Shown here: positions 1-64,000 of the stretch, piece after piece
How the letters are laid out: each line of letters starts with the position of its first letter
Numbering within the stretch: position 1 is the first letter of the stretch
Source: Bacteroidales bacterium
GTDB lineage: Bacteria > Bacteroidota > Bacteroidia > Bacteroidales > WCHB1-69
Assembly: GCA_017395245.1 (NCBI GenBank)
Contig: JAFPVR010000091.1
Span: 17,072 to 81,071 of the forward strand
Length of the DNA stretch: 64,000 nucleotides
Direction: 5' to 3'
Notes under the pieces: generated by a model
The model's database searches: none
Seen by the model: only the letters and a program-made list of their open reading frames with translations
Told to the model about the DNA's origin: nothing
Program-made: the position numbers and the translations under genes

Positions 1-1278
1 GAGGCTTCTGGTGACGGCCATCATCAACGAGGCGGGGACACCTTTGCCACTCACATCGCCCACACAGAAAAGAAGATGTCCGTCCAGAATCTGGAAGTCG
101 TAAAGGTCGCCACCTACCTCCTTGGCAGGCACCAGCGAGCCGTAAATCGCCACCTCTTCGCAATCGGGGTATGGCGGGAAGGTTTTCGGAAGCATTCCCT
201 GCTGGATGTCGCGGGCAATCTTCAGCTCGCTGCCGATGCGTTCCTTCTCGGCGCTCACCTCGCCCAGCTTCTGAATTCCACGGAAGGTGCGCCACATGAT
301 GAATGCCAGAAGCAACAAGCCCAGAAGCATAGAGATAAGGAGCAGTTGGCTCACCCGGTGCAACCCTCTGTAAATCTCTTTGTCGGGAAAAAAGAGCGCC
401 ATCGACCACCCCGTGTTTCCGTCCACCGGACTATAATGTATATAGTATTTCTCGCCATTGTATTTCACATTGGTGGATCCCTGCTTTCCCCCTTGCACAG
501 CCTCGTTCAGATGTGCCGCCATCGTGTCCTGGTGAAGACGCGCGGTTTCCTCGAGCGTGATGCGCATCACCAGCGTGCTGTCGGGACAGACCATCACCCG
601 TCCCGCATGGGAAAACAGATAAGTTTGGATTTCCGCTTTTTGTTCGAAAAGGTCGCCGAGCCAGTCGAGCGAGACATCCGCGGCGAAAACGGCCACCGTA
701 CGTCCTGAGTTGTCGCGCAACGGTATAGTGTACGTGCAGACCATCCCTTCCGAACCGGCGCTGTCGATATACGGTTCTGTCCATAGTCCGTCGTTGTCCC
801 CAAGCCCGTCGATGAACCAGGGCATTTCCAGATAGTTATGCTCGGCCGAACCAATTTGCTTGTTCTCAAGGATGTCTTTGTCCCGGAACACGTAGGGCTC
901 GTACCAATAGCCTTTGGAGGGATAATAATCGGGCAGGAAGGCAATGGCGCAGCCTGTCAAATCCGGGTTTTTCTCCATGATGCGCCGCATGATGGGATAT
1001 ACGGAATCCGGGTGCGCAATCGACTGTCCCAGTGCCCAATGGAGGTTGCCCACAGCGGTTTCCACGCGGCTGACCACCTGTTGGATTTCCAAATTTTTGA
1101 CCTGCATTTCGGATGCGGCTCGCTGACGCACCTCGTCGCGGATGCCGTTGCGAGCAAAATAGTATTGTACGGCACTGCCCACCTCCATCAGGATGGCCGC
1201 GGTCAGCAGCACCAGCACACCGCTTCGTGTCTGCAGTTTCCTCCAAGTTTTGTTAATGGGATTGTCTGTTTGTTTCAT
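1..1278 (-). CDS. SpoIIE/PP2C-family protein phosphatase with an N-terminal TM segment and extracytoplasmic sensor region (3' end lies beyond the window)
   Basis: Absent from the ORF track because it runs off the window edge. Manual translation from ATG 1278-1276 gives MKQTDNPINKTWRKLQTRSGVLVLLTAAILME..., a second TM segment (LLLISMLLGLLLLAFIMW), then ARDIQQGMLPKTFP...GGDLYDF...CVGDVSGKGVPASLMM, typical of SpoIIE/RsbU phosphatases. The start overlaps the upstream stop (ATGA). Confidence 0.7.
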   Translation of the reverse strand, partial: MKQTDNPINKTWRKLQTRSGVLVLLTAAILMEVGSAVQYYFARNGIRDEVRQRAASEMQVKNLEIQQVVSRVETAVGNLHWALGQSIAHPDSVYPIMRRIMEKNPDLTGCAIAFLPDYYPSKGYWYEPYVFRDKDILENKQIGSAEHNYLEMPWFIDGLGDNDGLWTEPYIDSAGSEGMVCTYTIPLRDNSGRTVAVFAADVSLDWLGDLFEQKAEIQTYLFSHAGRVMVCPDSTLVMRITLEETARLHQDTMAAHLNEAVQGGKQGSTNVKYNGEKYYIHYSPVDGNTGWSMALFFPDKEIYRGLHRVSQLLLISMLLGLLLLAFIMWRTFRGIQKLGEVSAEKERIGSELKIARDIQQGMLPKTFPPYPDCEEVAIYGSLVPAKEVGGDLYDFQILDGHLLFCVGDVSGKGVPASLMMAVTRSL

Positions 1279-2258
1279 ATTTCAAATATTGTCTTTACTC
1301 CTTCGGAAGTGTGTTCTGTGGATATATTTTGGCTGGCATTGTGGATAAGTATCACCGCCAGCTCGTCGGCATCAGGCTTTTCCAACGCTGAAACTTCCAC
1401 TTCGCGTTGCAATACCACCACCGATGTCTCTTGTTTCAAATCACTGTGGTTCACCTCAATATGGACGGGTGTTGTAAAATCAGCTATCAGGACAAGCATC
1501 TCTTCCACCACATGGGTCACGGCGTCCATCTTTTCCGCGATGGAGCAGCGTATGCAGAACTGCTTTATTTTCGAGGTCATGTCGTATAGGTCGAAGTCGC
1601 GGCTGGCGATATCGAATGCCAGAAGACGGATTCTGTTCACGAAGGAGCGGGTTTGCGGGAGACGCGGCTCATTGAAGATCTGGCTGGGCGTCCCCTCTTC
1701 GAGCAGGCGTCCGTTATGCATGAACAGGATGCGGGTGCTCGTGTCGCGGGCGAAACGCATCTCGTGGGTGACAATCACCATGGTCATCCCTTCTTGGGCC
1801 AGGGAGCGGACCACCCCCTGCACCTCGTCCACCATTGTCGGGTCGAGCGATGAAGTGGGCTCGTCCATGAGCAAAATCTCGGGTTTCATGGCCAGGGTTC
1901 TTGCGATGGCGGCACGTTGCTGTTGTCCGCCGGAGAGGGAGGACGGCATCTGTCGGGCATGTTCGGCCATGCCCACATGGCGCAACATCTCCATGGCCAG
2001 TTCGTCGGCCTCCTCGCGCCCGAGGCCCAATAGTTTCATGGGTGCCAGGGTCACATTGTCTAATACCGAGAGGTGACCGAAGAGGTTGAACTGTTGGAAC
2101 ACCATGCCGATTTTCACGCCGGGGGTCAGGCTCACTTCGCCGCTGGTGGGCTGTTCCAGCCCCGCCATACAGCGAAGCAGGACGCTTTTCCCCGAGCCGG
2201 AGGGACCGATCATTCCCACCACCTCGCCACGGGAGACATGCAACGAGATGTCTTTCAC
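1275..2258 (-). CDS. Polar amino-acid ABC transporter ATP-binding protein with a roughly 85-100 aa uncharacterised C-terminal extension
   Basis: Walker A GPSGSGKS, signature LSGGQQQR, Walker B LLMDEPTSSLD and an H-loop VTHEM. At 327 aa it is longer than the usual ~250 aa for this family. Confidence 0.9.
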   Translation of the reverse strand: MKDISLHVSRGEVVGMIGPSGSGKSVLLRCMAGLEQPTSGEVSLTPGVKIGMVFQQFNLFGHLSVLDNVTLAPMKLLGLGREEADELAMEMLRHVGMAEHARQMPSSLSGGQQQRAAIARTLAMKPEILLMDEPTSSLDPTMVDEVQGVVRSLAQEGMTMVIVTHEMRFARDTSTRILFMHNGRLLEEGTPSQIFNEPRLPQTRSFVNRIRLLAFDIASRDFDLYDMTSKIKQFCIRCSIAEKMDAVTHVVEEMLVLIADFTTPVHIEVNHSDLKQETSVVVLQREVEVSALEKPDADELAVILIHNASQNISTEHTSEGVKTIFEI

Positions 2259-2315
2259 CGCGTGTGTACGGCTTCCGTCGGGAGTGTCAATCTTTGAAGA
2301 GATGGGAAACGGTAA

Positions 2316-2945
2316 TCATATCTGCGAGATTCGGAAGAGTATAAAGTCCAACAGCTTGTTCAGCAGCCATGCCAGCAGAAAGTAAATCAGGGTGGTGACG
2401 AGCAACGGCAGCAGGTCCTGGCCGGTGCTGGTGCGAATGGTCTGGGCGGCGAGGGTGAGGTCTTGGATGGCCACATATCCCACGACGGAAGTCCCCTTCA
2501 CGGTGGCCACGGCCTGGAACTTGAAGGCGGGCATGCCGATGCGGAGGGCTTGGGGCAGCACGATGTAGCGCATCGTCTGCAGTTTGGAGAAGCCCAGCAT
2601 CAGCCCCGCTTCCATTTGTCCGCGTCCCACGGCGTCGATGGAGGACTGCAGATTCCCGGCCACAAAGTTAGCAAAGATCAGCCCGATGGCGATCGAAGCC
2701 GCCAGAATCGGGCAATGGCCGCCGAACAGCAGGTAGAAGACAATCAGTATCAGCAGGCATCACCGGAGTGCCGGGACCACCACCTTCCACCATTTGGAGA
2801 CATTCTGCAGCCAGCGGCGGCGGTTCAGCGAGAGCGCATAGAGGCCGCAGCCGACCAGCGTGCCGATCAGCAGCGACAACAGGGAGATGGCCACTGTGGC
2901 CAGCAGTCCCTTCAGTATCAGCCAAATGCAATCCTCTACACCCAT
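2316..2945 (-). pseudogene. Amino-acid ABC transporter permease interrupted by a single in-frame TGA (2760-2762)
   Basis: ORFs 2760..2945 and 2316..2663 are in the same frame. Manual translation across the gap reads ...VVVPALR*CLLILIVFYLLFGGHCPILAASIAIGLIFANFVAGNLQSSIDAVGRGQMEAG..., a continuous permease sequence. Confidence 0.6.
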
Positions 2946-3056
2946 GACGTTTGCTTAAGTTCTATTTTGAACTGGCAAAAGTACATTTTTTCGCCTATCA
3001 TAATACAGGGATGATAAAAAAAAGCACCCCAAACTTGTGGTTTGGAGTGCCTTTTG

Positions 3057-3129
3057 TGTCCCCTCAGGGGCTCGAACCCTGGACCCATTGATTAAGAGTC
3101 AATTGCTCTACCAACTGAGCTAAGGAGAC
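3057..3129 (-). tRNA. tRNA-Lys (anticodon CTT)
   Basis: Cloverleaf read by hand: acceptor GTCTCCT/AGGGGAC, D arm GCTC-AGTTGGTA-GAGC, anticodon arm ATTGA-CTCTTAA-TCAAT, T arm CAGGG-TTCGAGC-CCCTG. Confidence 0.9.
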
Positions 3130-3197
3130 GTTATTTTTACCCTTGCTTTTGCGGGTGCAAAAATACATTTTTTTTCTATCTTTGCAAAAAAAAAGTG

Positions 3198-3737
3198 ATG
3201 AAAATTTATACACATACTGGAGACAATGGAACCACCTCATTATCAGATGGTTCACGCATTTCAAAGGGCAGCGTTTTGCTGCATGCATACGGCACTGTTG
3301 ACGAGCTGAACAGCTTCATCGGGGTCGTGATTTCGCAAGTTTCGGACAATTTCCTGACAAAAGTGCAAAACGAGCTCTTCGTTGTCGGGGGCATGTTGGC
3401 CACCCCGGTGGAGAACTGGGAGAAGTACTGGAAGGTGGAACGCCTGGCGGAGTTCACCAAGGAAATCGAACGGGAGATCGACCGGCTGAGCGCGGAGCTC
3501 GAGCCCATGCGCGGGTTCATCCTTCCGCAGGGCAGCCGCCTCATCGCCGACACCCACGTGTGCCGCACCGTATGCCGTCGCGCCGAGCGCTATGTGGTGC
3601 AACTTTTGGAGGAGAACGAGGCCTACAAACCGGTGCAGGTTTTGCTGAATCGGTTGTCCGATTTCTTCTTTATTTTGGCCCGATTTTTCCACAAAAAAGA
3701 AAAAATTTCCGAAACCCTCTATCAATCAGCGAAATAA
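3198..3737 (+). CDS. PduO-type ATP:cob(I)alamin adenosyltransferase
   Basis: N-terminus MKIYTHTGDNGTTSL and the YGTVDELNSFIGV motif. A TATCTTTG -7 box lies at 3177-3184. Confidence 0.85.
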   Translation: MKIYTHTGDNGTTSLSDGSRISKGSVLLHAYGTVDELNSFIGVVISQVSDNFLTKVQNELFVVGGMLATPVENWEKYWKVERLAEFTKEIEREIDRLSAELEPMRGFILPQGSRLIADTHVCRTVCRRAERYVVQLLEENEAYKPVQVLLNRLSDFFFILARFFHKKEKISETLYQSAK

Positions 3738-3821
3738 AATTTTTCAAAAAGCTTGACTTTTTCGGTTTAATATTATACTTTTGCGCCCTCAAAAACAAAC
3801 CATTTTTTAAACGTAAAAACT

Positions 3822-4043
3822 ATGTATTGGACACTTGAATTAGCCACGCGATTAGAGGACGCTCCCTGGCCGGCAACCCGCGACGAGCTGCTTGACTACG
3901 CCATCCGTTCCGGCGCCCCAATGGAAGTGATTGAGAACCTTCAGGAGATCGACGACGAAGGCGAGACCTACGATTCCATCGAGGACATCTGGCCCGACTA
4001 TCCCTCCAAGGAGGACTTCTTCTTTAACGAGGATGAATATTAA
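3822..4043 (+). CDS. DUF2795-like small protein
   Basis: 73 aa with ...WPATRDELLDYAIRSGAPMEVIENLQEI..., a pattern typical of DUF2795. Confidence 0.6.
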   Translation: MYWTLELATRLEDAPWPATRDELLDYAIRSGAPMEVIENLQEIDDEGETYDSIEDIWPDYPSKEDFFFNEDEY

Positions 4044-4045
4044 CC

Positions 4046-4073
4046 GTAGAGACGCACGGCTGTGCGTCTCTAC
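4046..4073. repeat. REP-like palindrome copy 1 (GTAGAGACGCA-cggctg-TGCGTCTCTAC), probably a bidirectional terminator
   Basis: Perfect inverted arms read in the sequence, between convergent genes. Confidence 0.8.
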
Positions 4074-4150
4074 AAGACAATGTCCTACAGAACATCAACG
4101 TTTGTACAAACCGGAAAGCGCGCTAATATGGCGCGTTTTTTTTACGCCTT

Positions 4151-4681
4151 TCACAAGGTGTAGCGCACACCGAAATTCAGTCCCCAGTCGAACTTGTGGT
4201 CGGCGAGCCCGTCGGAGTTGAAAACACAGCGGTAGCCCGGACGGAAATCGAACTGCAGCGTGAGCGGGATGAAAAACTTGTATTCCAGTCCGAAGATGCC
4301 GTTCAAGCCGCCCTTGTAGTTGTTGTCGCTCACATGCTCGTATGGGGGCTTGTCGTTGAAGTACTTGAATTCCTGCCAGTTGTAGCCGATGCTTGCGCCC
4401 AGTCCAGCAAACCCGTACAGGCCTTCAATGAACCAGCCCTCGTACATAAAGTTCGGCGCCAGCTCCACAGTCCACAGGTTGGAACCATACACATAGCAGT
4501 ATTTGGTGCCCAGGTCGAGCTGTATGGCAAAATGCCGGGAAGGGAAGCACTTGTAGGAGATACCCTGTGTGGTGCCTAAGGTCAAGCCGTAACTGCGCCG
4601 GTAAGGGGCTTGTGCGCTTGTCTGAAACAACGCCGCCGTGAACAGCGCGACGAACAGAAGGATGATTCCGTTTCTTTTCAT
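4151..4681 (-). CDS. Outer-membrane beta-barrel (porin-family) protein
   Basis: Signal peptide MKRNGIILLFVALFTAALFQTSAQA, alternating aromatic/Gly beta-strand pattern, C-terminal ...NFGVRYTL. Confidence 0.55.
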   Translation of the reverse strand: MKRNGIILLFVALFTAALFQTSAQAPYRRSYGLTLGTTQGISYKCFPSRHFAIQLDLGTKYCYVYGSNLWTVELAPNFMYEGWFIEGLYGFAGLGASIGYNWQEFKYFNDKPPYEHVSDNNYKGGLNGIFGLEYKFFIPLTLQFDFRPGYRCVFNSDGLADHKFDWGLNFGVRYTL

Positions 4682-4814
4682 AAAGCCTTTGTTTTTCCGT
4701 TTTTGATTCGGCGGCAAAAATACGAATTTCATGGCATTCCGTTCACTTTGGCTGCAAAAAAAGTGGAAGTATATATTATATAGTATGATTGCTCAGAAAC
4801 CGTTCCGACACCCC

Positions 4815-5252
4815 CTACCACGAAATCGAATAGCTGTATCCCCCGGAATTTGTTCCCGATTTGTTCCCGCCGGATTTCTTGGTCGATGGCGTGTACGTAT
4901 ACGTGATGGTGGGGCCTTGCGGGACGGGCGCGAGGCGGAAGTTGATGTTCAGCTTGGTGTTCACCTTGAGACGGACGCCACGGTTGCGGGCCTTGTCGTA
5001 GTGCAGCAGGTTCACGATACGAACGGCCTCCTCGTCGCAGGAGGGGCAGAGGCTTTTGGTCACCACCGGGTTCTCCACCTCGCCGTCGTCATTCACCTGG
5101 TAGGCGACGGTGACCACGCCTTCGATATGCTGGTCCATCGCATCCTGCGGGTACTGCAGGTGGGCGTTCACGAACTCGCGCAACGCCTTCGCCCCGCCCG
5201 AGTACTGCGGCTTCTCCAAAAATTTAGTCCGTTTCTTCTTTTTCTCTTCCAT
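4815..5252 (-). CDS. TonB C-terminal domain protein
   Basis: PQYSGGAKALREFVNAHLQYPQDAMDQHIEGVVTVAYQVNDDGEV...VRLKVNTKLNINFRL matches the TonB_C pattern. Confidence 0.7.
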   Translation of the reverse strand: MEEKKKKRTKFLEKPQYSGGAKALREFVNAHLQYPQDAMDQHIEGVVTVAYQVNDDGEVENPVVTKSLCPSCDEEAVRIVNLLHYDKARNRGVRLKVNTKLNINFRLAPVPQGPTITYTYTPSTKKSGGNKSGTNSGGYSYSISW

Positions 5253-5294
5253 ATATAAAACACGGCCGCCGTTTTGATTGGCAGCCGCTTGGAT

Positions 5295-5313
5295 TTAGTA
5301 GCGGGGGCAGGAC
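5295..5313. repeat. att core, distal copy (TTAGTAGCGGGGGCAGGAC)
   Basis: Identical to 50258-50276, which covers the 3' end of tRNA-Met. Confidence 0.85.
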
Positions 5314-5595
5314 CTGCCAACCCCATTCTGAAAATCACAACTTCCTGACTACCAATGCTAAATGTTTTTAAATTAGGCCATTTTTTTATGTTTTTTGTAT
5401 CAATTTTGTATCAGTCGCTACTGGCGTAATTTATTATAACACAGCGTTTTATAAGAAACGCTACAGCTTTTCCTGCCCGCTCATCTTCTCTATACCCCCC
5501 AGCAGCCGCGATATCTGCGCGTCCTTCTCCTTGATGCTAAAGCTGGCTCGATTCCATTTCAAAATCTATCGTAATAAAATCCATGTCATAAAAAA

Positions 5596-6027
5596 TTACT
5601 TTTTCCCCAATATTTCCAGCAACTTATTGATTTGAGCGTCTTTTTCTTTAATTTGAGCGTCTTTTTCTTTAATTTGAGCGTCTTTTTCTTTAATGCGCTC
5701 ATCCAGCAAATCAATCTGCGCACGTAACACGTCCGGAGAGTCGGAGTAGTAGTGGCGGTTGTCGATGTTGCCAGTCGAATTGTTATCTCCTAACACAACA
5801 CTATTCGTATTGTCGGAGAAATTCCCGGTCTTCTCCGCAAAATCAATTCCAAAGTAACGCTTCAATATTAAAGCATTTGCCTGCGTCGGAATTGTCTTCC
5901 CGTTGCGATAATTACCTAAAGTTGACTGCGTGATACCCGTATCTTTAGAGATTTTATACGAGGTTATCTCGCTCTCTTTCAATATTTCTAAAATTTTTTC
6001 TATCTGTAAATCAGTTAGTTGACACAT
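5596..6027 (-). CDS. XRE/cI-like HTH repressor with a C-terminal coiled coil
   Basis: HTH ISKDTGITQSTLGNYRNGKTIP. The C-terminus has IKEKDAQ x3. It is divergent from the early operon. ATG at 6027. Confidence 0.7.
   Translation of the reverse strand: MCQLTDLQIEKILEILKESEITSYKISKDTGITQSTLGNYRNGKTIPTQANALILKRYFGIDFAEKTGNFSDNTNSVVLGDNNSTGNIDNRHYYSDSPDVLRAQIDLLDERIKEKDAQIKEKDAQIKEKDAQINKLLEILGKK
5631..5693. repeat. 21-bp tandem repeat x3 inside the repressor gene (encodes IKEKDAQ x3)
   Basis: TTTGAGCGTCTTTTTCTTTAA repeated three times. Confidence 0.9.
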
Positions 6028-6060
6028 AATGCTAAAATTTTTTTCATTTTCTCGTCGCAA

Positions 6061-6084
6061 TACTAAAATATTTTAGTATTTTTG
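6061..6084 (+). promoter_or_regulatory. Early promoter -7 box (TATTTTTG, 6077-6084) overlapped by an 18-bp perfect palindrome (TACTAAAATATTTTAGTA, 6061-6078), a candidate operator
   Basis: Read directly in the sequence. Located between the repressor and the divergent early operon. Confidence 0.5.
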
Positions 6085-6152
6085 CCGCGTTGAAACTTAC
6101 GCTTTCAACGTGCCAAATATAGAAAAAAAATCAAACCCGAAAAAAAGAGAAA

Positions 6153-6476
6153 ATGGAAAAGATGAAAAACGAACAAAAAGAGGCATTCCAGCCAGAAACG
6201 AAACGGATCGTCAGTCATACCATCAGCAGCTTCAATACGCTGTGTCGCCTCTGCGACATTGACGAAATGTACAACCCAATCCGGGAATATGTCAAGGCTC
6301 TGAATGAAGCCGCCTGGTTTATGACACCGAGAACCGAGGAACAACTGAAAGTCAAGAATAAAATCAATGAGCTGAAATACAACTTGGACTCGCTTGACAA
6401 GGAGCTGACAGAGATATTAAACAAACGTAAACAGGAACGACAGAAATGGGAACAACAAAATCAAGACCAGGAATAA
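6153..6476 (+). CDS. Hypothetical early protein (coiled-coil C-terminus)
   Basis: ORF with an ATG; first gene of the rightward early operon. Confidence 0.5.
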   Translation: MEKMKNEQKEAFQPETKRIVSHTISSFNTLCRLCDIDEMYNPIREYVKALNEAAWFMTPRTEEQLKVKNKINELKYNLDSLDKELTEILNKRKQERQKWEQQNQDQE

Positions 6477-6757
6477 AACGCGGATCCGGAAAGAAGGGGT
6501 TCCGCAGCATCTCCCGGGAGATGGCCTTGAGCGTGCAGGCCTGCATGAAGGGCAACGTGACGCTGCCGATGATCATCAGGGTGGTGCGCAACTACTACCA
6601 CCCCGCGACCGGCGAGAACGAAGAGCGCGACAAGATGATCCTGCACCACTACGAGGCTCTCGCGGCCATCGAGAAGCGCCATGCGGAGGACTGCGAGGAG
6701 GAAAAACGCGAGTACATCCGGAAAGCCAAGAGATACACAGGTCCTGAGAAACCATAA
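6446..6757 (+). CDS. Hypothetical early protein
   Basis: ORF only; basic N-terminus KRGSGKKG. Confidence 0.45.
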   Translation: MGTTKSRPGIKRGSGKKGFRSISREMALSVQACMKGNVTLPMIIRVVRNYYHPATGENEERDKMILHHYEALAAIEKRHAEDCEEEKREYIRKAKRYTGPEKP

Positions 6758-7038
6758 GGCCTCGCATTGACTTCCAAGTCCGGCGGCGACGTAAATCCAT
6801 AATGAATTATCGTCATTTTTTGACAAATGCCGCCGGCAACCATAAGGGAGCGTAGGAATCCCGCAAAGCCATCCGCCGCCGTCAGGGTAATGACGGAAGA
6901 ACGTACACCACCGCGACTGGGCTTCGCCCTTTAATACTGGACAGTCGCGGCGAACTCCGGGAATTTGGTCACAAGAGGGTTATAATCCCTCCGGATGGTT
7001 TTCTTTCAGACAATCAATCACCCAAAAATCAAATAACA

Positions 7039-7275
7039 ATGGAAAAGGCAAAAACAGTCAAAATCAAGGTCAAGAAATCGCAGCTTCGCGTGTTCTGCAG
7101 CTTCTTCATGAAGATGCAGCGCAAGATGGTCTATGACATGGAGCAGGGCTGCTGGGTGCTCGACACGAACGGCACCACCAGCGTAGAACCCGAATTCTAC
7201 CAAACCCTGTGCGAGGTCTCCGAGCTGCTGTCGGCCAAGGTGGCGGAACACGGTCACGCACCCGTAATGCTGTGA
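7039..7275 (+). CDS. Hypothetical early protein
   Basis: ORF only. Confidence 0.45.
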   Translation: MEKAKTVKIKVKKSQLRVFCSFFMKMQRKMVYDMEQGCWVLDTNGTTSVEPEFYQTLCEVSELLSAKVAEHGHAPVML

Positions 7276-7277
7276 CG

Positions 7278-7439
7278 ATGGAAGCGGTGGAAACAGACCT
7301 CACCCTCAACGAAGAGGGATTGGACGCGGTGGCGGACTTCCTCAAGAGCGTGGCCAAAGAGAAACCGGCGCCGAAATCGCTGGAGGAACGGCAGCTGTCG
7401 CTCTTCTGGGAGCCGCCCATCGACAACGAAGTGCAATGA
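7278..7439 (+). CDS. Small acidic protein (53 aa) carrying a QLSLF sliding-clamp-binding-like motif
   Basis: MEAVETDLTLNEEGLDAVADFLKSVAKEKPAPKSLEERQLSLFWEPPIDNEVQ. QLSLF is encoded at 7392-7406. Confidence 0.45.
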   Translation: MEAVETDLTLNEEGLDAVADFLKSVAKEKPAPKSLEERQLSLFWEPPIDNEVQ

Positions 7440-7542
7440 GGTACCCCTGCCTGACTCAAGGAGGTGCGAGTATAAACAGCCTTAGTTCTTTTATATTAAT
7501 GGGGCCCGCCGAGGTTGCAATCTGTTCAGACGGCGGGCAAAC

Positions 7543-7639
7543 GGACGGAAAGCCGAGTGGCGGCCGGGGTGTTTCAGCGCTTCTGTATTGCCATATAAGT
7601 TCCACACTCATCCCGATGGTTCGAATCCATTTCCGTTCA
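7543..7639 (+). ncRNA. tRNA-like cloverleaf with an oversized central arm (not a canonical tRNA)
   Basis: 7-bp acceptor GGACGGA/TCCGTTC, D-like arm GCCG-AGTGG-CGGC, T arm GATGG-TTCGAAT-CCATT. The central arm has a 6-bp stem (7566-7571 with 7609-7614) enclosing 37 nt. Confidence 0.35.
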
Positions 7640-7664
7640 CAAACAGAGAGTAAATTCAAACAAA

Positions 7665-7868
7665 ATGAAAGAGATTTTAATATTCTACCTGGCCGGATAC
7701 GCCGTGGCCGCAATATGGACCGCCGTGTGGCTGCTCCGCGAGAAAGTGGAGGAAAGCTACGGGTTCCGTATTCTCTTTTCTATCATCATGGGAGCCCTGT
7801 CATGGATGCTGGTGATTATATACCTGATGGCCTGGAGCGAAGGAAGGAGGAAAAATGGAAAGCATTAA
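7665..7868 (+). CDS. Small membrane protein (two predicted TM helices)
   Basis: Hydrophobic stretches ILIFYLAGYAVAAIWTAVWLL and ILFSIIMGALSWMLVIIYLMAW. Confidence 0.5.
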   Translation: MKEILIFYLAGYAVAAIWTAVWLLREKVEESYGFRILFSIIMGALSWMLVIIYLMAWSEGRRKNGKH

Positions 7869-8040
7869 CCGCGCACTGTTGGCCGCAGCCAAGGGACAGG
7901 GCTCGGAGTGGCTTGTGGTGGCCGCCGGCGGGCGCATCGTCCGTGCGAGCAAAGACAGGAAAATCCTCGCCCGCTTCGCCACCCACGTGCCGGAATGGCG
8001 GGTGGTGAGCGTGGAAGAGTATGAACGGAAATACAACTAA
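7855..8040 (+). CDS. Hypothetical protein
   Basis: ORF preceded by GGAAGGAGG 4 nt upstream of the ATG. Confidence 0.45.
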   Translation: MESINRALLAAAKGQGSEWLVVAAGGRIVRASKDRKILARFATHVPEWRVVSVEEYERKYN

Positions 8041-8052
8041 AAACAAACAGCT

Positions 8053-8868
8053 ATGGAGAAACACCAGCCCAACAAAACGGAAGAAAACCGTCCGATGATG
8101 AGGATGTACATGAGAGACGGCAAATACTTCATATCCGGAAACACGCTGACAACGGATCTGCTGATGCAGGAAGGCGCCGAAAACGCGGAGCTGCGTCACA
8201 ATCTGTCAGGCAACCCCTACATCAGCTTCGGCACGGCCGATCGCTACAAGACGGAGGGCGAGATGGAAGCCCGGAACGGGTACCGCGTGATCAAGACGGG
8301 TCCCAAAAGACTCGGGTTCTCGCGAAAGAAACTCATTCTCGACATCCTCGACGAATTCGAGCTCAGCCACGACGTCGTCAAGGCGGACTTATACCTGCAG
8401 CTGAAATCCGAGGAGAACACTGATCCCGACGCGGTTCTCGACTTCGCCATCGACCGGGTGGCGGTCATCGAGGAGGAAGGCGGGAGCAAAAAGCAGGAAA
8501 CGCCTCAGGTGGATCCTGTTCCGGAGACAAAGGCTGAAGCCGAGAAGCCCACACATGCGTCGGCGATGGAGTCCGTTGCCGTTGTCGATACTCGCGAGAG
8601 AGGCGAAGACACTTCCGACATCTGGATGAAGGTGCTCTACACCGACAACGGGTTCGTCATCCGGGACGACGTCGGCATCATGACCTCGAAAGAATGTGCC
8701 GGCGACGAGTTGGGCGAAGTGCTGTCGAAGGAACTCGGATCCGAAATCCTTGGTGAAATCGAGCACATCGACGAACTCAAAGTCAACAGCTTTAAGAATT
8801 ACCTCGGATGGAAGGTGAGCGTGCACATCGAGCCCATTGAGTACGGACGACAGTTCTTTGAGAATTAG
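8053..8868 (+). CDS. Hypothetical early protein
   Basis: 271-aa ORF; no motif recognised. Confidence 0.55.
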   Translation: MEKHQPNKTEENRPMMRMYMRDGKYFISGNTLTTDLLMQEGAENAELRHNLSGNPYISFGTADRYKTEGEMEARNGYRVIKTGPKRLGFSRKKLILDILDEFELSHDVVKADLYLQLKSEENTDPDAVLDFAIDRVAVIEEEGGSKKQETPQVDPVPETKAEAEKPTHASAMESVAVVDTRERGEDTSDIWMKVLYTDNGFVIRDDVGIMTSKECAGDELGEVLSKELGSEILGEIEHIDELKVNSFKNYLGWKVSVHIEPIEYGRQFFEN

Positions 8869-8903
8869 ATTCGAGATACAATCACCAAATAAAACCAAAC
8901 AAT

Positions 8904-9203
8904 ATGAAAGAAAAAATCAAAGTTATCAGAATGGTTTGCGGAATGCTCCGGAAGAAAAACACCGGCATCATCTTATGCAGAGACTCAAAAAACAGTCTGT
9001 TTTATGCCAATGGAGAAGGCAAAGACATAGCTGTAGAGATAGCGGAAGCTATGGGTAAAGATAAAAATATTCGCGAGGTTTTTGCTTCCGGTGTGCTTGT
9101 TCGCATACTCGCAGATGGATCCGTACCAGTCCTGAATGAATCAGGGTTGCTCGATCTGAAAAAAATCTTGGAAAAGACTATTGCGGAAGGAGGGGCGAGA
9201 TGA
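8904..9203 (+). CDS. Hypothetical protein
   Basis: ORF only. Confidence 0.5.
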   Translation: MKEKIKVIRMVCGMLRKKNTGIILCRDSKNSLFYANGEGKDIAVEIAEAMGKDKNIREVFASGVLVRILADGSVPVLNESGLLDLKKILEKTIAEGGAR

Positions 9204-9598
9204 AACAGTTCGACATCGAGAAAGCGAAGAACGGGGCGGCCGTGTGCCTGCGCGACGGCACCCCGGTGAAGATCCTGGACTTCGACTACAACGGAAATAT
9301 TCTGTACGAAATCGTACGACACGGAATAAAGAATCACTGGATTGCGAATAATGAAGGCGTATGTATCGATCCGTTCGATGACATTTTATATATGGCCCCC
9401 GTGTACGGCTTTATGAACGTGTACAAGAACGAAGCAAACATGATATTGGTCGGCGGAGTGGTTCGCGCCACGCTGGAAGAGTGCATCGGAGCCGGGAAGG
9501 ACGCACCCATGGAGAACCTGGAATGGTTCTGCCACGCACGGGTGGAGCTGCTGGACGAGGGGGAAGAGGAAGAGAGAATCCGTCGCCATGATCAATGA
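9200..9598 (+). CDS. Hypothetical protein
   Basis: ORF with an ATGA overlap and an upstream GGAAGGAGG. Confidence 0.55.
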   Translation: MKQFDIEKAKNGAAVCLRDGTPVKILDFDYNGNILYEIVRHGIKNHWIANNEGVCIDPFDDILYMAPVYGFMNVYKNEANMILVGGVVRATLEECIGAGKDAPMENLEWFCHARVELLDEGEEEERIRRHDQ

Positions 9599-10064
9599 CG
9601 GAAAACCCATATTGGACGCGGCATGCGGAAGCAGGATGTTCTGGTTCGACAAAGACAACCCGCTGGTCGATTTCCAGGACATCAGAGACGAGACGTGCAT
9701 GCTGAGCGACGGGCAGACGTGCATCGTGAGTCCGAACATCATCGGCGACTTCACCTCCATGGCCATGCCGGACAAAAGCTACAAACTCGTGGTGTGGGAC
9801 CCTCCGCACCTGGTGTGGGCAGGCAAAGCCAGTAACCTCTACAAGATGTTCGGAAAACTCAACGACTGGCATGTCGATTTGAAAAAAGGGTTCGACGAAT
9901 GCATGCGGGTTCTTGACGACTACGGTGTGCTGATTTTCAAATGGTCAGACACACAACTGAAGGTCAAGACCGTCATCAAGGCCATAGGTCAGGCACCGCT
10001 GTTCGGACACAAGACCAGCCGACACTGCATTTGGATGGCGTATATGAAGATACCACAAGAATAA
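9588..10064 (+). CDS. Putative SAM-dependent nucleic-acid (N6-A/N4-C type) methyltransferase, orphan
   Basis: Motif I-like LDAACGSRMF followed by a catalytic-type VVWDPPH (DPPH) motif. No adjacent endonuclease. Confidence 0.6.
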   Translation: MINDGKPILDAACGSRMFWFDKDNPLVDFQDIRDETCMLSDGQTCIVSPNIIGDFTSMAMPDKSYKLVVWDPPHLVWAGKASNLYKMFGKLNDWHVDLKKGFDECMRVLDDYGVLIFKWSDTQLKVKTVIKAIGQAPLFGHKTSRHCIWMAYMKIPQE

Positions 10065-10090
10065 ATCATTCACCAATAAAAATCAGAATT

Positions 10091-10381
10091 ATGGAAAAAA
10101 ACATGAACTTCGGCGGTGCGATAACCGCCTTGAAACAAGGAAAGAAAGTGACACGCAAAGGATGGAACGGGAAAGGAATGTTCCTCTGGCTGAAACAAGG
10201 CAACACGATCGAGTCGTCGTGGTGCAAGGACCCGATGCTTAAGAGCATCTGCGACGCGAACGGAGGCAAAACGGAAGGCCTGCCGACCGTCTGCATGAAG
10301 ACCGCCGACAACAAGGTGCTCACGGGTTGGCTTGCCTCGCAGACCGACATGCTGTCGGAAGACTGGGAGGTCGTTGAATAA
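10091..10381 (+). CDS. DUF2829-family protein (Tad2-like candidate)
   Basis: MNFGGAITALKQGKKVTRKGWNGKGMFLWL... is the characteristic DUF2829 N-terminus. Confidence 0.65.
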   Translation: MEKNMNFGGAITALKQGKKVTRKGWNGKGMFLWLKQGNTIESSWCKDPMLKSICDANGGKTEGLPTVCMKTADNKVLTGWLASQTDMLSEDWEVVE

Positions 10382-10403
10382 GACGAGGAAGGAGGCAACG
10401 GAC

Positions 10404-10817
10404 ATGATTGAAATCGTAAAATTAGAGGAAGTCACGCCGACCGCGAGCGGCGTGAGTGCCAGGACCGGAAATGCCTGGCAGAAGAACGAGATTGTGGTGC
10501 TCACCACCGGCGATTGGCAGAAGCGTTTCCGCCTCACCTGCTTCGGCGACGTGTGCGCCAAGGCGGCGGCCATCGAGCCCGGCACCATGGTGCGGGTGCA
10601 ATTCAGCATCGAGCAGCGCGAGATCCCTGCCAATGGCGACCGCGCTGCCTTCTGGGTGAACGACGTGAACTGCCACGGCATCACCCCGTACGTGGCGCAG
10701 CCCCTGCAGGCGCAATACGTTCCCGCGCAAGCGGCACCCGCCCCGTCGCAGCTGCCGCCCACACAGGCGAACATACCGTTCTCACCCCAATCGAAAAACT
10801 ACGGGATGCCCTACTGA
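10404..10817 (+). CDS. DUF3127-like (OB-fold/SSB-like) protein with a Q/P/A-rich tail
   Basis: ...SARTGNAWQKNEIVVLT...RFRLTCFGD...VRVQFSIEQREI...FWVNDVNCHGI resembles the DUF3127 pattern. Confidence 0.55.
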   Translation: MIEIVKLEEVTPTASGVSARTGNAWQKNEIVVLTTGDWQKRFRLTCFGDVCAKAAAIEPGTMVRVQFSIEQREIPANGDRAAFWVNDVNCHGITPYVAQPLQAQYVPAQAAPAPSQLPPTQANIPFSPQSKNYGMPY

Positions 10818-11017
10818 CCTTGACACTTAGCGTAATAGAGAACCGCTCTGCAGATATAGTCGCTTTTGCTGCCGGTAACGGCTTCCAGGATATCGACAAC
10901 TTCCTGGGTGGCGCACACCGCGTATTTCTTAGCGGTGGTGGCCTTACGCCCGGCACCTTCGCGCCGTCCGCCCCGGTTCTCCGTCTTCGTGATCTGATCT
11001 TTGTCCATACTATTCAT
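10811..11017 (-). CDS. Small basic protein, possible DNA-binding regulator
   Basis: MNSMDKDQITKTENRGGRREGAGRK...; the only leftward gene in the early region. Confidence 0.4.
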   Translation of the reverse strand: MNSMDKDQITKTENRGGRREGAGRKATTAKKYAVCATQEVVDILEAVTGSKSDYICRAVLYYAKCQGQ

Positions 11018-11321
11018 AATTTTGGTATTTTTGCAGCCTCGAAAACCCAAAGAGGGAAAAGGGGGAGGGTCAGTCCCCCTTTGCTCCCGTTTAGAAAATC
11101 CCAACCTCAAAGGTTATCATCATTTTCCAAACTTTCAAAGAAATTCGTAGTTTCATTTTTCTTTGGGTTTTCGTTTTTCCTACTCTTTACCGTTTTCGGA
11201 TTCCCGTGTCGTTCATCCCTGAAAGACATGGCAAAGATACAAAATATTTTGATATAATACGTATTTTTTCAAAATAAAGTTATCAACAATTTCAGTTCAA
11301 CTTATTAACAGTCATAATATT

Positions 11322-11738
11322 ATGGAAGTATCAGATTTAAAAATAGGCGATTGGGTGAACAGCACAGATGAGGCTTTTCCTGTTGTAGTCCAAGCCATTC
11401 ACAACCAAGATGATGTAGAAGTTTCCGATGATATAGACAATGATAGCTGGAGGATGAAGTCTATTCTCGACATTGAACCGATTCCTATTTCCGGGGAAAT
11501 ATTGGAACAGAACGGATGGAAGCACTTCGGTAAAGATAACAAAAAACTCGATTTTCACAACATGGAGCATTGGCTGTTGGACAAATGCGAAGCGTGGAGG
11601 CTGGACGACAACACGATTCTGAATTTCCGGATAATATCTAACGATCACCATACTCAGTACGTCGGAAAAATCCAATACGTCCACGAGCTTCAACACGCTT
11701 TACAACTCGTCGGTATAGAGAACGGAATTGAGCTATAG
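11322..11738 (+). CDS. Hypothetical protein (low GC)
   Basis: ORF only. Confidence 0.5.
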   Translation: MEVSDLKIGDWVNSTDEAFPVVVQAIHNQDDVEVSDDIDNDSWRMKSILDIEPIPISGEILEQNGWKHFGKDNKKLDFHNMEHWLLDKCEAWRLDDNTILNFRIISNDHHTQYVGKIQYVHELQHALQLVGIENGIEL

Positions 11739-11747
11739 GACATACAA

Positions 11748-14700
11748 ATGATCACCAAGGAAACCATAGACGCCATCAAGTACCACGCCGACATCGTCAG
11801 TGTGGCAAACGGCCTCGGACTGAACCTGAAAAAACAAGGCCGCCTTTATGCCGCCGTGTGCCCGTTTCATGACGACCACGACCCGTCGCTGAAAATAAAC
11901 CCGCAGACCGGCAGTTACAACTGCTACGTATGTGGCGCACACGGCGACGTGTTCGACCTGGTGATGAAGCTCCGCAACTGCGACTTCATCGAGGCCGCCA
12001 AAGAGCTGGCCAGACAGTACGGCGTGGAAATCCGGGATGACCGTAAGCCGCAGGATCCGGAAAGGGAACAGCGCAGGAAATCCTACGAGGAAGCAATGAA
12101 GGTAGCCACGGAATGGTTTCAGGAACAATTATGGGCGTTTATGGAACAACCTGCGTCCCCGCAGGTTGATAAGGAACCGGCCGCCGAAGGTGTAGAGACG
12201 CAAAATGTTGCGTCTCCAAAGAACCGACGCTCGGAGGCGTCGGCTCCTACACCTCTCGATTATGCCCTTGACCGCTTCAAGGAAGAGACCCTGAAGGCCT
12301 GGCAGATCGGCTACGCGCCTGAGGGGTGGAGCGGTCTCAAAGACCACCTCCGCAGCAAGGGCGTGGATGAAGCCATGGCCATTGAGCTCGGACTGCTGAA
12401 GCGCAACGAGAAAGGAAGCGTGTATGACATTTTCCGAGGACGGCTCATGTTCCCGATCCGCGACGTAAGAGGGAAGGTCATCGCCTTCTCCGGGCGCGAC
12501 CTCACGGGAGCCGCAGCCGAAAAGAAGACCGGAAAGTATGTGAACAGTCCGGAAACGCCACTCTACAAGAAATCCATGACTCTGATGGGCCTCGACGTTG
12601 CGCTGCCCGCCATCCGCAAGTACGACGTGTGCGTGTTGGTGGAAGGCAACGCCGACGTCATCCACATGCACCAGATCGGTGTCCACAATGTGGTGGCCGC
12701 CTGCGGAACCGCCCTCACCGACGGGCACATCGAGCAGATAAGCCGGTTCACCCAAAACATCGCACTGCTCTACGACAGCGACACCGCAGGACGCAACGCG
12801 GCCGAACGGTCTGCCCAGCTCATCACCGACAAAGGGCTGAACGCCATCATCCTAACCATCCCCGACGACGAAAACGGTCTCAAGCAGGATCCTGACACTT
12901 TTTTCAAAAGCACCGCCCAGTTCAAGGAGTTCTACAATTCCTACAAAAAGAGCTACTGGACACTGTTGGCGGAGATGAAGGCGGAGAACTGTGAAAACGA
13001 CGAGATGTACCGCGCCCGAACCATGAAGGAAATCGCCAGTCTTTTCTACAAACGCGGTGACAGCGAGACGGCCACCATCGTGGACGAACTTTCGAAAATC
13101 ATCGGCAAGAAAGCGGTCTGGAACAAGACCATCAAGGAACTGAAGGACGGCGACCGGGAGAAGGAGCGCGAAAAAGCCTACAACGAACGCAGCGCGGAAC
13201 AAAACGAGATGTTCACCAAGTACGGTTTCTACGTTCGCGATCACTGCTACTGGTTTCACTCCCTCAAGGGCGAGGGTATGTTCCAGGGCAGCAACTTCGA
13301 TCTGAAGCCATTGTTCCATATCGAGAGCACCGTGAACGCCAAGCGGCTTTACGAAATCACCAACACCTACGGCGTCACCAAGGTGCTGGAGTTTCCACAG
13401 AAAGACCTCATATCACTGTCGGCGTTCAAGCTTCGGTGCGAGAGCCTCGGCAACTTCCTCTTCGACGGCGGCGAAACCGGCCTGGCCAAGATCAAACAGT
13501 ACCTCTACGAGAAGACCGAGAGCTGCAAGGAAATCACCCAGCTCGGATGGCAGAAGGAGGGTTTCTTCGCCTGGAGCAACGGCATTGTGAGCGACGGCGA
13601 GTTCAAGCCGGTGGACAACCATGGAATAGCACGACACGACGATGAAAACTACTACATTCCAGCACTTTCTTCATTCTATGCAAAGGATGAGACACTCTTC
13701 CAATTCGAGCGCAAGTTTAGGCACAACCCCGACAGCTGCCGTCCGATGAACGAATGGTGGATCCTGTTCTCGACGGTTTATGGGGTCAACGCCGTTGCCG
13801 GACTCGGATTCTATGCGGCCACACTCTTCAAAGACCATATCCGTACCCGTGAAGGCTTTTTCCCAATCTATAACATCTTCGGTGTTAAAGGATCCGGAAA
13901 GTCGGAGATGGCGCAAAGTCTGCTTCAGCTGTTCGGTTCTTTGCCGAAAGGCATCAACATGACAACCTCCACCTTACCCGCGATGGCCGACCATGTGTCG
14001 CAGACTGCCAACGCCCTCTGCCACATCGACGAATACAAGAACTCCGTAGAGTATGAGAAAGTGGAGTTCCTGAAAGGGTTGTGGGACAACGTTGGCCGCA
14101 GCCGCATGAATATGGATAAGGATAAAAAGAAGGAGATGACCGCTGTGGATTGTGGCGTGATGCTCACCGGACAGGAGATGCCCACCGCCGATATCGCACT
14201 CTTCAGCCGCGTTATCTTCACGCGCTTCAGCAAGACAGGGTTCAGCGAGGAAGAACGTGCTCTGTTCAATCGATTGAAGGAAATGGAGAAACAGGGACTC
14301 ACCTGCATCACCAATGAAATTGTATCACGACGAAAGGAATTCATCGAGCGGTATGAGGCCAACCGAGACCCGGTGTATGAGGATATGGCGCGGACGGTGG
14401 ACAAAAGCCGTTTCGAAGACCGCATCTGGCGCAACTGGGCCATAATGGTATGTGCAGTCAGATCGCTGCTCGATCTTTTCCGGATTGACCTTAGCTATAC
14501 CTACGCCCTCAAGGAGATGTGCAAGATGATGGAGGAGCAGCAGAAGGAGACCCTAAAGGAGAACGAGACCGCCGTGTTCTGGAACAAGTTCTCGTTCCTG
14601 GCCAGCGACATGCAGATAGAGGAAGGATACGACTATGTGCTGCAGTGGCGCAACGATCTGAAGACCGACAGGATTAACATGAACGGGGACACGGCAAAAG

Positions 14701-15008
14701 CCATTCACGTGCTGGCCATCGACACCAAACGCATTTTCCCGCTCTATCTCAAACGTTGTCGCGACGACGGTGTGAAGCCGCTGCCAGAACCATCCATGAT
14801 GTTCTACCTGAAGAACTCCCCAGAATTTCTCGGCGTATGGCCAAAGAAGGTGAAACTGCGCACCGACCGTATGCAAGGAGACAAAATACACAACGACATT
14901 GACAAGGGGATTATGATTAAGACCGTTAAAAAAGATCTGTTGGCTTTCGATTATGAGAAACTACATCTCGAAATTGATACTGAATGGGATTATGTAACTG
15001 AACTATAA
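11748..15008 (+). CDS. Bifunctional DNA primase (CHC2 zinc finger + TOPRIM) fused to a P-loop NTPase/helicase-like domain
   Basis: Zinc finger CPFHDDHDPSLKINPQTGSYNCYVCGAHGDVFDLV. TOPRIM VLVEGNADVIHMH...LYDSDTAGRNAA. Walker A FGVKGSGKSE and a later HIDEY. Confidence 0.9.
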   Translation: MITKETIDAIKYHADIVSVANGLGLNLKKQGRLYAAVCPFHDDHDPSLKINPQTGSYNCYVCGAHGDVFDLVMKLRNCDFIEAAKELARQYGVEIRDDRKPQDPEREQRRKSYEEAMKVATEWFQEQLWAFMEQPASPQVDKEPAAEGVETQNVASPKNRRSEASAPTPLDYALDRFKEETLKAWQIGYAPEGWSGLKDHLRSKGVDEAMAIELGLLKRNEKGSVYDIFRGRLMFPIRDVRGKVIAFSGRDLTGAAAEKKTGKYVNSPETPLYKKSMTLMGLDVALPAIRKYDVCVLVEGNADVIHMHQIGVHNVVAACGTALTDGHIEQISRFTQNIALLYDSDTAGRNAAERSAQLITDKGLNAIILTIPDDENGLKQDPDTFFKSTAQFKEFYNSYKKSYWTLLAEMKAENCENDEMYRARTMKEIASLFYKRGDSETATIVDELSKIIGKKAVWNKTIKELKDGDREKEREKAYNERSAEQNEMFTKYGFYVRDHCYWFHSLKGEGMFQGSNFDLKPLFHIESTVNAKRLYEITNTYGVTKVLEFPQKDLISLSAFKLRCESLGNFLFDGGETGLAKIKQYLYEKTESCKEITQLGWQKEGFFAWSNGIVSDGEFKPVDNHGIARHDDENYYIPALSSFYAKDETLFQFERKFRHNPDSCRPMNEWWILFSTVYGVNAVAGLGFYAATLFKDHIRTREGFFPIYNIFGVKGSGKSEMAQSLLQLFGSLPKGINMTTSTLPAMADHVSQTANALCHIDEYKNSVEYEKVEFLKGLWDNVGRSRMNMDKDKKKEMTAVDCGVMLTGQEMPTADIALFSRVIFTRFSKTGFSEEERALFNRLKEMEKQGLTCITNEIVSRRKEFIERYEANRDPVYEDMARTVDKSRFEDRIWRNWAIMVCAVRSLLDLFRIDLSYTYALKEMCKMMEEQQKETLKENETAVFWNKFSFLASDMQIEEGYDYVLQWRNDLKTDRINMNGDTAKAIHVLAIDTKRIFPLYLKRCRDDGVKPLPEPSMMFYLKNSPEFLGVWPKKVKLRTDRMQGDKIHNDIDKGIMIKTVKKDLLAFDYEKLHLEIDTEWDYVTEL
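12192..12217. repeat. REP-like palindrome copy 2, inside the primase CDS (in frame)
   Basis: GTAGAGACGCAAAATGTTGCGTCTCC, translated as ..GVETQNVASPK.. Confidence 0.8.
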
Positions 15009-15010
15009 CT

Positions 15011-15314
15011 CCGGTTCTAAAAGTTCCGACCAAAGCAACCCTGCAGACCCGCCTTATCTGGCGGGCTTTTTTTTGCCCGGGATGGAATGTTAGAAAAAAA
15101 ATCAAAAACTTTCCAGCAAAAAACGGCCCGAACTTTTCGAACCATTAGAACCGTTTATAAATCAGCGAATTAAATAAAAAACAGGCTCCGAACTTTTCCG
15201 AACTTTTAGAACCACCAGAACCTTTCCGAACCGCTTTCGAACCAGTTTTTTCTATTCATGGCATTGAATATCAGTGATTTAATTTTTGGTTCAGTCGGTT
15301 CGAAAAGTTCGGAG
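15011..15314. repeat. Iteron cluster (CCGAACTTTTCGAACC and GAACC half-sites in both orientations), a candidate replication origin
   Basis: Copies at 15012-15029, 15129-15144, 15188-15214 and 15298-15313, plus at least 5 extra (A/C)GAACC half-sites. Confidence 0.5.
15048..15074 (+). terminator. Rho-independent terminator after the primase gene
   Basis: CCCGCC-ttatct-GGCGGG followed by a T8 run. Confidence 0.7.
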
Positions 15315-15448
15315 GAAAATATCCCCTCTCGGAAATAATCAGAAAATTTTTCCGACGAAAAAAAATACCAACACTTAAACTTTTACTTCAAGTAATACGC
15401 GCAACAATCCATAAAATTGTTATCTTTGCCGAACTAAACGAGGCTTCG

Positions 15449-15476
15449 ATAACCTATAACCCATAACCCATAACCA
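15449..15476 (+). repeat. ATAACCN heptad array A (4 units)
   Basis: ATAACCT ATAACCC ATAACCC ATAACCA, ending 8 nt before GTG 15485. Confidence 0.9.
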
Positions 15477-15484
15477 TTACAACA

Positions 15485-16072
15485 GTGGAGTGCTACAGCG
15501 TTGACATGAGAGTGGATTCGTTGGTGAAGCGGTGGATGGACCGCAACTTCAAGACCGACCACGGACGCTACCGCTTCGGCGACAGTTGCTACTATGGCCT
15601 GGTGAGTGCCATGCTGTGCCAGTCGCCGAGGGTGGGCAACCCCGCTGTGGTCCCCGACAAATACGCCCGCTTCGTGCCGGTGAAAGTCTGCATAACCGAA
15701 TACGACTTCTACCATTACGGCTGGGAAGTGAGCATCACTCAGGAGCTCCGCTTTTCCCGCCTGGTGCGCAACATTCTCATAGACGAATGCCTGCGTAGCG
15801 CGGCCATGCTCCGCGCACGTTACGACATTCCCCTGTCGCAGGCCATCAACAGCTTCACCGTCTGGTACGGTCTCACCGATGACGACGTGAATCCCGACAC
15901 CCTTCGCAAGACGTACCAGCGCAAATACAAGTCCGTGGAAGAGGACTACCGTGCCTTCGACCGTGCCGCCGTCACCGACTTCGGCAGGTTGGATGCCGAT
16001 CCGCCTCAGCGGCATCTGCGCTTGCACAAATCCCGGTACCGGGATCCTCACCATTTGAATCTTTCCTTTTAA
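15485..16072 (+). CDS. Hypothetical protein (GTG start; alternative ATG at 15506)
   Basis: ORF. A TATCTTTG -7 box lies at 15421-15428. Confidence 0.5.
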   Translation: MECYSVDMRVDSLVKRWMDRNFKTDHGRYRFGDSCYYGLVSAMLCQSPRVGNPAVVPDKYARFVPVKVCITEYDFYHYGWEVSITQELRFSRLVRNILIDECLRSAAMLRARYDIPLSQAINSFTVWYGLTDDDVNPDTLRKTYQRKYKSVEEDYRAFDRAAVTDFGRLDADPPQRHLRLHKSRYRDPHHLNLSF

Positions 16073-16094
16073 TAACCAATACAACAAACTGAAT

Positions 16095-16544
16095 ATGAAA
16101 GATATAAAAAGAGCATGTTATATTGATAAGAAACCAGGAATCAGCAGACTTTGGTACGTCTCCGTGGAGGAGGTGCAGTCGTTGGCCTTCACTGCCGAGG
16201 ACACCGTCTCCGTCACCCTGAAGCCCGGCGGCCGGTGGGGCGAAATCCACGGCAAGCGCACTACCGCCGCCAGCGACTGGGACCGCCGATTCGACAACCG
16301 CATCCAGACCACGCTTCCCGGTTGGACGATGCAGGACGCCGTAGGCATCGGCCGTCTCGTCCATGGCCGCTACTTGGTGAAATGGACCGACCATGCTGGC
16401 GACACCCGGCTGTGCGGCTACGGCGAGCCGCTGCATTTGGCCATTGCGCAGACCGCACCCGAGACCCCTGCGGAATACCAGGGCATCATGCTCACCTTCA
16501 GTTGCGAGAGCGAGTTCGGTTTTCTGAAATTAGTTGAAATTTGA
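16095..16544 (+). CDS. Hypothetical protein
   Basis: ORF only. Confidence 0.5.
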   Translation: MKDIKRACYIDKKPGISRLWYVSVEEVQSLAFTAEDTVSVTLKPGGRWGEIHGKRTTAASDWDRRFDNRIQTTLPGWTMQDAVGIGRLVHGRYLVKWTDHAGDTRLCGYGEPLHLAIAQTAPETPAEYQGIMLTFSCESEFGFLKLVEI

Positions 16545-16563
16545 AATTTTCAACTACCAACAA

Positions 16564-16614
16564 ATCAGCGTCTTGCATTGTCCCAACAGTTTTTCGCGCC
16601 CCGTAGTATTTTTG
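16564..16614 (+). promoter_or_regulatory. Phage promoter motif copy 1 (ATCAGCGTCTTGCATTGTCCCAAC-N19-TATTTTTG)
   Basis: Shares a 24-bp identical block with 22866-22889, at a fixed 19-nt distance from the -7 box. Confidence 0.55.
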
Positions 16615-16636
16615 CGGCCGAAAAACTTTACAGACG

Positions 16637-17728
16637 ATGACAAGACAATTTCTGAATATCACCCAGCTCTCGGCCAACAAGGCCCGTATCGAAATCGACG
16701 GCACCATCGGCGGCTTCGACTGGGACACCTGGAAACGGAAGAACACCGGCGCCGGCATCCGGAAGCAGCTCAAGGAGATCGACAACCTGAAGGTTGACGA
16801 GATCGAGGTGCTCATCACCTCTTTGGGGGGCATCGTGGATGAAGCGTTGCAGATCCACGACGCGCTGAAATCGCATCCGGCCAAAATAACCACTATCGTG
16901 CAAGGTTACTGCGCCAGCTCGGCCACCATCATTGCCTGTGCCGGCGACCGTCGCATCATCTCCCCCAACGCTTTGTATCTCATCCACAAGTGTTGGAGCA
17001 ACGTTGGGTACGCCAACGAAAATGACCTGGAAGCGGAGTTAGACGATCAGCGCACCGTTAACGGCACGATCTTCAACATCTACAAAGGGGTGCTGAAGAA
17101 AGACGAGGCCGACCTCCGCGCCCTGTTCGAAGCCAACGACGGCGACGGCAAGTGGATCACCGCCGAGGATGCCCTGGCTTTTGGCTTCGCCACCGAGATC
17201 CAGGAATTCGAGAACGAGAACAAAAAAACGGCAAGTGGAATGGCGCGGTTCCTGAACCGCGCCCGCGTCCTCTTCCCGGTTGTGAACAATATCCCTAACT
17301 ATAACCAAAACCCCACCGACATGAAGAAATTCCTGATGAGTTTCGCCATGCTGGGCGCACTCCTTTGCATGAAGGAGGATGCCGAGTATGACGAAAAGGA
17401 AGGTCTGAAGCTCAATCCCGAGCAGCTGCAGACCGTGGAGGATGCCTTGAAGGCCTACGATGGCCTCAAGACGAAAGCCTCCAAGACAGAGAGCGATCTT
17501 CAAGGCGCGAAGGATGCCTTGGCCACCGCCGAGAAATCCGTCGCAGACAAAGACGCCCTCATTGCCACCCTCACCGCCGAGCGCGACGACTACAAGGCCA
17601 AGTACGAGAACGCCCCCGCCAATGTGCCGGGCGTGAACGGAAAGGATGTGGAGCTGGATGAACAATCCATCGAGGACTACGTCAACAACAGTCCTGTGTA
17701 TCAAGAAATTTTCAAAGAAAACTTCTAA
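16637..17728 (+). CDS. ClpP-like (S14) prohead protease fused to a coiled-coil scaffold-like C-terminal region
   Basis: VLITSLGGIVDEALQIHDAL...GYCASSATIIACAGD...LYLIHKCW. Confidence 0.8.
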   Translation: MTRQFLNITQLSANKARIEIDGTIGGFDWDTWKRKNTGAGIRKQLKEIDNLKVDEIEVLITSLGGIVDEALQIHDALKSHPAKITTIVQGYCASSATIIACAGDRRIISPNALYLIHKCWSNVGYANENDLEAELDDQRTVNGTIFNIYKGVLKKDEADLRALFEANDGDGKWITAEDALAFGFATEIQEFENENKKTASGMARFLNRARVLFPVVNNIPNYNQNPTDMKKFLMSFAMLGALLCMKEDAEYDEKEGLKLNPEQLQTVEDALKAYDGLKTKASKTESDLQGAKDALATAEKSVADKDALIATLTAERDDYKAKYENAPANVPGVNGKDVELDEQSIEDYVNNSPVYQEIFKENF

Positions 17729-17731
17729 GCC

Positions 17732-18826
17732 ATGCCCGAAACCAACATAAACACTGATCTTATCGTAGAAGAATACGGTCGGATCTATCAGCAGAGAGGT
17801 CAGGGGCTCGACCGCATCAAACGCGCCCTGATCCAAAAGTCCGAGACTCTTGAAAAATATGCCATCCACAAGAGAATCACCGACGACATCTATGAGATGG
17901 CCAACGACGAGTTCCAGCCGGTGCTCCAGCCGTTCCGTGTCCCCTTCGAACCGACCGGCGGTGTGAAGTTCTACCCGAACCCCATCGTGCTCCAGCACAT
18001 CAAGGTGGATCTCAAGATTTCCCCCGACCAAATCATCGACGGTTGGCTCGGCTTCCTTGAAGGCAAAGGGGTCGATCGTTCCCAGTGGCCCATCACCCGT
18101 TATATGGTCGAAGTCTATCTGAAGCAGCAGATTGACTACGACCGTGAGGTGAACGCCGTTTACTACGGCGAGCGCGACGACAACGGAACCTCTCCGTCTT
18201 CCTGCATGGACGGCATCCGCAAGAAGCTCATCTTGGGTGCGCAGGACGACTATCCCATCAACGTCATCGATGGTGTCGGTGCGCTTCAGCCGGACACCTG
18301 CTTCGACCAAGTGGAGAATTTCTCCAAGAAGATCAAAGCCATCTATCGCGGCGTTCCGATGATCATCTGCGTATCTCAGGAATACGAACGCGCCTTCCTC
18401 GAGAACAAGCGTGCCAACGGTTTCTACTGGCTGCACGGTCCCGAGGATCTCAACGCCTCCGTCGATTTCACCAAGCAGGTGGTCATGGGCCTTCCGTGCA
18501 TGGACGACAGCACGGACATGTTCGCGTTTGTCAGAGGCAACCTCATGTGGTTGACCCGCAAGGACAAGTTCAACTTCGACATCCAGAAAGAAGACCGCTA
18601 CGTCAAAATCCTCGGCGACTGGCGCGAGGGTATCGGCTTCGGCGTGAACAAGATGGTGTGGGCCACCAAAGAGACTGTCACGACAACGACCTCCGGCGAC
18701 GGCCAAGGTAGCGGTCAAGGTAACGGCCAAGGCAACGACCAAGGTAACGGCCAAGGCGACGACTCTGGCGAAACCCAAGGCGACGACTCTGGCGAAACCC
18801 AAGGCGACGACCAGAACAACGGCTAA
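17732..18826 (+). CDS. Putative major capsid protein with a G/Q/D/N-rich repetitive C-terminal tail
   Basis: Position immediately after the protease/scaffold gene. 364 aa. C-terminus SGDGQGSGQGNGQGNDQGNGQGDDSGETQGDDSGETQGDDQNNG. Confidence 0.6.
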   Translation: MPETNINTDLIVEEYGRIYQQRGQGLDRIKRALIQKSETLEKYAIHKRITDDIYEMANDEFQPVLQPFRVPFEPTGGVKFYPNPIVLQHIKVDLKISPDQIIDGWLGFLEGKGVDRSQWPITRYMVEVYLKQQIDYDREVNAVYYGERDDNGTSPSSCMDGIRKKLILGAQDDYPINVIDGVGALQPDTCFDQVENFSKKIKAIYRGVPMIICVSQEYERAFLENKRANGFYWLHGPEDLNASVDFTKQVVMGLPCMDDSTDMFAFVRGNLMWLTRKDKFNFDIQKEDRYVKILGDWREGIGFGVNKMVWATKETVTTTTSGDGQGSGQGNGQGNDQGNGQGDDSGETQGDDSGETQGDDQNNG

Positions 18827-18828
18827 GC

Positions 18829-18884
18829 ACAGGGAACGGGCGCGGGGTGATGGCATATCCGTTGCACCGCGCCGCCCTGTTTTC
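18829..18884 (+). terminator. GC-rich hairpin plus T-run after the capsid gene
   Basis: ACAGGGAACGGGCGCGG...CCGCGCCGCCCTGTTTT. Confidence 0.55.
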
Positions 18885-18922
18885 AATCATTCATTATTCA
18901 ATCACTTAAAAACTGAAAAATC

Positions 18923-19534
18923 ATGCCTGAAGAAAATACCAACCAGTGTCCCGCGTGCCTCGAAGACCTGGCACGTCCCACCACCTGTGAACAGGTCATG
19001 GGCGGTGTTGTAACCGAATTCCTGTTGGGCTTGAAGGAAGATGTGGCCACTTGGCCGAAAAAGAAGGACGCAGCCCTGCGTACCTCCATGGCCGACCATG
19101 TAGAAACTCAACCATCCTCGAAGCTCACCATGAAGCCCGGAAAACGCCTGTTCAAAATCAGCGCAAAGAAAGGGTCATCTGAACTCAAGTACGAGCTCCA
19201 AGGCGAGAGCGGTTCCAAATCGTACAAAGCCTCTTTGGAGAACAACATTCCCGGTCTCCGCGCAAAAGCGCTCGGACTGCTGGCCGCCGTTTCCAACCAG
19301 GAACTGGTGATTCTCCCCAAGACCAAATCTGGCGATGTCCATCTGCTCGGCGACGAGTCGGAGGGTGCGGAACTCGAATCCGCCAGCGCCGTTTCCGGCA
19401 AGACCGGCACAGACGCCAACGGCGCCGATGTGGTCTTCTCCACCGACGTGCCCGCCCCCACCATCTATATGGGCGACAACTGGGACGAGCTGCAGGTGCC
19501 CGCCGGCGAGTCCGATGACAACGACGGCGAATAG
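18923..19534 (+). CDS. Putative virion structural protein
   Basis: ORF in the late operon; acidic C-terminus. Confidence 0.4.
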   Translation: MPEENTNQCPACLEDLARPTTCEQVMGGVVTEFLLGLKEDVATWPKKKDAALRTSMADHVETQPSSKLTMKPGKRLFKISAKKGSSELKYELQGESGSKSYKASLENNIPGLRAKALGLLAAVSNQELVILPKTKSGDVHLLGDESEGAELESASAVSGKTGTDANGADVVFSTDVPAPTIYMGDNWDELQVPAGESDDNDGE

Positions 19535-19587
19535 CCACGTTTTTTTTCTCTCTCAACCATATTGGTAATAGTATTTCATTTGTTTGG

Positions 19588-19618
19588 AAAGAGCTTCCTC
19601 TCCCGGGAAGCTCTTTTT
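19588..19618 (+). terminator. Rho-independent terminator
   Basis: AAAGAGCTTCC-loop-GGAAGCTCTTT followed by TT. Confidence 0.6.
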
Positions 19619-19640
19619 CGAACGGCAATCAACTCCTGAC

Positions 19641-20507
19641 ATGAACGATATACAACAATGGCTCGACAATCCCGGCCACGACTACTCCGCCGGCGTCACC
19701 CTCTTCGCCCGTTACAGCAAGAACAGGGCGCTGGTGCGCTATTTCCAATCCGGAACCGCCCGGTTCCGGATGGGGAAACTGGTTTACGAGATGGGGAAAC
19801 TGGTGAAGACGACACCATCGGCGAAACGCATCGTAGAGACGCAAAATTTTGCGTCTCTACAACCACAGCAATCGGAACGGCCTCGTGTAACATCCGAGGT
19901 TACTTCCGAGGTTACTTCCGAGGTTACTTCCGAGGTTACTTCCGAGGTTTCTCTTCCGAGGTTTATCCTCGATGCCAAGAAGGAGGTGGCCTCCCTCTAC
20001 ACCCTCATCGACAAACGGCACCGGGAACTGTACGACCTGGGCACCTCCAATGCCGATGACGTGGTGCGCAAACGGAAGAAGATCCTCGACGGGCGCAAGC
20101 CCGCCATCGATCGTGCCGACCGCCTCTACCGACTGAAGGAGGCGTGGATCAAGCTGGAAGACGGCCCCGCCCGGGAACGGGTGGCCAGCGATATCCGGGA
20201 GTTGCTGGCCGCACCATGGAAGGAGCAGCCGACGATGGTCGCACCCGTAGAGACGCGCCATGGCACGTCTCTACGATCCGACGTGTCCGGGTTGTCCGAC
20301 CTTAACCTCACCAATCGCCGCTCCGCCCTCCGTTCCTCCATCACCAAGGCTCAGAACATGCTGCAGTACCAGACCATCCGCAAGGGAGACTCCCCTACCC
20401 CGATGCCGCCCGGACCGAAACGCGACGAGTATGAACGGAAACTGGCCGCGCTGAAGGCGGAGCTGACAGCCGTGTGTGACGAGCTGGAAAGGAGGAAACC
20501 GGCATGA
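19641..20507 (+). CDS. Hypothetical protein carrying two REP palindromes and two tandem repeats in frame
   Basis: ATG at 19641. The peptide contains IVETQNFASLQ, (TSEV)x5 and PVETRHGTSLR. Confidence 0.5.
   Translation: MNDIQQWLDNPGHDYSAGVTLFARYSKNRALVRYFQSGTARFRMGKLVYEMGKLVKTTPSAKRIVETQNFASLQPQQSERPRVTSEVTSEVTSEVTSEVTSEVSLPRFILDAKKEVASLYTLIDKRHRELYDLGTSNADDVVRKRKKILDGRKPAIDRADRLYRLKEAWIKLEDGPARERVASDIRELLAAPWKEQPTMVAPVETRHGTSLRSDVSGLSDLNLTNRRSALRSSITKAQNMLQYQTIRKGDSPTPMPPGPKRDEYERKLAALKAELTAVCDELERRKPA
19833..19860. repeat. REP-like palindrome copy 3 (perfect 28-bp GTAGAGACGCAAAATTTTGCGTCTCTAC)
   Basis: Read directly in the sequence; lies inside a CDS. Confidence 0.9.
19893..19966. repeat. 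12-bp tandem repeat (TCCGAGGTTACT) x5-6
   Basis: Encodes the TSEV repeats. Confidence 0.9.
20247..20274. repeat. REP-like palindrome copy 4 (GTAGAGACGCGCCATGGCACGTCTCTAC)
   Basis: Inside a CDS. It is the reverse complement of copy 5. Confidence 0.9.
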
Positions 20508-21103
20508 GTGCGACCCGTGTGCCAGTGCCATTCCGCGACCGGCAGCGTGATGACGACCTCACGGTCTATGAGGAAGTTTCCTTGGCCGTGGCCGACGGCA
20601 GAAGCGAGCAGCTGAACGAACGGCAGCAGGCGGTCCTGGAGCGCACCAAGGCCGCCTACCGCATTATCTGCGACCTGCCCGACAAACGGAAGGCCGTGAA
20701 CAAACTGAAAGAGCTCTATCCGGAGTTGAGCGAGATGACGCTGTATCGCGACATCAACTACGCCATCCGCATCTGGAACCCGATGAACCGCATGGACCGG
20801 GATTTCCTCACCACCGCATTCCTCAACAAGCTCATCTCGGAAGTCTACAACGATGGATGCGACGCGGCCACCCGCGCCAAGAACCTGGCCACCTTCGAAC
20901 GCTACCTTTCCAACATGCCACAAGACCCGATGGATCCCACCATCATGGAGAAGCACACCATCAACATCCAGCTCAACATCAACGGCAGCACCATCACCGT
21001 GCCCGCCGACAAATGGGCGAAGATCAAAGAAAACAAACTCATCGCCGCCGCTTTGGATCAGGAGATCAGCGAGGCGCAGGCTGCGGATATTATGGAAAGT
21101 TAA
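20504..21103 (+). CDS. Possible terminase small subunit
   Basis: Assigned only by its position directly upstream of TerL, with a coupled start. Confidence 0.35.
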   Translation: MSATRVPVPFRDRQRDDDLTVYEEVSLAVADGRSEQLNERQQAVLERTKAAYRIICDLPDKRKAVNKLKELYPELSEMTLYRDINYAIRIWNPMNRMDRDFLTTAFLNKLISEVYNDGCDAATRAKNLATFERYLSNMPQDPMDPTIMEKHTINIQLNINGSTITVPADKWAKIKENKLIAAALDQEISEAQAADIMES

Positions 21104-21106
21104 TCT

Positions 21107-22825
21107 ATGAACCTCTCCGTTTCCGCCACCAAATCCCAAATCCTTGGGCTGATGCTCTGCCCCAAGTACCACGTCTCCGTCGAGGGGCGCGGTACCGGCA
21201 AGAGCTTCGACATCGGCTTCACCATGGATAAGATCGTGCGGGCGATGCCCCGGTCGATCACGTCCATCACCGGCAAGACTTACGGCCAGCTGCTCACCAA
21301 CACCCTGCCGTCGTCACTCAAGCTGCTCGGCAAGATGGGCTACGTGAAGGACGGCAACTTCGTAGTGTGCAAACGTCCGCCCTCTTGGTTCAAGAGCCCC
21401 TACGAGCAGATCAACCGCTACGACAACATCATCAGCTTCAGCAATGGTGCCTGCTTCGCTCTGGTGAGCCAGAGCGAGAAAGGCAGCGGCCGTGGTAAGA
21501 ACATCGACTTCGAGATCATGGACGAAGCCCTTACCATCAACAAGGAGCAGTACGACTACGAGGTGTCGCCCGCCAACCGTGGCAACAACGAGTATTTCGG
21601 TCCCCGCAGCGCCAACCCGGTGAGCTTCCACCACGGCTTCAAGTACTCCACCTCCATGCCGCCCACCAAGGCCGGCCGCTGGATCCTGGACTACGCCAAA
21701 TACTACGAAGAGGAAAAGGGCATCAACCTGTTCAGCGTGTGGAACCGCATCGTGAAGATGCAGATCGAGCTGCTGAAGCTGACGGATCCGCGTCAGTTCG
21801 CCGATGCCTGGAACGAGATCATCCGCCTCAAGCACAAGATACAGCCGTTCCTCAGTCGGGAAGGACTGCTGTTCACCTGCAGCAACGCTTTCGACAATCT
21901 GGAGAACCTCGGTCTATCCTACATCCGGCGGGAGTACCAGAAGCAACCCTACCTCACCTTCCTCATCGAGGTGATGAACTACCTGTTCGACAAAGTGGAG
22001 GACTGCTTCTACAGCATCAACGAGGAAAAGCAGATCTACTATGCTTCCGACCAAAGCAAGATGATTATGGAAATGGCCAGGGAGACCAACTTCGACTACA
22101 AGCCGGAAGATATCCTTGGTTCCTCGATATACGACCGCGACTGCAACCCGTCCGTTCCCTTGGAGATTGTACCGGACTGGGGCTCGGCCATCTGTCTCTT
22201 CAGTGTGAGCCAGACCCGGAACTTCGACTTCGTGTCCGGACTGACCACCCAGCAGGAAGTCCACAACATCATCAACGAGTTCTTTGTGAAGCCCGACGGA
22301 AACAGCAACGTGCTCATCAAGGAGCTGTGCGCCAAGTTTAGCGATCACTACCGCAAGCACACCAACCGCGAGCTGCACTACTACAAAGACAAATACGGCG
22401 ACAGCCGCAACCCCAACATCGTGAAGTCGAAGACCTACAACCAGCTGGCCATAGAGTACCTGACCGCTGCGGGTTGGACGGTGATCGAGCACGAGCACCC
22501 GGGCATGGAACCGCCGCAGAGTGACAAGTACGTGCTCATCAACAGCATCCTGAAGGAGGACAATCCGGATTTGCCGCTCTTCCGCATCAACGGCACGCGC
22601 TGCCACTTCACCCTCATCTCAATGAACAACGCGATGGTGAAGGAGTACGACGGCCAGCTGAAGAAAGACAAGAGCAGCGAACGCAAGGGCAGCGGCGTCC
22701 TCCCAGAGGAGGCCACCCACTTCTCTGATGCTGTCGATAAGGTCCTGTGGACCAAGTACGGCATCCTCGTCAAGCGCGACGGCGGCGACTTCGTTCCGGT
22801 GCGGATCGGCGGGAGGGTGCTGTAG
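21107..22825 (+). CDS. Terminase large subunit
   Basis: Walker A-like VEGRGTGKSF and Walker B NIDFEIMDEA. 572 aa. Confidence 0.75.
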   Translation: MNLSVSATKSQILGLMLCPKYHVSVEGRGTGKSFDIGFTMDKIVRAMPRSITSITGKTYGQLLTNTLPSSLKLLGKMGYVKDGNFVVCKRPPSWFKSPYEQINRYDNIISFSNGACFALVSQSEKGSGRGKNIDFEIMDEALTINKEQYDYEVSPANRGNNEYFGPRSANPVSFHHGFKYSTSMPPTKAGRWILDYAKYYEEEKGINLFSVWNRIVKMQIELLKLTDPRQFADAWNEIIRLKHKIQPFLSREGLLFTCSNAFDNLENLGLSYIRREYQKQPYLTFLIEVMNYLFDKVEDCFYSINEEKQIYYASDQSKMIMEMARETNFDYKPEDILGSSIYDRDCNPSVPLEIVPDWGSAICLFSVSQTRNFDFVSGLTTQQEVHNIINEFFVKPDGNSNVLIKELCAKFSDHYRKHTNRELHYYKDKYGDSRNPNIVKSKTYNQLAIEYLTAAGWTVIEHEHPGMEPPQSDKYVLINSILKEDNPDLPLFRINGTRCHFTLISMNNAMVKEYDGQLKKDKSSERKGSGVLPEEATHFSDAVDKVLWTKYGILVKRDGGDFVPVRIGGRVL

Positions 22826-22865
22826 AATCCGCAAATTTGCGCCTGTACAAAATTCCATATTGATT

Positions 22866-22916
22866 ATCAGCGTCTTGCATTGTCCCAACGGGTTTCTTCG
22901 TGTGGTTGTACTTTTG
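22866..22916 (+). promoter_or_regulatory. Phage promoter motif copy 2 (ATCAGCGTCTTGCATTGTCCCAAC-N19-TACTTTTG)
   Basis: See copy 1. Confidence 0.55.
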
Positions 22917-22944
22917 CCGCAAAAAACTACACGAAGCGACAAAT

Positions 22945-23568
22945 ATGACAAACGATGCGTTGAACCTCGGACTGCTGCCGGTGGATGAAACCGGTGCTTA
23001 CAACCTGCCAGTGGTGGGTACTGATGCCGTGCCAACTGCAGACAGCCTCATTCCGTTCAACCGGGCGAAGACCTGCCTGAGACGGGATGTGGGCGTACAC
23101 TTCTTCATCGATGACTACCAGTTCGAGCGGGTGTGGAAATCTCCGCAGCTCTATGTGGAGATGCTGAAGCGGTACCGTTTTGTCTGCGCCCCGGATTTCA
23201 GTCTCTACTTGGACATGCCGATGGCGGCCAAGATTTGGAACGTCTATCGCAGCCGCCTTATCACTGCCTACTGGCAGAAGCAGGGGGTGAAGGTGGTGCC
23301 CGTGTTGCAGTGGGCGGATCCTGCCACGTGGGAGTTCTGCTTTAAGGGCGTTACGCCAGGTGGAACGGTGGCTGTGAGCACATTAGGTGCGGCTCGCAAC
23401 AAACTGACCAAACAGATCTGGAAATCGGGGATGTCGGAGGCCATCCAGAAACTGCGTCCTGCCGCCATACTCCTGTATGGCAGACCTATCAACTTCAATT
23501 TTGGAAATATCCATGTTGTATGTTACACTAACGAGGTGTTGGAAAGGAGGTCTGGTCATGGGCGGTAG
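22945..23568 (+). CDS. DUF4417-like protein
   Basis: VHFFIDDYQFERVWKSPQLYVEMLKRYRFVCAPDFSLYLDMPMAAKIWNVYRSRLITAYWQKQGVKVVP. Confidence 0.6.
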   Translation: MTNDALNLGLLPVDETGAYNLPVVGTDAVPTADSLIPFNRAKTCLRRDVGVHFFIDDYQFERVWKSPQLYVEMLKRYRFVCAPDFSLYLDMPMAAKIWNVYRSRLITAYWQKQGVKVVPVLQWADPATWEFCFKGVTPGGTVAVSTLGAARNKLTKQIWKSGMSEAIQKLRPAAILLYGRPINFNFGNIHVVCYTNEVLERRSGHGR

Positions 23569-24034
23569 AGGTGGATATTTGGGCGGGTCGAGTTCTGGTA
23601 CAGGAGACTCTTCAATTGGCTTCAAAAAGACATACGAAAGTGATAACGGAGGCACCGTTTATACGGAAAAATCAAGAATTGAGCAATCCAATATAAACAA
23701 GCAGGAAAAAGCCAAATATGAAAAGGAGCATGATATGTGCAAACATTTGGCTGACAATGGGCATGATATAGTTCATCTTGATGACAGAAATCTATCGGAA
23801 GGCTCATACGATATATTGCTCGATGGAGAAAAGGCGGAGTTGAAGAGTATGAAAGGTACAACGAATATAGGCAGGGAAGGCAAAGATGCTATACGTAAAC
23901 AAAAGGCCGATTTTGTAGTGTTTAAATTCGAGAGCTTTTCTGCAAAAACAAATAGAGAAATCGAAAAATTAGTAAAGAACAACATACATGGATGCTATTA
24001 TGTTGAGGGGCAAAAAGGATTGGAATGGTTTTAA
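23558..24034 (+). CDS. Putative PD-(D/E)XK-like nuclease with a Gly-rich N-terminus (low GC)
   Basis: ...HDIVHLDD...YDILLDGEKAELKS... fits a D-x(n)-E-x-K arrangement. GGAAAGGAGG lies upstream of the ATG. Confidence 0.35.
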   Translation: MGGRGGYLGGSSSGTGDSSIGFKKTYESDNGGTVYTEKSRIEQSNINKQEKAKYEKEHDMCKHLADNGHDIVHLDDRNLSEGSYDILLDGEKAELKSMKGTTNIGREGKDAIRKQKADFVVFKFESFSAKTNREIEKLVKNNIHGCYYVEGQKGLEWF

Positions 24035-24162
24035 AATCAAGAAATCCCTGCTACAGCAAGGATTCCAGGGTGGTCCTTCCCCCGCTCAAGGCGAGTTGTA
24101 ATGAACCCTTCCGCGAAAACGGAATCGCGGCAAAAATACAAAAATTCTGAAAACCAATAAAT

Positions 24163-24546
24163 ATGGAATTGGAAATCGAACTAAAAAGCAAATACATGAA
24201 TCGCTTCAAACAGGAGTTTAACCGTGCCTGCCTGCAAATAGGGATTCCAGCATTGAGCGAGGATACCTGTGCCAAAATATTGGCGGTGGTATATCTCCAC
24301 GACAACGAGCAGTTCGCGTTCAGCGGCGCATTTGCTGCTGATATGGAGTACATTCAGAACCGCTATCACATACATGGCGCTGGAACACCGGAGGCCGACT
24401 TTGTGGACAAGGTGGTGCGTTACATCCACGAGCTGGAGGAATATGCCAGAACGCATGTGGAGGAATCCACGCAAAACGGTCTGTTCCCTGCCAAGCCACA
24501 ATGGGCAATCGAGATGTTTAGAAATATGTACGGAATAAGAATATAA
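24163..24546 (+). CDS. Hypothetical protein (low-GC island)
   Basis: ORF only. Confidence 0.45.
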   Translation: MELEIELKSKYMNRFKQEFNRACLQIGIPALSEDTCAKILAVVYLHDNEQFAFSGAFAADMEYIQNRYHIHGAGTPEADFVDKVVRYIHELEEYARTHVEESTQNGLFPAKPQWAIEMFRNMYGIRI

Positions 24547-24549
24547 GTC

Positions 24550-24900
24550 ATGGGCAGGAAAGAATACTCTTCGTGGTTTCGATGGACAGAGGAACGCTTG
24601 CGTTTTCTATATGAAAACTTTGCCAGTAATTCCAACCAAAGCATCGCGGACGCACTAGGCTGCAAAAAAAAATGCGTCATCGATAAGGCTCACAAATTGA
24701 GGTTGAAAAAGGACAATGATTATTTAGTCATGGCTCATGCACATGCTGGAATCCGTTATGGAATAAAGGGATGTAATCTTTCGGAAGATGCATTGTCCAG
24801 AAGAAAACAAACCAGGCAGAAAACCGTACATATTGAAAAAATAAGATTAAAATACGGTATTCATCAAAGGACAAATCTCAAATTAAAAAACATTTACTGA
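24550..24900 (+). CDS. Putative HTH DNA-binding protein (low-GC island)
   Basis: WTEERLRFLYENFASNSNQSIADALGCKKKCVIDKAHKLRL looks like a Myb/GcrA-type HTH. Confidence 0.4.
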   Translation: MGRKEYSSWFRWTEERLRFLYENFASNSNQSIADALGCKKKCVIDKAHKLRLKKDNDYLVMAHAHAGIRYGIKGCNLSEDALSRRKQTRQKTVHIEKIRLKYGIHQRTNLKLKNIY

Positions 24901-24901
24901 T

Positions 24902-25783
24902 ATGATTTACGGATATTTGCGTGTGTCGTCCGACGAGCAGGACGTAAACAGCCAGAAGCAGGGCGTTGAGGCTTTCGCGAAGGAGCATGGATGGACTATT
25001 GACGAATACATCTCTGATGAAGGCGTTAGCGGTGGCAAAGATCCCGACAAACGGAATCTCGGTCCGTTGCTGAAGAAATTGAAAAACAATGATGTTCTTA
25101 TTGCAGCAGAGATCAGCCGTTTGGGTCGTGACCTGTACATGGTAATGGACATCCTGCACTTCTGCATGGAGCGCGGCTGTGTAATCCACACTGTCAAAGA
25201 TCGATTCACATTGGGGGATGATATCCAGAGCAAAGTACTTGCTTTTGCTTTCGGATTGGCCGCTGAGATTGAACGTCAGATGATTCGTCAACGCACTCGT
25301 GAAGGTTTGAGATTAAGAATGAAAATGGGAGTACTGTTAGGTCGTCCTATTGGTTCTCCGAACAGTTTGGAAGCACAAAAATACGGTGAATGGAAGGACA
25401 AACTTAAACAAATGGTGGAATGGCAGATGGGACCGAGGCAAATAGCTAATGTTATTGGGTGTGACAGGAACACGGTGAACCGTCTTGTTGAAAGATGGGG
25501 TTACGACGAGCTGTGGAAATATAGAGCCAATTATGCCAAAAACGAAAAAGAGTATAGGGCTAAGCACCGTGTTCCAACGTACAAAGACGAACCTTATAAG
25601 ATAGTGCCGTTAGACCGAAAAAAGACAATTACTTGCATAGAAGCAGGCTTAACATTGCCGCAAATCGCAGAGCAAATGCCTGAGTTCTCGTATGAGCAGG
25701 TATATGATACGGTTCTTTGTGACAGTGAATTAAACACTCTCTATCGCCAGCACGCTCAAAAGAAGCTGGTGAAGAAGAAGTAA
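24902..25783 (+). CDS. Serine recombinase (resolvase/invertase family) with an extended C-terminus
   Basis: MIYGYLRVSSDEQ (catalytic Ser), ...ISRLGRD..., ...ERQMIRQRTREGL..., and HTH RQIANVIGCDRNTVNRL. Confidence 0.85.
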   Translation: MIYGYLRVSSDEQDVNSQKQGVEAFAKEHGWTIDEYISDEGVSGGKDPDKRNLGPLLKKLKNNDVLIAAEISRLGRDLYMVMDILHFCMERGCVIHTVKDRFTLGDDIQSKVLAFAFGLAAEIERQMIRQRTREGLRLRMKMGVLLGRPIGSPNSLEAQKYGEWKDKLKQMVEWQMGPRQIANVIGCDRNTVNRLVERWGYDELWKYRANYAKNEKEYRAKHRVPTYKDEPYKIVPLDRKKTITCIEAGLTLPQIAEQMPEFSYEQVYDTVLCDSELNTLYRQHAQKKLVKKK

Positions 25784-25967
25784 TCCCGCCCCACCCTCAT
25801 AGGGCCACCCCCTGTCATATTTCCTACCCGACCCGGGGTGGAAATTTCCATCCAAAGTAGGGCGAGCACCGGCACGATTGTCGCTCGACGCCTTTCGGAA
25901 AAAGTTGATTTTGGGTCAAAACGTTGAATTTTAGGAAAATGCGAAAAATTTCATGTTAAGAAATTCG

Positions 25968-26003
25968 TGTCCCATCTCGTTATGTGCGCCCGTTGTATTT
26001 TTG
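25968..26003 (+). promoter_or_regulatory. Phage promoter motif copy 3 (TGTCCCATC-N19-TATTTTTG)
   Basis: Same spacing as copies 1, 2 and 4. Confidence 0.5.
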
Positions 26004-26019
26004 CCGGAAATTCAAGGAT

Positions 26020-26298
26020 ATGGAACAGACAATCACCCGCGCCGACGTGCTGGCCGAGATGGAAAAACGGGAAACCGCCGACAACCGCCACCGCTACTTC
26101 GCCATCCAGTTCTACAAACAGAACGGCGAGTTAGTGACGCTTCCCCGTGCCCGCAGCTGCGGCCTCCGCATGGACATGACCGAAAACCGGATGCGCGGTG
26201 TGCAGCAGGTAGATGAGTTCGGCAACGCCGTCGGCCACATCTATCCCGTCTGTATCGACAATATCCGCACGTTCAACAATGTACGAGTAAAGATATAA
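26020..26298 (+). CDS. Hypothetical protein
   Basis: ORF; ATG at 26020. Confidence 0.5.
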   Translation: MEQTITRADVLAEMEKRETADNRHRYFAIQFYKQNGELVTLPRARSCGLRMDMTENRMRGVQQVDEFGNAVGHIYPVCIDNIRTFNNVRVKI

Positions 26299-26301
26299 GC
26301 T

Positions 26302-27627
26302 ATGGATATCCTATTCAACAAAGCAGGTGAACCCTTGGTGTTTTTCGGCAAAAGCGTCTTTGGCAGCACTACCACAAAGAACACGGTTAAGGAGACTGTG
26401 GAAGAGACTTTCTCGTTCCGGAAGCGCGAGTATGCCGTCTGGGGCGACACCAACTGTTTCCCGGATGACGCCGAGAAGACCATCCGCACTACCAGCGTGC
26501 TGCAGACCGGCCTAAACTACAAGGCCCGCTGCTGCTATGGTCAGGGTGTTGTGCCGGTGAGAGTGACGGGCTTTGACCAAGGCAACAACGAAATCTTCGA
26601 ACCAGTGCGCGACAAAGAGGTGCTCCATCACCTGCGCGGCCTCTCCTTCCGCAACTTCCACACCGCCTCCTTCCGCGACTTAATCAAGTTCGGGAACGCC
26701 TTCCCGCTGCTGGTCTTCAACAACGCCGGCGACAAAATCGTGCGCGTGCAGATCCTCAACGCCCGCCACTGCCGCCTCAGCGTTGACAAGACCAAGTTGT
26801 TAGTCTTCGGTGACTTCAAGCACTCCTCCCCTACGGATGATGCGAAGACGGAGGTCTATGACATGCTCAGCGAGGAGGATCCGTTCTACGACCTCCAATG
26901 GCGACGCGAGACTGGCAAGCTCAAAGGTATGGCCGCCATCGCCTTCCCGCGCCTCAAGAACTACTTCAGCAACAACGACTACTACGCCGCTCCTGACTGG
27001 CAGTCGGCACAGGAGAGCGGCTGGATCGACATCGCCCACAAGATTCCCGAGTTCCTGAACCGCGCTTACGAGAACGCCATGCACCTGATGTGGCACGTGC
27101 AGATTCCCCACACCTACTGGGAGAAAAAGTTCCCGAAATCCGAGTACAAGAATGTGGAGGAGCGCAAGAAACTTATCCAGGACTATATGGACAACTTCGA
27201 GCATGAGTTGACCGACACCAAGAATGCCAACAAGTCGCTATGGACTCAGTACTACATCGATGAGAGCGGTCGCGTCAACGGCGAGTGGAAGATTACCCGC
27301 CTCGATAGCGAAATCAAGACCGACGACCGACTGAGCATGTCGGCGGCGGCCAACAGTGAGATCCTCTTCTCATTGATGGTGAACCCCAGCACGTTAGGTG
27401 CCGGAATGCCCGGAGGCCCATACAGCGGCAACGCCGGCAGCGGCTCTGATATCCGCGAAGGACTCCTTGTTTCCTTGATACTCAGCCACATCGAAAAGCA
27501 GGCCGTACTGGATCCTGTGGTGCTCATGTACGAGTTCAACGGCATCCACGACATCGAGCTCAAATACCGCAACATCACCCTGACCACCCTCGACAGCGGC
27601 AGAAACACCCAGGAATCATTAACCTAA
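26302..27627 (+). CDS. Putative portal protein
   Basis: Size (441 aa) and position in the head module. No motif certainty. Confidence 0.5.
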   Translation: MDILFNKAGEPLVFFGKSVFGSTTTKNTVKETVEETFSFRKREYAVWGDTNCFPDDAEKTIRTTSVLQTGLNYKARCCYGQGVVPVRVTGFDQGNNEIFEPVRDKEVLHHLRGLSFRNFHTASFRDLIKFGNAFPLLVFNNAGDKIVRVQILNARHCRLSVDKTKLLVFGDFKHSSPTDDAKTEVYDMLSEEDPFYDLQWRRETGKLKGMAAIAFPRLKNYFSNNDYYAAPDWQSAQESGWIDIAHKIPEFLNRAYENAMHLMWHVQIPHTYWEKKFPKSEYKNVEERKKLIQDYMDNFEHELTDTKNANKSLWTQYYIDESGRVNGEWKITRLDSEIKTDDRLSMSAAANSEILFSLMVNPSTLGAGMPGGPYSGNAGSGSDIREGLLVSLILSHIEKQAVLDPVVLMYEFNGIHDIELKYRNITLTTLDSGRNTQESLT

Positions 27628-27632
27628 CGACA

Positions 27633-28100
27633 ATGGAACCGAAATTATTCACATCCCAATTGAATGAGTACGCGGAGGAATTCAAGAGATATCTTCCCGT
27701 GAATATCAATCTGCGGTTCGAGACCGTGGCATCGCCACTGGCACTGTGCGAGGAAACATACCTCCGTCCGCTGTTTGGCAAAGCATTGTTCAACCGCATG
27801 GCCACCTACGTGAAAGACCACCCCACGCTGGACAGTGGAGATTCTGATTGCACCCTCATCGAAAAGACACGGTTCGCCCTCATCCGGTTAGCCGTCTGGA
27901 AAGACTACGACATCATTGCGGCCAACATCAGCGACACCGGTGTCTCTGCAGAGGTGGACAAAGAAAACCGCCTCTTCCGCTATCAGGAGGAGAACCTTAA
28001 ACGTGCCCTCAAGGAGGAAGGCTTTAACTATCTGGACAACATCCTGGAATTCCTTGAAGAAAATTCCCAAGAATTTCCGGAGTTCGAGCAGTCGGGATAG
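27633..28100 (+). CDS. Hypothetical head-completion/connector protein
   Basis: Position only. Confidence 0.4.
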   Translation: MEPKLFTSQLNEYAEEFKRYLPVNINLRFETVASPLALCEETYLRPLFGKALFNRMATYVKDHPTLDSGDSDCTLIEKTRFALIRLAVWKDYDIIAANISDTGVSAEVDKENRLFRYQEENLKRALKEEGFNYLDNILEFLEENSQEFPEFEQSG

Positions 28101-28625
28101 GTGTTGGAAAGCTCACAGTTGCTAATCCGTAACACCCGGATGTTCAACACCTATTATAATATAGACAACAGCCGCTTAGTGTTCCTGAAGATGCGTCACT
28201 ACATCCGCGATGTGGAACTTATCGAGCTGCAGCACCGCATCGGCAGGGAGTTCTACCAGGAGCTGCTCACCGCCGATGAGAGCCTGCCGAAGTACGAGGC
28301 CATCCTTTCGTACATCCGCAATTACATCGTGTATGCCTCCGTGGCCGAAGGCATCGGCGAGCTGCACAAGATGCCCACCGATAAAGGCTTGCTGTTCGAG
28401 ACCACCACTATGGACGGTGTGCAGGAGGCTCCGGTCTATCGTGCCCAGATTGCGGAAACCCGCCTTCGTTTCGCCCAGCGTGCCGAACAGTACCTGGCCA
28501 CCGCCCTCCACATCATCCGGAACGCGCCTGCAGACTATCCCGCATACGTCGGTTTCGCTGGCGACAGCCCTGAAGACGGCATTATCCACCGCGACAACAC
28601 CAACCGCAAAATCTTCCTCGCCTGA
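28101..28625 (+). CDS. Hypothetical head-completion/connector protein (GTG start; alternative ATG at 28140)
   Basis: Position only. Confidence 0.4.
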   Translation: MLESSQLLIRNTRMFNTYYNIDNSRLVFLKMRHYIRDVELIELQHRIGREFYQELLTADESLPKYEAILSYIRNYIVYASVAEGIGELHKMPTDKGLLFETTTMDGVQEAPVYRAQIAETRLRFAQRAEQYLATALHIIRNAPADYPAYVGFAGDSPEDGIIHRDNTNRKIFLA

Positions 28626-28628
28626 TCT

Positions 28629-28656
28629 ATAACCAATAACCAATAACCCATAACCT
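28629..28656 (+). repeat. ATAACCN heptad array B (4 units)
   Basis: ATAACCA ATAACCA ATAACCC ATAACCT, ending 6 nt before ATG 28663. Confidence 0.9.
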
Positions 28657-28662
28657 TTGATC

Positions 28663-29013
28663 ATGGACATCGTAACATTAATCGGCTACCTTATCACTCC
28701 GCTCACCGGGGCAATAGGCTGGATCTTCGGTCGCCGCCAGCGCCGGAATACCGCCATCCAGTCCCTGCAGAAAACCATCCAACTGCTCTCCAACACCATC
28801 CAAGACGACAATCAGAAGATTGTTAGCCTTATGAATGAAATTCAGGAGGTGCGCCGCGAGAATGCCGAACTCAAAGCCGGACAGAAGGAGCTGCTGGGCC
28901 AGATAGAGGCACTGAAAAGTGAGAACCGGGAGCTTAACGAACTTATCAGGGCAAACGGCATCAAGAAAGTGAAGCCCGCAATGCGGAAGGATTGGAAAGG
29001 AGACGCAGAATGA
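28663..29013 (+). CDS. Membrane-anchored coiled-coil protein (possible holin or lysis accessory protein)
   Basis: N-terminal TM IVTLIGYLITPLTGAIGWIF followed by heptad-rich sequence. Directly upstream of the endolysin. Confidence 0.35.
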   Translation: MDIVTLIGYLITPLTGAIGWIFGRRQRRNTAIQSLQKTIQLLSNTIQDDNQKIVSLMNEIQEVRRENAELKAGQKELLGQIEALKSENRELNELIRANGIKKVKPAMRKDWKGDAE

Positions 29014-29678
29014 ACGTAATCCGACACAATTTCCCCGCCACGCAATATGTGTGTGAGCGCACCGAGAAACGGCAGATCGTTCTTCATCACACCGCCAGTG
29101 GTCCGGGCGTGGACGGCGATATTGCCTGGTGGATGAAAACCCCGGAGCGGGTGGCCACCCACTTCATCGTCGATCGAGAGGGCAAGGTTCACCAACTCTT
29201 CGATGAGGAGTTCTGGGGCTACCACCTCGGACTGGCTCAGAAGGTCTTCACCCAGATGAAGCTGCCCTACAAGCAGCTCGACCGTCAGAGCATCGGCATT
29301 GAGATCGACAGCTGGGGTTATCTGGAACCGCACACCGACGGCCAGTTCTATCCGGCCAAGTGGAATGGCAGCCGCAGCGTGCCCAATACCGCCGCCAAGC
29401 CGGTGAAGTACTTCTACGAGTACTGCTCCAACCAAAAATGGAAGGGCCACCGCTACTACGAAAAGTACACCACCGCCCAGATCAATGCCGTGCGCGACCT
29501 GGTGCGCGAGCTGTGTACCCGTCACAACATCCCGAAGACCTACAATCCGGATATGTGGGAACTGTCAAAACGTGCCCTCACCGGCACGCCCGGCATCTTC
29601 GCCCACTGCTCCTACCGCACCGACAAAAGCGATATCCACCCGCAACCCGAAATGATTGACATGTTGAAGGCCTTATGA
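29010..29678 (+). CDS. N-acetylmuramoyl-L-alanine amidase (endolysin, Amidase_2/PGRP type)
   Basis: IVLHHTASG...THFIVDREGKVHQL...SIGIEIDSWG. Confidence 0.85.
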   Translation: MNVIRHNFPATQYVCERTEKRQIVLHHTASGPGVDGDIAWWMKTPERVATHFIVDREGKVHQLFDEEFWGYHLGLAQKVFTQMKLPYKQLDRQSIGIEIDSWGYLEPHTDGQFYPAKWNGSRSVPNTAAKPVKYFYEYCSNQKWKGHRYYEKYTTAQINAVRDLVRELCTRHNIPKTYNPDMWELSKRALTGTPGIFAHCSYRTDKSDIHPQPEMIDMLKAL

Positions 29679-30145
29679 CATCAAGCCAATATTACCAGTA
29701 CATTGAAGGCCTCGCCCGCTCACACAAGATGGTGAGGCACTCCGACACCGACAAACACTTCTTCCGGGGCGAGCTGGAGGAGTTCTATATGGATCTGCGC
29801 AACAAGGTGAAGTTCCCCGCCATGATTGCTGAAAGCTGGGAGATCACGTTCCAGGAGGAAAACAAGAAGCGCGAAACCTCCTTCATCATCGCGGCAGCAT
29901 ACAAGGAGAGTAAGAACTGGGGCAACATCTACGCTGCTATCGACCTCTGCGAGCGCATCGGCGATGAGTTCCTGCGCCGTATCATCGCCGATGTCGATGA
30001 GGGCAAGTTCTGCGGCGACGTGGAACTGATGTCGGCCATCCCCATGGTGGATGAACAGCACCTCTATGCCGGTGTGCGCTACACCATCCAGATGTCGTGC
30101 CCGTTCCGTCCTGACCCGGATAAGGATGAATGGACGGATCTGTAG
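29675..30145 (+). CDS. Hypothetical structural protein
   Basis: ORF. Its stop codon lies inside REP copy 5. Confidence 0.45.
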   Translation: MTSSQYYQYIEGLARSHKMVRHSDTDKHFFRGELEEFYMDLRNKVKFPAMIAESWEITFQEENKKRETSFIIAAAYKESKNWGNIYAAIDLCERIGDEFLRRIIADVDEGKFCGDVELMSAIPMVDEQHLYAGVRYTIQMSCPFRPDPDKDEWTDL

Positions 30146-30169
30146 AGACGTGCCATGGCGCGTCTCTAC
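30142..30169. repeat. REP-like palindrome copy 5 (GTAGAGACGTGCCATGGCGCGTCTCTAC)
   Basis: Supplies the TAG stop (30143-30145) of the upstream CDS. Confidence 0.9.
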
Positions 30170-30193
30170 AACGACAGAACCCAATGAACCGAT

Positions 30194-31000
30194 ATGAACA
30201 CCTTGACCTACGAAATTGACGGCCAGAAGACCGACCTGACGTTCCCGTCCTCGATTGCCGAGTGTAGCGGGTCGCAGCTCACCGCCGTGGCCTCCGCCCG
30301 GATGGGGCTGCTCACCGATGAGGAACTACTCGTGCGGCTGTGCGGCATCCCAATCGAGGTGGTGGAGGCCATGTCACCGTTCCAGCGGTTTAAGATCGTG
30401 GAGGCCACCGAGCCGGTCATCCACTTCGAGGGCAACGAGCTGCTGTGGAAAAAGTGGAAATTTCCGACCGTGGAAATCGGTGGTGAAACCTTCTACGGCC
30501 CTGAAGACAGTTTCGGCAACATCACCTGGGGCGAGTTCATCTACGCCGACCAGTGCATGATCCAAGGACTCTACCAGGCCGCCATCGCCGCGATGTTCCG
30601 TCCGGAGCGTCCGGGCTGGGATGGCGAGACAGAGCGCCGCCAGCCCTTCACCGTTCCCGGTACCACGCACCGCTTTCCCAAGTTCGGCGACATGGACGGC
30701 GCACTGGCCACCGCCATCGTGTGGAACTATCGCGCCGTGCGATCCGCCGCCGTCGATGCTGCCTATCCCGCGCTCTTCCCCTACTTCGACCCCAACGCCA
30801 AGCCAGAAAAAGACGATGAGGAAGATGAACCCGAAACCAAGGATGAGCCCACCGAATTCTCCTGGATCAACGTCCACCGCAACATCCTCGGCGAGCACAT
30901 CCAGGATGAGGACAAATTCCTGAACCTCCCTATGCACACCGTCCTCTATCGCCTCAACACCGTGGCCAACGAATCCCGCAAATCCAAACAAAAAACATAA
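30194..31000 (+). CDS. Hypothetical structural protein with an acidic segment
   Basis: ORF only. Confidence 0.45.
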   Translation: MNTLTYEIDGQKTDLTFPSSIAECSGSQLTAVASARMGLLTDEELLVRLCGIPIEVVEAMSPFQRFKIVEATEPVIHFEGNELLWKKWKFPTVEIGGETFYGPEDSFGNITWGEFIYADQCMIQGLYQAAIAAMFRPERPGWDGETERRQPFTVPGTTHRFPKFGDMDGALATAIVWNYRAVRSAAVDAAYPALFPYFDPNAKPEKDDEEDEPETKDEPTEFSWINVHRNILGEHIQDEDKFLNLPMHTVLYRLNTVANESRKSKQKT

Positions 31001-31078
31001 TTCCAAAAAGGGCTGAAAGCCCGACCTATGTCAACCTAGGGTGAGCGATAGCGAGCCCTAGGACAAAACAGATAGAAT

Positions 31079-31603
31079 ATGGCAGACGAACATCTCATGA
31101 CCGACGACGAATTCCTGCGCCAGGCAAAAGCCTGGGCCGACCGCGTGCGTGCGCAGAGCAAGGCCGCCGCATCCGCCTTCACCAAGGGCAAGAAAAGCGC
31201 AACGCACACCTACAAGACCGGGCGTTATGCCGGCAAGACCGAAGGACGGCTGCGGTCCAAGGTGGGTTACGTACTCCGGAAACGCTACGGGGATCTGGAG
31301 GCCGTGAGTTTCAAGATGCCTGTGCACGGAATCTTCCGCGAGTATGGCGTGGGCAACGGGCAGCCCCGCCACGGAGTGGCCACCAAGAGCGGCAAAGCGG
31401 CCTCCAACAAAATCTATATCAAGCGCACCCCCAGCGACTGGTTCCACAACCCCTTGGAGCGCAACATCGACGCTCTCGGCGACCTCGTGGCCGACTATTA
31501 CGGCGACAAAGTGCTGGTGGAGTTCATGAAGTTGGACACCAACACGACCAACACCGCAAGCCACGAAGGAGTGTTTGCAAAAAAAAGTAAACCCAATGGT
31601 TGA
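31079..31603 (+). CDS. Hypothetical head-tail joining-type protein
   Basis: Position only. Confidence 0.4.
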   Translation: MADEHLMTDDEFLRQAKAWADRVRAQSKAAASAFTKGKKSATHTYKTGRYAGKTEGRLRSKVGYVLRKRYGDLEAVSFKMPVHGIFREYGVGNGQPRHGVATKSGKAASNKIYIKRTPSDWFHNPLERNIDALGDLVADYYGDKVLVEFMKLDTNTTNTASHEGVFAKKSKPNG

Positions 31604-31620
31604 CTGTTTAGAAAAAAGTG

Positions 31621-31628
31621 TATTTTTG
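31621..31628 (+). promoter_or_regulatory. -7 box (TATTTTTG) of the moron promoter
   Basis: TATTTTTGCCGAAAA, lacking the TGTCCCAAC box. Confidence 0.45.
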
Positions 31629-31644
31629 CCGAAAATTTCATGCG

Positions 31645-32187
31645 GTGAAAGTTGACAGCAATCCGATAGTGGAAAACCGACTGTACGCCTTCAGGTTTGA
31701 TGGCGATGATGGCAACATTTACGATGTCACTATGGAACAGCTGTATGACAGGGAATGGCTATGGAATTTCTTCAACGAACACAAACAAGACCTTGGATAT
31801 TTTCATGTATCAGATATCTATGATGCCATTGAACGTACCATAGATGATTTGGATCTGATTGACGATTTGCTGCTGGACGGAACGACTGATCTGGACACAT
31901 ATTTCCGGGATTTGTCCCAAAACTATAAGGATCCGTATCTTGAACGGAGCAAAGGCAAGCTGTCACATTTGCCAGAAGTGCGTCAGAACAGCTGGGTACG
32001 GTTCTACTCTATTCGGTTAGAGAGCGGAATCTATGTGCTTACAGGTGGCACCATCAAGCTGACTGAGAATATGGCAGAGCGGGAGCACACCTTGCGTGAG
32101 GCGAACCGTTTGGAACAATGCAGGGATTATTTGATTGGACAAGGAGTTTGCGATTTCTGCGGCTTCAGTGAATTTTTGTGCGAATAA
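31645..32187 (+). CDS. RelE/ParE-superfamily (HigB/Gp49-like) toxin candidate with an N-terminal extension (GTG start inferred)
   Basis: C-terminal [47 protein letters not shown] resembles Bacteroidales RelE-like toxins. Confidence 0.5.
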
Positions 32188-32200
32188 ACATTATGGAATT

Positions 32201-32620
32201 ATGAATACATTGGAAAAACTGAAACAAATCAGCGAGCCCGCCCATTCCAATTGGAGAGAGAAGGCGCAATGGAGGAAAGACAACCGCGACTGGCTGCGGA
32301 AGTCCGGCCGGATTGCGGTCGCCGTGCTGGAGGCTATCGATGCAAACCCGGACATGAGCCAGGCGAAACTGGCCGAGAAGATGGGAGTGACGAAACAATA
32401 CATCAGCAAAATCGTGAAAGGACAGGAGAACCTGTCCCTGCAGACCATCTGCAAGTTGGAGTCAGCACTGGGGATCACGCTGGTTGAAGTACAGATTCCA
32501 CAGGCATCTCAAATGGCCACACCTGTTGAATACTGCCAGCATCAGTGGCTTACCTCAAAGCAGATTCTCATGGAGATGACATCTGCTATTGCTTATTCAG
32601 AATCATATCAAGTTGCATAG
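32201..32620 (+). CDS. XRE-family HTH antitoxin candidate with a ~45 aa C-terminal extension
   Basis: [42 protein letters not shown]. Confidence 0.7.
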
Positions 32621-32622
32621 CG

Positions 32623-33045
32623 ATGAAACAGATTAGTTTTCTTATGAGACAGATAAGGGTTAACCAGTTCGCCATTCTGTCTGACGATGCGCCCAACGGA
32701 GAAATCCCCGTTGAATTTGGCGTTCAATTCAAGACCGATACGGTTGGAAAATGGATCGCGGTTGCCTTCAAGACGCAATATATGAACGGTTCCGCACCCA
32801 TGTTGTTGTTGGAAATCCAATGTGATTTTCAGGTGAAGCCGGAAGACTGGGATTCCCTTGTCAACGACGGGAAACTGGTGTTTCCTATCGAATTTCTGCG
32901 CCATATAGCCCTGCACACGGTTGGCTCGGCTCGCGGAATCCTTTTCTGCAAGACCGAAGGTTCTCCGTTCAGCAGATTCATCCTGCCCCCTGTTAATCTC
33001 GAAACTATGATTAGTCAGGATTTGGAGATTCCGTTGCCTGAATAA
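32623..33045 (+). CDS. SecB-like chaperone candidate
   Basis: Aligned by eye to E. coli SecB: FILPPVNLETMI against LNLAPVNFDALF, plus preceding beta-strand-like segments. 140 aa. Confidence 0.45.
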   Translation: MKQISFLMRQIRVNQFAILSDDAPNGEIPVEFGVQFKTDTVGKWIAVAFKTQYMNGSAPMLLLEIQCDFQVKPEDWDSLVNDGKLVFPIEFLRHIALHTVGSARGILFCKTEGSPFSRFILPPVNLETMISQDLEIPLPE

Positions 33046-33072
33046 CCAACGGACGATATAAGCCCCCCTACC

Positions 33073-33103
33073 ACGGCCTCCCATCCTGGAGACCGTTTTT
33101 TTT
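33073..33103 (+). terminator. Rho-independent terminator closing the moron
   Basis: ACGGCCTCC-loop-GGAGACCGT followed by a T8 run. Confidence 0.65.
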
Positions 33104-33138
33104 GTCCCAACCCGTTCTCGCAAACGGGTTTATTTTTG
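33103..33138 (+). promoter_or_regulatory. Phage promoter motif copy 4 (TGTCCCAAC-N19-TATTTTTG)
   Basis: Same spacing as the other copies. Upstream of the tail operon. Confidence 0.55.
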
Positions 33139-33157
33139 CCGTAAAAACAAAGCGATT

Positions 33158-33343
33158 ATGGGAGCATCACCACTGCCAAAGCCTTACGTTCCAACGGTCA
33201 ACTTCTGCCGAGACTGCGAATATTTCCAACTGAAATGGAAATCGGAGCTCTCCGACTGGAGTTACTGCGACTATTGGAACAAGGACACCAAAGAAGGATC
33301 CCCTTGCTGTGATAAATTTGAAGAGAGAGACTCCCAATGCTGA
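33158..33343 (+). CDS. Small Cys-rich (zinc-ribbon-like) protein
   Basis: CRDC...C...CC...C pattern in 61 aa. Confidence 0.45.
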   Translation: MGASPLPKPYVPTVNFCRDCEYFQLKWKSELSDWSYCDYWNKDTKEGSPCCDKFEERDSQC

Positions 33344-33579
33344 AAGAAATGGAAAAGTTTGAATACAATAAAGCCGGCCATTGGAATGACCGGCTGTGCA
33401 TATTTCTTTCGGTGCCATCGGCACGTATTAGAATATTCTACCATCCCATGACTCTGTGCGAATCTTTTTGTAAAAGATTATCGCTGCAATAACTATCAAA
33501 ATGGTCTCTAACATCTCTTCAAAATTTTATCGCTGCAATAATACAAAAAAAATAAATACAATCCATAAAAAAAATCTCT

Positions 33580-36500
33580 ATGGCAAAGGAAGTAAATAAA
33601 AGGGTTAACGTTTGGATTAACGGCAAAGAGGTTGAAAACAACATCAAATCGATCCGTTCCGCCATGATTCATCTGACTAATCAGATGAACAAAATGGAAA
33701 TCGGGTCTGAGGAGTACATCCAAACCTCAAAGAAACTGCGGGACTTGAAAACGATTTACGATGAACATTGTAAATCGTTAAAAATGACGAATCAGGAAAT
33801 CGAGAATAACACCACCTCTTGGAAAAAGAACATCATTCATTGGGGAGCATTCTCCGCCACCGTCCAAGGAGCCTCCGCCGCAGTTCAACGCTTTATCTCT
33901 TCCACCCAGGAGTACGTCGATGCCTATGCCTCACTCGATGACGCGATGAGTGCGGTACAGAAGACCACCGGCATGACTCGCGAGGAGGTGGAACTGCTGA
34001 AAAACTCTCTGCAGAGTATCGACACCCGCACCTCTACCGAGCAGCTGCTGAAGATCGCTGAAATCGGTGGCCGTATGGGGTTGGCAAAAGAAGAAATCCG
34101 CGATTTCACCGAAGCGGTCAACAAAGCCAACGTCGCCCTGGGCGATTCCTTCCAAGGAGGAGCGGAAGAAATATCCTCCATCCTCGGCAAAATCAGTCTC
34201 GCCTACAAGGAAACCCGCGACCAGAACATAGGACAGTCGATCACCCAGATTGGCTCAGCCCTGAATGAAGTTGGCGCGTCTGCCAATGCCACTGAAGGCA
34301 ATATCGCTTCCTTCGTGCAGCGCGTTGGCAGTATGCCGGAAATGTTCCGCCCAACCGTTGAACAAGCCATCGCCCTGGGTGCCGCGTTTGAGGAAAGTTC
34401 CATCGACGCGGAAGTGGCCAGTCGCGCATTCGGCATCGTGATGATGAAAGCCTCCACCAATGTGGAAGGTTTCGCTGCCGCCATGCACCGCCCTGCGGAA
34501 GAGATCGAGGAGTTAATCAATACCAATCCCGCACAATTCTTCGTGGAGTTTGCAGAATCGCTGAACGGGCTGAAGGGCACAGAGATCGGTTCTGTACTCA
34601 AAGATCTGAAGCTGAATGCCGACGGTGTAAACAAAATCATCGGTGCAATGAGTACCAACACCGAGCGTTTCACCGAAATACTTAACACGTCAAACACAGC
34701 CTTTGCAGAGGCCATATCGCTTGACAACGAGTATGCAGTTGTTAATGAGAATGCAGCCGCCCAATTGGAGAAAGCGAAGAAGGCCGTGCTGGATGCCAAA
34801 GCGGCACTGGGAGAGGAGCTGATTCCTGTAATCACGGAGTTGACCAAGGGGACAGCGTCAAGCATCAGAGTGTTGGGTGAAGTCGTGAAGTGGATGTTGG
34901 AACACAAGAATCTGATCAAGACGTTGGCCGCGGCATACGGTTTATTGTATGCCGCACACATGAAAGAGGTCGCGGCAAAAAAGCTGTCAACGGCTTGGAC
35001 AAAAGCGGAAATGGCCGGTGAGTCTGCCGGAACAGTTGTCACCAGTCTCTTTGCGTTGGCAAAGGCAAAGCTCGCCAAAAACACTCTGGCGGCCGCCAAT
35101 GCACAAAAGGCCTTGAAAGTCGCTTTTGCAGCCACTCCATGGGGAGCTATAATCACCGCTGTTCTAACACTGGCCACCGCATTTTCTTTCTTCCGCAGCA
35201 AAACAGATGAAGCGGCTGAAGCCCAGCAAAATTTGGAGGAACAGATCACTCAGCAGTACAATGCGGAGAAAAAGAAGGTGGAAGATCTTCAGAAGATCAT
35301 TGAGAACGAAAACTCCACCCGGGACCAGAAACTGAAAGCTATCAAGGAACTGAAAAAACTCATCCCCGATTATGTTGCAGAGTTGGACAAAGAAGGCAAG
35401 GTGGTGAACAATAACAAAAACGCCATCAACGATTACCTGGTTGCACTGAAAAACAAAATTCGATACCAAAGTCTTGAAAAAGCCCTGAACGAGACCCAGA
35501 ACAAGATAGTGGAAGCCGAACTGAAAGACAAAAAAGCCAGGGATGCCTATTTTGCCCAAGGATGGGGGGCTGAAGTCTGGGATAAGACGAAATCGTTCCT
35601 ATTTGGTGGATGGTCGAAAGAAGATGTGATGAAGAATGCAGATGCGGAGCTTCAGGGATTGTACGATCTCCGGGCTGAGTACAATAAGAAGATGGAGGTA
35701 ATGGATAAGGAGTTGAAGGATAAAACGGGGAAGACCTATCGTGAACTTTACAACGACAATTTACTGTCTTCACTGGACGAGAACAATCCACCGGGTTCTG
35801 GCTCCGGCTCCGGAAATGCACCAGACAAAAAAACGATCACCGCCCGCGAAAACTTCCACAAAGAGCTCCTGCAGATGGAAAACAAAGCGCAGGCCGATAC
35901 GCTCGAAGGATGGGAGAAAACCAAGCAGGAAATTGTCAACAAATACGATGAATTGCTTACAGAGGCCGCAAAACTCTACGGCAAGGATTCCGAAGCCTTC
36001 AATAAGGTGTTACAGATGAAATCGGACGCCATCACCGCCGCCGGACAAAAGTACCTTGAAAAGTACGGAAAAACCCTTGAAGATTTTTCCCAGAAATTTC
36101 AGACCTGGCAGAAAGAGACTGCCCCGGAAGGAAAGAACGAGATGGTGGATGCCGTCATCGGCACCCGGCAGAAGTGGATCCAACGCACCAACGAGGTCTC
36201 CGCACAAATGTCAGAACTGCTCGACCTGCGTGAACAGTTCGTGAAAGACAACGTTGACACCACCTCCCTCGACGCGCTCATCAACAAGCTCGGCGATGAG
36301 ATGAACGGCATGGCCGACATGGAGGCAAAGGACATCCAGAAGACCTTGGAGAAATACCAGGCGCAGACCGACGACTTCATCAAAGCGGAACAGAAATCCA
36401 TCACCGACGCCACCCTCACTGAAACCCAGCGGCAGAAAAACGCCATCCGGGAAAGATACGAGCTGGAAATCCAGCTCGTCGAGAAGCTGAAAGCCGCCCG

Positions 36501-37527
36501 AAAAGCTGAAGAGGGCGATGATGCCGATGTGTCGGATCTGGAATCCAAAATCAAAGAACTGAGGGAACTGCTCGACAAGCAGCTTGGCAACGTTGACAAG
36601 GCAGCCGCTTCCTCCGGACAGAAATCCGTCTGGCAGCAGCTCGCCGAGTTCGACTGGAGCAAGATGAGCGAGAACTGGCAGTCCGCACTCGGACTCATGA
36701 GCCAGGGACTGCAGGAGTTCGCCAGCGTCGCCTTCGACATCTACGGCTCCATCGCCCAGATCCAGGACAATATGATGGAGGCTGAGCTTCAGCGCACCCA
36801 GGAGGCTTACGACGCTAAGGCCGCCGCCCTCCAACGCCAGCTCGACCAGGGCGTAATCTCCCAAAAGGCATACGATGCCAAGATGCAGAAGCTCACTGAA
36901 GAAAAGGAGAAGAAGGAAAAGAAACTGAAACATGAGCAATTTGCCCGGGAAAAGGCGGCCAACATCATCCAGGCCCTCATCAACGGCGCACTGGCCATCA
37001 CCAACATCTGGGCGCAATGGGCTGGCCAGCCTATCGTGGCCGCCGTGCTCACCGCCGTGGCTGCCGCCTCCAACGCTGTGCAAATTGCAGCTATCGCCAC
37101 CCAGCCTAACCCCTACGCCAAAGGCGGCTACATCCGTGGACGGCAGTACGCCGTGATGGGCGAGCAGGGCGACGAGTGGGTGGCCAGCAACAAGCTGCTG
37201 CGTGACAAAGAGGCCTCAGCTGTCATCGCTGCCCTCGACGACTACCAGAAGGGCAACCGCAACGCCCTCGCTGGCATCTCATTCGCCGGGCCCGACCCAA
37301 AAATCATGTCCCAAGCCGTCTCCGGAAACGGACGTACTTTTGCACCGTCAAACCAGACCACCAACAACTACTACCAGAACCCGGACAACTCGGAACTGCT
37401 CAAGGAGATACGGAAGATGAACGACTTTCTGCGCGACCCCAACAACCGCCGCGCCTACATCAGCCGGAAGATCCAGTTAGAATTCGACGAACAGGAGGAG
37501 GAAATCAGGTCTATGGCGAGACTATAG
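33580..37527 (+). CDS. Tail tape measure protein
   Basis: 1315 aa, alpha-helical and coiled-coil rich with hydrophobic central segments. Position upstream of the distal tail genes. Confidence 0.85.
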   Translation: MAKEVNKRVNVWINGKEVENNIKSIRSAMIHLTNQMNKMEIGSEEYIQTSKKLRDLKTIYDEHCKSLKMTNQEIENNTTSWKKNIIHWGAFSATVQGASAAVQRFISSTQEYVDAYASLDDAMSAVQKTTGMTREEVELLKNSLQSIDTRTSTEQLLKIAEIGGRMGLAKEEIRDFTEAVNKANVALGDSFQGGAEEISSILGKISLAYKETRDQNIGQSITQIGSALNEVGASANATEGNIASFVQRVGSMPEMFRPTVEQAIALGAAFEESSIDAEVASRAFGIVMMKASTNVEGFAAAMHRPAEEIEELINTNPAQFFVEFAESLNGLKGTEIGSVLKDLKLNADGVNKIIGAMSTNTERFTEILNTSNTAFAEAISLDNEYAVVNENAAAQLEKAKKAVLDAKAALGEELIPVITELTKGTASSIRVLGEVVKWMLEHKNLIKTLAAAYGLLYAAHMKEVAAKKLSTAWTKAEMAGESAGTVVTSLFALAKAKLAKNTLAAANAQKALKVAFAATPWGAIITAVLTLATAFSFFRSKTDEAAEAQQNLEEQITQQYNAEKKKVEDLQKIIENENSTRDQKLKAIKELKKLIPDYVAELDKEGKVVNNNKNAINDYLVALKNKIRYQSLEKALNETQNKIVEAELKDKKARDAYFAQGWGAEVWDKTKSFLFGGWSKEDVMKNADAELQGLYDLRAEYNKKMEVMDKELKDKTGKTYRELYNDNLLSSLDENNPPGSGSGSGNAPDKKTITARENFHKELLQMENKAQADTLEGWEKTKQEIVNKYDELLTEAAKLYGKDSEAFNKVLQMKSDAITAAGQKYLEKYGKTLEDFSQKFQTWQKETAPEGKNEMVDAVIGTRQKWIQRTNEVSAQMSELLDLREQFVKDNVDTTSLDALINKLGDEMNGMADMEAKDIQKTLEKYQAQTDDFIKAEQKSITDATLTETQRQKNAIRERYELEIQLVEKLKAARKAEEGDDADVSDLESKIKELRELLDKQLGNVDKAAASSGQKSVWQQLAEFDWSKMSENWQSALGLMSQGLQEFASVAFDIYGSIAQIQDNMMEAELQRTQEAYDAKAAALQRQLDQGVISQKAYDAKMQKLTEEKEKKEKKLKHEQFAREKAANIIQALINGALAITNIWAQWAGQPIVAAVLTAVAAASNAVQIAAIATQPNPYAKGGYIRGRQYAVMGEQGDEWVASNKLLRDKEASAVIAALDDYQKGNRNALAGISFAGPDPKIMSQAVSGNGRTFAPSNQTTNNYYQNPDNSELLKEIRKMNDFLRDPNNRRAYISRKIQLEFDEQEEEIRSMARL

Positions 37528-37533
37528 GTTTCA

Positions 37534-37568
37534 ATAACCTATAACCCATAACCAATAACCAATAACCA
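37534..37568 (+). repeat. ATAACCN heptad array C (5 units)
   Basis: ATAACCT ATAACCC ATAACCA ATAACCA ATAACCA, ending 9 nt before ATG 37578. Confidence 0.9.
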
Positions 37569-37577
37569 TTCAAGAGG

Positions 37578-39146
37578 ATGCAGATCAGGAAGAGACCATA
37601 CAAGATCGATTTCGCGGGCAACGACCCTGAATTCGTGCTGCGTACTACGCCGTGGCACCAGCAGGGGCGTTGTGTGTCGAAAACCTACCTGGTAAGTCGC
37701 CTTCCCAAGGGTTCCCTGCGGCTCAGCTATGGTGTTGGGTCGGACTACAGGGTATGGGAATGGAATGTGACGGCCAGTGCCGGTGACGCACTCTACGACA
37801 TGCTTGCCGCCCCGTCAGGAACCGCTTCTGCCATGCTTGACATCCTGGAAGGCAAACTTCTGCCAAATCCTGACCTGCGACCGTTCTTCGACATATCGGC
37901 CCATGTAGACAATGGACAGTTATACGTGAAAATCACATCAAAGGAGCCTGAATCGAAGAATCTATCCTTTGTTTATTCCGAGAACGCAAACCTTACCGCT
38001 GTAACGGTGGCCGAGGGCGTGTCGGGCATCAGCCAGAAGCCGAAACCCAACTACCGAGTGCTGGCATTCTTCGCAGGCCATGCAGCCGGACAACAATTCC
38101 GGACACCTGATATGATGTTGGAGGAGAGCAACGGCGATGTACACATCGACTGCTCCCTGCTCAACGCCTGGTTCCCGAAGCCCGACATCCCCGTGTTGGA
38201 GGAGTTCTATGAGGCGAAGGCCTGTCCGGCCGCTATACTCACCGCACGGCTCTGGTACGGTGAGATGTACGCCGACGATACGGATTCCACACCCATACTG
38301 CGCACTCTCGATCGCAGTCCTCAAGTGACGCTGCTCAACGGCAGGGTTTCCCAATATGCCGCCGACAACAACATCCCGGACTGGGTGGCCTGCAACGACG
38401 ACCACCTCCATCTGAAATCCGGAGTGGATATCCTTGGCCAGAACAACGGGGAAACTGTCATTGTGCCTTCCGGCGTGGAGCAGTACATCTACCTGTACAA
38501 CTACGGCACGGTTAACAGGACCGTGCGTGTACAGGTTCGAGCCACATTTGCCGACGGCTTCACAGACGATGGCTGGCGGGATAAGAACCTGACCATCGTG
38601 CCCGGGGTGAATCGTCTCACCGTAAGAGAGGATGATGCCGTGGCATGGACGGTAAAGATAACAAATTACACATTCCACATCACCATCACCCGCCACTACG
38701 TGGTGAAGGAATTTGAATATGGATTCCACACCTTCCTGATGCTCAACGCGCTCAACCTCTATGAGAGCTTACCCGTGGAGTTCCTTGCCAGGGAAGAGCA
38801 GACCGAAGGCGAGCGGCGCATAATCGCCGGAGTGGACAGCTACGGCACCACCGACCGTCAAACCGTCTTCACCGCCCGTTGCCTTCCTCGCAACGCCTCC
38901 GGACTGAAGCTGCTGCGTACCGCCTTCGACAAGCAGGACAACCTGCTATTGGAGGGTCAATACGCCTGGTACATTGACATGATACCCGGAAGCATCACTT
39001 TAAGTGACGAAAGCAATTTCCTGTCCGAATGTGAGTTCAAGTTCCGCTTACGCGAGAAAGTGAATCGTAAACCGCAAGTCTTTGAACTGACAGACGGACT
39101 TGACACCACATCGCAAATTCTGAAACAAGACACCGTTTTTAAATAA
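37578..39146 (+). CDS. Putative distal tail protein
   Basis: Position after the tape measure gene. Confidence 0.45.
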   Translation: MQIRKRPYKIDFAGNDPEFVLRTTPWHQQGRCVSKTYLVSRLPKGSLRLSYGVGSDYRVWEWNVTASAGDALYDMLAAPSGTASAMLDILEGKLLPNPDLRPFFDISAHVDNGQLYVKITSKEPESKNLSFVYSENANLTAVTVAEGVSGISQKPKPNYRVLAFFAGHAAGQQFRTPDMMLEESNGDVHIDCSLLNAWFPKPDIPVLEEFYEAKACPAAILTARLWYGEMYADDTDSTPILRTLDRSPQVTLLNGRVSQYAADNNIPDWVACNDDHLHLKSGVDILGQNNGETVIVPSGVEQYIYLYNYGTVNRTVRVQVRATFADGFTDDGWRDKNLTIVPGVNRLTVREDDAVAWTVKITNYTFHITITRHYVVKEFEYGFHTFLMLNALNLYESLPVEFLAREEQTEGERRIIAGVDSYGTTDRQTVFTARCLPRNASGLKLLRTAFDKQDNLLLEGQYAWYIDMIPGSITLSDESNFLSECEFKFRLREKVNRKPQVFELTDGLDTTSQILKQDTVFK

Positions 39147-39163
39147 ACCAAACACCGAACGAA

Positions 39164-39541
39164 ATGATTTCATTTTTCCTCAAAATCTGGACATTCTTGA
39201 AAAAGTATCTGAAATGGATACTTGGTGCGATAGCACTCATCATTATCATCATTGTATGGTCGGTTGCCGGCAGCAAGGGCAAGCAGCTGAAGGAGGCCGA
39301 CACGCAGATCCAGGTGCTGCAGCAGCAGGTCATCACCCAGCAGGAGCTAATCCAGAAGCTGGCGGCCATGGAAAGCGTACACTGCGAAGTGAGCCTCACG
39401 GTGAAGAACACCGCCGTGATGGGCGCGAACCATTCCGGTGCCGTCACCCAGGAGGCCGAACAGATTGCCACCTACCTGCGCGGTGAAATTCTCGAAAAAA
39501 TCATGACAGACGAAAAGGCCTCAATAACCAATAACCATTAA
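39164..39541 (+). CDS. Membrane-anchored coiled-coil protein
   Basis: TM WILGAIALIIIIIVWSV followed by a Q-rich coiled coil. Confidence 0.45.
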   Translation: MISFFLKIWTFLKKYLKWILGAIALIIIIIVWSVAGSKGKQLKEADTQIQVLQQQVITQQELIQKLAAMESVHCEVSLTVKNTAVMGANHSGAVTQEAEQIATYLRGEILEKIMTDEKASITNNH

Positions 39542-39544
39542 CCA
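39524..39544 (+). repeat. ATAACCN heptad array D (3 units, overlaps the CDS 3' end)
   Basis: ATAACCA ATAACCA TTAACCA, ending 8 nt before ATG 39553. Confidence 0.85.
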
Positions 39545-39552
39545 TTAAAACA

Positions 39553-40338
39553 ATGGCACGGATACCCTTACTACAGGTGGGCTGCACAGGGCAGGAAGTC
39601 ATCGACGCCATCAACGCGCTCATCGCCGCACATAACGACGGCGAAAGTGTCGCTGTTTTGTCGTACAACGATCTGGCCGACCTTCCGCAGATTAACGGTG
39701 TTGAGCTCAAGGGCGACAAGAGCACAGACGCACTGCTCATTGCATTGGCAGGATGTTCGGACTATGAGACGCTGATGGCCACGCTGGCCACCAAGGCTTA
39801 CGCCGACGAAATGAAGAGTGCCGCTTTGGCCGCTGCCGAAGCCACAGCCCGAAACGTCCTCGCCTACAAGCTCGACGCCGACCTGGGCAACATTGACACC
39901 ACCTCTACCATCGCCGACGGAAGCTACATCCCCGTGGTGACGGACGGCGACGTGAAGAAGGTGAAGATGGAGACCGTGTCCGCATACACCGAGCTGAAGA
40001 GCACGACCAGCCGACAGTCCTCCACAGGGCAGGGAGAGTCCTCCCAGCCGTCGGAATCGGGCGGAACAGTCCCGCAATCCACCTCCGGGGTGTTCGACGT
40101 GACCGTCACGCCCGACCTGTGGGAGGAAAACGACATCTGGCGGTATGTAGCCATCGTGCATGACGATAACGCCGCAAGGCTGCGGTCTGCTTTTGCCTCG
40201 CCCGCCTCGGAGACCCTGCAGGAATGGAGCGACAGCCCCATCTCCTTGGTGTCCATCGAGGACGGGGTGCTGGTGTTCGCCAGCCCCAAGGCCCTGCCCG
40301 CCGAATCCATCACCATGAAAGTCTATTACAAGAGATGA
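39553..40338 (+). CDS. Putative tail or baseplate protein
   Basis: Position only. Confidence 0.4.
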   Translation: MARIPLLQVGCTGQEVIDAINALIAAHNDGESVAVLSYNDLADLPQINGVELKGDKSTDALLIALAGCSDYETLMATLATKAYADEMKSAALAAAEATARNVLAYKLDADLGNIDTTSTIADGSYIPVVTDGDVKKVKMETVSAYTELKSTTSRQSSTGQGESSQPSESGGTVPQSTSGVFDVTVTPDLWEENDIWRYVAIVHDDNAARLRSAFASPASETLQEWSDSPISLVSIEDGVLVFASPKALPAESITMKVYYKR

Positions 40339-40826
40339 GCAGACTGTACATAGGCAACGGAGGACAGGAACTGTACCCGGACAAACGGTGGTACGGCACC
40401 ACGGCGTACTGGGACGCCCGCATCGGGTTCGTGCCAAAAGAGGGCCATATCATCATCTATGAAGACGCCTTCGAGGAACAGGGTGACAATGGGACGGTGG
40501 TGTACCACCCGAACATCAAGATCGGCGACGGCAACCAGTATGTGCAGGACCTGCCGTTTCTGGGCGAATATGAGAGCAGGATGCTGATGGAGCGAATCAG
40601 AGAACTGCATGAGCTCATCATGGAGAAACAGGACAAACATTACACCTACGAATGGCGCACGCTGCTCTCCACCGTGACCGTGCAGCACAACCTGCACAAA
40701 AAACCGGCCGTGACCGTGATGGACACCGCCGGCAACGAGCTGTTCTGCGACGTGTGCTACACGGACAACGACAGCGTGACTTTGACTTTTAGCGAGCCGG
40801 TACGCGGCACCGCATATTTCAATTAA
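40335..40826 (+). CDS. Putative tail protein
   Basis: ATGA-coupled ORF. Confidence 0.4.
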   Translation: MSRLYIGNGGQELYPDKRWYGTTAYWDARIGFVPKEGHIIIYEDAFEEQGDNGTVVYHPNIKIGDGNQYVQDLPFLGEYESRMLMERIRELHELIMEKQDKHYTYEWRTLLSTVTVQHNLHKKPAVTVMDTAGNELFCDVCYTDNDSVTLTFSEPVRGTAYFN

Positions 40827-40846
40827 CAACAAAAAGAACAAGAAAA

Positions 40847-42703
40847 ATGGCGAAGAAATTTTTGACGGACGTTGATCTGTCGCAAAACGAACTCCAGAAT
40901 GCGGTGATGCAGAACCTCACCACCGCCCCGCAGAACCCCAAGATGGGGCAGCTTTACTACAACACCTCCGACAAAATCATGTACCAGTGGGACGGCACCG
41001 CCTGGAAGCCGGTGGGCAACATCTACATCAACGGCAACGGCATCGTGATTTCCGCCTCCAACGTGGTGTCGGCGGATTTTGCAACCTCCGGCGAGGCCAC
41101 GGCCGGCAGCTCCACCACCAAGGTGATGTCGCCGGCACTGGTCAAGGCGGTGATCCAGACCCTCGACGTGACCGGCTTCGCGCAGGGCGTGGTGTCGGCC
41201 GACGGGGACACAATCACCATCAAGGGCCTGAAGGAGGTGGACGGCAAAGTGTCCGCCGACTCGAACAACAACCTGGTCATCAAGATAGATGCCGATCACG
41301 GCTACGATGCGACGGACAACCCGCTGGCCACTGTCGGCACGGTGGACGCGGCAAAGACAGCATCGGCTGTGACCGTGGAGGCAGGCGACGAAAGCGCGAC
41401 AAACTTCCGGTCGTACACCGTCAAGCAGGGCGGCAACACCGTGGGCACCATCAACATTCCGAAGTTCCTCGTGGTGAAAAGCGGCTCGGTGGTGACGGGT
41501 ACCTGGAGCGGCACAACGTTCAGCGAGGACGCCACGCAGCCGGGCAGCGGCACAGGCAAGGCCATCAAGCTGGTGCTCAACGACAGCGAGGATGCAGGCA
41601 CTGCGGACGACGTGCTCTATATCAATGTAGCCGACCTCGTGGATGTCTATACCGGCGGCGCTGGTATCACCATCACGGCTGGGAACGAAGTCAAGATGAA
41701 ACTCAAATCCGAAACCCCTCACACCGCATCGTCAGCCACTCCCACCAACACCGCCTCCCGACAATATCCTGTAGGCATCGACAAAGACGGTTTCCCGTCC
41801 GTCAATGTGCCCTGGACGGACACCACCTACACCCAGGAGAAACTGGGTCAAGGTTACGCAACCTGCTCCACGGCAGCAGCCACGGCGGCGAAGGAGGCTA
41901 CACTGCCGAACTATAACTTGGTCAAGGGCGGCGTGGTGGCCGTGAAATTCGAGAATGCCGTGCCCGCGAGCGCAACGTTGAACGTCAACTCCAAAGGGGC
42001 CAAGGACATCTACTTCAAGGGTGCGGCCATTACGGCGAACATCATCCAGGCAGGAGACACGGCCACGTTTATCTATGACGGATCGAAATACCATCTGCTC
42101 TCTGTTGACCGCCTCTGCCAAAAGGCTATCACCAATGTCTCATGGACGGCGGGCAGCCACGATGTGACATTGACCTTTGCCGACGGCACCACGTCTAACG
42201 TCACCATCCACCCCACGAACACGGCGTACCCGGCCTCGGGCAGCGGCGCGGCAGTGCCAACGAAGAACCAGACACCCGCATTCGGCCAGACTTTCAACGT
42301 GCCGCAGGTGGTGACAGACGATTTCGGGCACGTCACCGCCCAGAACACGCGAACAGTCACCATACCGGACGCGACGGCCACCCCGTCGGCGGACGGCCTC
42401 ATGTCGTCCGCCGACAAGGCCAAGCTCGACTCGATGACCCACATCATGCGCCGCTACGAGGTCACGAACCCCTCGCTGACGTACGACTCCGCGACGGGAA
42501 CCTGCGTGTGGCAGATTGCGGCCTCCTCGATGGGCGGCGGCGACCCGCGCCATGCGCTCTGCTCGCTGCGCGACAGTTCCGGCAATGAGGTGATTGCCGA
42601 CATGACCTTCTCGCAGCAGTACATCACCGTCACGTTCAACGCCAGCGCCACGATTGCGGCAGGGGCCTACACCGCCAACATCATCATCCCGATAGCCGCA
42701 TAG
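40847..42703 (+). CDS. Tail fibre protein
   Basis: N-terminus MAKKFLTDVDLSQNELQNAVMQNLTTAPQNPKMGQLYYNT...WDGTAWKPVG is typical of phage tail fibres. Confidence 0.6.
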   Translation: MAKKFLTDVDLSQNELQNAVMQNLTTAPQNPKMGQLYYNTSDKIMYQWDGTAWKPVGNIYINGNGIVISASNVVSADFATSGEATAGSSTTKVMSPALVKAVIQTLDVTGFAQGVVSADGDTITIKGLKEVDGKVSADSNNNLVIKIDADHGYDATDNPLATVGTVDAAKTASAVTVEAGDESATNFRSYTVKQGGNTVGTINIPKFLVVKSGSVVTGTWSGTTFSEDATQPGSGTGKAIKLVLNDSEDAGTADDVLYINVADLVDVYTGGAGITITAGNEVKMKLKSETPHTASSATPTNTASRQYPVGIDKDGFPSVNVPWTDTTYTQEKLGQGYATCSTAAATAAKEATLPNYNLVKGGVVAVKFENAVPASATLNVNSKGAKDIYFKGAAITANIIQAGDTATFIYDGSKYHLLSVDRLCQKAITNVSWTAGSHDVTLTFADGTTSNVTIHPTNTAYPASGSGAAVPTKNQTPAFGQTFNVPQVVTDDFGHVTAQNTRTVTIPDATATPSADGLMSSADKAKLDSMTHIMRRYEVTNPSLTYDSATGTCVWQIAASSMGGGDPRHALCSLRDSSGNEVIADMTFSQQYITVTFNASATIAAGAYTANIIIPIAA

Positions 42704-42705
42704 CG

Positions 42706-43359
42706 ATGAGACATCTCAACGACCAGTACTTCAGCGGAAACCAGCTCAAAGAGGTGGCCGAACCGTCCGTGGCGACGGATGCGGCCACCAAGGGCTACGT
42801 GGACGGTATTGTGGAGGGACTGGTGTCGCCGGGCGTGACGTTCTATGGCTACACCGACACGCCTGCCGCAACGGCCAACAAGGTTGTGACGCTCATTGCG
42901 CCGACGGACGGGTTTGCCAACGGAAGCAAACTGCTGCTGCACTTCAACAATGCCGTGCCTGCAGGAAACTCCAACATCATAACGGTAGCGGGCAACCAAT
43001 ATATGTTGGCATACCACCAGGCCGCCATAACAACGGCTGGCATTATAAATGCAGGGGATAAAGCTCTTATTGTATGCTTCAACAGTGTTGCCCACGTCGT
43101 CGCCATCGACCGCTGGGGCGTTGACATGTCCGCCGCGCAGGGCACGCTGCCCGCGCTGGCAGGCAATGCCGGGAGGGTCCTCGCCGTTAACAACGGCGAA
43201 ACGGGTGTCGAATGGGTGCCGATGGGCGGCAGCGGCGCGAGCCAGCTCGCCGTCACAGATGATGACAACGGCAACATCGGGCTGTCGCTCACTGGCGGTT
43301 CGCAGTCACTGTCTGTCGTGGATGACAACAACGGAAATATCACCTTAACCTTAAATTAG
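42706..43359 (+). CDS. Tail fibre-like protein
   Basis: ...LKEVAEPSVATDAATKGYVDG... collar motif. Confidence 0.55.
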   Translation: MRHLNDQYFSGNQLKEVAEPSVATDAATKGYVDGIVEGLVSPGVTFYGYTDTPAATANKVVTLIAPTDGFANGSKLLLHFNNAVPAGNSNIITVAGNQYMLAYHQAAITTAGIINAGDKALIVCFNSVAHVVAIDRWGVDMSAAQGTLPALAGNAGRVLAVNNGETGVEWVPMGGSGASQLAVTDDDNGNIGLSLTGGSQSLSVVDDNNGNITLTLN

Positions 43360-43365
43360 ACGATT

Positions 43366-43776
43366 ATGGCAAGTACTGAAATGAAAAGCCTGACGCTCGG
43401 CGGCGTGACGCGCACATTGCATGACGCGGTTGCCCGCGCCATCACCCATACAGCCAACACCACCGTCAGCACCTCGACGACCACCATCACCTTCACGGCG
43501 GACCAACGGTGCTCGAAAATGATCACCGTCAGTGCGGACCTCGGTGTCACATTCGCCGTGAACAACACCACCGACAACTACCTGTGGATAAAGAACACGG
43601 GCAGCGCGGAGGTGGACATCACCGTCAGCGCGGTCACGTCGAGCGGCAACAATGTGGCCAACGTATATATGCCGGCCGACGGCATCAGCATCCCTGCAGG
43701 GAAAGTAGTGGAAATCGGCATCATTGTGAACGCCGACGGTGCGTTCATCACATCAAGAAACGATTTAGCATTGTAA
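43366..43776 (+). CDS. Hypothetical tail-associated protein
   Basis: ORF only. Confidence 0.4.
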   Translation: MASTEMKSLTLGGVTRTLHDAVARAITHTANTTVSTSTTTITFTADQRCSKMITVSADLGVTFAVNNTTDNYLWIKNTGSAEVDITVSAVTSSGNNVANVYMPADGISIPAGKVVEIGIIVNADGAFITSRNDLAL

Positions 43777-43779
43777 GCA

Positions 43780-44301
43780 ATGGCAAAGACAACAGACAAC
43801 GAGCAATACTACTATTTCAAGATGCGGATCGGAAAGCCGTACGAAATCAAGGCCACGCCCATCCACATCAACACGGTCATCAACCGCATCTATGTGGAGA
43901 TGACTGCCGCGCAGCAGGCCTTCTATTTGGAGAACCCCACGGCCACGGTGCAGGAGGTGTGGAACTGCGCACTTACACCGCCGTATACGCCGCCGGCCCC
44001 CGACGTGGCGGAATACGCGGCGCGGAAGGTGGAAGAGCTGCGGGAGGCGTGCCACAGCGCCGTGGGAGTCACGACACTGGAATTCGCCATGGCCATCGAC
44101 AAAGTTGAGAATCCCACGGCAAGCTGCTACTACGGCCTTGCCGATGCGCAGCGTGTTGTCAGCGCCTTCCGCGCCCAGAGCAAGGCCGCGATGGCGGTGC
44201 TCGACACGTACCGCCCGCAGATTGAGGCGGCGGCGAGTGTGGCGGCAGTGGATGCGCTGCTCGCGGCGGCGAGGGCCGCGCTGGAAGGAGGTGCGGCATG
44301 A
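43780..44301 (+). CDS. Hypothetical tail-associated protein
   Basis: ORF only. Confidence 0.4.
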   Translation: MAKTTDNEQYYYFKMRIGKPYEIKATPIHINTVINRIYVEMTAAQQAFYLENPTATVQEVWNCALTPPYTPPAPDVAEYAARKVEELREACHSAVGVTTLEFAMAIDKVENPTASCYYGLADAQRVVSAFRAQSKAAMAVLDTYRPQIEAAASVAAVDALLAAARAALEGGAA

Positions 44302-44477
44302 CAGCGGCCTTAGACATCAGGATGCTTGTGGCCACCGCCGCGAAGGCACTGGCGGTGGCCGCGCTGATAACCGCCGGTGCAATGGCGTTGCAACGGGGTT
44401 CCACGCACGTTTCAACGGCGGTCCGCGACACATGGGCGGCCGACAGCAGCTGGACGGTGAAAGGAGGATGGAGATGA
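44298..44477 (+). CDS. Small membrane protein (59 aa, below the ORF-track cutoff)
   Basis: ATGA-coupled ATG at 44298 with GGAAGGAGG upstream. Sequence MTAALDIRMLVATAAKALAVAALITAGAMAL... Confidence 0.4.
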   Translation: MTAALDIRMLVATAAKALAVAALITAGAMALQRGSTHVSTAVRDTWAADSSWTVKGGWR

Positions 44478-44649
44478 GACGGGAACACAATATTTCAATA
44501 CAGGTGTAAAGCCAAACCCTAATTTTAAATGGTATTATGTTTTCCAATGGCTGGATTTAAACAGCGGTGATAGCAATTTTAATGGTTGCGAAGATTGGAG
44601 CTCTACTTCAACGGATATTATCATTAGAATTGCACAAAGGCCTGACATT
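44461..44649 (+). pseudogene. Start-less fragment of a receptor-binding cassette, open in frame with the next ORF
   Basis: Translates to ..ETGTQYFNTGVKPNPNFKWYYVFQWLDLNSGDSNFNGCEDW.., which aligns to residues ~30-80 of ORF 45342 (SQGNQFIITGVCLGPNLKWELDAQWVEFNDNNAFGYEEW). Confidence 0.5.
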
Positions 44650-45306
44650 ATGAGAAAAGAACATTTAAACACTGTTTCAGAGGATATACCGTTCGTCGAG
44701 AATCTTATTTTCCATACTCCGCTGACTGAAGGAGATTTGACGGACCATGTGAGCGGGGTGTCGCCAACACCCGGCACAGGCGGCTGTACGTGGGATTCCG
44801 CGTACGACGCATATCGAATCTTCACCACAGCCGAGTACCAGCATTGCTTGATATATAACATTCCCGACGGCATAGATTTCAAGTCATCGGAAAACTACAA
44901 CTTTTCAATTTACACAAAGATTTTCATCAATTCTTACAATGGCACGATTGACTATGCAATATTGTATGACGGCATCAACTGGCCGACCAGTAATAATTCA
45001 TACAGTATTGGTGAAACGCACAGGTACAACACATCGACGGACAACCCAATAACAAAGAATGCCTGGCATGAGATATGTATGGCAAGATATGAAGACAATA
45101 TATTTTTTTATGTTGACAAAGCATTGTCAAGAACCACGCAAACATCGCAATACCCTGCATTTAATATTTCCGACGCCGTTGCAAAGAATAAACACAAGAA
45201 TCTTGCAGTCGGGACTTCAATATACAATTACAAATTCAACATATACATCAAAGATCTTCGTATATACGATAGAGCGTTGTCGGCTTCAGAGATTGTGCAG
45301 TTGTAA
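44650..45306 (+). CDS. LamG/concanavalin-like receptor-binding cassette 1 (low GC)
   Basis: C-terminal ...IYIKDLRIYDRALSASEIVQL is typical of LamG-type domains. Confidence 0.5.
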   Translation: MRKEHLNTVSEDIPFVENLIFHTPLTEGDLTDHVSGVSPTPGTGGCTWDSAYDAYRIFTTAEYQHCLIYNIPDGIDFKSSENYNFSIYTKIFINSYNGTIDYAILYDGINWPTSNNSYSIGETHRYNTSTDNPITKNAWHEICMARYEDNIFFYVDKALSRTTQTSQYPAFNISDAVAKNKHKNLAVGTSIYNYKFNIYIKDLRIYDRALSASEIVQL

Positions 45307-45341
45307 AGCAAAGGGTATTACATTAACCAATATCTGCTAAT

Positions 45342-45989
45342 ATGAAAAGAGAAAGTTTAAATTCAGAGGCGTCTCCAAACCAGCTCCCCCTGCCATCTGG
45401 ATATACCAAGTTGAACTACATAGAAAGCCAGGGAAACCAGTTTATCATCACGGGTGTTTGTTTGGGGCCGAACCTTAAGTGGGAGCTTGATGCTCAGTGG
45501 GTTGAATTCAATGATAACAATGCTTTTGGATATGAAGAATGGAATCAAGGTGCTGCGAACACAAGAGTTGTATGCCGTTTAAATTTTACTAAGAGCAAAA
45601 CTTTAAGCATTGTATATGGAAACATTCCGGCAACAGATCCGAATGGCTTTAAGCAATATAATTTACCTGGCGCCGATGCGACTGTCAGGCATGTTTTATA
45701 TGTGGAAAGCGGGAAACAGTGCATCGACGGTGTCGAAGTCATGCAAGCAATAATGACTTACACGAGCACCGGTTATATAATGTTTTTCGAAAGCGGTTTT
45801 GCGAACGGAAGCGGTGCTTATATATGTAAAAAGACCAGAGTTTATGGTTCGTGGATGAAAAACGGAGACACACTTGTCAGAAATTTTGTGCCTGCACTCA
45901 GGCTATCCGATAGCAAGCCCGGCTTGTACGATACGGTCAATGATGTGTTTCATACCAACGCAGGAACCGGGGAATTTTTATACGCATAA
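45342..45989 (+). CDS. Receptor-binding cassette of the 'LPxGY..L.YIES.G.Q.I.TG' family (low GC)
   Basis: LPLPSGYTKLNYIESQGNQFIITGV... Confidence 0.5.
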   Translation: MKRESLNSEASPNQLPLPSGYTKLNYIESQGNQFIITGVCLGPNLKWELDAQWVEFNDNNAFGYEEWNQGAANTRVVCRLNFTKSKTLSIVYGNIPATDPNGFKQYNLPGADATVRHVLYVESGKQCIDGVEVMQAIMTYTSTGYIMFFESGFANGSGAYICKKTRVYGSWMKNGDTLVRNFVPALRLSDSKPGLYDTVNDVFHTNAGTGEFLYA

Positions 45990-45991
45990 AT

Positions 45992-46690
45992 ATGAGGAGA
46001 CAGCAATTCAAATCTGAACAGTCGTACATCGACTGGTTGAAGTCCAAGGGGTGCCGGTTCTACGCCCCCATGGACGAGGAGCACGGCACTGACGAGCTGA
46101 TACAGGGCTGGACATTCAGCGTCAACAATGGGTGCTCGTGTGTTTGGGATTCTAACAAGAGAGCACACTTGATAACAGGCAGCAGCTCATCATCGAAGGC
46201 TTCCGCCATGTGGAGCGGAAAAAGCATACAATCGCAAAACGTCGGAGAAATGGCTATCAATACCCAGCATGTTCTTCTTTGTGATTTTAATCTAACTTCT
46301 TCTGGTAGTTGGACTCCTGGTGCTAGCTACGGAGGCAGTGATGATTATACTACGAACATATCGGGCACGTCATCATCAAGAAATGTGCTTTGCGCCAGTC
46401 AAAAAGAATTCTATACCAGAAACGGTAAGTCGTTTTCTTATAATATTTGGTATACTTATTTTCAATGGTATAACAAAAGCAACAGTAGAAGATGCGATAT
46501 AACAGCGCAAGGGATTACACTTCTTGAGGCTGATTCTAACCCAAGCTGGACTTTTGTCTACAATCAGAATTGCGACACGCATGTGAGCTTGATGGCTGGC
46601 TGCTCGGGCTATGTTCGCAACTTGTACATCTTCGCCACGGCATTGAGCGATGAGGACATTATGACGATTTACCGCCACGATCACCAATAA
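45992..46690 (+). CDS. LamG/concanavalin-like receptor-binding cassette 2 (low GC)
   Basis: C-terminal ...YVRNLYIFATALSDEDIMTIY. Shares C(T/V)WDS with cassette 1. Confidence 0.5.
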   Translation: MRRQQFKSEQSYIDWLKSKGCRFYAPMDEEHGTDELIQGWTFSVNNGCSCVWDSNKRAHLITGSSSSSKASAMWSGKSIQSQNVGEMAINTQHVLLCDFNLTSSGSWTPGASYGGSDDYTTNISGTSSSRNVLCASQKEFYTRNGKSFSYNIWYTYFQWYNKSNSRRCDITAQGITLLEADSNPSWTFVYNQNCDTHVSLMAGCSGYVRNLYIFATALSDEDIMTIYRHDHQ

Positions 46691-46693
46691 ACT

Positions 46694-49021
46694 ATGATTA
46701 GAATATACGTCAAAGGCCAGCAGCTCGCTCTGAAGCGCGACACCACGCTCACGGTGGAACTCAATAACGCCCTGTTCGCCTCGCCGGATATTGAGGGAGA
46801 CATCTCGTTTAGCTTCGGTCTGCCTGTTGAGGGAAACGAGCAGATGCTTGGCTTCGCAAACCTCCCACAAATAGGTAGTATGAAAAAGACGCCCTGCCTC
46901 GTGTGGTGCAACAACAGCCAGAACTGGGCCGGGGAACTGGTGGTCCAGAAAACCGGGCACGACAACATCTCTGCTGCGTTGGTCATCAACCCCTATCCAG
47001 AAGGGTTCTCCGGACGCAGCCTCACAGCCAACGAGGACGCCGACATTGTGATTTCCGAAAGCAAAGAGACGCACAACGCCGCGTGGGAAGAGTTTTTGAA
47101 GGCCTCGGTGAATGACCCTGATGTGAAGTTTGCTCCGTTCATCAACGAGGATGGCTATGGAAGCGAGAACGAAGACTTTGGCCGCTGGAATGGGATACAA
47201 AGGACGAAGGTGGTGAACTCACTGTTCTTCACCGATGCAGGTACACTTCTGGACACGATTTCACATCCATTCTCGAAAGCGCACAACGAGCTGCTCGACG
47301 TTAGTGTTATCGACACAGTGGACACCGACGGTAAACCTTCTTATTCCGAATATACGGAAATGAACCAGCTGGCCTTCTGTCCGCAGATCCGCATCGCCCG
47401 CATATTGTCGTTATGGTGCCGGAACGCAGGCTATACGTTCATCGACCACCTTGGTGATGACCTGTCCGGAACATTCCTGCAGTCGCAGAAATCTCTGGAC
47501 GGCACGTCAGCGCAATATGATACGGATTCCACAGATCGCATTAGTGGCTATTCTGAAGGATATGCGACGGACATCCAGAACTGGCAGTGGTACTTCAGTT
47601 TGATTCCTGAAGAAGGATCTGAGGCGTATATCAATAATGCTACAGTTTCCATACAGGAAACGGGGTGGTGGATGTTTCGAATCACAGCGGACTACCGCTC
47701 AATCGCCTATCAAATACAGAGGTATTTCAGCATAGGCTACCGCGCCTGGCTCGCCATCTATCAAGGATTTGATAAGCTGTATGAGTATTATATCGGAACT
47801 TTGCCCACCAAAAACTTCAAGGTGGATTTGGAATGGAAACAATATGTGTCGGATATCTGGACGGCCGCCCCGTTCAGAATCGCCATATATTTCAAAGATG
47901 GGCAAAACACGAGTTATTACCTTAGAGAATCCCTCAAAACAAATCAGCCGTCCATACCAATGACGGTTGACATACGTAAAATTTCAGCTGACCAGGTGCA
48001 GTCGGGTTTCAACATTTTCCGCAGCAAGTTCCGGATTCCGGAACTACTCCCGGAGGTGACCAACGCCTCGTTCCTGAAGACTCTGCTCGAAACCATGGGG
48101 TTGTGCTTCTTCGTGTCCGGGAAGCAGAAGACCATCGAGGTTGTTCCGTATAGCAGGATAAGCAATGCCAAGTCTTTGGATCTGACACCTTACGAACTCA
48201 CGCGTGAAACCGAGACAATCTCGCCGGATGAGACGAAGCGGACATTCCGGCTCAAACCGCTGAAAGACGAAGACTACAACAAGGGTTTGAGGATTGATGA
48301 CGTTGCCGTCAAACTCCCTGACCCGTATGCAAACCACGAGCACTATGTCCTGCGCACCAAGACGAACACCCTGTACCACGCTTCAAAGCAGGAGGGTGCT
48401 GTCGAAAACTGGGTGGAAGGATGGGAGGAATACAGCGGCAACCCCGACAGGCTGGAGGTCGGCAGCGGGGACGAAGAGAACAGGGAACCGTCGGTGGCCA
48501 TCCCGCACCAGCGACTGTTCAGCACAAACCGCCGCCATCCCGACACAGATATCATCTCTGGCGAGACACCGCAGCTCATGGTGGCCGACTTCACCATCAG
48601 CAGCGACCTTTACAACACAACGGAAAAAACATCCGCCATCATTCTGACCCAATACCGTGGATTCCGATTGCGGCAGTACGGAGCCAGTGCCACCGAAATC
48701 AAGAACGAAGTGATGCTGCCGGTCTGGGGTGACGATTTCGCATTGAAGGCAAAAGGGGCCAACTCCATCGGCGAGAAGTATGTGAAACCCGTGCTGGAAT
48801 TGCTCGGCCATAAGACAGTAACCTACAAGTTTCGGCTTCCGACCGCCATGATACAGCAGGTAGAGGACCTCCTTCGCCCGTCGGAGCTCGACCCGGGAAT
48901 GCAGACGCGGTTCCTGATCGTGAGAAATGTGAAGACGGTGCCGAAAAGAATCACCTTCCAGATAGACAACGACATTGATGACACAGTGCTGTGTCAGATT
49001 GAGACGGTGAAGGTGTATTAG
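46694..49021 (+). CDS. Large tail/baseplate structural protein
   Basis: 775-aa ORF at the end of the tail module. Confidence 0.5.
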   Translation: MIRIYVKGQQLALKRDTTLTVELNNALFASPDIEGDISFSFGLPVEGNEQMLGFANLPQIGSMKKTPCLVWCNNSQNWAGELVVQKTGHDNISAALVINPYPEGFSGRSLTANEDADIVISESKETHNAAWEEFLKASVNDPDVKFAPFINEDGYGSENEDFGRWNGIQRTKVVNSLFFTDAGTLLDTISHPFSKAHNELLDVSVIDTVDTDGKPSYSEYTEMNQLAFCPQIRIARILSLWCRNAGYTFIDHLGDDLSGTFLQSQKSLDGTSAQYDTDSTDRISGYSEGYATDIQNWQWYFSLIPEEGSEAYINNATVSIQETGWWMFRITADYRSIAYQIQRYFSIGYRAWLAIYQGFDKLYEYYIGTLPTKNFKVDLEWKQYVSDIWTAAPFRIAIYFKDGQNTSYYLRESLKTNQPSIPMTVDIRKISADQVQSGFNIFRSKFRIPELLPEVTNASFLKTLLETMGLCFFVSGKQKTIEVVPYSRISNAKSLDLTPYELTRETETISPDETKRTFRLKPLKDEDYNKGLRIDDVAVKLPDPYANHEHYVLRTKTNTLYHASKQEGAVENWVEGWEEYSGNPDRLEVGSGDEENREPSVAIPHQRLFSTNRRHPDTDIISGETPQLMVADFTISSDLYNTTEKTSAIILTQYRGFRLRQYGASATEIKNEVMLPVWGDDFALKAKGANSIGEKYVKPVLELLGHKTVTYKFRLPTAMIQQVEDLLRPSELDPGMQTRFLIVRNVKTVPKRITFQIDNDIDDTVLCQIETVKVY

Positions 49022-50136
49022 AATTGGATGGTATTCCACTCTAATATCTTCTTCGCATTCGATCTGTGAGTGTATTTTTCTGTCATTTCTAACGAACTGT
49101 GATCAGCTAGTTCCTTAACAAGCTTGGCGGGTACGCCCGCCTCCAACATTTCGGTGATTCCAGTATCCTTCAAGGAATAAAACTGGTACGACGAAGGCAG
49201 CCCAAGCGCATCGCGCATTTCCTTCCAACGCTCGGCGACACGGGTCGGGGCAGTGTACTTCGGCCCAGGGGCGTATGTATTTCGGTCAGAGAAGACATAC
49301 CATTGGGACGGCAAGCCGCGCAACGTCCTGAAATACTCCATGATTTCCTCCGGAACACCGATAATCCTGTCACAGTGGTTTTTAGCGACAAAAGACGGAA
49401 TCTTCAGCATACATTGGTCGAAGTCAATGTACCCTACCCTGATCATCATGATTTCCTTCGGACGGATTAGCAGACGATAGCACAACAGCATTACATATAT
49501 ATATAAAGGTGTACGCTCATCGAACCATGCACGGATATCCTTCCTGACCGACGGAGGTATAACGACCCTTATCTTCCTGTCCACCTTGCGTTTCGGAAGG
49601 TCTTCGGCGGGATTTTCCTTGATGTAGCCGCGCTGCACAAAGAAATCGAACAGCGTGTACAGATAAGAAGAGTAGTTGTTGTAACTGCGATTGCTGAGAT
49701 TGACATGCAAGTCAGTGTATTCGAGATAGCGGAGGAGATGGTCGCGATCGATCTGGAAGCAATAGATATGGTCGAGATGCTGCTTCTTCAGATAATCCAG
49801 GAACAACTGCGAGAAAGACCTGTATGATTTCATGGTGGCGGGCCTCAATATCTTCTCTTTTGCATCGAGAAACTTCTGGATGCACTGCGACACGCTGAGC
49901 GCCCTGGCGGCCAACGCCTCGACAAACGGGTTCCAACCACCCCAAAGTTTCTCGTTGATCTTGTGGCAAAGGGATTTCGCGTACCTGTCGCGGTCGGAAG
50001 ACTTCCTCACATGGTTGACACGGTATTTAACGCGCTGCAGCTTTCCCGTCTCCGGATTGAGCGCATAGTAGTAGACAAAGCAATCTTTGCCCTTGTGGTA
50101 AGCGCACGGCTTGAAATCGATGAATGGAGTGGACAT
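49018..50136 (-). CDS. Tyrosine-type site-specific integrase
   Basis: C-terminal catalytic region ...LKDTGITEMLEAGVPAKLVKELADHSSLEMTEKYTH. Adjacent to a tRNA and an att repeat. Confidence 0.9.
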   Translation of the reverse strand: MSTPFIDFKPCAYHKGKDCFVYYYALNPETGKLQRVKYRVNHVRKSSDRDRYAKSLCHKINEKLWGGWNPFVEALAARALSVSQCIQKFLDAKEKILRPATMKSYRSFSQLFLDYLKKQHLDHIYCFQIDRDHLLRYLEYTDLHVNLSNRSYNNYSSYLYTLFDFFVQRGYIKENPAEDLPKRKVDRKIRVVIPPSVRKDIRAWFDERTPLYIYVMLLCYRLLIRPKEIMMIRVGYIDFDQCMLKIPSFVAKNHCDRIIGVPEEIMEYFRTLRGLPSQWYVFSDRNTYAPGPKYTAPTRVAERWKEMRDALGLPSSYQFYSLKDTGITEMLEAGVPAKLVKELADHSSLEMTEKYTHRSNAKKILEWNTIQF

Positions 50137-50261
50137 ATTTTTTTTTCCTTTCTATGTTTTTTGCGCATTGGAAAGGAAGTGTGAATTGTATCGGTATTGT
50201 ATCAGTAAAATTGCCGAAAACCATCTAAACAAATGATTTTCAGCAATTTACATTTTCTTAG

Positions 50262-50333
<72 letters not shown>

Positions 50334-50525
50334 ATGTTTCAGGCCGCAAAAATACACTTTTTTCTTTTTTCCGACACATTCTGCAGAAAAAAAATTTTCA
50401 TATCAAAATTTTTGTATCTTTGCCACCCCAATTGAAAGAGGCTCTTCAATTGAATTACAAGTAGTTAACCTCATTGTTTAATCTTAAAAAAGCCCCAGTC
50501 TCAGGGCAAATTGAGACAACAATTT

Positions 50526-52490
50526 ATGTCAGAAGAATTACTGAACACTCCTGAACAGGTCGAAGAAATCGCGCAAAACGTGGAAAATGTTGCCGAAACC
50601 GTGACGGAAAACGTGGTTGAGGAAGCCACCGCCGCTGCCGAAGAGGCCATGCCCGAAACCGAAGAGGCTCCCAAAGCCCCCAAGGGTCCCCGCAAAATGC
50701 GCGAGATCGAGAACCCCTACGCCAATGCGCTCGAAAACTTCAGCTGGGACAAGGTCTCCGACCAGAACGACCGCTACTCCAAAGACGAGCAAGCACGCCT
50801 CGAGGAAGCCTATTCCAAGTCCTTCAAGTCCATCGAGCAGGGTGATGTCATCACCGGCAAGGTGGTCTCCATCAACGACCGCGAAGTGGTCCTCAACATC
50901 GGCTTCAAGTCCGACGGCGTCATCAACGCTTCCGAACTCCGCTACAACCGCGACCTCAAGATCGGCGACGAAGTGGAAGTCTATGTCGAAAGCCAGGAAG
51001 ATGCCAACGGTCAGATGCAGCTCTCTCACAAGCGCGCCCTCATCCTCAAGTCATGGCAGCGCGTCAACGAGGCCTACGACAACCAGGAGGTCATCACCGG
51101 CTACGTGAAAGGCAAGACCAAAGGCGGTCTCATCGTGGACGTCTTCGGTATCGAGGCCTTCCTGCCCGGTTCCCAAATCGACGTCAAGCAAATTCGCGAC
51201 TTCGACGTCTATGTTGGCAAGACCATGGAGTTCAAGGTCGTCAAGATCAACCACGACTATAAGAACGTGGTCGTCTCCCACAAGGCCCTCATTGAGGCTG
51301 AAATCGAAGCCCAGAAGGCCGAAATCATCAGCCGCCTCGAAGTCGGCCAAATCCTCGAAGGTACGGTCAAGAACATCGTTTCTTACGGTGCGTTCGTCGA
51401 TCTCGGCGGTCTGGACGGTCTCATCCACATCACCGACCTCTCTTGGGGCCGCATCAGCCACCCCTCCGAGGTTGTTCAACTCGACCAGAAGGTCAACGTC
51501 GTCATCCTCAACTTCGAGGAAGGCAAGAAACGTATCGCCCTGGGTCTCAAGCAGCTCACCCCGCAACCGTGGGAGAAGCTCGATCCGGATCTCAAGGTCG
51601 GCGACAAAGTCAAGGGCAAAGTGGTGGTCATCACCGACTACGGTGCCTTTGTGGAGGTCATCCCCGGCGTGGAAGGCCTTATCCATGTCTCCGAAATGTC
51701 CTGGTCGCAGCACCTGCGCACCGCCCACGACTTCCTCAAGGTCGGCGACGAGATTGAAGCCGTTGTGCTCACTCTCGACCGCGAAGGCCAGAAGATGTCT
51801 CTGGGTCTCAAGCAGCTCATCCCCGATCCGTGGGCTGGCATCCTTGAGAAATATCCTGTCGGCTCCCGCCACACCGCCACTGTCCGCAACTTCACCACGT
51901 TCGGCATCTTCGTCGAACTGGAAGAGGGCGTTGACGGCCTTATCCACATCTCCGACCTCTCTTGGAACAAGAAGATCAAACACCCCGCCGAGTTCACCAA
52001 GGTGGGTGAGTCCATCGAAGTGGTCGTCCTCGAAGTGGACACCGAGAACCGCCGCCTGAGCTTGGGTCACAAGCAGTTGGAGGAGAACCCGTGGGATGTC
52101 TACGAGACCATCTTCACCATCGGCTCTGTGCACGAGGGTACCATCACCGGCATGACCGACAAGGGTGCCACCGTGATGCTCCCGCACAACATCGAAGGCT
52201 TTGCTTTCAACCGTCATCTGGTGAAAGAGGACAAATCCACTGCCAAGGAAGGCGAAACCCTCCCGTTCATGGTGGTTGATTTCTCCAAGGACGCCAAGAA
52301 GATCCACCTCTCCCACACCAAGACGTGGCAACCCGACCGCGACAGCGAGGATCGTGCCCGCAACGAGGAGGAGAGACAGAAAGAGCGCGATATTCAGAAA
52401 GTGAACGAGAGCAACGTCGAAAAGGCGACCCTCGGCGACTTGAACATCCTGCAATCTCTGAAGGAAGACCTCGAGAAAGAAGGCAAGTAA
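50526..52490 (+). CDS. rpsA: 30S ribosomal protein S1
   Basis: Six repeated S1 domains (e.g. GDVITGKVVSI, GQILEGTVKNIVSYGAFVDLGG..DGLIHITD). A TATCTTTG box lies upstream. Confidence 0.95.
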   Translation: MSEELLNTPEQVEEIAQNVENVAETVTENVVEEATAAAEEAMPETEEAPKAPKGPRKMREIENPYANALENFSWDKVSDQNDRYSKDEQARLEEAYSKSFKSIEQGDVITGKVVSINDREVVLNIGFKSDGVINASELRYNRDLKIGDEVEVYVESQEDANGQMQLSHKRALILKSWQRVNEAYDNQEVITGYVKGKTKGGLIVDVFGIEAFLPGSQIDVKQIRDFDVYVGKTMEFKVVKINHDYKNVVVSHKALIEAEIEAQKAEIISRLEVGQILEGTVKNIVSYGAFVDLGGLDGLIHITDLSWGRISHPSEVVQLDQKVNVVILNFEEGKKRIALGLKQLTPQPWEKLDPDLKVGDKVKGKVVVITDYGAFVEVIPGVEGLIHVSEMSWSQHLRTAHDFLKVGDEIEAVVLTLDREGQKMSLGLKQLIPDPWAGILEKYPVGSRHTATVRNFTTFGIFVELEEGVDGLIHISDLSWNKKIKHPAEFTKVGESIEVVVLEVDTENRRLSLGHKQLEENPWDVYETIFTIGSVHEGTITGMTDKGATVMLPHNIEGFAFNRHLVKEDKSTAKEGETLPFMVVDFSKDAKKIHLSHTKTWQPDRDSEDRARNEEERQKERDIQKVNESNVEKATLGDLNILQSLKEDLEKEGK

Positions 52491-52518
52491 GACTTGAGGC
52501 TTAGGACTTAAGACTTTA

Positions 52519-52555
52519 GACGTGAGACTTTTTCGAAAGCCTCACGTCTTTTTTT
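52519..52555 (+). terminator. rpsA rho-independent terminator
   Basis: GACGTGAG...CTCACGTC followed by a T7 run. Confidence 0.75.
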
Positions 52556-52645
52556 ATTCTACATTCTACATTCTGCATTCTACATTAAAAAAATTGTACC
52601 TTTGCGGTCACAAATTTGAAGTATCATTTTAAAACAACAAAGAAT

Positions 52646-54100
52646 ATGAACGAAGAAATGCTGAACCTGAAACCCGCGAAGGTTTTCTATTATTTCAATG
52701 AAATCACCAAGATCCCGCGCCCGTCGAAGCGCGAGGAGAAGATGTCGCTGTGGTTGGAGGCGACCGGCAAGAAGTTAGGCCTCGAGACCAAACGCGACAA
52801 GGTCGGCAACGTGCTGATTTCCAAGCCCGCCACGCCCGGCAAGGAGAACGTCACCCCCGTGGTGCTGCAGGCGCACATGGACATGGTGTGCGAGAAGAAC
52901 AACGACAAAGTGTTCGACTTTGACAAAGACGCCATCGAGACCTACATTGACGACGGGTGGCTGAAAGCCAAGGGCACGACCCTCGGTGCCGACGACGGCA
53001 TCGGCATCGCCCTCGCATTGGCCGTCCTCGACAACAACGAAATTGAGCACGGTCCCATCGAGTGTCTCTTCACCATCGACGAAGAGACCGGCCTCACCGG
53101 AGCCGCCGCTGTGGAAGCCGGCTTCATGAAGGGCAAGATGCTCCTCAACCTCGACAACGAGGACGAAGGCCAGTTTTGCATCGGATGCGCCGGCGGCAAG
53201 GATACCGTGGCCAAAGTGCCCGTGGATTACGAGCCTGTGGAGGGCAAATGCGAGTTTTTCAAGGTCGAAGTGAAGGGCTTGCAGGGCGGTCACAGCGGCG
53301 ACGACATCAACAAGGGCCGCGGCAACGCCGTGAAGCTCCTCGCCCGCATCCTTTGGAACTCCTACAGCTACCACGACCTGCGCATCGCCGACATCAACGC
53401 CGGCAACCTGCGCAACGCCATCGCACGCGAGGGCTACGCCATCGTGGCCGTGCCGAAAGAGGAGGTAGAGGGCTGGAAAGCTTACCTCGCCGAGATGGAC
53501 AAGACCTACAAAGCTGAATTCCACACCACTGATCCCGGCGTGACGGTGACCGTGGAACCCGCCCCCGCCGTGAAGGAAGTGTTGGAGGAAACTCTCCAGA
53601 TCGACGTGCTCAACGCCCTCATCGTCTGCCCGCACGGCATCCAGGCCATGTCACAAGACATCCCCGGCCTGGTGGAGACCTCCACAAACCTCGCTTCCGT
53701 GAAGATTGTGGACGGAGAAGTGGTGTTCACCACCAGCCAGCGCAGCTCGGTGGAGTCGAAGAAAGAGGCCATTGTCGACAAGGTGTCCGCCACCTTCTGG
53801 ATGATCGGCGCCGACGTGGAGAACTCCGACGGCTACCCCGGCTGGACACCGAACCCCAACTCCAAGGCCGTGCAGCTGCTGTCGGAGGCCTACCGCAATG
53901 TTTTCCACAAAGATCCCGTTGTGCTGGCCATCCATGCCGGTTTGGAATGCGGCCTTTTCTCCGAGAAGTACCCCGACATGGACATGGTCGCGTTCGGTCC
54001 CACCCTGCGCGGCGTCCACTCGCCCGACGAGAAGCTGGAAATCGCCACGGTACAGATGTGTTGGGACCTCATGGTCGAGTTCTTCCGTTTGTTGAAATAA
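52646..54100 (+). CDS. pepD: Aminoacyl-histidine (Xaa-His) dipeptidase
   Basis: FNEITKIPRPSKREEKMS..., VVLQAHMDMVCEKN, LGADDGIGIA, TIDEETGLTGA. Confidence 0.85.
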   Translation: MNEEMLNLKPAKVFYYFNEITKIPRPSKREEKMSLWLEATGKKLGLETKRDKVGNVLISKPATPGKENVTPVVLQAHMDMVCEKNNDKVFDFDKDAIETYIDDGWLKAKGTTLGADDGIGIALALAVLDNNEIEHGPIECLFTIDEETGLTGAAAVEAGFMKGKMLLNLDNEDEGQFCIGCAGGKDTVAKVPVDYEPVEGKCEFFKVEVKGLQGGHSGDDINKGRGNAVKLLARILWNSYSYHDLRIADINAGNLRNAIAREGYAIVAVPKEEVEGWKAYLAEMDKTYKAEFHTTDPGVTVTVEPAPAVKEVLEETLQIDVLNALIVCPHGIQAMSQDIPGLVETSTNLASVKIVDGEVVFTTSQRSSVESKKEAIVDKVSATFWMIGADVENSDGYPGWTPNPNSKAVQLLSEAYRNVFHKDPVVLAIHAGLECGLFSEKYPDMDMVAFGPTLRGVHSPDEKLEIATVQMCWDLMVEFFRLLK

Positions 54101-54154
54101 ACTTTGTAAACTGTGATCTGTGATGAGTGATCAGTGAACTGTGATTAGTGATTA

Positions 54155-54193
54155 GAAAAAAGTCCCCGTATTTTGAAATGCGGGGACTTTTTG
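54155..54193. terminator. Bidirectional terminator between pepD and the acyl-CoA synthetase gene
   Basis: A-run, then AGTCCCCG-loop-CGGGGACT, then a T-run. Confidence 0.75.
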
Positions 54194-54250
54194 TGTTAAA
54201 GCAATCGTGTTTAGTGACAGTTCACTGTTCACAGATCACAGATCACATCT

Positions 54251-55906
54251 CTACTTATACAAGAACCTCCGTATCGACCGTTTCGGAGTCTTCGCGAACT
54301 CCTGTTCCACGGTCTCGATGGCGGAGACATGCTCGTATTTGGCCACCATCGTGTTGAGGATCTCTAAGTTCTGTTTCATCTGCTCCTCAACGGTGATCTT
54401 GGACCAGTCGAAGGCGGGATCGGGATAGACGAGCGCGACGAGCTTGCCTTTGCGGCCAACCACCACGGTCTCCCCTACCCCTGGCAGCGTGCTGAGCTTC
54501 GATTCCAGCTCCTCGGGGTAGATGTTCTGTCCACCGGAGGTGAGAATCATCGCCTTGCTGCGCCCTTTGATGTAGAGGTTGCCCTGCTTGTCCATGAGGC
54601 CGAGGTCGCCGGTGTGCAGCCAGCCCTCGTTGTCAATGGCGGCCTGCGTGGCCTCCTCGTTCTTGTAGTAACCTTTCATCACGTGCTCGCCACGGAAGAG
54701 AATTTCGCCGACCTCGCGACGCGGGTTGGGCGAGTTGACAATCACCTCGTTGCGCGTCACCACCTTGCCGCAAGAGCCGATGGGCTGCTTGTACCAATGC
54801 TCGTAGCTCACCAACGGGCCGGCCTCAGTCATGCCATAACCCACCACCAACGGGAACTTGATGCGTCGCAGCACCTTCTCCACGCTGGTGTTCAGCGCGG
54901 CGCCGCCCGTAATCAGCCATATCAGGTTGCCGCCGAAAGCGTTCATCAGTTGCTTGTAAATCTTCCGCTCCACAATCTTGCAGAGAATCGGCGTATTCCA
55001 GAGTGCCTTTACTTTCGGGTCCCGAAGTGCCGGGAATATCTTCGAATGGAAGATTTTCTCAATCACCAACGGCACGGTAAGAATCATGTAGGGTTTTGTC
55101 TCTGCGTAGCACTTCAGCAGCGTGGCCGGCGAGGGCGTCTTGCCGAGGAAATAGACATGGCAGCCGCCCGCCACCTGATACAGGAACTCGATGGTCATGC
55201 CGAACATGTGGGCTAACGGCAGCATGCAGACCTCCGTCCAACCGGCATGGTTGGGGATTTCCTCCTGGCTATACTGCACGTTGGCGGAGATGTTGCGGTA
55301 GGTCAGCATTGCCCCGCGCGGCGCGCCCGTGGTGCCGGAGGTGTAGTTGATGATCATCAGATCGTCGAGGTTGTCGGTCGGCAGGTTGATGTCCTCGCGC
55401 TGCAGCCCCCGGGGGTAACGCTCGCGGTAGAGGTCGCCGAATTCGCGGTAGGCCTTCTCCTGCTGGTCCGAGCGGGCGTACAGCAGCTGGAAGTTATCCG
55501 TGTCAAGAACCAAGTTGACATTCTCAAGATGCTGGACATCAAGGTTTTTCCAAACGTTCTGACTTACGAACATCGCCTTTGCATCCGAATGGTTGGTAAG
55601 GTTCTCGATGTCGGCGGGCGCGAAGGCGTCCATAACAGACACGATGACCCCCCTGTTGGCGGCAATGCTCAGCAGCGAAACGGCCCAGTTGGCGCAGTTG
55701 CGGCTGCAAATCACCACCTTGTCGCCACGCCCGAGACCGGCCTTTTCCAGCAGTATCTGCAGTTTGAACATCTGGGCGGCCATCTCGCCGTAGGTGTAGC
55801 TTGTGGTGCCGTTATAGTCTGTCAGAGCCGGCGCGTTCCAGTTCTCGGGAATCGTCCGGTTATAATAGGTGAAGAAGTGTTGTGTGGGTTTTCCTTCTCG
55901 TTTCAT
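54251..55906 (-). CDS. Long-chain fatty-acid--CoA ligase (AMP-binding family)
   Basis: YTSGTTGAPRGAMLTY, GYGMTEAG, TGDLGLMDKQGNLYIKGRSK. Confidence 0.85.
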   Translation of the reverse strand: MKREGKPTQHFFTYYNRTIPENWNAPALTDYNGTTSYTYGEMAAQMFKLQILLEKAGLGRGDKVVICSRNCANWAVSLLSIAANRGVIVSVMDAFAPADIENLTNHSDAKAMFVSQNVWKNLDVQHLENVNLVLDTDNFQLLYARSDQQEKAYREFGDLYRERYPRGLQREDINLPTDNLDDLMIINYTSGTTGAPRGAMLTYRNISANVQYSQEEIPNHAGWTEVCMLPLAHMFGMTIEFLYQVAGGCHVYFLGKTPSPATLLKCYAETKPYMILTVPLVIEKIFHSKIFPALRDPKVKALWNTPILCKIVERKIYKQLMNAFGGNLIWLITGGAALNTSVEKVLRRIKFPLVVGYGMTEAGPLVSYEHWYKQPIGSCGKVVTRNEVIVNSPNPRREVGEILFRGEHVMKGYYKNEEATQAAIDNEGWLHTGDLGLMDKQGNLYIKGRSKAMILTSGGQNIYPEELESKLSTLPGVGETVVVGRKGKLVALVYPDPAFDWSKITVEEQMKQNLEILNTMVAKYEHVSAIETVEQEFAKTPKRSIRRFLYK

Positions 55907-55999
55907 ACCGTGAATTTTGATGTTTTTTTAGGGCGGCAAATGTACGAAATTTTCAGGTATGCAGGACGGCACAGAAGGAGGCAACGACACCCACACGAT

Positions 56000-56027
56000 G
56001 TAGAGACGCAAAATTTTGCGTCTCCAC
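56000..56027. repeat. REP-like palindrome copy 6
   Basis: GTAGAGACGCAAAATTTTGCGTCTCCAC. Confidence 0.9.
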
Positions 56028-56175
56028 AACAGGGGCGCAGCCGTTGTGGCCGTCCCCTCAATGTAAATGTTGACTTCTATATAACTACTGTTATTTGAAC
56101 GTTTGTAGTAGGAGTGTCGCCATTCCTGGCGACCTTTGTGCGGCAGAAATGCCGCACCTCCTATGACGCTGCAAA

Positions 56176-57732
56176 CTATATTACCGACTCAAAGATTCGT
56201 TTCCCGTTCCATTCGATCCATTCCGGTTCCCTATCCTCCTTGTTTTTAGAGAAGTCGAAAGTAACGAGATAGCCTTCGTCCATGCCACGGGTGGCCAGGT
56301 ACTCCGACAGTTGGTCACGGCCCTTCTGCTCGTACTTGTCGCCGCGCCAGATCTTCAGCTCCACCACGAACTCCTCCTGACCGTAGGTCACGATGAGGTC
56401 CATCCGGCGGTTGTCGCGGGTCTGCGGCTCCACATAGTAGAAGCCCGTGCCGTTGATGATGGGCTTCAGGAATGTCAGGAACAGCAGTCGTCCCTCCTTC
56501 TCCACAAAGGCCTGTGTGCTGTCGCGGTACTCCTCATGCAGCAGGTCTCTGAAACGGGTGAGCACATGTTCCATATTGAGCCGCCCATTTTGCACATAAT
56601 TCGGCACGTACGGGGAAATTCTCTCCCCGAGTTCGCGCATGGTTTTGTTGCCAAAATAGACAAACAGCACCTCCTCGAATATCAAATTGTGAATCATAGC
56701 CTTGCCGCGCTGATTCTCTTTGATATAGGAAAACATATTCGCCAACCTCACCATCGGATCCACCATGGAATAGGAATACTCCTGACCGTTCACCACAATG
56801 GAAAAGAGAAAATCACGCAGTTCGGCATTGTTCTCGATGTTTTTCGAGAGATCATCAATTAACGTGACATTTTCTCCCTTGGCAATGATTTTCACCGCTT
56901 GTTGCACATTGTCCAAATTCCAATCGGCTTCCAACCGTTCGTCGATAATCTTGCAGATGGCGCTGACAAGATAGGGATAACCGGAGGTGTATTTGTAAAT
57001 CTCCTCGCTTATCGCCTTGATGTCCATGCCCGTATGCCTGTCGTTTTCGTAATCGCCGAGCATCTGGGCAATCTCCTCGGGATGGAAGGTCATGTCCACA
57101 TTGAAATCGGTGGCGATGTTCCACGGGGAGTTGTACTTTTTCTCCGCGTCGGGACGGAGCTTCAGCTTGAGGTTCTTGACATCGTACACACCCGCGAGAA
57201 TCACGCTATGGAATGTGGAGTTCAATCCCTCTACACTACGTTGCAGGTACTTGTTGCGAAGCATACCCAAGAAATTGAGGAACAACTGGTTGTCGCTGCT
57301 CTTATCCACCTCATCAATGGTCAGCACCACCGGCTTCGGGCTCATTTTGGTAAAGCGGGTGATCGTTTCCGACAACTCGTCCAAGTCTTTGGCCGTACAA
57401 TCTTGCCAAATATTTACCAGTCCCTCTTCAATACATCTCGGTTCCAAACGGTTAGCCATTTGTCTTGCGAACATCTTGGCAAAGGCGGTATGAGAGGAGA
57501 AAGCGTTATCATCCACGCCTTCAAAACTACAGTCGATAATCAAATACCTGTCCGACAGCCTACGCCATATCATTTGCAGCATCGTGGTCTTCCCGTACTG
57601 CCGCGCCCTGTTGATGGTGAAATACTCGCCCATATCAATCAGATCCTCCACAGCTTTGAATCGTTTGGCGTTGTCCACCATATAGTGCCATTCAGGATTA
57701 CAGCTACCCGTTACGTTGAATCTTTTTCGCAT
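56176..57732 (-). CDS. AAA-ATPase-like protein with a C-terminal PD-(D/E)XK nuclease-like domain (Bacteroidales 'predicted AAA-ATPase' family)
   Basis: FTINRARQYGKTT (P-loop) and C-terminal RRMDLIVTYGQEEFVVELKIWRG. Confidence 0.7.
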   Translation of the reverse strand: MRKRFNVTGSCNPEWHYMVDNAKRFKAVEDLIDMGEYFTINRARQYGKTTMLQMIWRRLSDRYLIIDCSFEGVDDNAFSSHTAFAKMFARQMANRLEPRCIEEGLVNIWQDCTAKDLDELSETITRFTKMSPKPVVLTIDEVDKSSDNQLFLNFLGMLRNKYLQRSVEGLNSTFHSVILAGVYDVKNLKLKLRPDAEKKYNSPWNIATDFNVDMTFHPEEIAQMLGDYENDRHTGMDIKAISEEIYKYTSGYPYLVSAICKIIDERLEADWNLDNVQQAVKIIAKGENVTLIDDLSKNIENNAELRDFLFSIVVNGQEYSYSMVDPMVRLANMFSYIKENQRGKAMIHNLIFEEVLFVYFGNKTMRELGERISPYVPNYVQNGRLNMEHVLTRFRDLLHEEYRDSTQAFVEKEGRLLFLTFLKPIINGTGFYYVEPQTRDNRRMDLIVTYGQEEFVVELKIWRGDKYEQKGRDQLSEYLATRGMDEGYLVTFDFSKNKEDREPEWIEWNGKRIFESVI

Positions 57733-57884
57733 ATTAAGTCTTGTTATAACAACCTGCAAAAATACATTTTTTTAGGCATTCGGCCAACTGCCATGAAAAA
57801 GGGCGCGACCGTTGCGGCCACGCCCGTTGTTAATGTAGGGATTGTCGTTTAATTCTTTCCTTTTGATCTTGTCGGTCGCTTATG

Positions 57885-59932
57885 AACGGATTTGCTCCGT
57901 TTTTTCGGAACAGCATTGTTCATAACTGTCCGTTTTTTGTTGATAACTGTCTGATTCCTGCGTTTTTACACATAGTTAATCTGAAGTTCTCGAATGAGGA
58001 CTCCGTCTTGGAACTCTTCGTGGCACTTGGCTACGCCGCCTTTGCCCGTTGCTGCTCCAGCAGCCTCTCCGCCAGTCGCACCGCGTTGGCAGTGTGGATT
58101 CCGAAGAAGATGTACAGGATCTCCGTCTCCTTCTTCCTCGCCTTGATCCTCCGCATTGAGTAATGCTCCTTCTGCGTCCCGAACGACCCTTCCATTGTTG
58201 TGGCTCTCACCCTCGCAAGTTCCTGTCTCACAAAGTCTTTCTCTTTGTCGGTCTGCGATGGGCGGCCGCGTTTGACAAAGGAGGTCTGGATGCCGTTCTC
58301 CTTGCAGAAGTCCCGGTTGGCCGTCCCCGCGTAGCCTGTGTCGCCGTCTATCTTTTTCACATCCACCCCGAACAGGCGCTTGTGCATCTTGACGCAGTGC
58401 TGCAGGCGTGTTCCCTCGTTGAAGGCGTTGAACGACAGTTTCTCGATAAACGATATCCCGTCCACCAAGATGTTGTTGCACTTCGCGCCGAACTCCACTT
58501 TCTTCACCTCCTTGCCCCTGACGATGGGCCTCACGTAGGGCTTGGACACGCTCACTATCCTGTCGGGGATGCTCTCCCTCGGGTTGCCGCTCTCGAAGTG
58601 GTTGCTCTGCTGGCGGTACACCTTCGTGACGATGTCAATGGTCTTCCTCTCCTTGTCGGTCAACACTTTCGCCTCCGCATGCTCGCGCTCCATCTTGCGG
58701 ATCTCCTTCAGCATCTTCCCCAGCAGATGGAGCAGCCGGCGGGTCAGTCTCCGCGTCTGCGACCCGCTGTGCTTGCGCTGCTTCGCGTACCCCAGGTTCG
58801 CCTTCTCCACGTCCAGGTATTTGGTCCGGGGACGGCGGATGCCCAGACGGCCGCTTGCCTCGCACATGGCCTTGTACGCCCTCTCGCAGCACTCCCATAG
58901 GAGCTTCTGGTCCGTCGGGTAGCGCATCTCGCTCTCGTAGCATGTCGCGTCCGTGTACATCGTGTCCAGATCCTTCATGTACGGCTTCCAAGCCTCGGCC
59001 AGCAGGTTCTGCAGCTGCTGTATCTTCATCTTGCCGGCCAGCTCGCAGGCGATGTCGTCTATCAGCTTGTAGTTCGTCAGCGGATTTTCGGGGTTGATGC
59101 GGATGCCGCAGAATATCCGGTAGTGGACATTCCCGTTCAGCTGCTCCATGAGCTTCGGGGAGCTCGTCTGCGTGTACATCTTCAGGAACATCAGCGCCAC
59201 CTTCCCTTCCGGGGTGAAGTACGGTTTCCGCCCTCTTTTGGGGGCTCTTCTCCCGCTTACCAGACCGAAGTCCTCCGCCATCTCGTGCAGCGGGAGGAGC
59301 TTCTTTATCCGTCCCAGTTCCGAACGCTCAAATGCCCGGCGGTAGAAATCAAAAAAATCGTATTCCGTGAATGAAAAACTTTGACTCAGTTCCGAAAGAT
59401 TTTGTATTTTTGCCATCATTTTGTATTTTTGATTCCCCCGGTTTTTGCTTTCTCAGGGCAATTGAGGGAATTTCTTTTACGACGCAAAGCTACAAAAAAT
59501 TATAACACACTGGGTGTCAATTTACTATACTTGTCTTGGTGATTTACGACAGTCCCTATTATAAACCGTCTTCGCCTTTCATCACAAACATAAAAAAAAT
59601 CGTGAACTTCATTTATTCGTACCAGAGGTTCTGCAATACCTGTATCACAAATAAGAAAGCCCACGATTACTCGCGAGCATTCTCGTTTTCTTTTTTTGTG
59701 ATACAATAGAAATTTTGCAGATTTCTGGTACGCAAAAGAAAAGCGAAAACGCTTTATATCAATATGTTAAAATGTATATTCTCTACCTTGTAAGCAACTG
59801 TTTTACTAAAACCTTGAAATATCGCTGCAAAAACAACAAATATAACCACGGTCGCCGCAGACGAATTATCCACAACGACAGGAAGTTATCAACAAATTAT
59901 CAACAGAAAAACGGAGAAAACGCAAAATCCCA
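57885..59932 (-). mobile_element. IS5/IS1182-like insertion sequence (~2.05 kb) with imperfect terminal inverted repeats
   Basis: Ends share GGATTT(T)GC..TCCGTTTTT..TTGATAAC motifs in inverted orientation (57886-57950 against 59880-59932). Boundaries are approximate. Confidence 0.55.
58031..59419 (-). CDS. DDE transposase (DUF772 N-terminal domain + IS4/IS5-type DDE domain)
   Basis: YTDATCYESEMRYPTD, IDGDTGYAG, MEGSFGTQKEHY. Confidence 0.8.
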   Translation of the reverse strand: MMAKIQNLSELSQSFSFTEYDFFDFYRRAFERSELGRIKKLLPLHEMAEDFGLVSGRRAPKRGRKPYFTPEGKVALMFLKMYTQTSSPKLMEQLNGNVHYRIFCGIRINPENPLTNYKLIDDIACELAGKMKIQQLQNLLAEAWKPYMKDLDTMYTDATCYESEMRYPTDQKLLWECCERAYKAMCEASGRLGIRRPRTKYLDVEKANLGYAKQRKHSGSQTRRLTRRLLHLLGKMLKEIRKMEREHAEAKVLTDKERKTIDIVTKVYRQQSNHFESGNPRESIPDRIVSVSKPYVRPIVRGKEVKKVEFGAKCNNILVDGISFIEKLSFNAFNEGTRLQHCVKMHKRLFGVDVKKIDGDTGYAGTANRDFCKENGIQTSFVKRGRPSQTDKEKDFVRQELARVRATTMEGSFGTQKEHYSMRRIKARKKETEILYIFFGIHTANAVRLAERLLEQQRAKAA

Positions 59933-60073
59933 TACCTCCACCCAAACAAAATCTAAGCCACGCTTCGCCTCGGAGAGGCGACACGCACGCAGTGCAATTA
60001 ACACCATACAAGCGAAGCGCAGTGTGGTGAAAGAAAGATGCAGTATGCCCTCGCGGCAAGAATGCCGCGGCTC

Positions 60074-60931
60074 CTACACCATCAAACAGTAAAGCCACAC
60101 CGGCACCGCCGCAAACAGGATGGAATCCACCCTGTCGAGGACGCCTCCATGACCGGGGATGATCTTGCCACTGTCCTTCACGCCGGCCTTGCGCTTGAAC
60201 AACGACTCAATGAGGTCGCCCATCAAGCCGAAGACCTCGACCAGCAAGGCCATCACAACCCAATGCCAGACAGTGAAAGTAAATTCCATGGCTTTGAAGT
60301 ATGGGATGTAGGAAATCCCGACGGCGAGCGCGGCCGTCAACACGCAGCTGATGAGGAAGCCCTCCCAGGTCTTGCCGGGGGAGATGTTCGGGGCCAACTT
60401 GTGCTTGCCGAACAGCGATCCGCCAAGGTAGGCGAACGTGTCGGAAGCCCATATCAAGATGAGGAAGGCCAACACCTGCGCGGGGCTTTGCACACTCCAC
60501 ACAAAAAAGAGCACGCACAACGGCAACGCAATCCAAACCAGGGATAACAGTCCCATGCCGATGTTCCGGACAGGATCCTCGTGGTGACCAATCAGTTCCG
60601 GAAGGAAGACGGCCACGACAGAGAGCAAGAGCATAACCCCTTCGAAAGGCAATATCATAACATGAATGCCGGGTTCGTGCGGAAGTCCCCGCACAAAAAG
60701 ATAGAGCTGCGAGGCAAAAAGGAAGGCCAGCGCCATGGTAATGCCGGCTATATTTGCGAAAGGCCAACTCCTTTTGAGTTCCGGCGTCTCGTACATCTTG
60801 TATAATTCCCGTATTCCGACAATAATGAGGAAAAAGGCCAGCGGCACCGCCACCCAAGGGGTGAATACCGCCGCCACCATCAGGGCGACATAGACCGTGC
60901 CTGAAACAGTTCTAATCAGCAGGTTGTGCAT
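60074..60931 (-). CDS. cdsA: Phosphatidate cytidylyltransferase
   Basis: SPGKTWEGF...FKRKAGVKDSGKIIPGHGGVLDRVDS. Confidence 0.9.
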   Translation of the reverse strand: MHNLLIRTVSGTVYVALMVAAVFTPWVAVPLAFFLIIVGIRELYKMYETPELKRSWPFANIAGITMALAFLFASQLYLFVRGLPHEPGIHVMILPFEGVMLLLSVVAVFLPELIGHHEDPVRNIGMGLLSLVWIALPLCVLFFVWSVQSPAQVLAFLILIWASDTFAYLGGSLFGKHKLAPNISPGKTWEGFLISCVLTAALAVGISYIPYFKAMEFTFTVWHWVVMALLVEVFGLMGDLIESLFKRKAGVKDSGKIIPGHGGVLDRVDSILFAAVPVWLYCLMV

Positions 60932-61571
60932 TTTGTGGGCGGTTTTCGTCTAACAAAAGGAGAATATAGCGCGGGTGCTGAGGGGTGCGCACCTCCTTGC
61001 CGTCAGCCTTGGGCAGCACAGTCGGGGTGACGAACTCCATGCCGGCTTCCTTGCCGAATTTCTTGTTCCGCTCAAGGGCGTGCTCCAGGTCGGGCACGAT
61101 GTCGCTCATACGCGAAATCACAATCACGTCTTTGGCGATGTTGCGCAGGGAGACGAAACGCGCCACCGGCTGAGTGAAGCCGATGCTGCCAGTGCGCGCC
61201 ACCAAACAGGTGGAAAGCGCAACCACCGCATCAACAGGCATGTGCACGGAAATGGCGTTGACGTAGTTCATCTGCGCCTGCTCCAAGTCCGGACAGAGGT
61301 TGTTGTGGGTGCTTAACACCGCATTGTACTGCTGATCCTCAGCCAGCATCTTCAGGAATTTGAGGCGGTCCTGGCGCGTGTGGCAGCGCAGGATTTTCCC
61401 GCCGTTGGCCTGGAAGTTCTGCCAGAACTCCACCTGGTAGTTGTCCATGGGCACAAGATACTGTAATGAGGGCTGTCCCTCCTCCTTATGATCGTGCGAC
61501 AGCGTACTCTTGCGGATAACGCTGCGGATATACTCCTTGTCGGTGATAAAATTGGACTCGTTTTGGCTCAT
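60912..61571 (-). CDS. LUD-domain (YkgG/LutC-like) protein
   Basis: Pattern ...VALSTCLVARTGSI... and its conserved position between ftsH and cdsA. Confidence 0.55.
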   Translation of the reverse strand: MSQNESNFITDKEYIRSVIRKSTLSHDHKEEGQPSLQYLVPMDNYQVEFWQNFQANGGKILRCHTRQDRLKFLKMLAEDQQYNAVLSTHNNLCPDLEQAQMNYVNAISVHMPVDAVVALSTCLVARTGSIGFTQPVARFVSLRNIAKDVIVISRMSDIVPDLEHALERNKKFGKEAGMEFVTPTVLPKADGKEVRTPQHPRYILLLLDENRPQNAQPAD

Positions 61572-63706
61572 TATTCTTCGGGATTCGTGGAAACAGTGGC
61601 TTCATCATCCGACTTGGCATCAGGCTCGGAAACGGTTTCAGAAGCGTTTTCGGATGTATTCACGGCAGTTTCGCTCTCGGTCGGCTCGTCTTCCGTGGCA
61701 AACGGACGCGGTCCTAAGATGCGCTTCACATCCTCGGTGAAGATGACCTCGCGCTCCAAAAGCAGCTTCGCCAACGTTTCCACATTCTCGTAATTGTCGG
61801 TGAGAATCTGCTTGGCACAAGCGTAGGCTTTCTCTATAAGCACATGGATGCGCTCGTCAATCTCCTCGGCGGTCTTCTCGCTGTAAGGCTTGGTCATGCT
61901 GTACTCCTGCTGACCAGTGGAGTCATAGTAACTTATATTGCCGATTTTTTCATCCAAACCGTAATAGACGACCATGGCATAAGCCTGCTTGCTCACCCGT
62001 TCGAGGTCGTTGAGGGCGCCGGTGGAGAGCTTGCCGAAAAAGACCTCCTCGGCAGCACGACCACCTAACGTGGCGGCCATCTCGTCGAAGAGTTGCTCGT
62101 AGGTCGTGAGCTGCCGTTCCTCCGGCAGGTACCAGGCCGCGCCGAGGGCTTTGCCACGCGGCACAATGGTGACTTTCACCAACGGAGAGGCGTAACGCAG
62201 CATCCAGCTCACGCAGGCATGGCCCGATTCGTGATAGGCGATGGTCTTCTTCTCCTCGGGGGAAATCACGCTGCCCCTGCGCTCCAAACCGCCGACAATG
62301 CGGTCCACTGCGGCAAGAAAGTCAACCTTCTCAATCTGTTGCTTGCTCTGACGGGCGGCGATAAGGGCAGCCTCGTTACAGACGTTGGCAATATCGGCGC
62401 CGGAGAATCCGGGAGTCTGCTTCGCGAAAAAGTCGAGATCCACATCGGGACCGAGCTTGAGGTTGCGCACATGCACCCCGAAGATGCCTTTGCGCTCGTT
62501 GAGGTTTGGCAGCTCAACCTGAATCTGGCGGTCGAAGCGGCCGGCACGCAGCAGGGCACGGTCGAGGATGTCGGCACGGTTGGTGGCCGCCATAATGATG
62601 ACACCGGCGTTCGTTCCGAATCCGTCCATCTCCGTAAGCAGCTGATTCAATGTACTTTCGCGCTCATCGTTGGCATTCGAGAACGCTCCTTTGCCACGGG
62701 CGCGCCCGATGGCGTCAATCTCGTCGATGAAGATAATGCAGGGGGCCTTCTCCTTGGCGTTTCGGAAGAGGTCGCGCACACGCGAGGCACCCACACCCAC
62801 GAACATCTCCACGAAATCGGAACCCGACATCGAGAAGAACGGGACTTTCGCCTCTCCAGCCACGGCCTTGGCTAACAGGGTCTTACCGGTACCCGGAGGC
62901 CCGACTAACAGCACGCCCTTGGGAATCTTGCCGCCCAAAACTGTGTATTTCTGCGGATTCTTGAGGAAATCGACGACCTCCTCAATCTCGAACTTCGCGC
63001 CTTCCAAACCGGCCACGTCCTTAAAGGTAATCACCGTGTCGGTTTTCTCGTCGAACTCCTGCGCACGCGACTTTCCGATATTGAAGATGTTGCCGGCACC
63101 GCCAAAGGGACCACCGCCGCGCATCTGACGCATCGAGAAGAAGTAGAGCAGGAAAATCAGCAGCAGCGGGAAGGTCCAAAGCAGGATTTCAAAGCCCCAG
63201 TTCTGGGAATTGTCTTGCTTCATCGGGAAGTCGTACTCCTTGGCGACTTCGCTGGCCACCAGGGTGCTGTCATCCGCCAAACGCTCCGCCACATACTGGT
63301 TCTTGGCATCGCGCAAATTCTCGTTATAGACCTGCAAGTCCGTGACTACCAAGTAATATTGCGGACCGAGGGTATTCTCCCGCACTTCTTGATACACGGC
63401 TTTGTTCTCCAAGGCCTCCTTCTTCAAAAAGATATTGATGTGGGAGTTTTTCTTCACGAACTCCACATGCTCGATGTCGCGGCCTCTCACCATCTGATAG
63501 AACTCCATGTCGTTCACCTCCTTGACGGTGCCGTTGGAGGAGAAAAAATAGATGGCGATAAGTCCCAGCGTAATCGCAATGTACAGCATGGACCAGCTGA
63601 ACTTCTTTTTGTTCCCGTTGTTTTGCCCGTTCTGGCCATTTTTTCCACCGAGAAAATCCGGAACGTTCTTCCCTTTATTGTTATTTATGTTGCTATTGTT
63701 TGCCAT
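61571..63706 (-). CDS. ftsH: ATP-dependent zinc metalloprotease FtsH
   Basis: [18 protein letters not shown], the [12 protein letters not shown] region, and zinc motif HESGHA. Confidence 0.95.
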
Positions 63707-63781
63707 TTAATAATCTACTATTGCCTTGGTTATTGTGTCCCAGGGCTCACTTCGTTCACCCTGGGTTGACATTATGTTATC

Positions 63782-63809
63782 GCAGAGACGCAAAATTTTG
63801 CGTCTCTAC
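63782..63809. repeat. REP-like palindrome copy 7
   Basis: GCAGAGACGCAAAATTTTGCGTCTCTAC, between rsfS and ftsH. Confidence 0.9.
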
Positions 63810-63818
63810 CTTTTTTCA

Positions 63819-64000
63819 TCAAAACTTCTGGATTTCCGCGTCGCCCCAGAGGGATTCGAGCTGGTAGTGCTCGCGGGCTTCGGGCAGGAAAATGTGCACG
63901 AGGATGTTGAAATAGTCGAGCAGCACCCACTCCTTGTTTTCCAATCCCTCGACGTGCATCGGCTTCACGCCGGCCACACGCTGGGTCTGTTCCTGCACGA
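63819..64000 (-). CDS. rsfS: Ribosome silencing factor RsfS (5' end beyond the window)
   Basis: Manual translation of the minus strand ends ...MHVEGLENKEWVLLDYFNILVHIFLPEAREHYQLESLWGDAEIQKF*. Confidence 0.8.
   Translation of the reverse strand, partial: VQEQTQRVAGVKPMHVEGLENKEWVLLDYFNILVHIFLPEAREHYQLESLWGDAEIQKF

Follow-up and report, generated by a model that had tools for sequence, protein, structure and literature searches.

A layered accessory-gene island with a serine recombinase set at a cargo hot spot between terL and portal of a Bacteroidales prophage

Introduction

The window analysed here (the whole stretch of DNA, 64 kb) holds a prophage of about 45 kb that is integrated at the tRNA-Met of a rumen Bacteroidales bacterium, and within its otherwise GC-rich late region the genes terL and portal are separated by a low-GC stretch that encodes, among other proteins, a serine recombinase. 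What kind of DNA this is, and what the recombinase does there, is the question that the locus raises. A sequence-only reading had taken positions 23558–25783 as an island and suggested either a nested mobile cassette with a toxin or defence gene aboard or a recombinase that inverts promoters. Based on comparison with related phage loci (L numbers below), the low-GC stretch probably belongs, as its AT-rich part, to an island of accessory genes built up in layers at a terL hot spot. Layer 1 (22.88–24.15 kb) would be a late-promoter-driven pair, DUF4417 and behind it, coupled in reading frame, a small gene that differs in its body among relatives and is here a putative CdiA-CT-like PD-(D/E)xK nuclease, with a non-coding element closing the layer. 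Layer 2 (24.15–25.80 kb) would be a recombinase set that other phages usually have in their early replication module and that may have arrived by ordinary recombination at gene boundaries, its o116–SR293 part apparently having been swapped very recently with an unrelated phage. The recombinase, SR293, is predicted to be an active small serine recombinase that would act in trans on a site not beside its own gene, probably working together with o127.

Results

Base composition, promoter motif and insertion site

Integration of the prophage is accounted for by a tyrosine integrase with att repeats at tRNA-Met (a 19-bp direct repeat at 5295 and 50258), so SR293 is surplus, as had been supposed. 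In 400-bp windows the GC content is 0.37–0.50 across 23.4–25.9 kb versus 0.53–0.60 on either side, and the 2,226-bp interval first singled out has a GC of 0.432, against a mean of 0.527 (sd 0.041) for all equal-sized windows of the prophage, among which it ranks 5 of 890 for low GC; the only other prophage stretch with equally low GC lies at 44.3–46.7 kb. The sharp drop at ~23.56–25.8 kb is borne out by GC3 as well, which is 0.86 in terL and 0.79 in portal compared with 0.68 in DUF4417, 0.37 in o158, 0.58 in o127, 0.39 in o116 and 0.49 in SR293, and all five of these island ORFs are real. A promoter-like motif, TGTCCCA-N21-TAyTTTTG, has five copies in the window, all on the plus strand, against a chance expectation of 0.01. 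Two of them bracket the island, as the reading had noticed, the left one upstream of the DUF4417 gene and outside the interval initially delimited; this copy travels with DUF4417 in L014 and L023, to which homology begins at 22880 (blastn). The stretch just upstream of o127 shows no promoter motif.

The inserted DNA, ~3 kb long, extends from 22,826 to ~25,797 and separates the stop codon of terL from its terminator (Table 1). The compositional island therefore stands but not its extent, as the structural insertion is wider and takes in DUF4417 and a promoter copy. Comparison with related prophages for presence or absence, a check named beforehand, found the region absent from 13 relatives, where o104 and portal come after terL within 195–533 bp, and identifies it as accessory DNA. 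In alignment these empty-site relatives diverge from the window directly past the terL stop, their blastn matches ending at 22812–22827, and the terminator-like hairpin to the right of the island is conserved, placing the insertion between stop codon and hairpin. Other cargo occupies the same site in six relatives (L010, L013, L019, L003, L004 and L007), with a GC content below that of its flanks each time, and the alternative cargo types include a tyrosine recombinase with a methylase fragment, HigBA, and genes identified by eye as ArdC-like and RadC-like. The spot between terL and portal is a hot spot for varied cargo in this phage group, and as phage cargo islands go, this one is fairly ordinary.

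Table 1. Positions, in the window, of the island, its parts and the surrounding prophage features
Feature	Position	Strand	Remarks
Late-promoter-like motif, five copies	16579, 22881, 25968, 33103, 37307	+	
Left junction: terL stop codon (22823-22825), then island-specific DNA with palindrome CGCAAATTTGCG (22830-22841)	22823..22880	+	
Late-promoter-like motif TGTCCCA-N21-TACTTTTG, DUF4417-module copy	22881..22916	+	
DUF4417 gene, 207 aa	22945..23568	+	Likely start ATG 22945; mechanical ORF start GTG 22900
o158, small PD-(D/E)xK nuclease-like protein, 158 aa	23558-24034	+	Start overlaps DUF4417 stop by 11 nt
Conserved non-coding element, right end of layer 1	24035..24146	-	Candidate ~90-nt small RNA
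Layer 2 (o127-o116-SR293)	24147..25797	+	L049 has 247 bp with a 66-aa ORF instead
o127, all-helical protein, unnamed family	24163-24546	+	
Recently exchanged segment, o116 and SR293	24524..25790	+	98.8% identical to copy in L034 (blastn)
o116, small protein, N-terminal Myb/GcrA-like helix-turn-helix	24550-24900	+	Weak fold evidence
SR293, 293 aa: catalytic domain, probable HTH, ~95-aa C-terminal extension	24902-25783	+	
Backbone directly after terL stop in relatives: terminator-like hairpin (25799-25815), perfect palindrome TGGAAATTTCCA (25839-25850)	25798..25967	+	
Late-promoter-like motif of o104/portal operon (backbone)	25968..26003	+	
Tyrosine integrase	49018-50136	-	Pfam Phage_integrase; adjoins tRNA-Met

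Two layers with separate distributions

The whole island is missing from the 13 empty-site relatives and layer 2 from L049, the closest relative, which is 93.9% identical to the window over 21106–24146, rejoins it at 25798, and carries DUF4417, o158 and the non-coding element but not o127-o116-SR293. The DUF4417, o158 and element trio is also found at another position in L002 and L015. The proposal of a single cassette does not survive this distribution, with o158 travelling with DUF4417, which lies outside the interval then drawn, and o127-o116-SR293 forming a separate part. The contig with the near-identical o116 and SR293 (L034) is an otherwise unrelated phage contig, with no similarity to the window by tblastx outside the exchanged segment.

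Three loci (L050-52) keep the same five-gene order (DUF4417, an MGGRG-protein, o127, o119 and a recombinase) at ~70–75% nucleotide identity and elsewhere in the genome, upstream of p307, which indicates that the two layers have been together for a long time. In the window and in L050-52 alike, layer 2 lies immediately to the right of the same non-coding element. Such long co-residence is not explained if the layers are independent modules, and may mean that they are functionally linked or that the block moves as one. The joints differ by comparison (24146 versus L049, 24160 versus L015 and 24524 versus L034) and fall at start codons, stop codons and the terminator; no repeats, direct or inverted, and no common core were found at any pair of boundaries, the junction sequences sharing nothing. 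With joints at gene starts, stops and the terminator and no att-like repeats, nothing points to mobilisation of the island by the recombinase.

DUF4417, its variable partner and the non-coding element

The DUF4417 protein is recognised by Pfam (PF14386, E 9.6e-63) and PHROG (8680/940), and the gene is also called at 207 aa in L049. Almost all relatives have it somewhere close to their terminase genes, with three different placements relative to these, so that a portion of the island may be a near-core gene that has been relocated, and not cargo. The gene that comes after DUF4417 has at least four unrelated bodies among the relatives, all sharing the same MGGRGA start; in L014, L015 and L018 DUF4417 lies directly before terL without any o158-like partner.

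In the window this partner is o158, whose AF2 model (pLDDT 86.9) has as its top and only strong fold match the CdiA-CT of B. pseudomallei (Foldseek best PDB match 4g6v_A; E 1.8e-3, probability 1.0, TM 0.53/0.62). The match to Pfam CdiA_C (PF18451) is below the cut-off (E 8e-4, 19.9 bits against 26.6), and some o158 family members carry a precomputed PF18451 match. Across the family E57, D85 and K96 are invariant and position 94 is E or D. The description of this ORF as nuclease-like is thus upheld by conserved E...D...(E/D)xK residues and by its fold, and it did not prove to be a virion structural gene, nor is the island conserved and syntenic in all relatives without a compositional break. 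From motif and predicted fold, o158 may be an effector that cleaves RNA or DNA and is produced late in infection. It resembles CdiA-CT(II) of Burkholderia pseudomallei 1026b in fold, Pfam domain and motif, but differs in being a stand-alone protein without the CdiA delivery region, a phage late gene coupled to DUF4417 and followed by no CdiI-like immunity gene; after it come the non-coding element and then variable genes. PADLOC run on all six proteins gave only noise at E ~0.03 and no defence system. Of the suggested cassette with a toxin or defence gene, the accessory DNA and a toxin-like nuclease remain, but not a single recombinase-driven unit or a PADLOC defence system.

The non-coding element consists of a minus-strand TATTTTTG box (24138-24131) followed by a hairpin (24066-24041) with a T-run, and it is kept in L015, L002, L010, L014, L018 and L049. 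A terminator scan matches the minus strand at this element and the hairpin shows compensatory changes; Rfam has no family that matches it.

The recombinase set

SR293 combines a Pfam Resolvase domain (PF00239, E 6.8e-33, 114.2 bits against a cut-off of 23.3, residues 2–144) with a probable HTH just below its cut-off (HTH_23, 23.6 bits against 24.6, residues 175–199; the PHROG 125 and Mpi profiles span this region), a region more variable across the family than any other, and with a conserved C-terminal extension that contains a second HTH-like stretch. Seven residues (R7, S9, R73, R76, E124, R125 and R131) do not vary among 17 family members, and the segments RVS(9), RLGRD and ERQxIxQRTxEG align with gamma-delta resolvase, so that the catalytic residues are all intact and the recombinase does not appear dead. 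The best curated match is the NCBIfam Mpi family (NF009949, E 6.7e-66, 221.9 bits against a cut-off of 272, residues 1–198), and PHROG 125, labelled DNA invertase, matches at E 1.8e-39. A search for affinity to the large serine integrases (>400 aa, with recombinase and zinc-ribbon domains) gave only weak partial Ccr/XisF catalytic-domain matches for a protein of 293 aa. SR293 does not serve as the integrase, and nothing indicates that it moves the island.

Relatives of SR293 are encoded on 328 IMG/VR contigs, and all sampled contexts of the family are co-directional early phage gene arrays, with a DnaG-type primase gene starting ≤3 kb downstream in 31 of the 69 viral loci that have enough room. 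The GC content of the recombinase set is lower than that of its flanks in every context examined. The closest relative from a cultured phage, ORF065 of Bacteroides phage B124-14 (NC_016770), is similarly located in the early region, beside a replication-initiation gene, and shares 52% identity over the catalytic domain, but is only 217 aa long. Uncultured phages carry this set widely, and no study of it is known. Neither a res-like nor any other shared motif was found near the recombinase genes, nor were att-like ends, inverted repeats or a target site for SR293; the absence of convincing inverted repeats around the recombinase, reported earlier, holds in the window, and among 80 viral loci there was no recurrent repeat-flanked segment within 10 kb of the recombinase gene.

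The o127 family comprises 214 clusters at 50% identity. It has no match in Pfam or PHROG, and no match to its predicted structure (AF2 pLDDT 91) in PDB or BFVD, and the GenBank phage records contain no similar gene. Of the 80 viral loci, 38 have a member of this family abutting the recombinase gene, and a recombinase gene is adjacent in 22 of 39 o127 loci. The idea of o127 as a partner of the nuclease was abandoned; it is instead a frequent reading-frame-coupled neighbour of the SR293 family in many unrelated phages. The third member, o116, matches PHROG 323 (E 1.6e-5 over residues 11–56) and, at 0.028, Pfam GerE, with no sequence match in PDB. Its homologues occur only in L034 (99%) and L050-52 (46%), and it is absent from the 80 viral loci of the recombinase family.

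Discussion

Morons and cargo hot spots are variable accessory genes at fixed intergenic positions of syntenic phages (lambdoid, P2-like). The island has the marks of such cargo: a promoter-motif copy on its left (22881) and a terminator-like hairpin on its right (25799), a GC below that of the backbone (GC3 of 0.37–0.68 versus 0.79–0.86), and a fixed site that is empty in many relatives and filled by unrelated cargo in others. Unlike phage morons, it is layered, includes a near-core gene that changed position, and holds a recombinase set that normally resides in replication modules.

Other roles can be proposed for the island and its nuclease. SR293 could insert and excise the island, or layer 2, as a self-mobilising cassette with toxin or defence cargo aboard, and several observations agree with this: presence/absence polymorphism with sharp boundaries, the same block at two genome positions (after terL and upstream of p307), layer 2 to the right of the same element in both places, the near-identical copy in an unrelated phage, and the low GC of the set everywhere examined. 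Small serine recombinases have been linked to defence and toxin-antitoxin genes, with mobilisation postulated (Andersen et al. 2026, PMC13552941), and SR293 likewise lies beside a toxin-like gene, as does a recombinase gene beside HigBA in L035; unlike those cases, the setting is a phage rather than a chromosomal defence island, the two genes occupy separable layers, and PADLOC finds no match. The boundaries that shift between comparisons and share no repeat or core, the toxin-like gene that is present with DUF4417 and without the recombinase in L002, L015 and L049, and a recombinase gene that mostly lies inside conserved early operons instead of at a cassette end make self-mobilisation very unlikely. 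Equally improbable is a pairing of o158 with one of its neighbours for toxin/immunity or abortive infection, guarding the lysogen against other phages. The CdiA-CT-like fold with an intact PD-(D/E)xK motif, the polymorphism at the o158 position, as in arms-race genes, and HigBA among the other hot-spot occupants would suit such a pair, but no conserved protein gene lies downstream of o158, DUF4417 also occurs without an o158-like partner, and the late-promoter motif means that the DUF4417-o158 pair is expected to be silent in a lysogen. The pairing with o127 in particular was rejected, as o127 accompanies the recombinase (without DUF4417 or o158 in 38 of the 80 recombinase loci) and o158 occurs without it in the same three relatives. 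DUF4417 and o158 might instead be a packaging-associated nuclease set within the virion-assembly machinery, like HNH endonucleases that assist terminases, a reading favoured by the late-promoter motif, by a DUF4417 gene that adjoins terS or terL in nearly all relatives and by PHROG 940, a ParB-DUF4417 fusion labelled nuclease. Against this, the gene after DUF4417 is swapped for unrelated bodies (some with a hydrophobic helix) or missing, making it a poor fit to an essential packaging factor, and the best structural match of o158 is a tRNA-cleaving toxin, not a DNA-processing enzyme; a packaging role is improbable.

For the recombinase itself, the alternative is a phage-borne Mpi-type invertase that flips promoter-containing or coding segments in host or phage (e.g., surface-structure loci affecting superinfection), with o127 as an accessory or directionality factor. 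Mpi, the master DNA invertase of Bacteroides fragilis, is ~200 aa long, ends after its HTH and works at many loci, on inverted repeats to either side of promoters. SR293, also a Bacteroidales protein with a catalytic domain followed by a probable HTH, aligns across this whole 200-aa invertase body, has Mpi and not a resolvase as its best curated family, is surplus to the integrase, and has a variable HTH region, as expected if family members recognise different sites. However, it scores below the Mpi cut-off, carries a conserved 95-aa C-terminal domain that Mpi lacks, and is encoded by a phage; the window contains 0 matches to ARACGTWCGT, the repeat consensus of Mpi, and has no inverted repeats bracketing a plausible switch. 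The phage invertases Gin, Cin and Pin are, like SR293, small serine recombinases additional to the phage integration system, but the genes of Gin, Cin and Pin adjoin an invertible tail-fibre segment with inverted repeats, and the Gin/Cin/Hin type in general an invertible segment between such repeats, of which there is none in the window or within 10 kb of the gene in the 80 loci, and residence in replication modules is unlike the Gin/Cin type. Taken with this, an Mpi-type role is rather unlikely. The best solved-structure sequence match of SR293 is 1zr2 (E 1.3e-12), with catalytic residues aligned to the gamma-delta/Tn3 resolvases, and its family usually lies beside replication genes and origin-like iterons, as do plasmid multimer-resolution recombinases; both of these differ in that no res-like site was found near SR293-family genes and in having no counterpart to the C-terminal domain or the o127-family partner. 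It appears somewhat more likely that SR293 acts on replicating phage DNA, in multimer resolution or circle formation, than in promoter inversion.

Beyond the accessory-island reading preferred here, a bolder one is conceivable, though doubtful: that the SR293 family (~290–300 aa, its C-terminal part adding a second DNA-binding-like domain) and o127, a protein of orphan fold, constitute an undescribed two-component site-specific recombination system of Bacteroidales phages, normally beside the primase gene and origin. Here it would have been captured along with a polymorphic nuclease effector linked to DUF4417, the resulting block shifting from one hot spot to another beside a conserved small-RNA-like element. 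If SR293 and o127 recognise the non-coding element or the terL-portal intergenic palindrome, the island would represent a new kind of recombinase-driven cargo cassette in phage genomes.

Insertion between terL and o104

Across 23.4–25.9 kb the GC content falls to 0.37–0.50, against 0.53–0.60 on either side (400-bp windows). The 2,226-bp interval 23558-25783, which had been singled out from the sequence alone as a low-GC island, has a GC content of 0.432 (prophage-wide windows of equal size: mean, 0.527; sd, 0.041) and ranks fifth lowest of 890 windows, with only 44.3–46.7 kb equally low. The compositional break is clearer in third-position GC than in overall GC, with values of 0.86 for the large terminase subunit gene (terL) and 0.79 for the portal gene in the backbone and lower values for the island genes (DUF4417, 0.68; o158, 0.37; o127, 0.58; o116, 0.39; SR293, 0.49). 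The drop in composition is thus confirmed, and the ORF positions are as the sequence-only reading gave them.

A search with terL in IMG/VR and in rumen and gut Bacteroidales genome bins gathered 23 related loci, 13 of which (L001, L002, L005, L009, L011, L012, L014-L018, L020, and L023) have o104 and the portal gene, the genes to the right of the island, only 195–533 bp past terL. Nucleotide alignment shows that the extra DNA of the window begins right after the terL stop codon (22823-22825) and ends at the backbone that directly follows terL in the relatives (CATAGGGCCACCCC...GTCATATTTCC...GGAAATTTCC), which starts at ~25,798 in the window. A terminator-like hairpin (25799-25815) belongs to this backbone, so that the island separates terL from its terminator. 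From 22,826 to ~25,797, the insertion includes DUF4417 together with its own copy of the late-promoter motif; the interval originally delimited holds as its AT-rich part, though the insertion is wider. The motif itself (TGTCCCA-N21-TAyTTTTG), proposed earlier as a late promoter, is borne out by five copies in the window against 0.01 expected by chance, all of them preceding late genes, and its 3’ half (TAyTTTTG) fits the Bacteroidetes -7 box TAnnTTTG.

The cargo that other relatives carry at the terL/o104 site is unrelated and in every case has a GC content below that of the neighbouring terL. The occupants in five of these relatives (L010, L013, L003, L004, and L007) together look like a repertoire of anti-restriction and toxin-antitoxin cargo. 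The site is a cargo hot spot, a fixed entry point in this family of rumen Bacteroidales prophages. The terL-o104 intergenic backbone also contains a perfect 12-bp palindrome, TGGAAATTTCCA (25839-25850), which could be a regulator or packaging site; its core GGAAATTTCC is kept in the aligned relatives L001, L002, L011, L015, L016, and L049, with cargo or without. Cargo has entered on either side of this palindrome region, with HigBA lying to its right in L013 and L035.

Positions of features in the window and of cargo at the terL/o104 site of related loci
Feature	Position	Strand	Remarks
o158	23558-24034		158-aa nuclease-like protein
o127	24163-24546		127 aa
o116	24550-24900		116 aa
SR293	24902-25783		293-aa small serine recombinase
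Conserved non-coding element	24035-24146	-	conservation in relatives
Late-promoter-like motif copies	16579, 22881, 25968, 33103, 37307	+	pattern search
19-bp direct repeat	5295-5313 and 50258-50276		right copy within 3’ end of tRNA-Met
Tyrosine integrase gene	49018-50136	-	adjoins tRNA-Met repeat copy
Cobalamin adenosyltransferase	3195-3737		host gene flanking prophage
Ribosomal protein S1	50511-52490		host gene flanking prophage
REP-like palindrome	4049, 12191, 19827, 20247, 30142, 56000, 63785		some inside ORFs; one in p307 reads ETRHGTSL
L010 cargo	9717-13434		DUF4417, different small protein, 313-aa tyrosine recombinase, truncated N6-methylase
L013 cargo	9717-13556		three reverse-strand ORFs and HigB/HigA pair
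L019 cargo			DUF4417 and unknown ORFs
L003, L004, L007 cargo			ArdC-type and RadC-type genes (by eye), with or without methylase

Two layers and the element at their joint

The island is composed of two layers. Layer 1 consists of the promoter motif, the DUF4417 gene, o158, and, up to 24146, a conserved non-coding element. It occupies the same terL site in L049, the closest of the relatives identified (93.9% identity), and recurs in L002 and L015 (74–76% identity), but there upstream of the p307 gene (19584-20507). Layer 2 (24147-25797) comprises o127, o116, and SR293 and is replaced in L049 by 247 bp with a 66-aa ORF, homology resuming at 25798. The segment 24524-25790, with o116 and SR293, is 98.8% identical to L034, a 7.3-kb contig whose remaining genes (IstB-like, DnaB, and small ORFs) have no similarity to the window. 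These two genes thus resemble the copy in an unrelated phage more closely than the backbone resembles its nearest relative, which points to a recent exchange. A second short contig (L035, 1.8 kb) carries an o127-like gene remnant, a recombinase gene, the junction region, and then HigB. The related loci L050-52 have the order DUF4417, MGGRG-protein with a different body, o127, o119, and a 298-aa recombinase, a block with ~70–75% nucleotide identity to that of the window and located upstream of p307, not after terL. It follows that the block is old and has been present at two positions. The p307 gene, itself upstream of the putative small terminase subunit gene (terS), contains a perfect five-fold tandem repeat (TSEV x5; VTSEVTSEVTSEVTSEVTSEV), and its protein is only 22–83% identical to relatives, most alignments beginning past the first 8–22 residues.

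The joint between the layers is marked by the non-coding element, which ends right past the o158 stop codon. On the minus strand it consists of a TATTTTTG box (24138-24131), an 11-bp hairpin (24066-24041) with compensatory changes, and a T-run, features that make it a candidate small RNA of ~90 nt. In relatives the same element precedes p307 or a tyrosine recombinase gene; no Rfam family was found in 19–27 kb, and the element core has no exact match in IMG/VR.

Among the junctions compared, no repeat or core sequence is common to any pair of island or layer boundaries. The joints coincide with start codons, stop codons, or the terminator, and their position varies by comparison (24146 with L049, ~24160 with L015, and 24524 with L034). 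Such shifting, repeat-less joints carry the signature of ordinary modular phage exchange and not of precise site-specific insertion. The proposal of a nested cassette stands insofar as the DNA is absent in relatives, while its layered build, lack of end sites, and differing joints do not fit that description.

DUF4417 and its polymorphic partner

The DUF4417 assignment is unambiguous (Pfam E 9.6e-63), with no sequence match in the PDB; in phages the domain is often fused to ParB-type domains (bioRxiv 10.1101/2025.10.10.680097). In nearly all relatives the gene lies near the terminase genes, either before p307, between terS and terL, or after terL, and it is therefore nearer to a relocating near-core gene than to cargo. 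The o158 gene starts 11 nt ahead of the DUF4417 stop codon and belongs to a small family (21 clusters). Its AlphaFold model is confident (pLDDT 86.9) except for the Gly/Ser-rich first 18 residues, and the sole strong fold match in the PDB is the CdiA-CT toxin of B. pseudomallei 1026b (4g6v_A; E 1.8e-3; probability 1.0; TM 0.53/0.62), a toxin that cleaves tRNA. A below-threshold Pfam match (PF18451) names the same CdiA-CT domain. Residues E57, D85, and K96 do not vary, and position 94 is occupied by E or D, the canonical PD-(D/E)xK arrangement; the fold match and these residues agree with the D..ExK nuclease that had been read from ORF 23558, and nothing marks the protein as a structural component of the virion.

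Comparison of L002, L010, L014, L015, L023, L050-52, and the window gene at 23558 shows that the gene behind the window type of DUF4417 always begins MGGRGA(Y/F/R), in the stretch overlapping the DUF4417 3’ end, and continues into at least four unrelated bodies (CdiA-CT-like, L010/L014 type, L050 type, and L023 type), of which the L010/L014 and L050 types both have a hydrophobic stretch. Some copies of DUF4417 are without an MGGRGA-start partner. Genes following a second type of DUF4417, located between terS and terL, start MAKDYGGDR or MSG..DKG, and one of the latter (in L011) is also CdiA-CT-like (35% identity). This polymorphism of gene bodies suggests an effector slot, and in these phages the small proteins coupled to DUF4417 may occupy a position for effectors expressed late. 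For o158 there is no evident immunity gene, as no conserved protein gene lies 3’ of it in the relatives compared; o127 was considered as the immunity protein and rejected on grounds of gene association.

SR293 and o127

The recombinase has a full Resolvase domain (E 6.8e-33), and its catalytic residues all align with those of gamma-delta resolvase, without variation among 17 family members. SR293 is thus a serine recombinase, as first read, and its residues indicate that it is not catalytically dead. The last 95 residues are conserved (YKD...TIPQIAE..PEYTYEQ.YDT.LCD.EFN.LYR), so that the extra length is a real domain. Within the family, variation is greatest in the first HTH. The family is large, with >7,800 proteins retrieved (the top 120 all 279–321 aa and 64–100% identical) and relatives encoded by 328 IMG/VR contigs. 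A megablast of 19.5–29.5 kb against GenBank phages found nothing, and protein searches of GenBank phage records returned neither a full-length SR293 homologue nor any homologue of o127. The nearest cultured case is Bacteroides phage B124-14, which has a 217-aa ‘DNA invertase’ beside a replication-initiation gene.

The family of o127 is unnamed (214 clusters at 50% identity) and without a match in PDB sequences, PDB folds, the viral fold library, Pfam, or PHROGs; its model is confident and all-helical (pLDDT 91). Of 80 viral loci, 38 have a gene of this family abutting the recombinase gene (downstream in 33, upstream in 5), usually with an overlap of a few bases, and 22 of 39 o127 loci have an adjacent recombinase gene, some of classical length (200–230 aa). 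With adjacency in both directions, o127 is a frequent but not obligatory partner of the recombinase family and not of o158. No Bacteroides-type promoter (TTG-N19-TAnnTTTG) was found upstream of o127. The third gene, o116, is rare, found in L034 and L050-52 but in none of the 80 viral loci. Its N-terminal pattern WTEE...IA..LG...V..K...L, which we take to be typical of Myb/GcrA-like HTH domains, and a weak PHROG 323 match (E 1.6e-5) tentatively point to such a domain; it has no PDB sequence match.

All sampled contexts of the SR293 family are co-directional early phage gene arrays, in which the neighbours include methylases, Thy1, dUTPase, RecT, SSB, antirepressors, and primase. Of the 69 viral loci with enough room, 31 have the start of a DnaG-type primase gene ≤3 kb downstream, and the recombinase set is lower in GC than its surroundings in every context examined. 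A role as the integrase of other phages, considered for recombinase genes often near contig ends, was dropped on account of varying distances, redundancy among many of the contigs, and mid-contig positions of the gene in others. In the window the prophage extends from ~5.3 to 50.3 kb, as set by the 19-bp direct repeat TTAGTAGCGGGGGCAGGAC. With integration covered by the tyrosine integrase and these repeats, at tRNA-Met, SR293 is surplus to integration, as had been supposed.

Other features of the window

The REP-like palindrome GTAGAGACGC-(4-8 nt)-GCGTCTCTAC is present in seven copies in the prophage and host flanks. Right after the primase gene, the low-GC stretch 15128-15313 has direct and inverted copies of CCGAACTTTT(C/A)GAACC that look like origin iterons; many viral loci with the recombinase gene have similar clusters after the primase gene (e.g., TCCTACAA repeats in L062-L076). 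The second low-GC island (44300-46700; GC ~0.43), just upstream of a 775-aa ORF (46694-49021) with no Pfam match, contains three ORFs of ~215–230 aa, of which the first encodes a ConA-like lectin (Laminin_G_3) domain, and is probably a variable receptor-binding region. In the host flank, a 36-nt inverted repeat with TGTGATC/TGTGA units and 64 nt between its arms (54105-54247) is intergenic between two convergent host ORFs.

Discussion

The island is a familiar kind of object, phage cargo at a hot spot. It combines a pair linked to the late-promoter motif, consisting of DUF4417 and a polymorphic gene (here for a CdiA-CT-like nuclease), and a catalytically intact recombinase with a frequent orphan partner, transplanted from the replication-module type of position held in other phages. 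Layer 1 would be made late in infection, supplying a nuclease effector, while SR293, probably with o127, would act in trans on a site elsewhere. That action may be on replicating phage DNA, in multimer resolution or circle formation.

Inversion of promoters, the role of Mpi, is rated slightly below action on replicating DNA because of the replication-module context. The best curated family for SR293 is Mpi (E 6.7e-66 over residues 1-198), with a score of 221.9 bits that falls under the 272-bit cut-off and with the C-terminal residues outside the model. As the sequence-only reading had reported, there are no convincing inverted repeats: a search of the whole window returned only REP-like palindromes, origin-like iterons, and weak pairs, none bracketing a switch, and the Mpi repeat consensus had no match there. 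Exact inverted repeats of ≥16 nt in the 80 viral loci were only the iteron clusters downstream of primase genes, no repeat-flanked segment recurs near recombinase genes in the window or these loci, and an 11-mer motif search (1 mismatch) in the 500-bp flanks of 10 independent recombinase loci did no better than shuffled sequence.

It is also possible that the island is mobilised by SR293 itself, given that the same block is found at two positions and always to the right of the same non-coding element, but end sites, the defining feature of such mobilisation, are absent. A two-component recombination system relocating cargo blocks beside the conserved element is considered improbable. Small serine recombinases have been genetically linked to defence and toxin-antitoxin genes, with a mobilising role postulated (Andersen et al., PLoS Biol 2026, PMC13552941); the window fits this association loosely, with its toxin-like gene and recombinase gene separable, and PADLOC found no defence system among the island proteins.

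New here are a recombinase subfamily with a second C-terminal domain and an orphan-fold partner, both absent from cultured phages, a DUF4417-coupled slot for polymorphic genes, and a small-RNA-like element at the boundary between the two island layers. To our knowledge, neither SR293-type recombinases nor o127 have been studied before. The result maps the site and manner of accessory-gene exchange in a family of rumen Bacteroidales prophages, and hundreds of contigs from uncultured phages of the gut and rumen carry the recombinase-plus-partner set. Current concepts are unchanged unless the recombinase moves cargo or switches host genes; identifying what SR293 recombines would place a phage-encoded factor among those that rearrange DNA in the Bacteroidales.

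What the first reader, a model, noticed from the sequence alone, without database searches (positions are those of the whole stretch)
31621..33103. Self-contained moron encoding a toxin / HTH antitoxin / SecB-like chaperone (TAC-like) triad inside the tail module
- A separate -7 promoter (31621) and a strong terminator (33073-33103) bracket three tightly packed genes inserted between head-tail genes and the tail operon promoter.
- Gene 1 ends with a RelE/ParE-like (HigB/Gp49-type) segment.
- Gene 2 is an XRE HTH protein with a ~45 aa C-terminal tail, the position where chaperone-addiction sequences sit in known TAC systems.
- Gene 3 (140 aa) aligns by eye to SecB, including FILPPVNLETMI against E. 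coli LNLAPVNFDALF.
- The HigB-HigA-SecB order is the same as in the Mycobacterium tuberculosis TAC system.
- A prophage-borne version in Bacteroidales could act as an abortive-infection or superinfection-exclusion module.
Basis: partly seen in the sequence, partly recalled or inferred. Interest (0 to 1): 0.7.

Follow-up and report, generated by a model that had tools for sequence, protein, structure and literature searches.

The report
Prophage toxin–antitoxin–chaperone (TAC-like) cassette
A Bacteroidales prophage carries, just upstream of its tail tape-measure gene, a self-contained three-gene cassette that looks like a very divergent toxin / antitoxin / SecB-like chaperone system, a kind known from Mycobacterium and E. 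coli, where some act in anti-phage defence.

Summary
Three tightly packed + strand genes lie between a conserved Bacteroidota-type promoter (TTG 31600, TATTTTTG 31621-31628) and a hairpin plus U8 terminator (33073-33103). They are g1 31645-32187, g2 32201-32620 and g3 32623-33045.

- **g2** is an XRE helix-turn-helix protein (Pfam HTH_3, 1.8e-13). It has a 43-residue aromatic tail ending in Val-Ala, the same ClpX degron dipeptide as M. tuberculosis HigA1.
- **Antitoxin tails:** across 46 diverged antitoxin clusters from homologous triads, 36 end in Ala, against 6.8% of control ORFs.
- **g3** has no sequence match to SecB. Its AlphaFold model nevertheless finds SecB or SecB-like chaperones as top hits in two fold libraries.
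- **g1** is a remote HigB/Gp49-like protein, supported by a Foldseek probability of 0.92 and a 91% profile link to shorter sister toxins that keep the HigB catalytic residues.
- **Conservation:** the triad order is kept in about 110 loci across Bacteroidota, including phage contigs and a type I restriction-modification operon.
- **Moron status:** sister phages carry other cargo, such as a Panacea antitoxin pair, in the same slot, so the cassette is a moron in a hypervariable site.

I rate it a divergent variant of a known kind. PADLOC already catalogues it only as the untested candidate PDC-M64. Toxicity, chaperone addiction and anti-phage function remain inferred.

The parts
31600..31628 (+). 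Bacteroidota-type promoter: -33-like TTG (31600-31602, overlapping the stop codon of the upstream gene) and -7 box TATTTTTG (31621-31628)
   Evidence: The motif sits at the stated position and TAnnTTTG is enriched in the window (40 against 22.5 expected). The block is invariant in the window, L004, L005 and L006, although the flanks differ. That TAnnTTTG/TTTG is the Bacteroides promoter consensus is my own knowledge.
31645..32187 (+). g1: putative toxin, 180 aa. A 'long' divergent HigB/Gp49-like (RelE/ParE superfamily) protein with invariant core ..[21 protein letters not shown]..
   Evidence: - It has no significant Pfam, PHROG or NCBIfam hit (the only listing is a chance-level NCBIfam dUTPase at E 0.065), and a weak PADLOC hit to PDC-M64B (E = 0.0022).
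- The AF2 model has pLDDT 75.7. The six top Foldseek PDB hits are all S. pneumoniae HigB (E 0.03-0.33, probability 0.38-0.92, target-normalised TM 0.46-0.51).
- hhalign of the long-toxin alignment against the short-toxin alignment gives probability 91%, E = 1e-6.
- The start codon is set by homologues.
32201..32620 (+). g2: antitoxin, 139 aa. An N-terminal W-rich region, an XRE HTH (residues 51-96, nt 32351-32488) and a C-terminal 43-aa tail
   Evidence: - Pfam HTH_3 at 1.8e-13.
- NCBIfam HigA and Y4mF antitoxin models match below cutoff.
- PADLOC PDC-M64C/B HTH models match at 3e-12.
- NCBI names the identical protein 'helix-turn-helix domain-containing protein'.
32489..32617 (+). ChAD-like tail of g2 (residues 97-139, with aromatic residues Y, W, Y, Y). 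It ends in the Val-Ala codons at 32612-32617, a predicted ClpX degron
   Evidence: - In homologous triads the tails have a median length of about 45 aa, carry 3-8 aromatic residues and are poorly conserved.
- 36 of 46 antitoxin clusters end in Ala (AA 11, VA 11, IA 3), against 13 of 190 control ORFs; binomial p = 2e-33.
- Val-Ala is the HigA1 degron and Ala-Ala/LAA the CmdA degron.
32623..33045 (+). g3: SecB-like chaperone candidate, 140 aa. The conserved motif is HxAxxTVGxARGILxxKTEG..F...ILPxxN
   Evidence: - AF2 model: pLDDT 80.1, topology beta1-4 followed by a helix.
- Foldseek PDB: the top 20 hits are all SecB, Rv1957 or proteins I class as SecB-like fold (E 1.4e-3 to 9e-3, probability 0.97-1.0).
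- BFVD: the top hit is a phage 'SecB' (E 7.6e-4, TM 0.48).
- No sequence-level match to SecB.
- PADLOC PDC-M64C model PDLC04763 matches at 2.5e-5.
- The family holds 1,335 clusters at 50% identity.
33073..33103 (+). Intrinsic terminator: an 8-bp GC-rich hairpin (33073-33096) followed by a U8 run
   Evidence: RNA fold. The cassette copy in L006 ends exactly here, at 33101. Equivalent hairpin + T-run structures occur in L004, L006 and L124.

Best explanation
The cassette is a prophage-borne tripartite toxin-antitoxin-chaperone module of the HigBAC type, built from very divergent families.

**Proposed mechanism**
- g1 encodes a HigB/Gp49-like toxin, most likely a ribosome-dependent mRNA endonuclease.
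- g2 encodes an XRE-HTH antitoxin. It neutralises g1 and probably represses the operon.
- g2's disordered, aromatic-bearing C-terminal tail ends in a Val-Ala ClpX degron, which makes the antitoxin unstable.
- g3 encodes a SecB-fold chaperone that binds this tail and shields it from ClpXP and from aggregation.
- When the chaperone is titrated away, the antitoxin is degraded and the toxin stops translation. By analogy with E. coli HigC and CmdC, the competitor would be a newly made capsid or tail protein of an infecting phage.
- The lysogen population would thereby gain abortive-infection or superinfection protection.

**Shown here**
- The gene anatomy, promoter and terminator.
- The HTH domain.
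- The conserved C-terminal Ala-type ending of the antitoxins.
- The SecB-like and HigB-like predicted folds.
- The strict three-gene linkage.
- The mobility of the cassette.

**Inferred**
- Toxicity and the toxin's target.
- Chaperone addiction.
- ClpXP dependence.
- The trigger and the anti-phage role.
For: - **Anatomy:** three co-oriented genes with 13-nt and 2-nt gaps, their own conserved promoter and a terminator.
- **g2:** HTH_3 at 1.8e-13. Its tail ends in VA, and 36 of 46 diverged antitoxin clusters end in Ala against 6.8% of controls (p = 2e-33). This matches the Val-Ala degron of HigA1 and the AA/LAA degron of CmdA.
- **g3:** the SecB fold is the top hit in both PDB and BFVD.
- **g1:** the top PDB fold hits are HigB, and the profile link to the short sister toxins has probability 91%.
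- **Short sister toxins:** 11 of 23 hit Pfam Gp49 below threshold. They align with Mtb HigB1 over 88 columns and keep equivalents of K58, E66, R68, R77, K95, Q98 and K99.
- **Linkage:** of 113 g3-family loci, 108 have an HTH gene directly upstream. Of the 91 of these with enough upstream sequence, 90 have a recognised toxin gene before it.
- **Defence and mobile contexts:** one triad lies between hsdS and hsdR, 11 loci are on IMG/VR phage contigs, and the proteins hit PADLOC candidate PDC-M64.
- **Same slot, other cargo:** sister phages hold a Panacea-domain antitoxin pair in the same slot.
- **Gene order:** it is identical to an annotated Rhodococcus RelE/ParE - HTH - SecB TAC.
Against: - **g3 versus SecB by sequence:** no statistically significant similarity. 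Pfam PF02556 matched 0 of 150 members, the PDB profile search found nothing, and hhalign against a SecB profile gave probability 0.5%.
- **Weak fold scores for g3:** Foldseek E-values are only about 1e-3 with TM 0.33-0.48, and the model is poor for residues 100-120 (pLDDT 52-67).
- **g1:** no significant Pfam, PHROG or NCBIfam hit. Its direct comparison with Mtb and Rhodococcus HigB is not significant. The HigB fold hits have E 0.03-0.3. Its Q98/K99 equivalents are not evident.
- **No operator found:** there is no inverted repeat at the promoter.
- **Exceptions to the degron:** about 20% of antitoxin tails do not end in Ala.
- **No experimental data** exist for this family, and no paper on PDC-M64 was found.
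Confidence: 0.75

Rival explanations
1. The cassette is an ordinary two-gene HigBA-like toxin-antitoxin pair (g1-g2). The co-transcribed third gene is not a chaperone of the antitoxin. It could be a second regulator, an adaptor or an independent phage-sensing or accessory protein.
For: - g3 has no sequence similarity to SecB.
- The fold scores are modest.
- E. coli NT1F31 HigBA toxicity does not depend on ClpXP, so degron logic is not universal among TACs.
Against: - g3-family genes are almost never found without an upstream antitoxin that carries a long variable tail with an Ala-type C-terminus (108 of 113 loci).
- The same g3 family is coupled to at least two different toxin/antitoxin classes, and perhaps a third whose middle protein also ends in AA. 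That is the modular pattern expected of a tail-binding chaperone.
- The SecB fold is the top hit in two independent libraries.
Confidence: 0.13
2. The cassette is a TAC-type module whose role is addiction or stabilisation of the prophage (post-segregational killing or stress response), not defence against other phages.
For: - The M. tuberculosis TAC is described as stress-responsive.
- One copy (L005) sits beside pckA with only a remnant of phage DNA. There it cannot serve a phage.
Against: - Several triads lie in defence contexts: inside a type I R-M operon and in phage lysis or moron slots.
- They hit PADLOC defence-candidate models.
- The window's own slot holds other TA cargo in sister phages.
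- Characterised prophage-encoded E. coli TACs defend against phages.
Confidence: 0.2
3. It is not a toxin system at all. g2 would be a phage transcriptional regulator flanked by two unrelated small accessory genes, and g3 could be a hotdog-fold enzyme.
For: - g1 and g3 have no significant family hits.
- Hotdog-fold thioesterases appear among the lower fold hits for g3 (E 0.06-0.2).
Against: - The triad is conserved across distant Bacteroidota.
- The short sister toxins keep all HigB catalytic residues.
- A C-terminal degron signature makes no sense for a stable repressor.
- All hotdog hits rank below the 20 SecB-like hits.
Confidence: 0.04

Closest known systems
M. tuberculosis TAC: HigB1-HigA1-SecB(TA), Rv1955-Rv1956-Rv1957
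   Same: - The gene order is the same: toxin, then HTH antitoxin, then chaperone.
- The toxin is of Gp49/HigB type.
- The antitoxin has a C-terminal extension whose last two residues are Val-Ala (the ClpX degron).
- The chaperone has a SecB fold (5mtw is the top Foldseek hit).
   Different: - No detectable sequence similarity of g3 to Rv1957.
- g1 is 180 aa against 125 aa and lacks a Pfam Gp49 match.
- The host phylum is Bacteroidota, which to my knowledge has no housekeeping SecB.
- This copy is prophage-borne with its own promoter and terminator.
E. coli prophage-encoded HigBAC (strain NT1F31) and CmdTAC (PD-T4-9) anti-phage TAC systems
   Same: - They are tricistronic TACs carried in prophage hypervariable regions.
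- The chaperone recognises aromatic patterns in the antitoxin tail and is titrated by the phage major tail protein or capsid protein.
- CmdA ends in (L)AA and is degraded by ClpXP.
   Different: - The trigger, the ClpXP dependence and the defence role are untested here.
- g2's tail is 43 aa, against 96 aa in E. coli HigA.
- CmdT is an ADP-ribosyltransferase, not a RelE-like protein.
- g3 did not hit any PADLOC model other than PDC-M64C at E <= 1.
PADLOC candidate system PDC-M64 (untested 'phage defence candidate')
   Same: - g2 matches the PDC-M64B/C HTH models (3e-12).
- g3 matches PDLC04763 (2.5e-5).
- g1 and the short toxins weakly match PDLC04756 and PDLC04752.
- One triad is embedded in a type I R-M operon.
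   Different: - The library gives no description or mechanism for these models, and no paper mentions PDC-M64.
- The toxin matches are weak, so membership of g1 is uncertain.
Housekeeping SecB (Pfam PF02556)
   Same: The predicted topology is the same: a four-stranded antiparallel sheet followed by a helix. In the global hhalign alignment, the ..G.xF...ILPxxN.. segment pairs with SecB's ..GGFPpLxLxPxNF.. segment.
   Different: - There is no significant sequence match.
- g3 is encoded in a TA operon.
- It is not expected to act in protein export.

Membership tests
TAC (toxin-antitoxin-chaperone) systems | A tricistronic operon in the order toxin, antitoxin, chaperone | tested here: met
   g1, g2 and g3 are co-oriented with 13-nt and 2-nt gaps, one promoter and one terminator. 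The order is kept in about 90 loci and equals the annotated Rhodococcus TAC.
TAC (toxin-antitoxin-chaperone) systems | The third gene encodes a SecB-like chaperone (fold level) | tested here: met
   The AF2 model has pLDDT 80. All top 20 Foldseek PDB hits are SecB, Rv1957 or proteins I class as SecB-like fold, with probability 0.97-1.0. The BFVD top hit is a phage SecB. TM scores are only 0.33-0.48.
TAC (toxin-antitoxin-chaperone) systems | The antitoxin carries a C-terminal chaperone-addiction (ChAD) extension with aromatic residues | tested here: inconclusive
   A 43-aa tail lies beyond the HTH and has 4 aromatic residues. In homologues the tails have a median length of about 45 aa, are variable and carry 3-8 aromatic residues. 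Binding to g3 and aggregation-proneness were not tested.
TAC (toxin-antitoxin-chaperone) systems | A ClpX degron (aliphatic dipeptide such as VA or AA) at the extreme C-terminus of the antitoxin | tested here: met
   g2 ends in ..SYQVA. Of 46 antitoxin clusters, 36 end in Ala and 25 end in AA, VA or IA, against 5 of 190 control ORFs ending in AA, VA, IA or LA.
TAC (toxin-antitoxin-chaperone) systems | The antitoxin needs the chaperone to neutralise the toxin | not testable with these tools
   This requires co-expression and toxicity-rescue assays.
SecB family (Pfam PF02556) | A sequence match to the SecB profile | tested here: not met
   0 of 150 family members hit PF02556 at E <= 0.1. hmmsearch against PDB found no hits. 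hhalign against a 14-sequence SecB/SecB(TA) alignment gave probability 0.5%.
SecB family (Pfam PF02556) | Homotetramer (dimer of dimers) | not testable with these tools
HigB / Gp49-like toxins (Pfam PF05973, RelE/ParE superfamily) | A sequence match to the Gp49 profile at the gathering score | tested here: not met
   g1 has no Pfam hit. Of the short sister toxins, 11 of 23 hit Gp49, but all below the cutoff (best E = 1.2e-4).
HigB / Gp49-like toxins (Pfam PF05973, RelE/ParE superfamily) | A RelE-type fold | tested here: inconclusive
   The top six PDB fold hits of the g1 model are S. pneumoniae HigB (E 0.03-0.33, probability 0.38-0.92, target-normalised TM 0.46-0.51). ParE and HigB2 appear lower down. 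The model pLDDT is 75.7.
HigB / Gp49-like toxins (Pfam PF05973, RelE/ParE superfamily) | Conserved catalytic basic residues (HigB1 K58, R68, R77, K95, K99) | tested here: inconclusive
   The short sister toxins keep all of them. In g1's family the invariant K112, R128 and K147 (numbering of the 189-aa ORF) are plausible equivalents of R68, R77 and K95. The alignment covers only the hairpin, and the Q98/K99 equivalents are unclear.
HigA / XRE antitoxins | A Cro/C1-type HTH domain | tested here: met
   Pfam HTH_3 matches at 1.8e-13 (50.7 bits, above the 23-bit cutoff). NCBIfam HigA (TIGR02607) scores 29.7 bits, below its 47.7-bit cutoff, so g2 is not an equivalog.
PADLOC PDC-M64 candidate system | All three genes match the PDC-M64 models | tested here: inconclusive
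   g2 matches at 3.3e-12, g3 at 2.5e-5 and g1 only at 2.2e-3. PADLOC's own system rules were not run.
Phage moron | An autonomous promoter and terminator, plus presence/absence among otherwise syntenic phages | tested here: met
   Promoter and terminator. In sister phages L124-L129 the flanks are syntenic, but the slot holds other cargo or is nearly empty. The cassette also occurs in other contexts.

The most novel reading that the evidence does not exclude
The g3 family has at least 1,335 clusters at 50% identity, all unannotated. It may be a Bacteroidota-wide chaperone/sensor family with a SecB-like fold, too diverged from SecB to detect by sequence or even convergent with it. It would serve as a common phage-sensing module plugged onto at least three different toxin-antitoxin 'warheads': short HigB-like, long g1-type, and an unknown pair in L108. 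All of their antitoxins carry an Ala-type C-terminal degron. Its placement next to tail genes would raise the question of how the prophage's own structural proteins avoid triggering it. It would also offer a route to find what gut Bacteroidales defence systems sense.
Probability: 0.3. Interest if true: 0.65.

Novelty: new variant of a known kind. Interest (0 to 1): 0.48.

Why it matters
- **Reach of TAC systems:** they are known and mechanistically dissected only in Actinobacteria and Proteobacteria. This cassette suggests the same logic (degron-tagged antitoxin, protective SecB-fold chaperone, RelE-type toxin) is widespread in gut and rumen Bacteroidota and their phages.
- **Missed by annotation:** the families involved escape Pfam and NCBI naming, and the members looked up are named 'hypothetical protein' or carry no name.
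- **Sharp experiments:** the reading points to a VA-to-DD substitution, tail deletion, omission of g3 and phage challenge.
- **Annotation markers:** the C-terminal Ala signature and the TVGxARGIL..KTEG motif could be used to annotate more than 1,000 protein clusters.
- **Defence hotspot:** the work identifies a hypervariable defence/TA slot upstream of the tape-measure gene in this phage group.

Tried and rejected
- **Family scans of g1 and g3:** Pfam, PHROG and NCBIfam gave nothing significant.
- **Sequence links between g3 and SecB:**
  - The profile search against PDB found nothing.
  - Pfam on 150 members gave no SecB hit.
  - hhalign against single E. coli SecB and Rv1957 sequences gave probability about 1%.
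  - hhalign against a SecB profile I assembled from plasmid records, PDB sequences and Rv1957 gave probability 0.5%.
The SecB claim rests on fold and context.
- **Wasted search:** my last homologous-protein search, with E. coli SecB, listed only sequences at least 83% identical, which were useless for a profile.
- **g1 and the long-toxin profile:** the PDB sequence search returned only chance hits such as coronavirus spike heptad repeats. The comparison with Mtb and Rhodococcus HigB was not significant.
- **Operator search:** no inverted repeats at the promoter.
- **Public phage collections:** tblastn of g3 and blastn of the cassette against GenBank phages found no match. IMG/VR holds no close relatives of g3.
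- **The search for related loci with the 150-sequence alignment** failed for lack of a conserved stretch.
- **Hotdog-fold thioesterase reading of g3:** rejected, because all such hits rank below the 20 SecB-like hits.
- **GTG 31618 as the g1 start:** rejected. It lies upstream of the -7 box, and homologues start nine codons later.
Full report
**1. What is in the sequence**

Three + strand ORFs fill 31.6-33.05 kb.
- **g1:** homologues of the first ORF begin at MKVDS. The real start is therefore GTG 31645 (180 aa, stop 32185-32187), not GTG 31618.
- **g2:** runs from ATG 32201 to 32620 (139 aa).
- **g3:** runs from ATG 32623 to 33045 (140 aa).
- **Spacing:** the gaps between genes are 13 nt and 2 nt.

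- **Promoter:** the -7 box TATTTTTG is at 31621-31628. A TTG lies at 31600-31602, overlapping the stop codon of the upstream gene.
- **Motif enrichment:** TAnnTTTG occurs 40 times in the window against 22.5 +/- 5.1 expected, and none of 100 shuffles reaches 40.
- **Promoter conservation:** the whole block GGTTGACT...GTGTATTTTTGCCG is invariant in four copies of the cassette whose flanks differ.
- **Terminator:** downstream, the RNA fold gives an 8-bp GC-rich hairpin at 33073-33096 followed by U8.
- **Next unit:** a second hairpin (33109-33130) and another TATTTTTG (33131) start the next transcription unit.
- **GC content:** it drops from 0.56-0.59 upstream to 0.49-0.52 in the cassette.

**2. 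Context**

- The next large gene (33580-37527) is a tape measure protein (PHROG E = 5e-124).
- The upstream genes have no family hits, so 'head-tail genes' is unverified.
- A tyrosine integrase (49018-50136) lies next to tRNA-Met (50261-50333). The element is therefore an integrated prophage.
- The closest DNA relatives are uncultured Bacteroidales MAGs.

**3. The cassette is a moron in a hypervariable slot**

The same DNA is found in three settings:
- in a sister prophage (L004, matching 31095-33145);
- in another context ending exactly at the terminator (L006, matching 31548-33101);
- beside pckA with only a remnant of the phage gene (L005).

Six IMG/VR phages have syntenic flanks but lose homology at about 31530. 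Homology returns at 33073 or later. In that slot:
- L124-L126 carry a SocA/Panacea antitoxin (PF13274, 2.6e-19) plus a 150-aa partner;
- L128 carries three other ORFs;
- L127 carries almost nothing.

**4. Gene 2**

- Pfam HTH_3 matches residues 51-96 (1.8e-13).
- HigA and HipB-type antitoxin models match below their cutoffs.
- The remaining 43 residues (..[32 protein letters not shown]) are aromatic-bearing and end in Val-Ala.
- In M. tuberculosis HigA1 the terminal Val-Ala is the ClpX degron and lies within the chaperone-addiction region (PMC8165232; Mets et al. bioRxiv 2024.02.24.581848).

**5. Gene 3**

Sequence searches gave little.
- No Pfam, PHROG or NCBIfam hit. Only PADLOC PDC-M64C matched (2.5e-5).
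- A profile search found 1,335 clusters at 50% identity, all about 140 aa long. The members looked up are named 'hypothetical protein' or carry no name; the named ones come from Pedobacter and Chitinophagaceae.

Structure prediction points to SecB.
- The AF2 model (pLDDT 80.1) has four long beta-strands followed by helices.
- In PDB, all top 20 Foldseek hits have the SecB-like fold. They are SecB from E. coli and H. influenzae, M. tuberculosis Rv1957 in complex with the ChAD peptide, and the streptococcal proteins 2o2a and 2hng, which I class as SecB-like fold from my own knowledge (E 1.4e-3 to 9e-3, probability 0.97-1.0).
- Hotdog-fold enzymes follow only at E > 0.06.
- In BFVD the best hit is 'Preprotein translocase subunit SecB [Siphoviridae sp.]' (E 7.6e-4, TM 0.48).

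The sequence-level tests against SecB all failed.
- Pfam SecB matched 0 of 150 members.
- hhalign against a 14-sequence SecB/SecB(TA) alignment gave probability 0.5%.
- I had verified my recalled E. coli SecB and Rv1957 sequences against PDB before using them.

**6. Gene 1**

- It has no significant family hit. Its close family is small (17 hits).
- The AF2 model (pLDDT 75.7) finds S. pneumoniae HigB, which describes as Gp49-like, as its six best PDB hits. The best has E 0.03, probability 0.92 and target-normalised TM 0.5. ParE and HigB2 appear further down.

Related triads supply a bridge to HigB. They hold either 'long' toxins like g1 or 'short' toxins of 120-150 aa.
- Of the short toxins, 11 of 23 hit Pfam Gp49 below threshold.
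- The short toxins align to M. tuberculosis HigB1 over 88 columns (hhalign E = 1e-4, probability 57% against a single sequence).
- In that alignment the equivalents of the catalytic residues K58, E66, R68, R77, K95, Q98 and K99 (PMC9098466) are conserved.
- The long-toxin profile matches the short-toxin profile at 91% probability (E = 1e-6). The match is over the core hairpin SW[LV]R.YAI....Y[VI].TGG.
- A direct comparison of long toxins with HigB is not significant.

So g1 is probably a RelE/ParE-superfamily toxin, but this is the weakest link.

**7. The triad is a conserved, modular system**

I gathered 113 loci with a g3-family gene from genomes, metagenomes and IMG/VR.
- 108 have an HTH antitoxin ORF directly upstream. 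Three of the five exceptions are contig ends.
- Of the 91 of these with enough upstream sequence, 90 have a recognised toxin gene before it. In all, 68 loci have short toxins and 26 have long ones.
- After clustering the antitoxins at 70% identity, 36 of 46 end in Ala (AA 11, VA 11, IA 3). Among control ORFs from the same loci, 13 of 190 end in Ala (binomial p = 2e-33).
- The tails have a median length of about 45 aa, are poorly conserved and hold 3-8 aromatic residues.
- One triad lies between hsdS and hsdR. Others lie beside phage endolysin genes.
- One locus (L108) couples a g3-like gene to two unrelated proteins, the middle of which also ends in AA.
- An annotated Rhodococcus plasmid TAC (RelE/ParE toxin, HTH protein, SecB chaperone, next to an Abi gene) has the same gene order.

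**8. Mechanism**

The best-supported model is a HigBAC-type TAC.
- The g3 chaperone binds the degron-tagged tail of g2.
- It thereby protects g2 from ClpXP and keeps the g1 toxin neutralised.
- Loss of free chaperone releases g1. In E. coli this loss is caused by the phage major tail protein or capsid protein.

What is shown and what is inferred:
- **Shown here:** anatomy, domain and fold assignments, the degron signature, gene linkage and mobility.
- **Inferred:** toxicity, the target, chaperone addiction, ClpXP dependence, the trigger and the defence role.
- **My own knowledge:** Bacteroidota have ClpXP, use an ..LAA tmRNA tag and lack housekeeping SecB.

**9. Comparison and novelty**

- The architecture and predicted logic equal those of known TACs.
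- The differences are a chaperone family with no detectable sequence relation to SecB, toxins below Gp49 thresholds with g1 a longer form, the Bacteroidota host and a prophage moron setting.
- PADLOC already lists matching models as the untested candidate PDC-M64, and no paper mentions it. Two papers in the library contain SecB-like, Bacteroides and toxin-antitoxin together; judging by their titles and abstracts, neither is about a Bacteroides TAC.
- I rate this a new variant of a known kind. It is of moderate interest: not surprising to a TA or defence specialist, but it extends TACs to a major gut phylum and gives clear experiments.

Noticed in passing
window 31530-33530; L124:4544-5565, L128:4570-5798, L127:4475-5070, L004:2439-3272: The slot between the 174-aa gene and the tape-measure gene is hypervariable among sister phages. 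It holds a SocA/Panacea antitoxin (PF13274, 2.6e-19) plus a 150-aa partner in L124-126, a three-ORF cassette in L128, and almost nothing in L127. In L004 it holds the same TAC plus an extra 277-aa protein with an NPPF motif.
   Followed up: partly
L108:5154-6423: A g3-like gene is preceded by two proteins that have no HTH and no Pfam hit. The middle one also ends in ..KEAA. This may be a third toxin-antitoxin type coupled to the same chaperone family.
   Followed up: partly
L014:212-5450: A long-toxin / HTH / g3-like triad is embedded between the hsdS and hsdR genes of a type I restriction-modification system.
   Followed up: no
L065:723-1238: A close relative of g3, with the same downstream terminator region, has no g1 or g2 upstream. 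It looks like an orphan chaperone gene or a decayed cassette.
   Followed up: no
L005:2766-4402: A cassette copy lies beside pckA and carries about 226 bp of the 3' end of the upstream phage gene. This suggests a relic of a prophage or transfer together with flanking phage DNA.
   Followed up: no
window 49018-50333 and 3056-3129: A tyrosine integrase (Phage_integrase, 1.1e-13) lies next to tRNA-Met and probably marks the prophage end. A tRNA-Lys lies at 3056-3129.
   Followed up: partly
window 24902-25783 and 28992-29678: A serine recombinase / DNA invertase (PHROG 1.8e-39) and an amidase/endolysin-like gene (3.8e-13) sit upstream of the cassette, among genes of unknown function.
   Followed up: no
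window 33131-33343: A Cys-rich 61-aa ORF (CRDCEYF..CDYW..CCDKF) has its own TATTTTTG box. It is conserved in sister phages that lack the TAC cassette (L124:5660-5863).
   Followed up: no
g1 family alignment A7, residues 1-60: In a non-significant hhalign alignment (P = 0.08), the N-terminal part of the long toxins pairs with the catalytic C-terminal half of HigB. This could hint at an internal duplication or be chance.
   Followed up: partly

Follow-up and report, generated by a model that had tools for sequence, protein, structure and literature searches.

A start-less fragment in a tail-end cassette array of a Bacteroidales prophage is very probably the relic of a cassette gene shortened by two deletions

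The window (the whole stretch of 64,000 nucleotides that was analysed) belongs to a draft Bacteroidales genome of 129 contigs, where it covers positions 17072-81071 of one contig, and the array described here lies at the right end of a prophage. The genes and features of this end are listed in Table 1; they run from the tape-measure and fibre-type genes through two small genes, p173 and p59, into a start-less fragment and three intact cassettes named LamG1, B and LamG2, and close with p775 and the integrase gene. The p59 protein has one hydrophobic stretch which, judged by eye, looks like a single membrane helix. Orthologues of p59 with 75-100% identity were found in four related contigs (L030, L031, L044 and L047), and in each of them the first cassette followed directly. 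A blastn search of GenBank phage records with positions 43300-47000 returned no match.

Table 1. Positions of the genes, relic and deletion junctions at the right end of the prophage
Feature	Position	Strand	Description
Tape-measure gene	33580-37527		Upstream of the fibre genes
Fibre-type genes	40847 (618 aa), 42706, 43366		Downstream of the tape-measure gene
p173			173-aa gene between the fibre-type genes and p59
p59	44298-44477	+	59-aa protein; final GC-rich gene ahead of the array; TGA stop overlaps the next ATG (ATGA)
Original B' start	44474-44509	+	Now an 11-codon frame, MRREHNISIQV and stop
Probable B' relic	44479-44649	+	57 codons, of which ~53-55 correspond to residues 29-81 of the 209-aa B'; -1 frame relative to ATG 44474, in frame with LamG1
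Deletion 1 junction	44482-44494	+	73 nt gone relative to L029, about B' codons 6-28; imperfect direct repeats of ~14 nt, GGGAACAYRATATT
Deletion 2 junction	44640-44645	+	385 nt gone relative to L029, B' codons 82-209 plus stop; microhomology GCCTGA / GCCTAA
LamG1	44650-45306	+	218 aa, intact; Pfam Laminin_G_3 (PF13385)
B	45342-45989	+	215 aa; LPxGY..YIESxGxQ...GLYDxVxxxFYTNxGTGxF family; predicted ConA-like beta-sandwich
LamG2	45992-46690	+	232 aa; remote LamG1 homologue
p775	46694-49021	+	Conserved 775-aa protein, no assigned function; bounds the variable array; convergent with the integrase gene in all relatives
Tyrosine integrase	49018-50136	-	Prophage end; Pfam Phage_integrase E 1.1e-13, PHROG 1 E 3.6e-36

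The array is set off from its surroundings by composition. A preliminary description of this DNA had reported that the GC content drops at about position 44478, and this is seen clearly in GC3. The fibre genes upstream range over 0.72-0.82; at the boundary GC3 goes down from about 0.75 to 0.32-0.53, with 0.32 for the start-less fragment and 0.44-0.53 for the three cassettes, and in p775 it is back at 0.67. The shift had also been read as a recombination junction. That reading does not hold, since the shift marks the native boundary between p59 and the first cassette and is found in intact alleles of the array as well (L030).

The protein sequences of the three intact cassettes were analyzed for domains and predicted folds. 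LamG1 scored 39.5 bits against Pfam Laminin_G_3, a family with the ConA-like lectin fold (gathering cut-off 27.6, E value 8.1e-10), and was 99% identical to protein P0001. LamG2 had no match in Pfam, PHROGs or NCBIfam, and a sequence search of the PDB with it gave nothing useful. A direct BLASTP comparison of LamG1 with LamG2 was marginal (E value 0.027); when the family profiles were compared, 204 columns could be aligned with an hhalign probability of 96.8% (E value 2.2e-10). Since only the profile-profile comparison aligns the two clearly, their relationship is old and distant, and LamG2 did not arise as a recent copy of LamG1. The earlier labelling of both ORFs as LamG-like is thus right for LamG1 and applies to LamG2 only in the sense of this remote homology. 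The AF2 model of LamG2 had a pLDDT of 69.8, and its best matches in the PDB were lectin-like jelly-roll domains with a TM score of about 0.5.

For B, the AF2 model was built from a 48-sequence alignment (pLDDT 90.6, pTM 0.87) and consists of one all-beta domain with 16 strands. Using Foldseek to search the PDB with this model, we found LG/LNS domains, CBM40, CBM66 and galectins (TM 0.41-0.46, E value about 3e-4, probability 1.0), and among uncharacterised gut siphovirus proteins the TM score reached 0.71. The PDB matches of the predicted structure show a likeness to ConA-like lectins at the level of fold class, not of family membership. A relationship of B to LamG by sequence was considered and rejected (hhalign probability of 20% for B against LamG1). 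LamG1, B and LamG2 are thus all probably ConA-like lectin-fold proteins, and their role is most likely carbohydrate binding at the tail tip, as judged from fold and gene context.

The family to which B belongs is large. At an E value of 1e-3 or less, B matched 10,816 representative clusters (clustered at 50% identity), and a single protein could contain as many as 14 matched stretches. One 809-aa protein (P0012) contains four tandem B modules, and some of the matching proteins carry Listeria-Bacteroides repeats or a pilin-type N-terminus. Among the phages of IMG/VR, longer proteins encoded next to fibre genes have B modules as their C-terminal parts, and in three contigs (L001, L005 and L006) the modules are fused to fibre-like proteins. 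Neither B nor its relative B', described below, nor p775 matched any model in Pfam, PHROG or NCBIfam; sequence searches of the PDB with B and p775 gave nothing useful, a full-text literature search for the family motif strings found no paper, and a keyword search found nothing specific.

The content of the array differs among relatives, in agreement with the cassette presence/absence variation that had been anticipated for this locus. In nine contigs with 95-99% DNA identity to the window (L029 and L031-L038) the order is p59-B'-LamG1-B-LamG2, where B' is a 209-aa gene, and the more diverged L030 has the same order. L044-L047 have p59-LamG1-B-LamG2, without B', and there the p59 stop overlaps the LamG1 start. 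In L048 the p173 homologue is followed by one B gene only, the related prophage G001, from the same genus, has LamG1-like and LamG2-like genes, p59 and then an unrelated 245-aa gene ahead of p775, G008 has one unrelated 212-aa gene, and G004 has no cassette. Loss of B' appears to be tolerated, since in L044-L047 LamG1 follows p59 directly, and B' looks like an optional extra cassette. Identity within the array is also mosaic; the first 280 nt of LamG1 in L030 are 98% identical to the window, and identity is far lower beyond them.

We also searched for signals of transcription. An internal promoter of the Bacteroidota type for the array was rejected, since no -7 box (TAnnTTTG) occurs within 42940-46197. 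No convincing terminator was found inside the array, and the last phage late-promoter box lies at 37307. Given the lack of an internal -7 box and of a terminator, and the position of that last box, the cassettes are probably co-transcribed with the tail genes. Presumably their products belong to the last late operon and are carried on the virion, as accessory proteins of the tail tip that bind carbohydrate.

The first unit of the array is the start-less fragment. The preliminary description had it as a piece without a start codon that is open into the next gene and resembles the N-terminal third of ORF 45342 (B), and on both points we agree: the stop-to-stop frame spans 44461-45306 (281 codons), its first ATG, GTG or TTG is the LamG1 start at 44650, and the fragment aligns to residues 28-80 of B with 35% identity (BLASTP E value 2e-8). 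A six-frame search of the whole genome with the 63-codon stretch identified B as the sole paralogue (E value 1.8e-5). When the 281-codon frame was used to query 5.8 billion proteins, a far closer match was found, the complete 209-aa B' (P0004), which is 93% identical to the fragment (E value 3.8e-29) and begins MRREHDIM. At the DNA level the fragment has 98.8% nucleotide identity over 164 nt to L029, L030 and L031. B' and B themselves are 44% identical, and the last 141 nt of their genes share 76% nucleotide identity.

These comparisons also bear on the claim that the array holds a duplicated two-gene unit. The order of fragment, LamG, B and LamG does derive from a real array, B'-LamG1-B-LamG2, and the two B units are alike on pairwise alignment; the LamG pair reached only the marginal value given above. 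Because LamG1 and LamG2 are only remote homologues, there has been no recent duplication of a two-gene unit. The claim was also too strong in view of the several relatives that have LamG1-B-LamG2 but lack B'. Two outcomes that would speak against the preliminary interpretation, an insignificant similarity between fragment and B and an invariant locus of uniform composition, were looked for, and neither was found.

The start that once served the fragment can still be recognized. ATG 44474 is preceded by AAAGGAGGA and overlaps the p59 stop as ATGA, and L029, L030 and G001 also have this junction at the opening of the next gene, which in G001 follows the p59 homologue. Intact B' alleles begin at this same ATG, with MRREHDIM in L029 and L031 and MRREHNIM in L030. 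Since the orthologous starts in L029, L030 and G001 share the junction with the p59 stop, ATG 44474 is the original B' start.

Comparison of the window with L029, by blastn, alignment and a script that located the endpoints, revealed two gaps and no more, one of 73 and one of 385 nt, and the window matches on both sides of each junction. At the first, window positions 44482-44494 align to L029 positions 235-247 and also to 308-320; the flanking repeats in L029 are GGGAACATGATATT and GGGACACAATATT, and the two arms in L030 share CACAATAT exactly. At the second, the left arm is AGGCCTGAT, the right arm is ATGCCTAAC and the window reads AGGCCTGAC. L029 and L030 differ at repeat positions, so the repeats are known only from the present alleles of relatives. 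As a result of the two lesions the B' start no longer shares a frame with the surviving codons, and the C-terminal 128 codons are gone together with the stop. In the intact allele, the TAA stop of B' lies 4 nt ahead of the LamG1 ATG, which is one frame over. Measured from ATG 44474 the relic stands in the -1 frame, because 73 nt is 1 mod 3, and the removal of 385 nt (again 1 mod 3) shifts it into the frame of LamG1. Its in-frame state with LamG1 is an arithmetic by-product of the two deletions.

We are therefore confident that the fragment at 44479-44649 is a recent pseudogene relic of an intact 209-aa B', made by two deletions. The recombination scar considered in the preliminary description is thus found in a specific form, as two deletions at microhomologies within an optional cassette; it does not stem from a cassette-exchange junction at the GC shift, since both deletions are internal to an intact gene and lie at short direct repeats. 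According to this model, the ancestral prophage would have carried four small cassettes after p59, namely B' (209 aa), LamG1, B and LamG2. B' would have lost 73 nt (codons ~6-28) in one deletion and 385 nt (codon 82 to the stop) in the other, both at short direct repeats, a signature that fits replication slippage or microhomology-mediated deletion. Some 53 codons of B' survive, out of frame with the start at 44474, whose frame now closes after 11 codons, and the most likely outcome is a silent relic. The LamG1 ATG at 44650 was left untouched, and LamG1, B and LamG2 are still intact. A search for an allele with only one of the two deletions, which included the 281-aa query against the protein database, found none.

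Another explanation is that LamG1 carries the expressed relic at its N-terminus, in a chimera of 275-281 aa that joins TQYFNTGVKPNPNFK to RPDIMRKEHLNTV, by a -1 frameshift from 44474 or by non-canonical initiation. The frame is indeed open from 44461 into LamG1, the coupled ATG 44474 is just one frame off, and weak near-cognate codons occur in frame (CTG at 44551, ATT/ATC at 44617-44647). However, the mark of a programmed -1 frameshift, a slippery heptamer (X_XXY_YYZ) before the stop, is absent from the 36-nt frame 44474-44509, and the lengths of the two deletions already account for the in-frame state. The 281-aa query matched only separate B' and LamG proteins among the 5.8 billion searched, and no fused architecture with a start. 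In the AlphaFold model of B, the relic corresponds to about 4-5 of the 16 strands of a single-domain fold, and it keeps ~53 of the 209 residues of B', so that, as roughly a quarter of one beta-sandwich, it would not be expected to fold alone, and in the chimera the conserved MRKEH N-terminus of LamG1 would be buried. With the original start out of frame, no slippery heptamer, and only weak near-cognate starts, expression through non-canonical initiation, which had been suggested earlier, is unlikely; we give the extension as a whole very little chance, and the relic is most likely not translated.

It is just as improbable that the deletions are assembly artefacts and that the real genome carries an intact B'. 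In favour of an artefact one could cite the draft state of the genome and three contigs from other samples that break within 44636-44682, which hints at local branching of the assembly graph. But L039, a 29-kb scaffold of another assembly, is 100% identical to window positions 43000-49690 (6,691 nt), both junctions included, and the deleted allele appears to recur in about 17 further places reported to have mostly the same neighbouring genes, although the other contigs with the deleted allele may stem from the same study as this genome. Gene calls in the matching contigs show the same 172-nt gap and 218-aa LamG1, and repeats of 6-14 nt would be too short to collapse in a k-mer assembly. Because the allele is identical in L039 and seems to recur in the ~17 contigs, the deletion is probably not an assembly artefact. 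An identical LamG2 was found in 22 contigs; a 28-mer across junction 2 was absent from the IMG/VR and JGI metagenome contigs. One of the three contigs that start within 44636-44682 (L040) carries, as far as 44653, 81 bases of unrelated sequence that this genome lacks. The contig starts in this interval may reflect strain mixtures at this spot.

The least credible alternative is that the array switches actively, as an invertible shufflon, as a DGR or by a programmed exchange of cassettes, with the start-less piece serving as a silent cassette, either donor or acceptor. It could appeal to the variable content of the locus among relatives, to the tyrosine recombinase gene 2.3 kb downstream and to the M[RK][RK][EQT] start common to all cassettes. 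It is hardly worth entertaining, since no repeat in 43000-50600, whether inverted or direct, exceeds 37 nt (the 37-nt one having only 60-70% identity), all cassettes lie on the + strand, the recombinase is the prophage's conserved integrase, which accompanies p775 in every relative, and the shared start motif uses different codons, so that what is conserved is the protein sequence rather than a DNA crossover site. The significant inverted repeats of a shufflon or a Mu G-type segment were not found in 43000-50600, nor, looking at repeats alone, was a TR/VR-type pair as in a DGR. The Mu G segment, the P1 C segment and the plasmid shufflons resemble this locus in that alternative receptor-binding segments lie at the end of the tail operon and a start-less variable part can join a constant part; they differ in that the present locus lacks inverted repeats and an invertase, its genes are co-oriented, and the start-less piece is a deletion product.

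The reading as a pseudogene relic made by two deletions fits a familiar pattern. Deletion between short direct repeats, by slippage or a microhomology-mediated route, is a classical path of pseudogene decay in bacteria and prophages. B' shows two such deletions at short, imperfect direct repeats of which one copy is kept, neither length is a multiple of three, and the intact allele exists in close relatives. Nothing essential differs from that pattern, the only curiosity being that, through the two frame shifts together, the frame of the relic stayed open and now runs into that of the next gene. The locus itself also has known counterparts. Distal-tail accessories of siphophages include the BppA-type CBMs of lactococcal phages and the LamG-ended side fibres of lambdoid phages. 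As in those, small proteins of probable lectin fold, variable and mosaic, are encoded just after the tail-fibre genes, LamG1 passes Laminin_G_3, and B modules elsewhere are fused to fibre-like proteins. Here, in contrast, each cassette stands alone as a gene for about 210-230 aa, three or four of them line up in an array, all begin with an MRR[EQ]x N-terminus, and B has no curated model.

We conclude that, as a phenomenon, this is a pseudogene relic of an ordinary sort, and that the hypervariable phage locus in which it lies is of a known kind. In the annotation, the LamG1 start belongs at 44650, and 44461-44649 should be labelled a pseudogene remnant. The unmodelled B family and the shared N-terminal motif are by-products of more interest than the relic. 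The M-R-R-[EQ]-x N-terminus is common to five cassette families of this locus that are barely related to each other, and it is tempting to speculate, as an idea we consider doubtful, that the B and LamG cassettes are interchangeable, plug-in lectin heads that dock to one site at the tail tip through a short, disordered N-terminus of this kind. If true, such docking would explain both the shared N-terminus and the gain and loss of cassettes, as with B', without breaking the virion. B represents a very large module of predicted lectin fold in gut and rumen phages and in bacterial surface proteins, unmodelled in three libraries, and merits definition as a family. The relic provides a clean, dated example of cassette shedding at a phage host-range locus, with the intact allele still circulating.

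The B module, approximately 200 amino acids long with the consensus LPxGYxxLxYIESTGTQYIDTG ... PALRxSDxKPGLYDxVxxxFYTNxGTGxF, matched no model in Pfam, PHROG or NCBIfam. It is a very large family, with 10,816 clusters matching at E <= 1e-3. The module occurs as free-standing genes, as tandem arrays, and as up to 14 matched stretches inside a single protein. In some of the proteins that contain it, it is accompanied by repeats of the Listeria-Bacteroides type or by a pilin-type methylation motif at the N-terminus.

Features within and around the cassette array (window positions unless a contig is named)
Feature	Position	Strand	Remarks
173-aa protein	43780-44477 region; L048:4501-5004		always precedes the cassette array
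B gene	45342-45989	+	family members P0007-P0155
p775 and tyrosine integrase	46694-50136	convergent	compared with L050-L053 and L024-L028

The 173-aa protein had no family match, and in the related contig L048 a B gene directly follows its gene; it could be an assembly factor for the fibres or for the cassettes. At the other end of the array, the 3' ends of the genes for p775, a protein of 775 aa, and the tyrosine integrase overlap by 4 nt in the window, and the convergent pairing was seen at all paralogues examined, including three further ones in the same genome. Neither gene follows the array in the related phage contigs L044 and L047, despite the same tail genes.

From 44654 onward, the window shares 99.96% identity with L040, a scaffold assembled from a different sample. 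The first 81 bases of that scaffold (L040:1-81), joined at 44653/44654, are unrelated to the window and had no match within this genome; they take the place of all window sequence through base four of LamG1. Two more contigs have breaks within 44636-44682.

All cassettes at the locus begin with M-[RK]-[RK]-[EQT]-x (window 44474, 44650, 45342 and 45992, and the related contigs L024, L025, L030, L044 and L047). This start spans five barely related families, namely B, LamG1, LamG2 and the 245-aa and 212-aa genes of the related prophages G001 and G008, respectively, and its codons differ from family to family. Only three of the 49 plus-strand prophage ORFs carry it, all of them array cassettes. 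Residues 1-10 are disordered in the predicted B model. The shared N-terminus may be a common docking or initiation tag of the cassettes.
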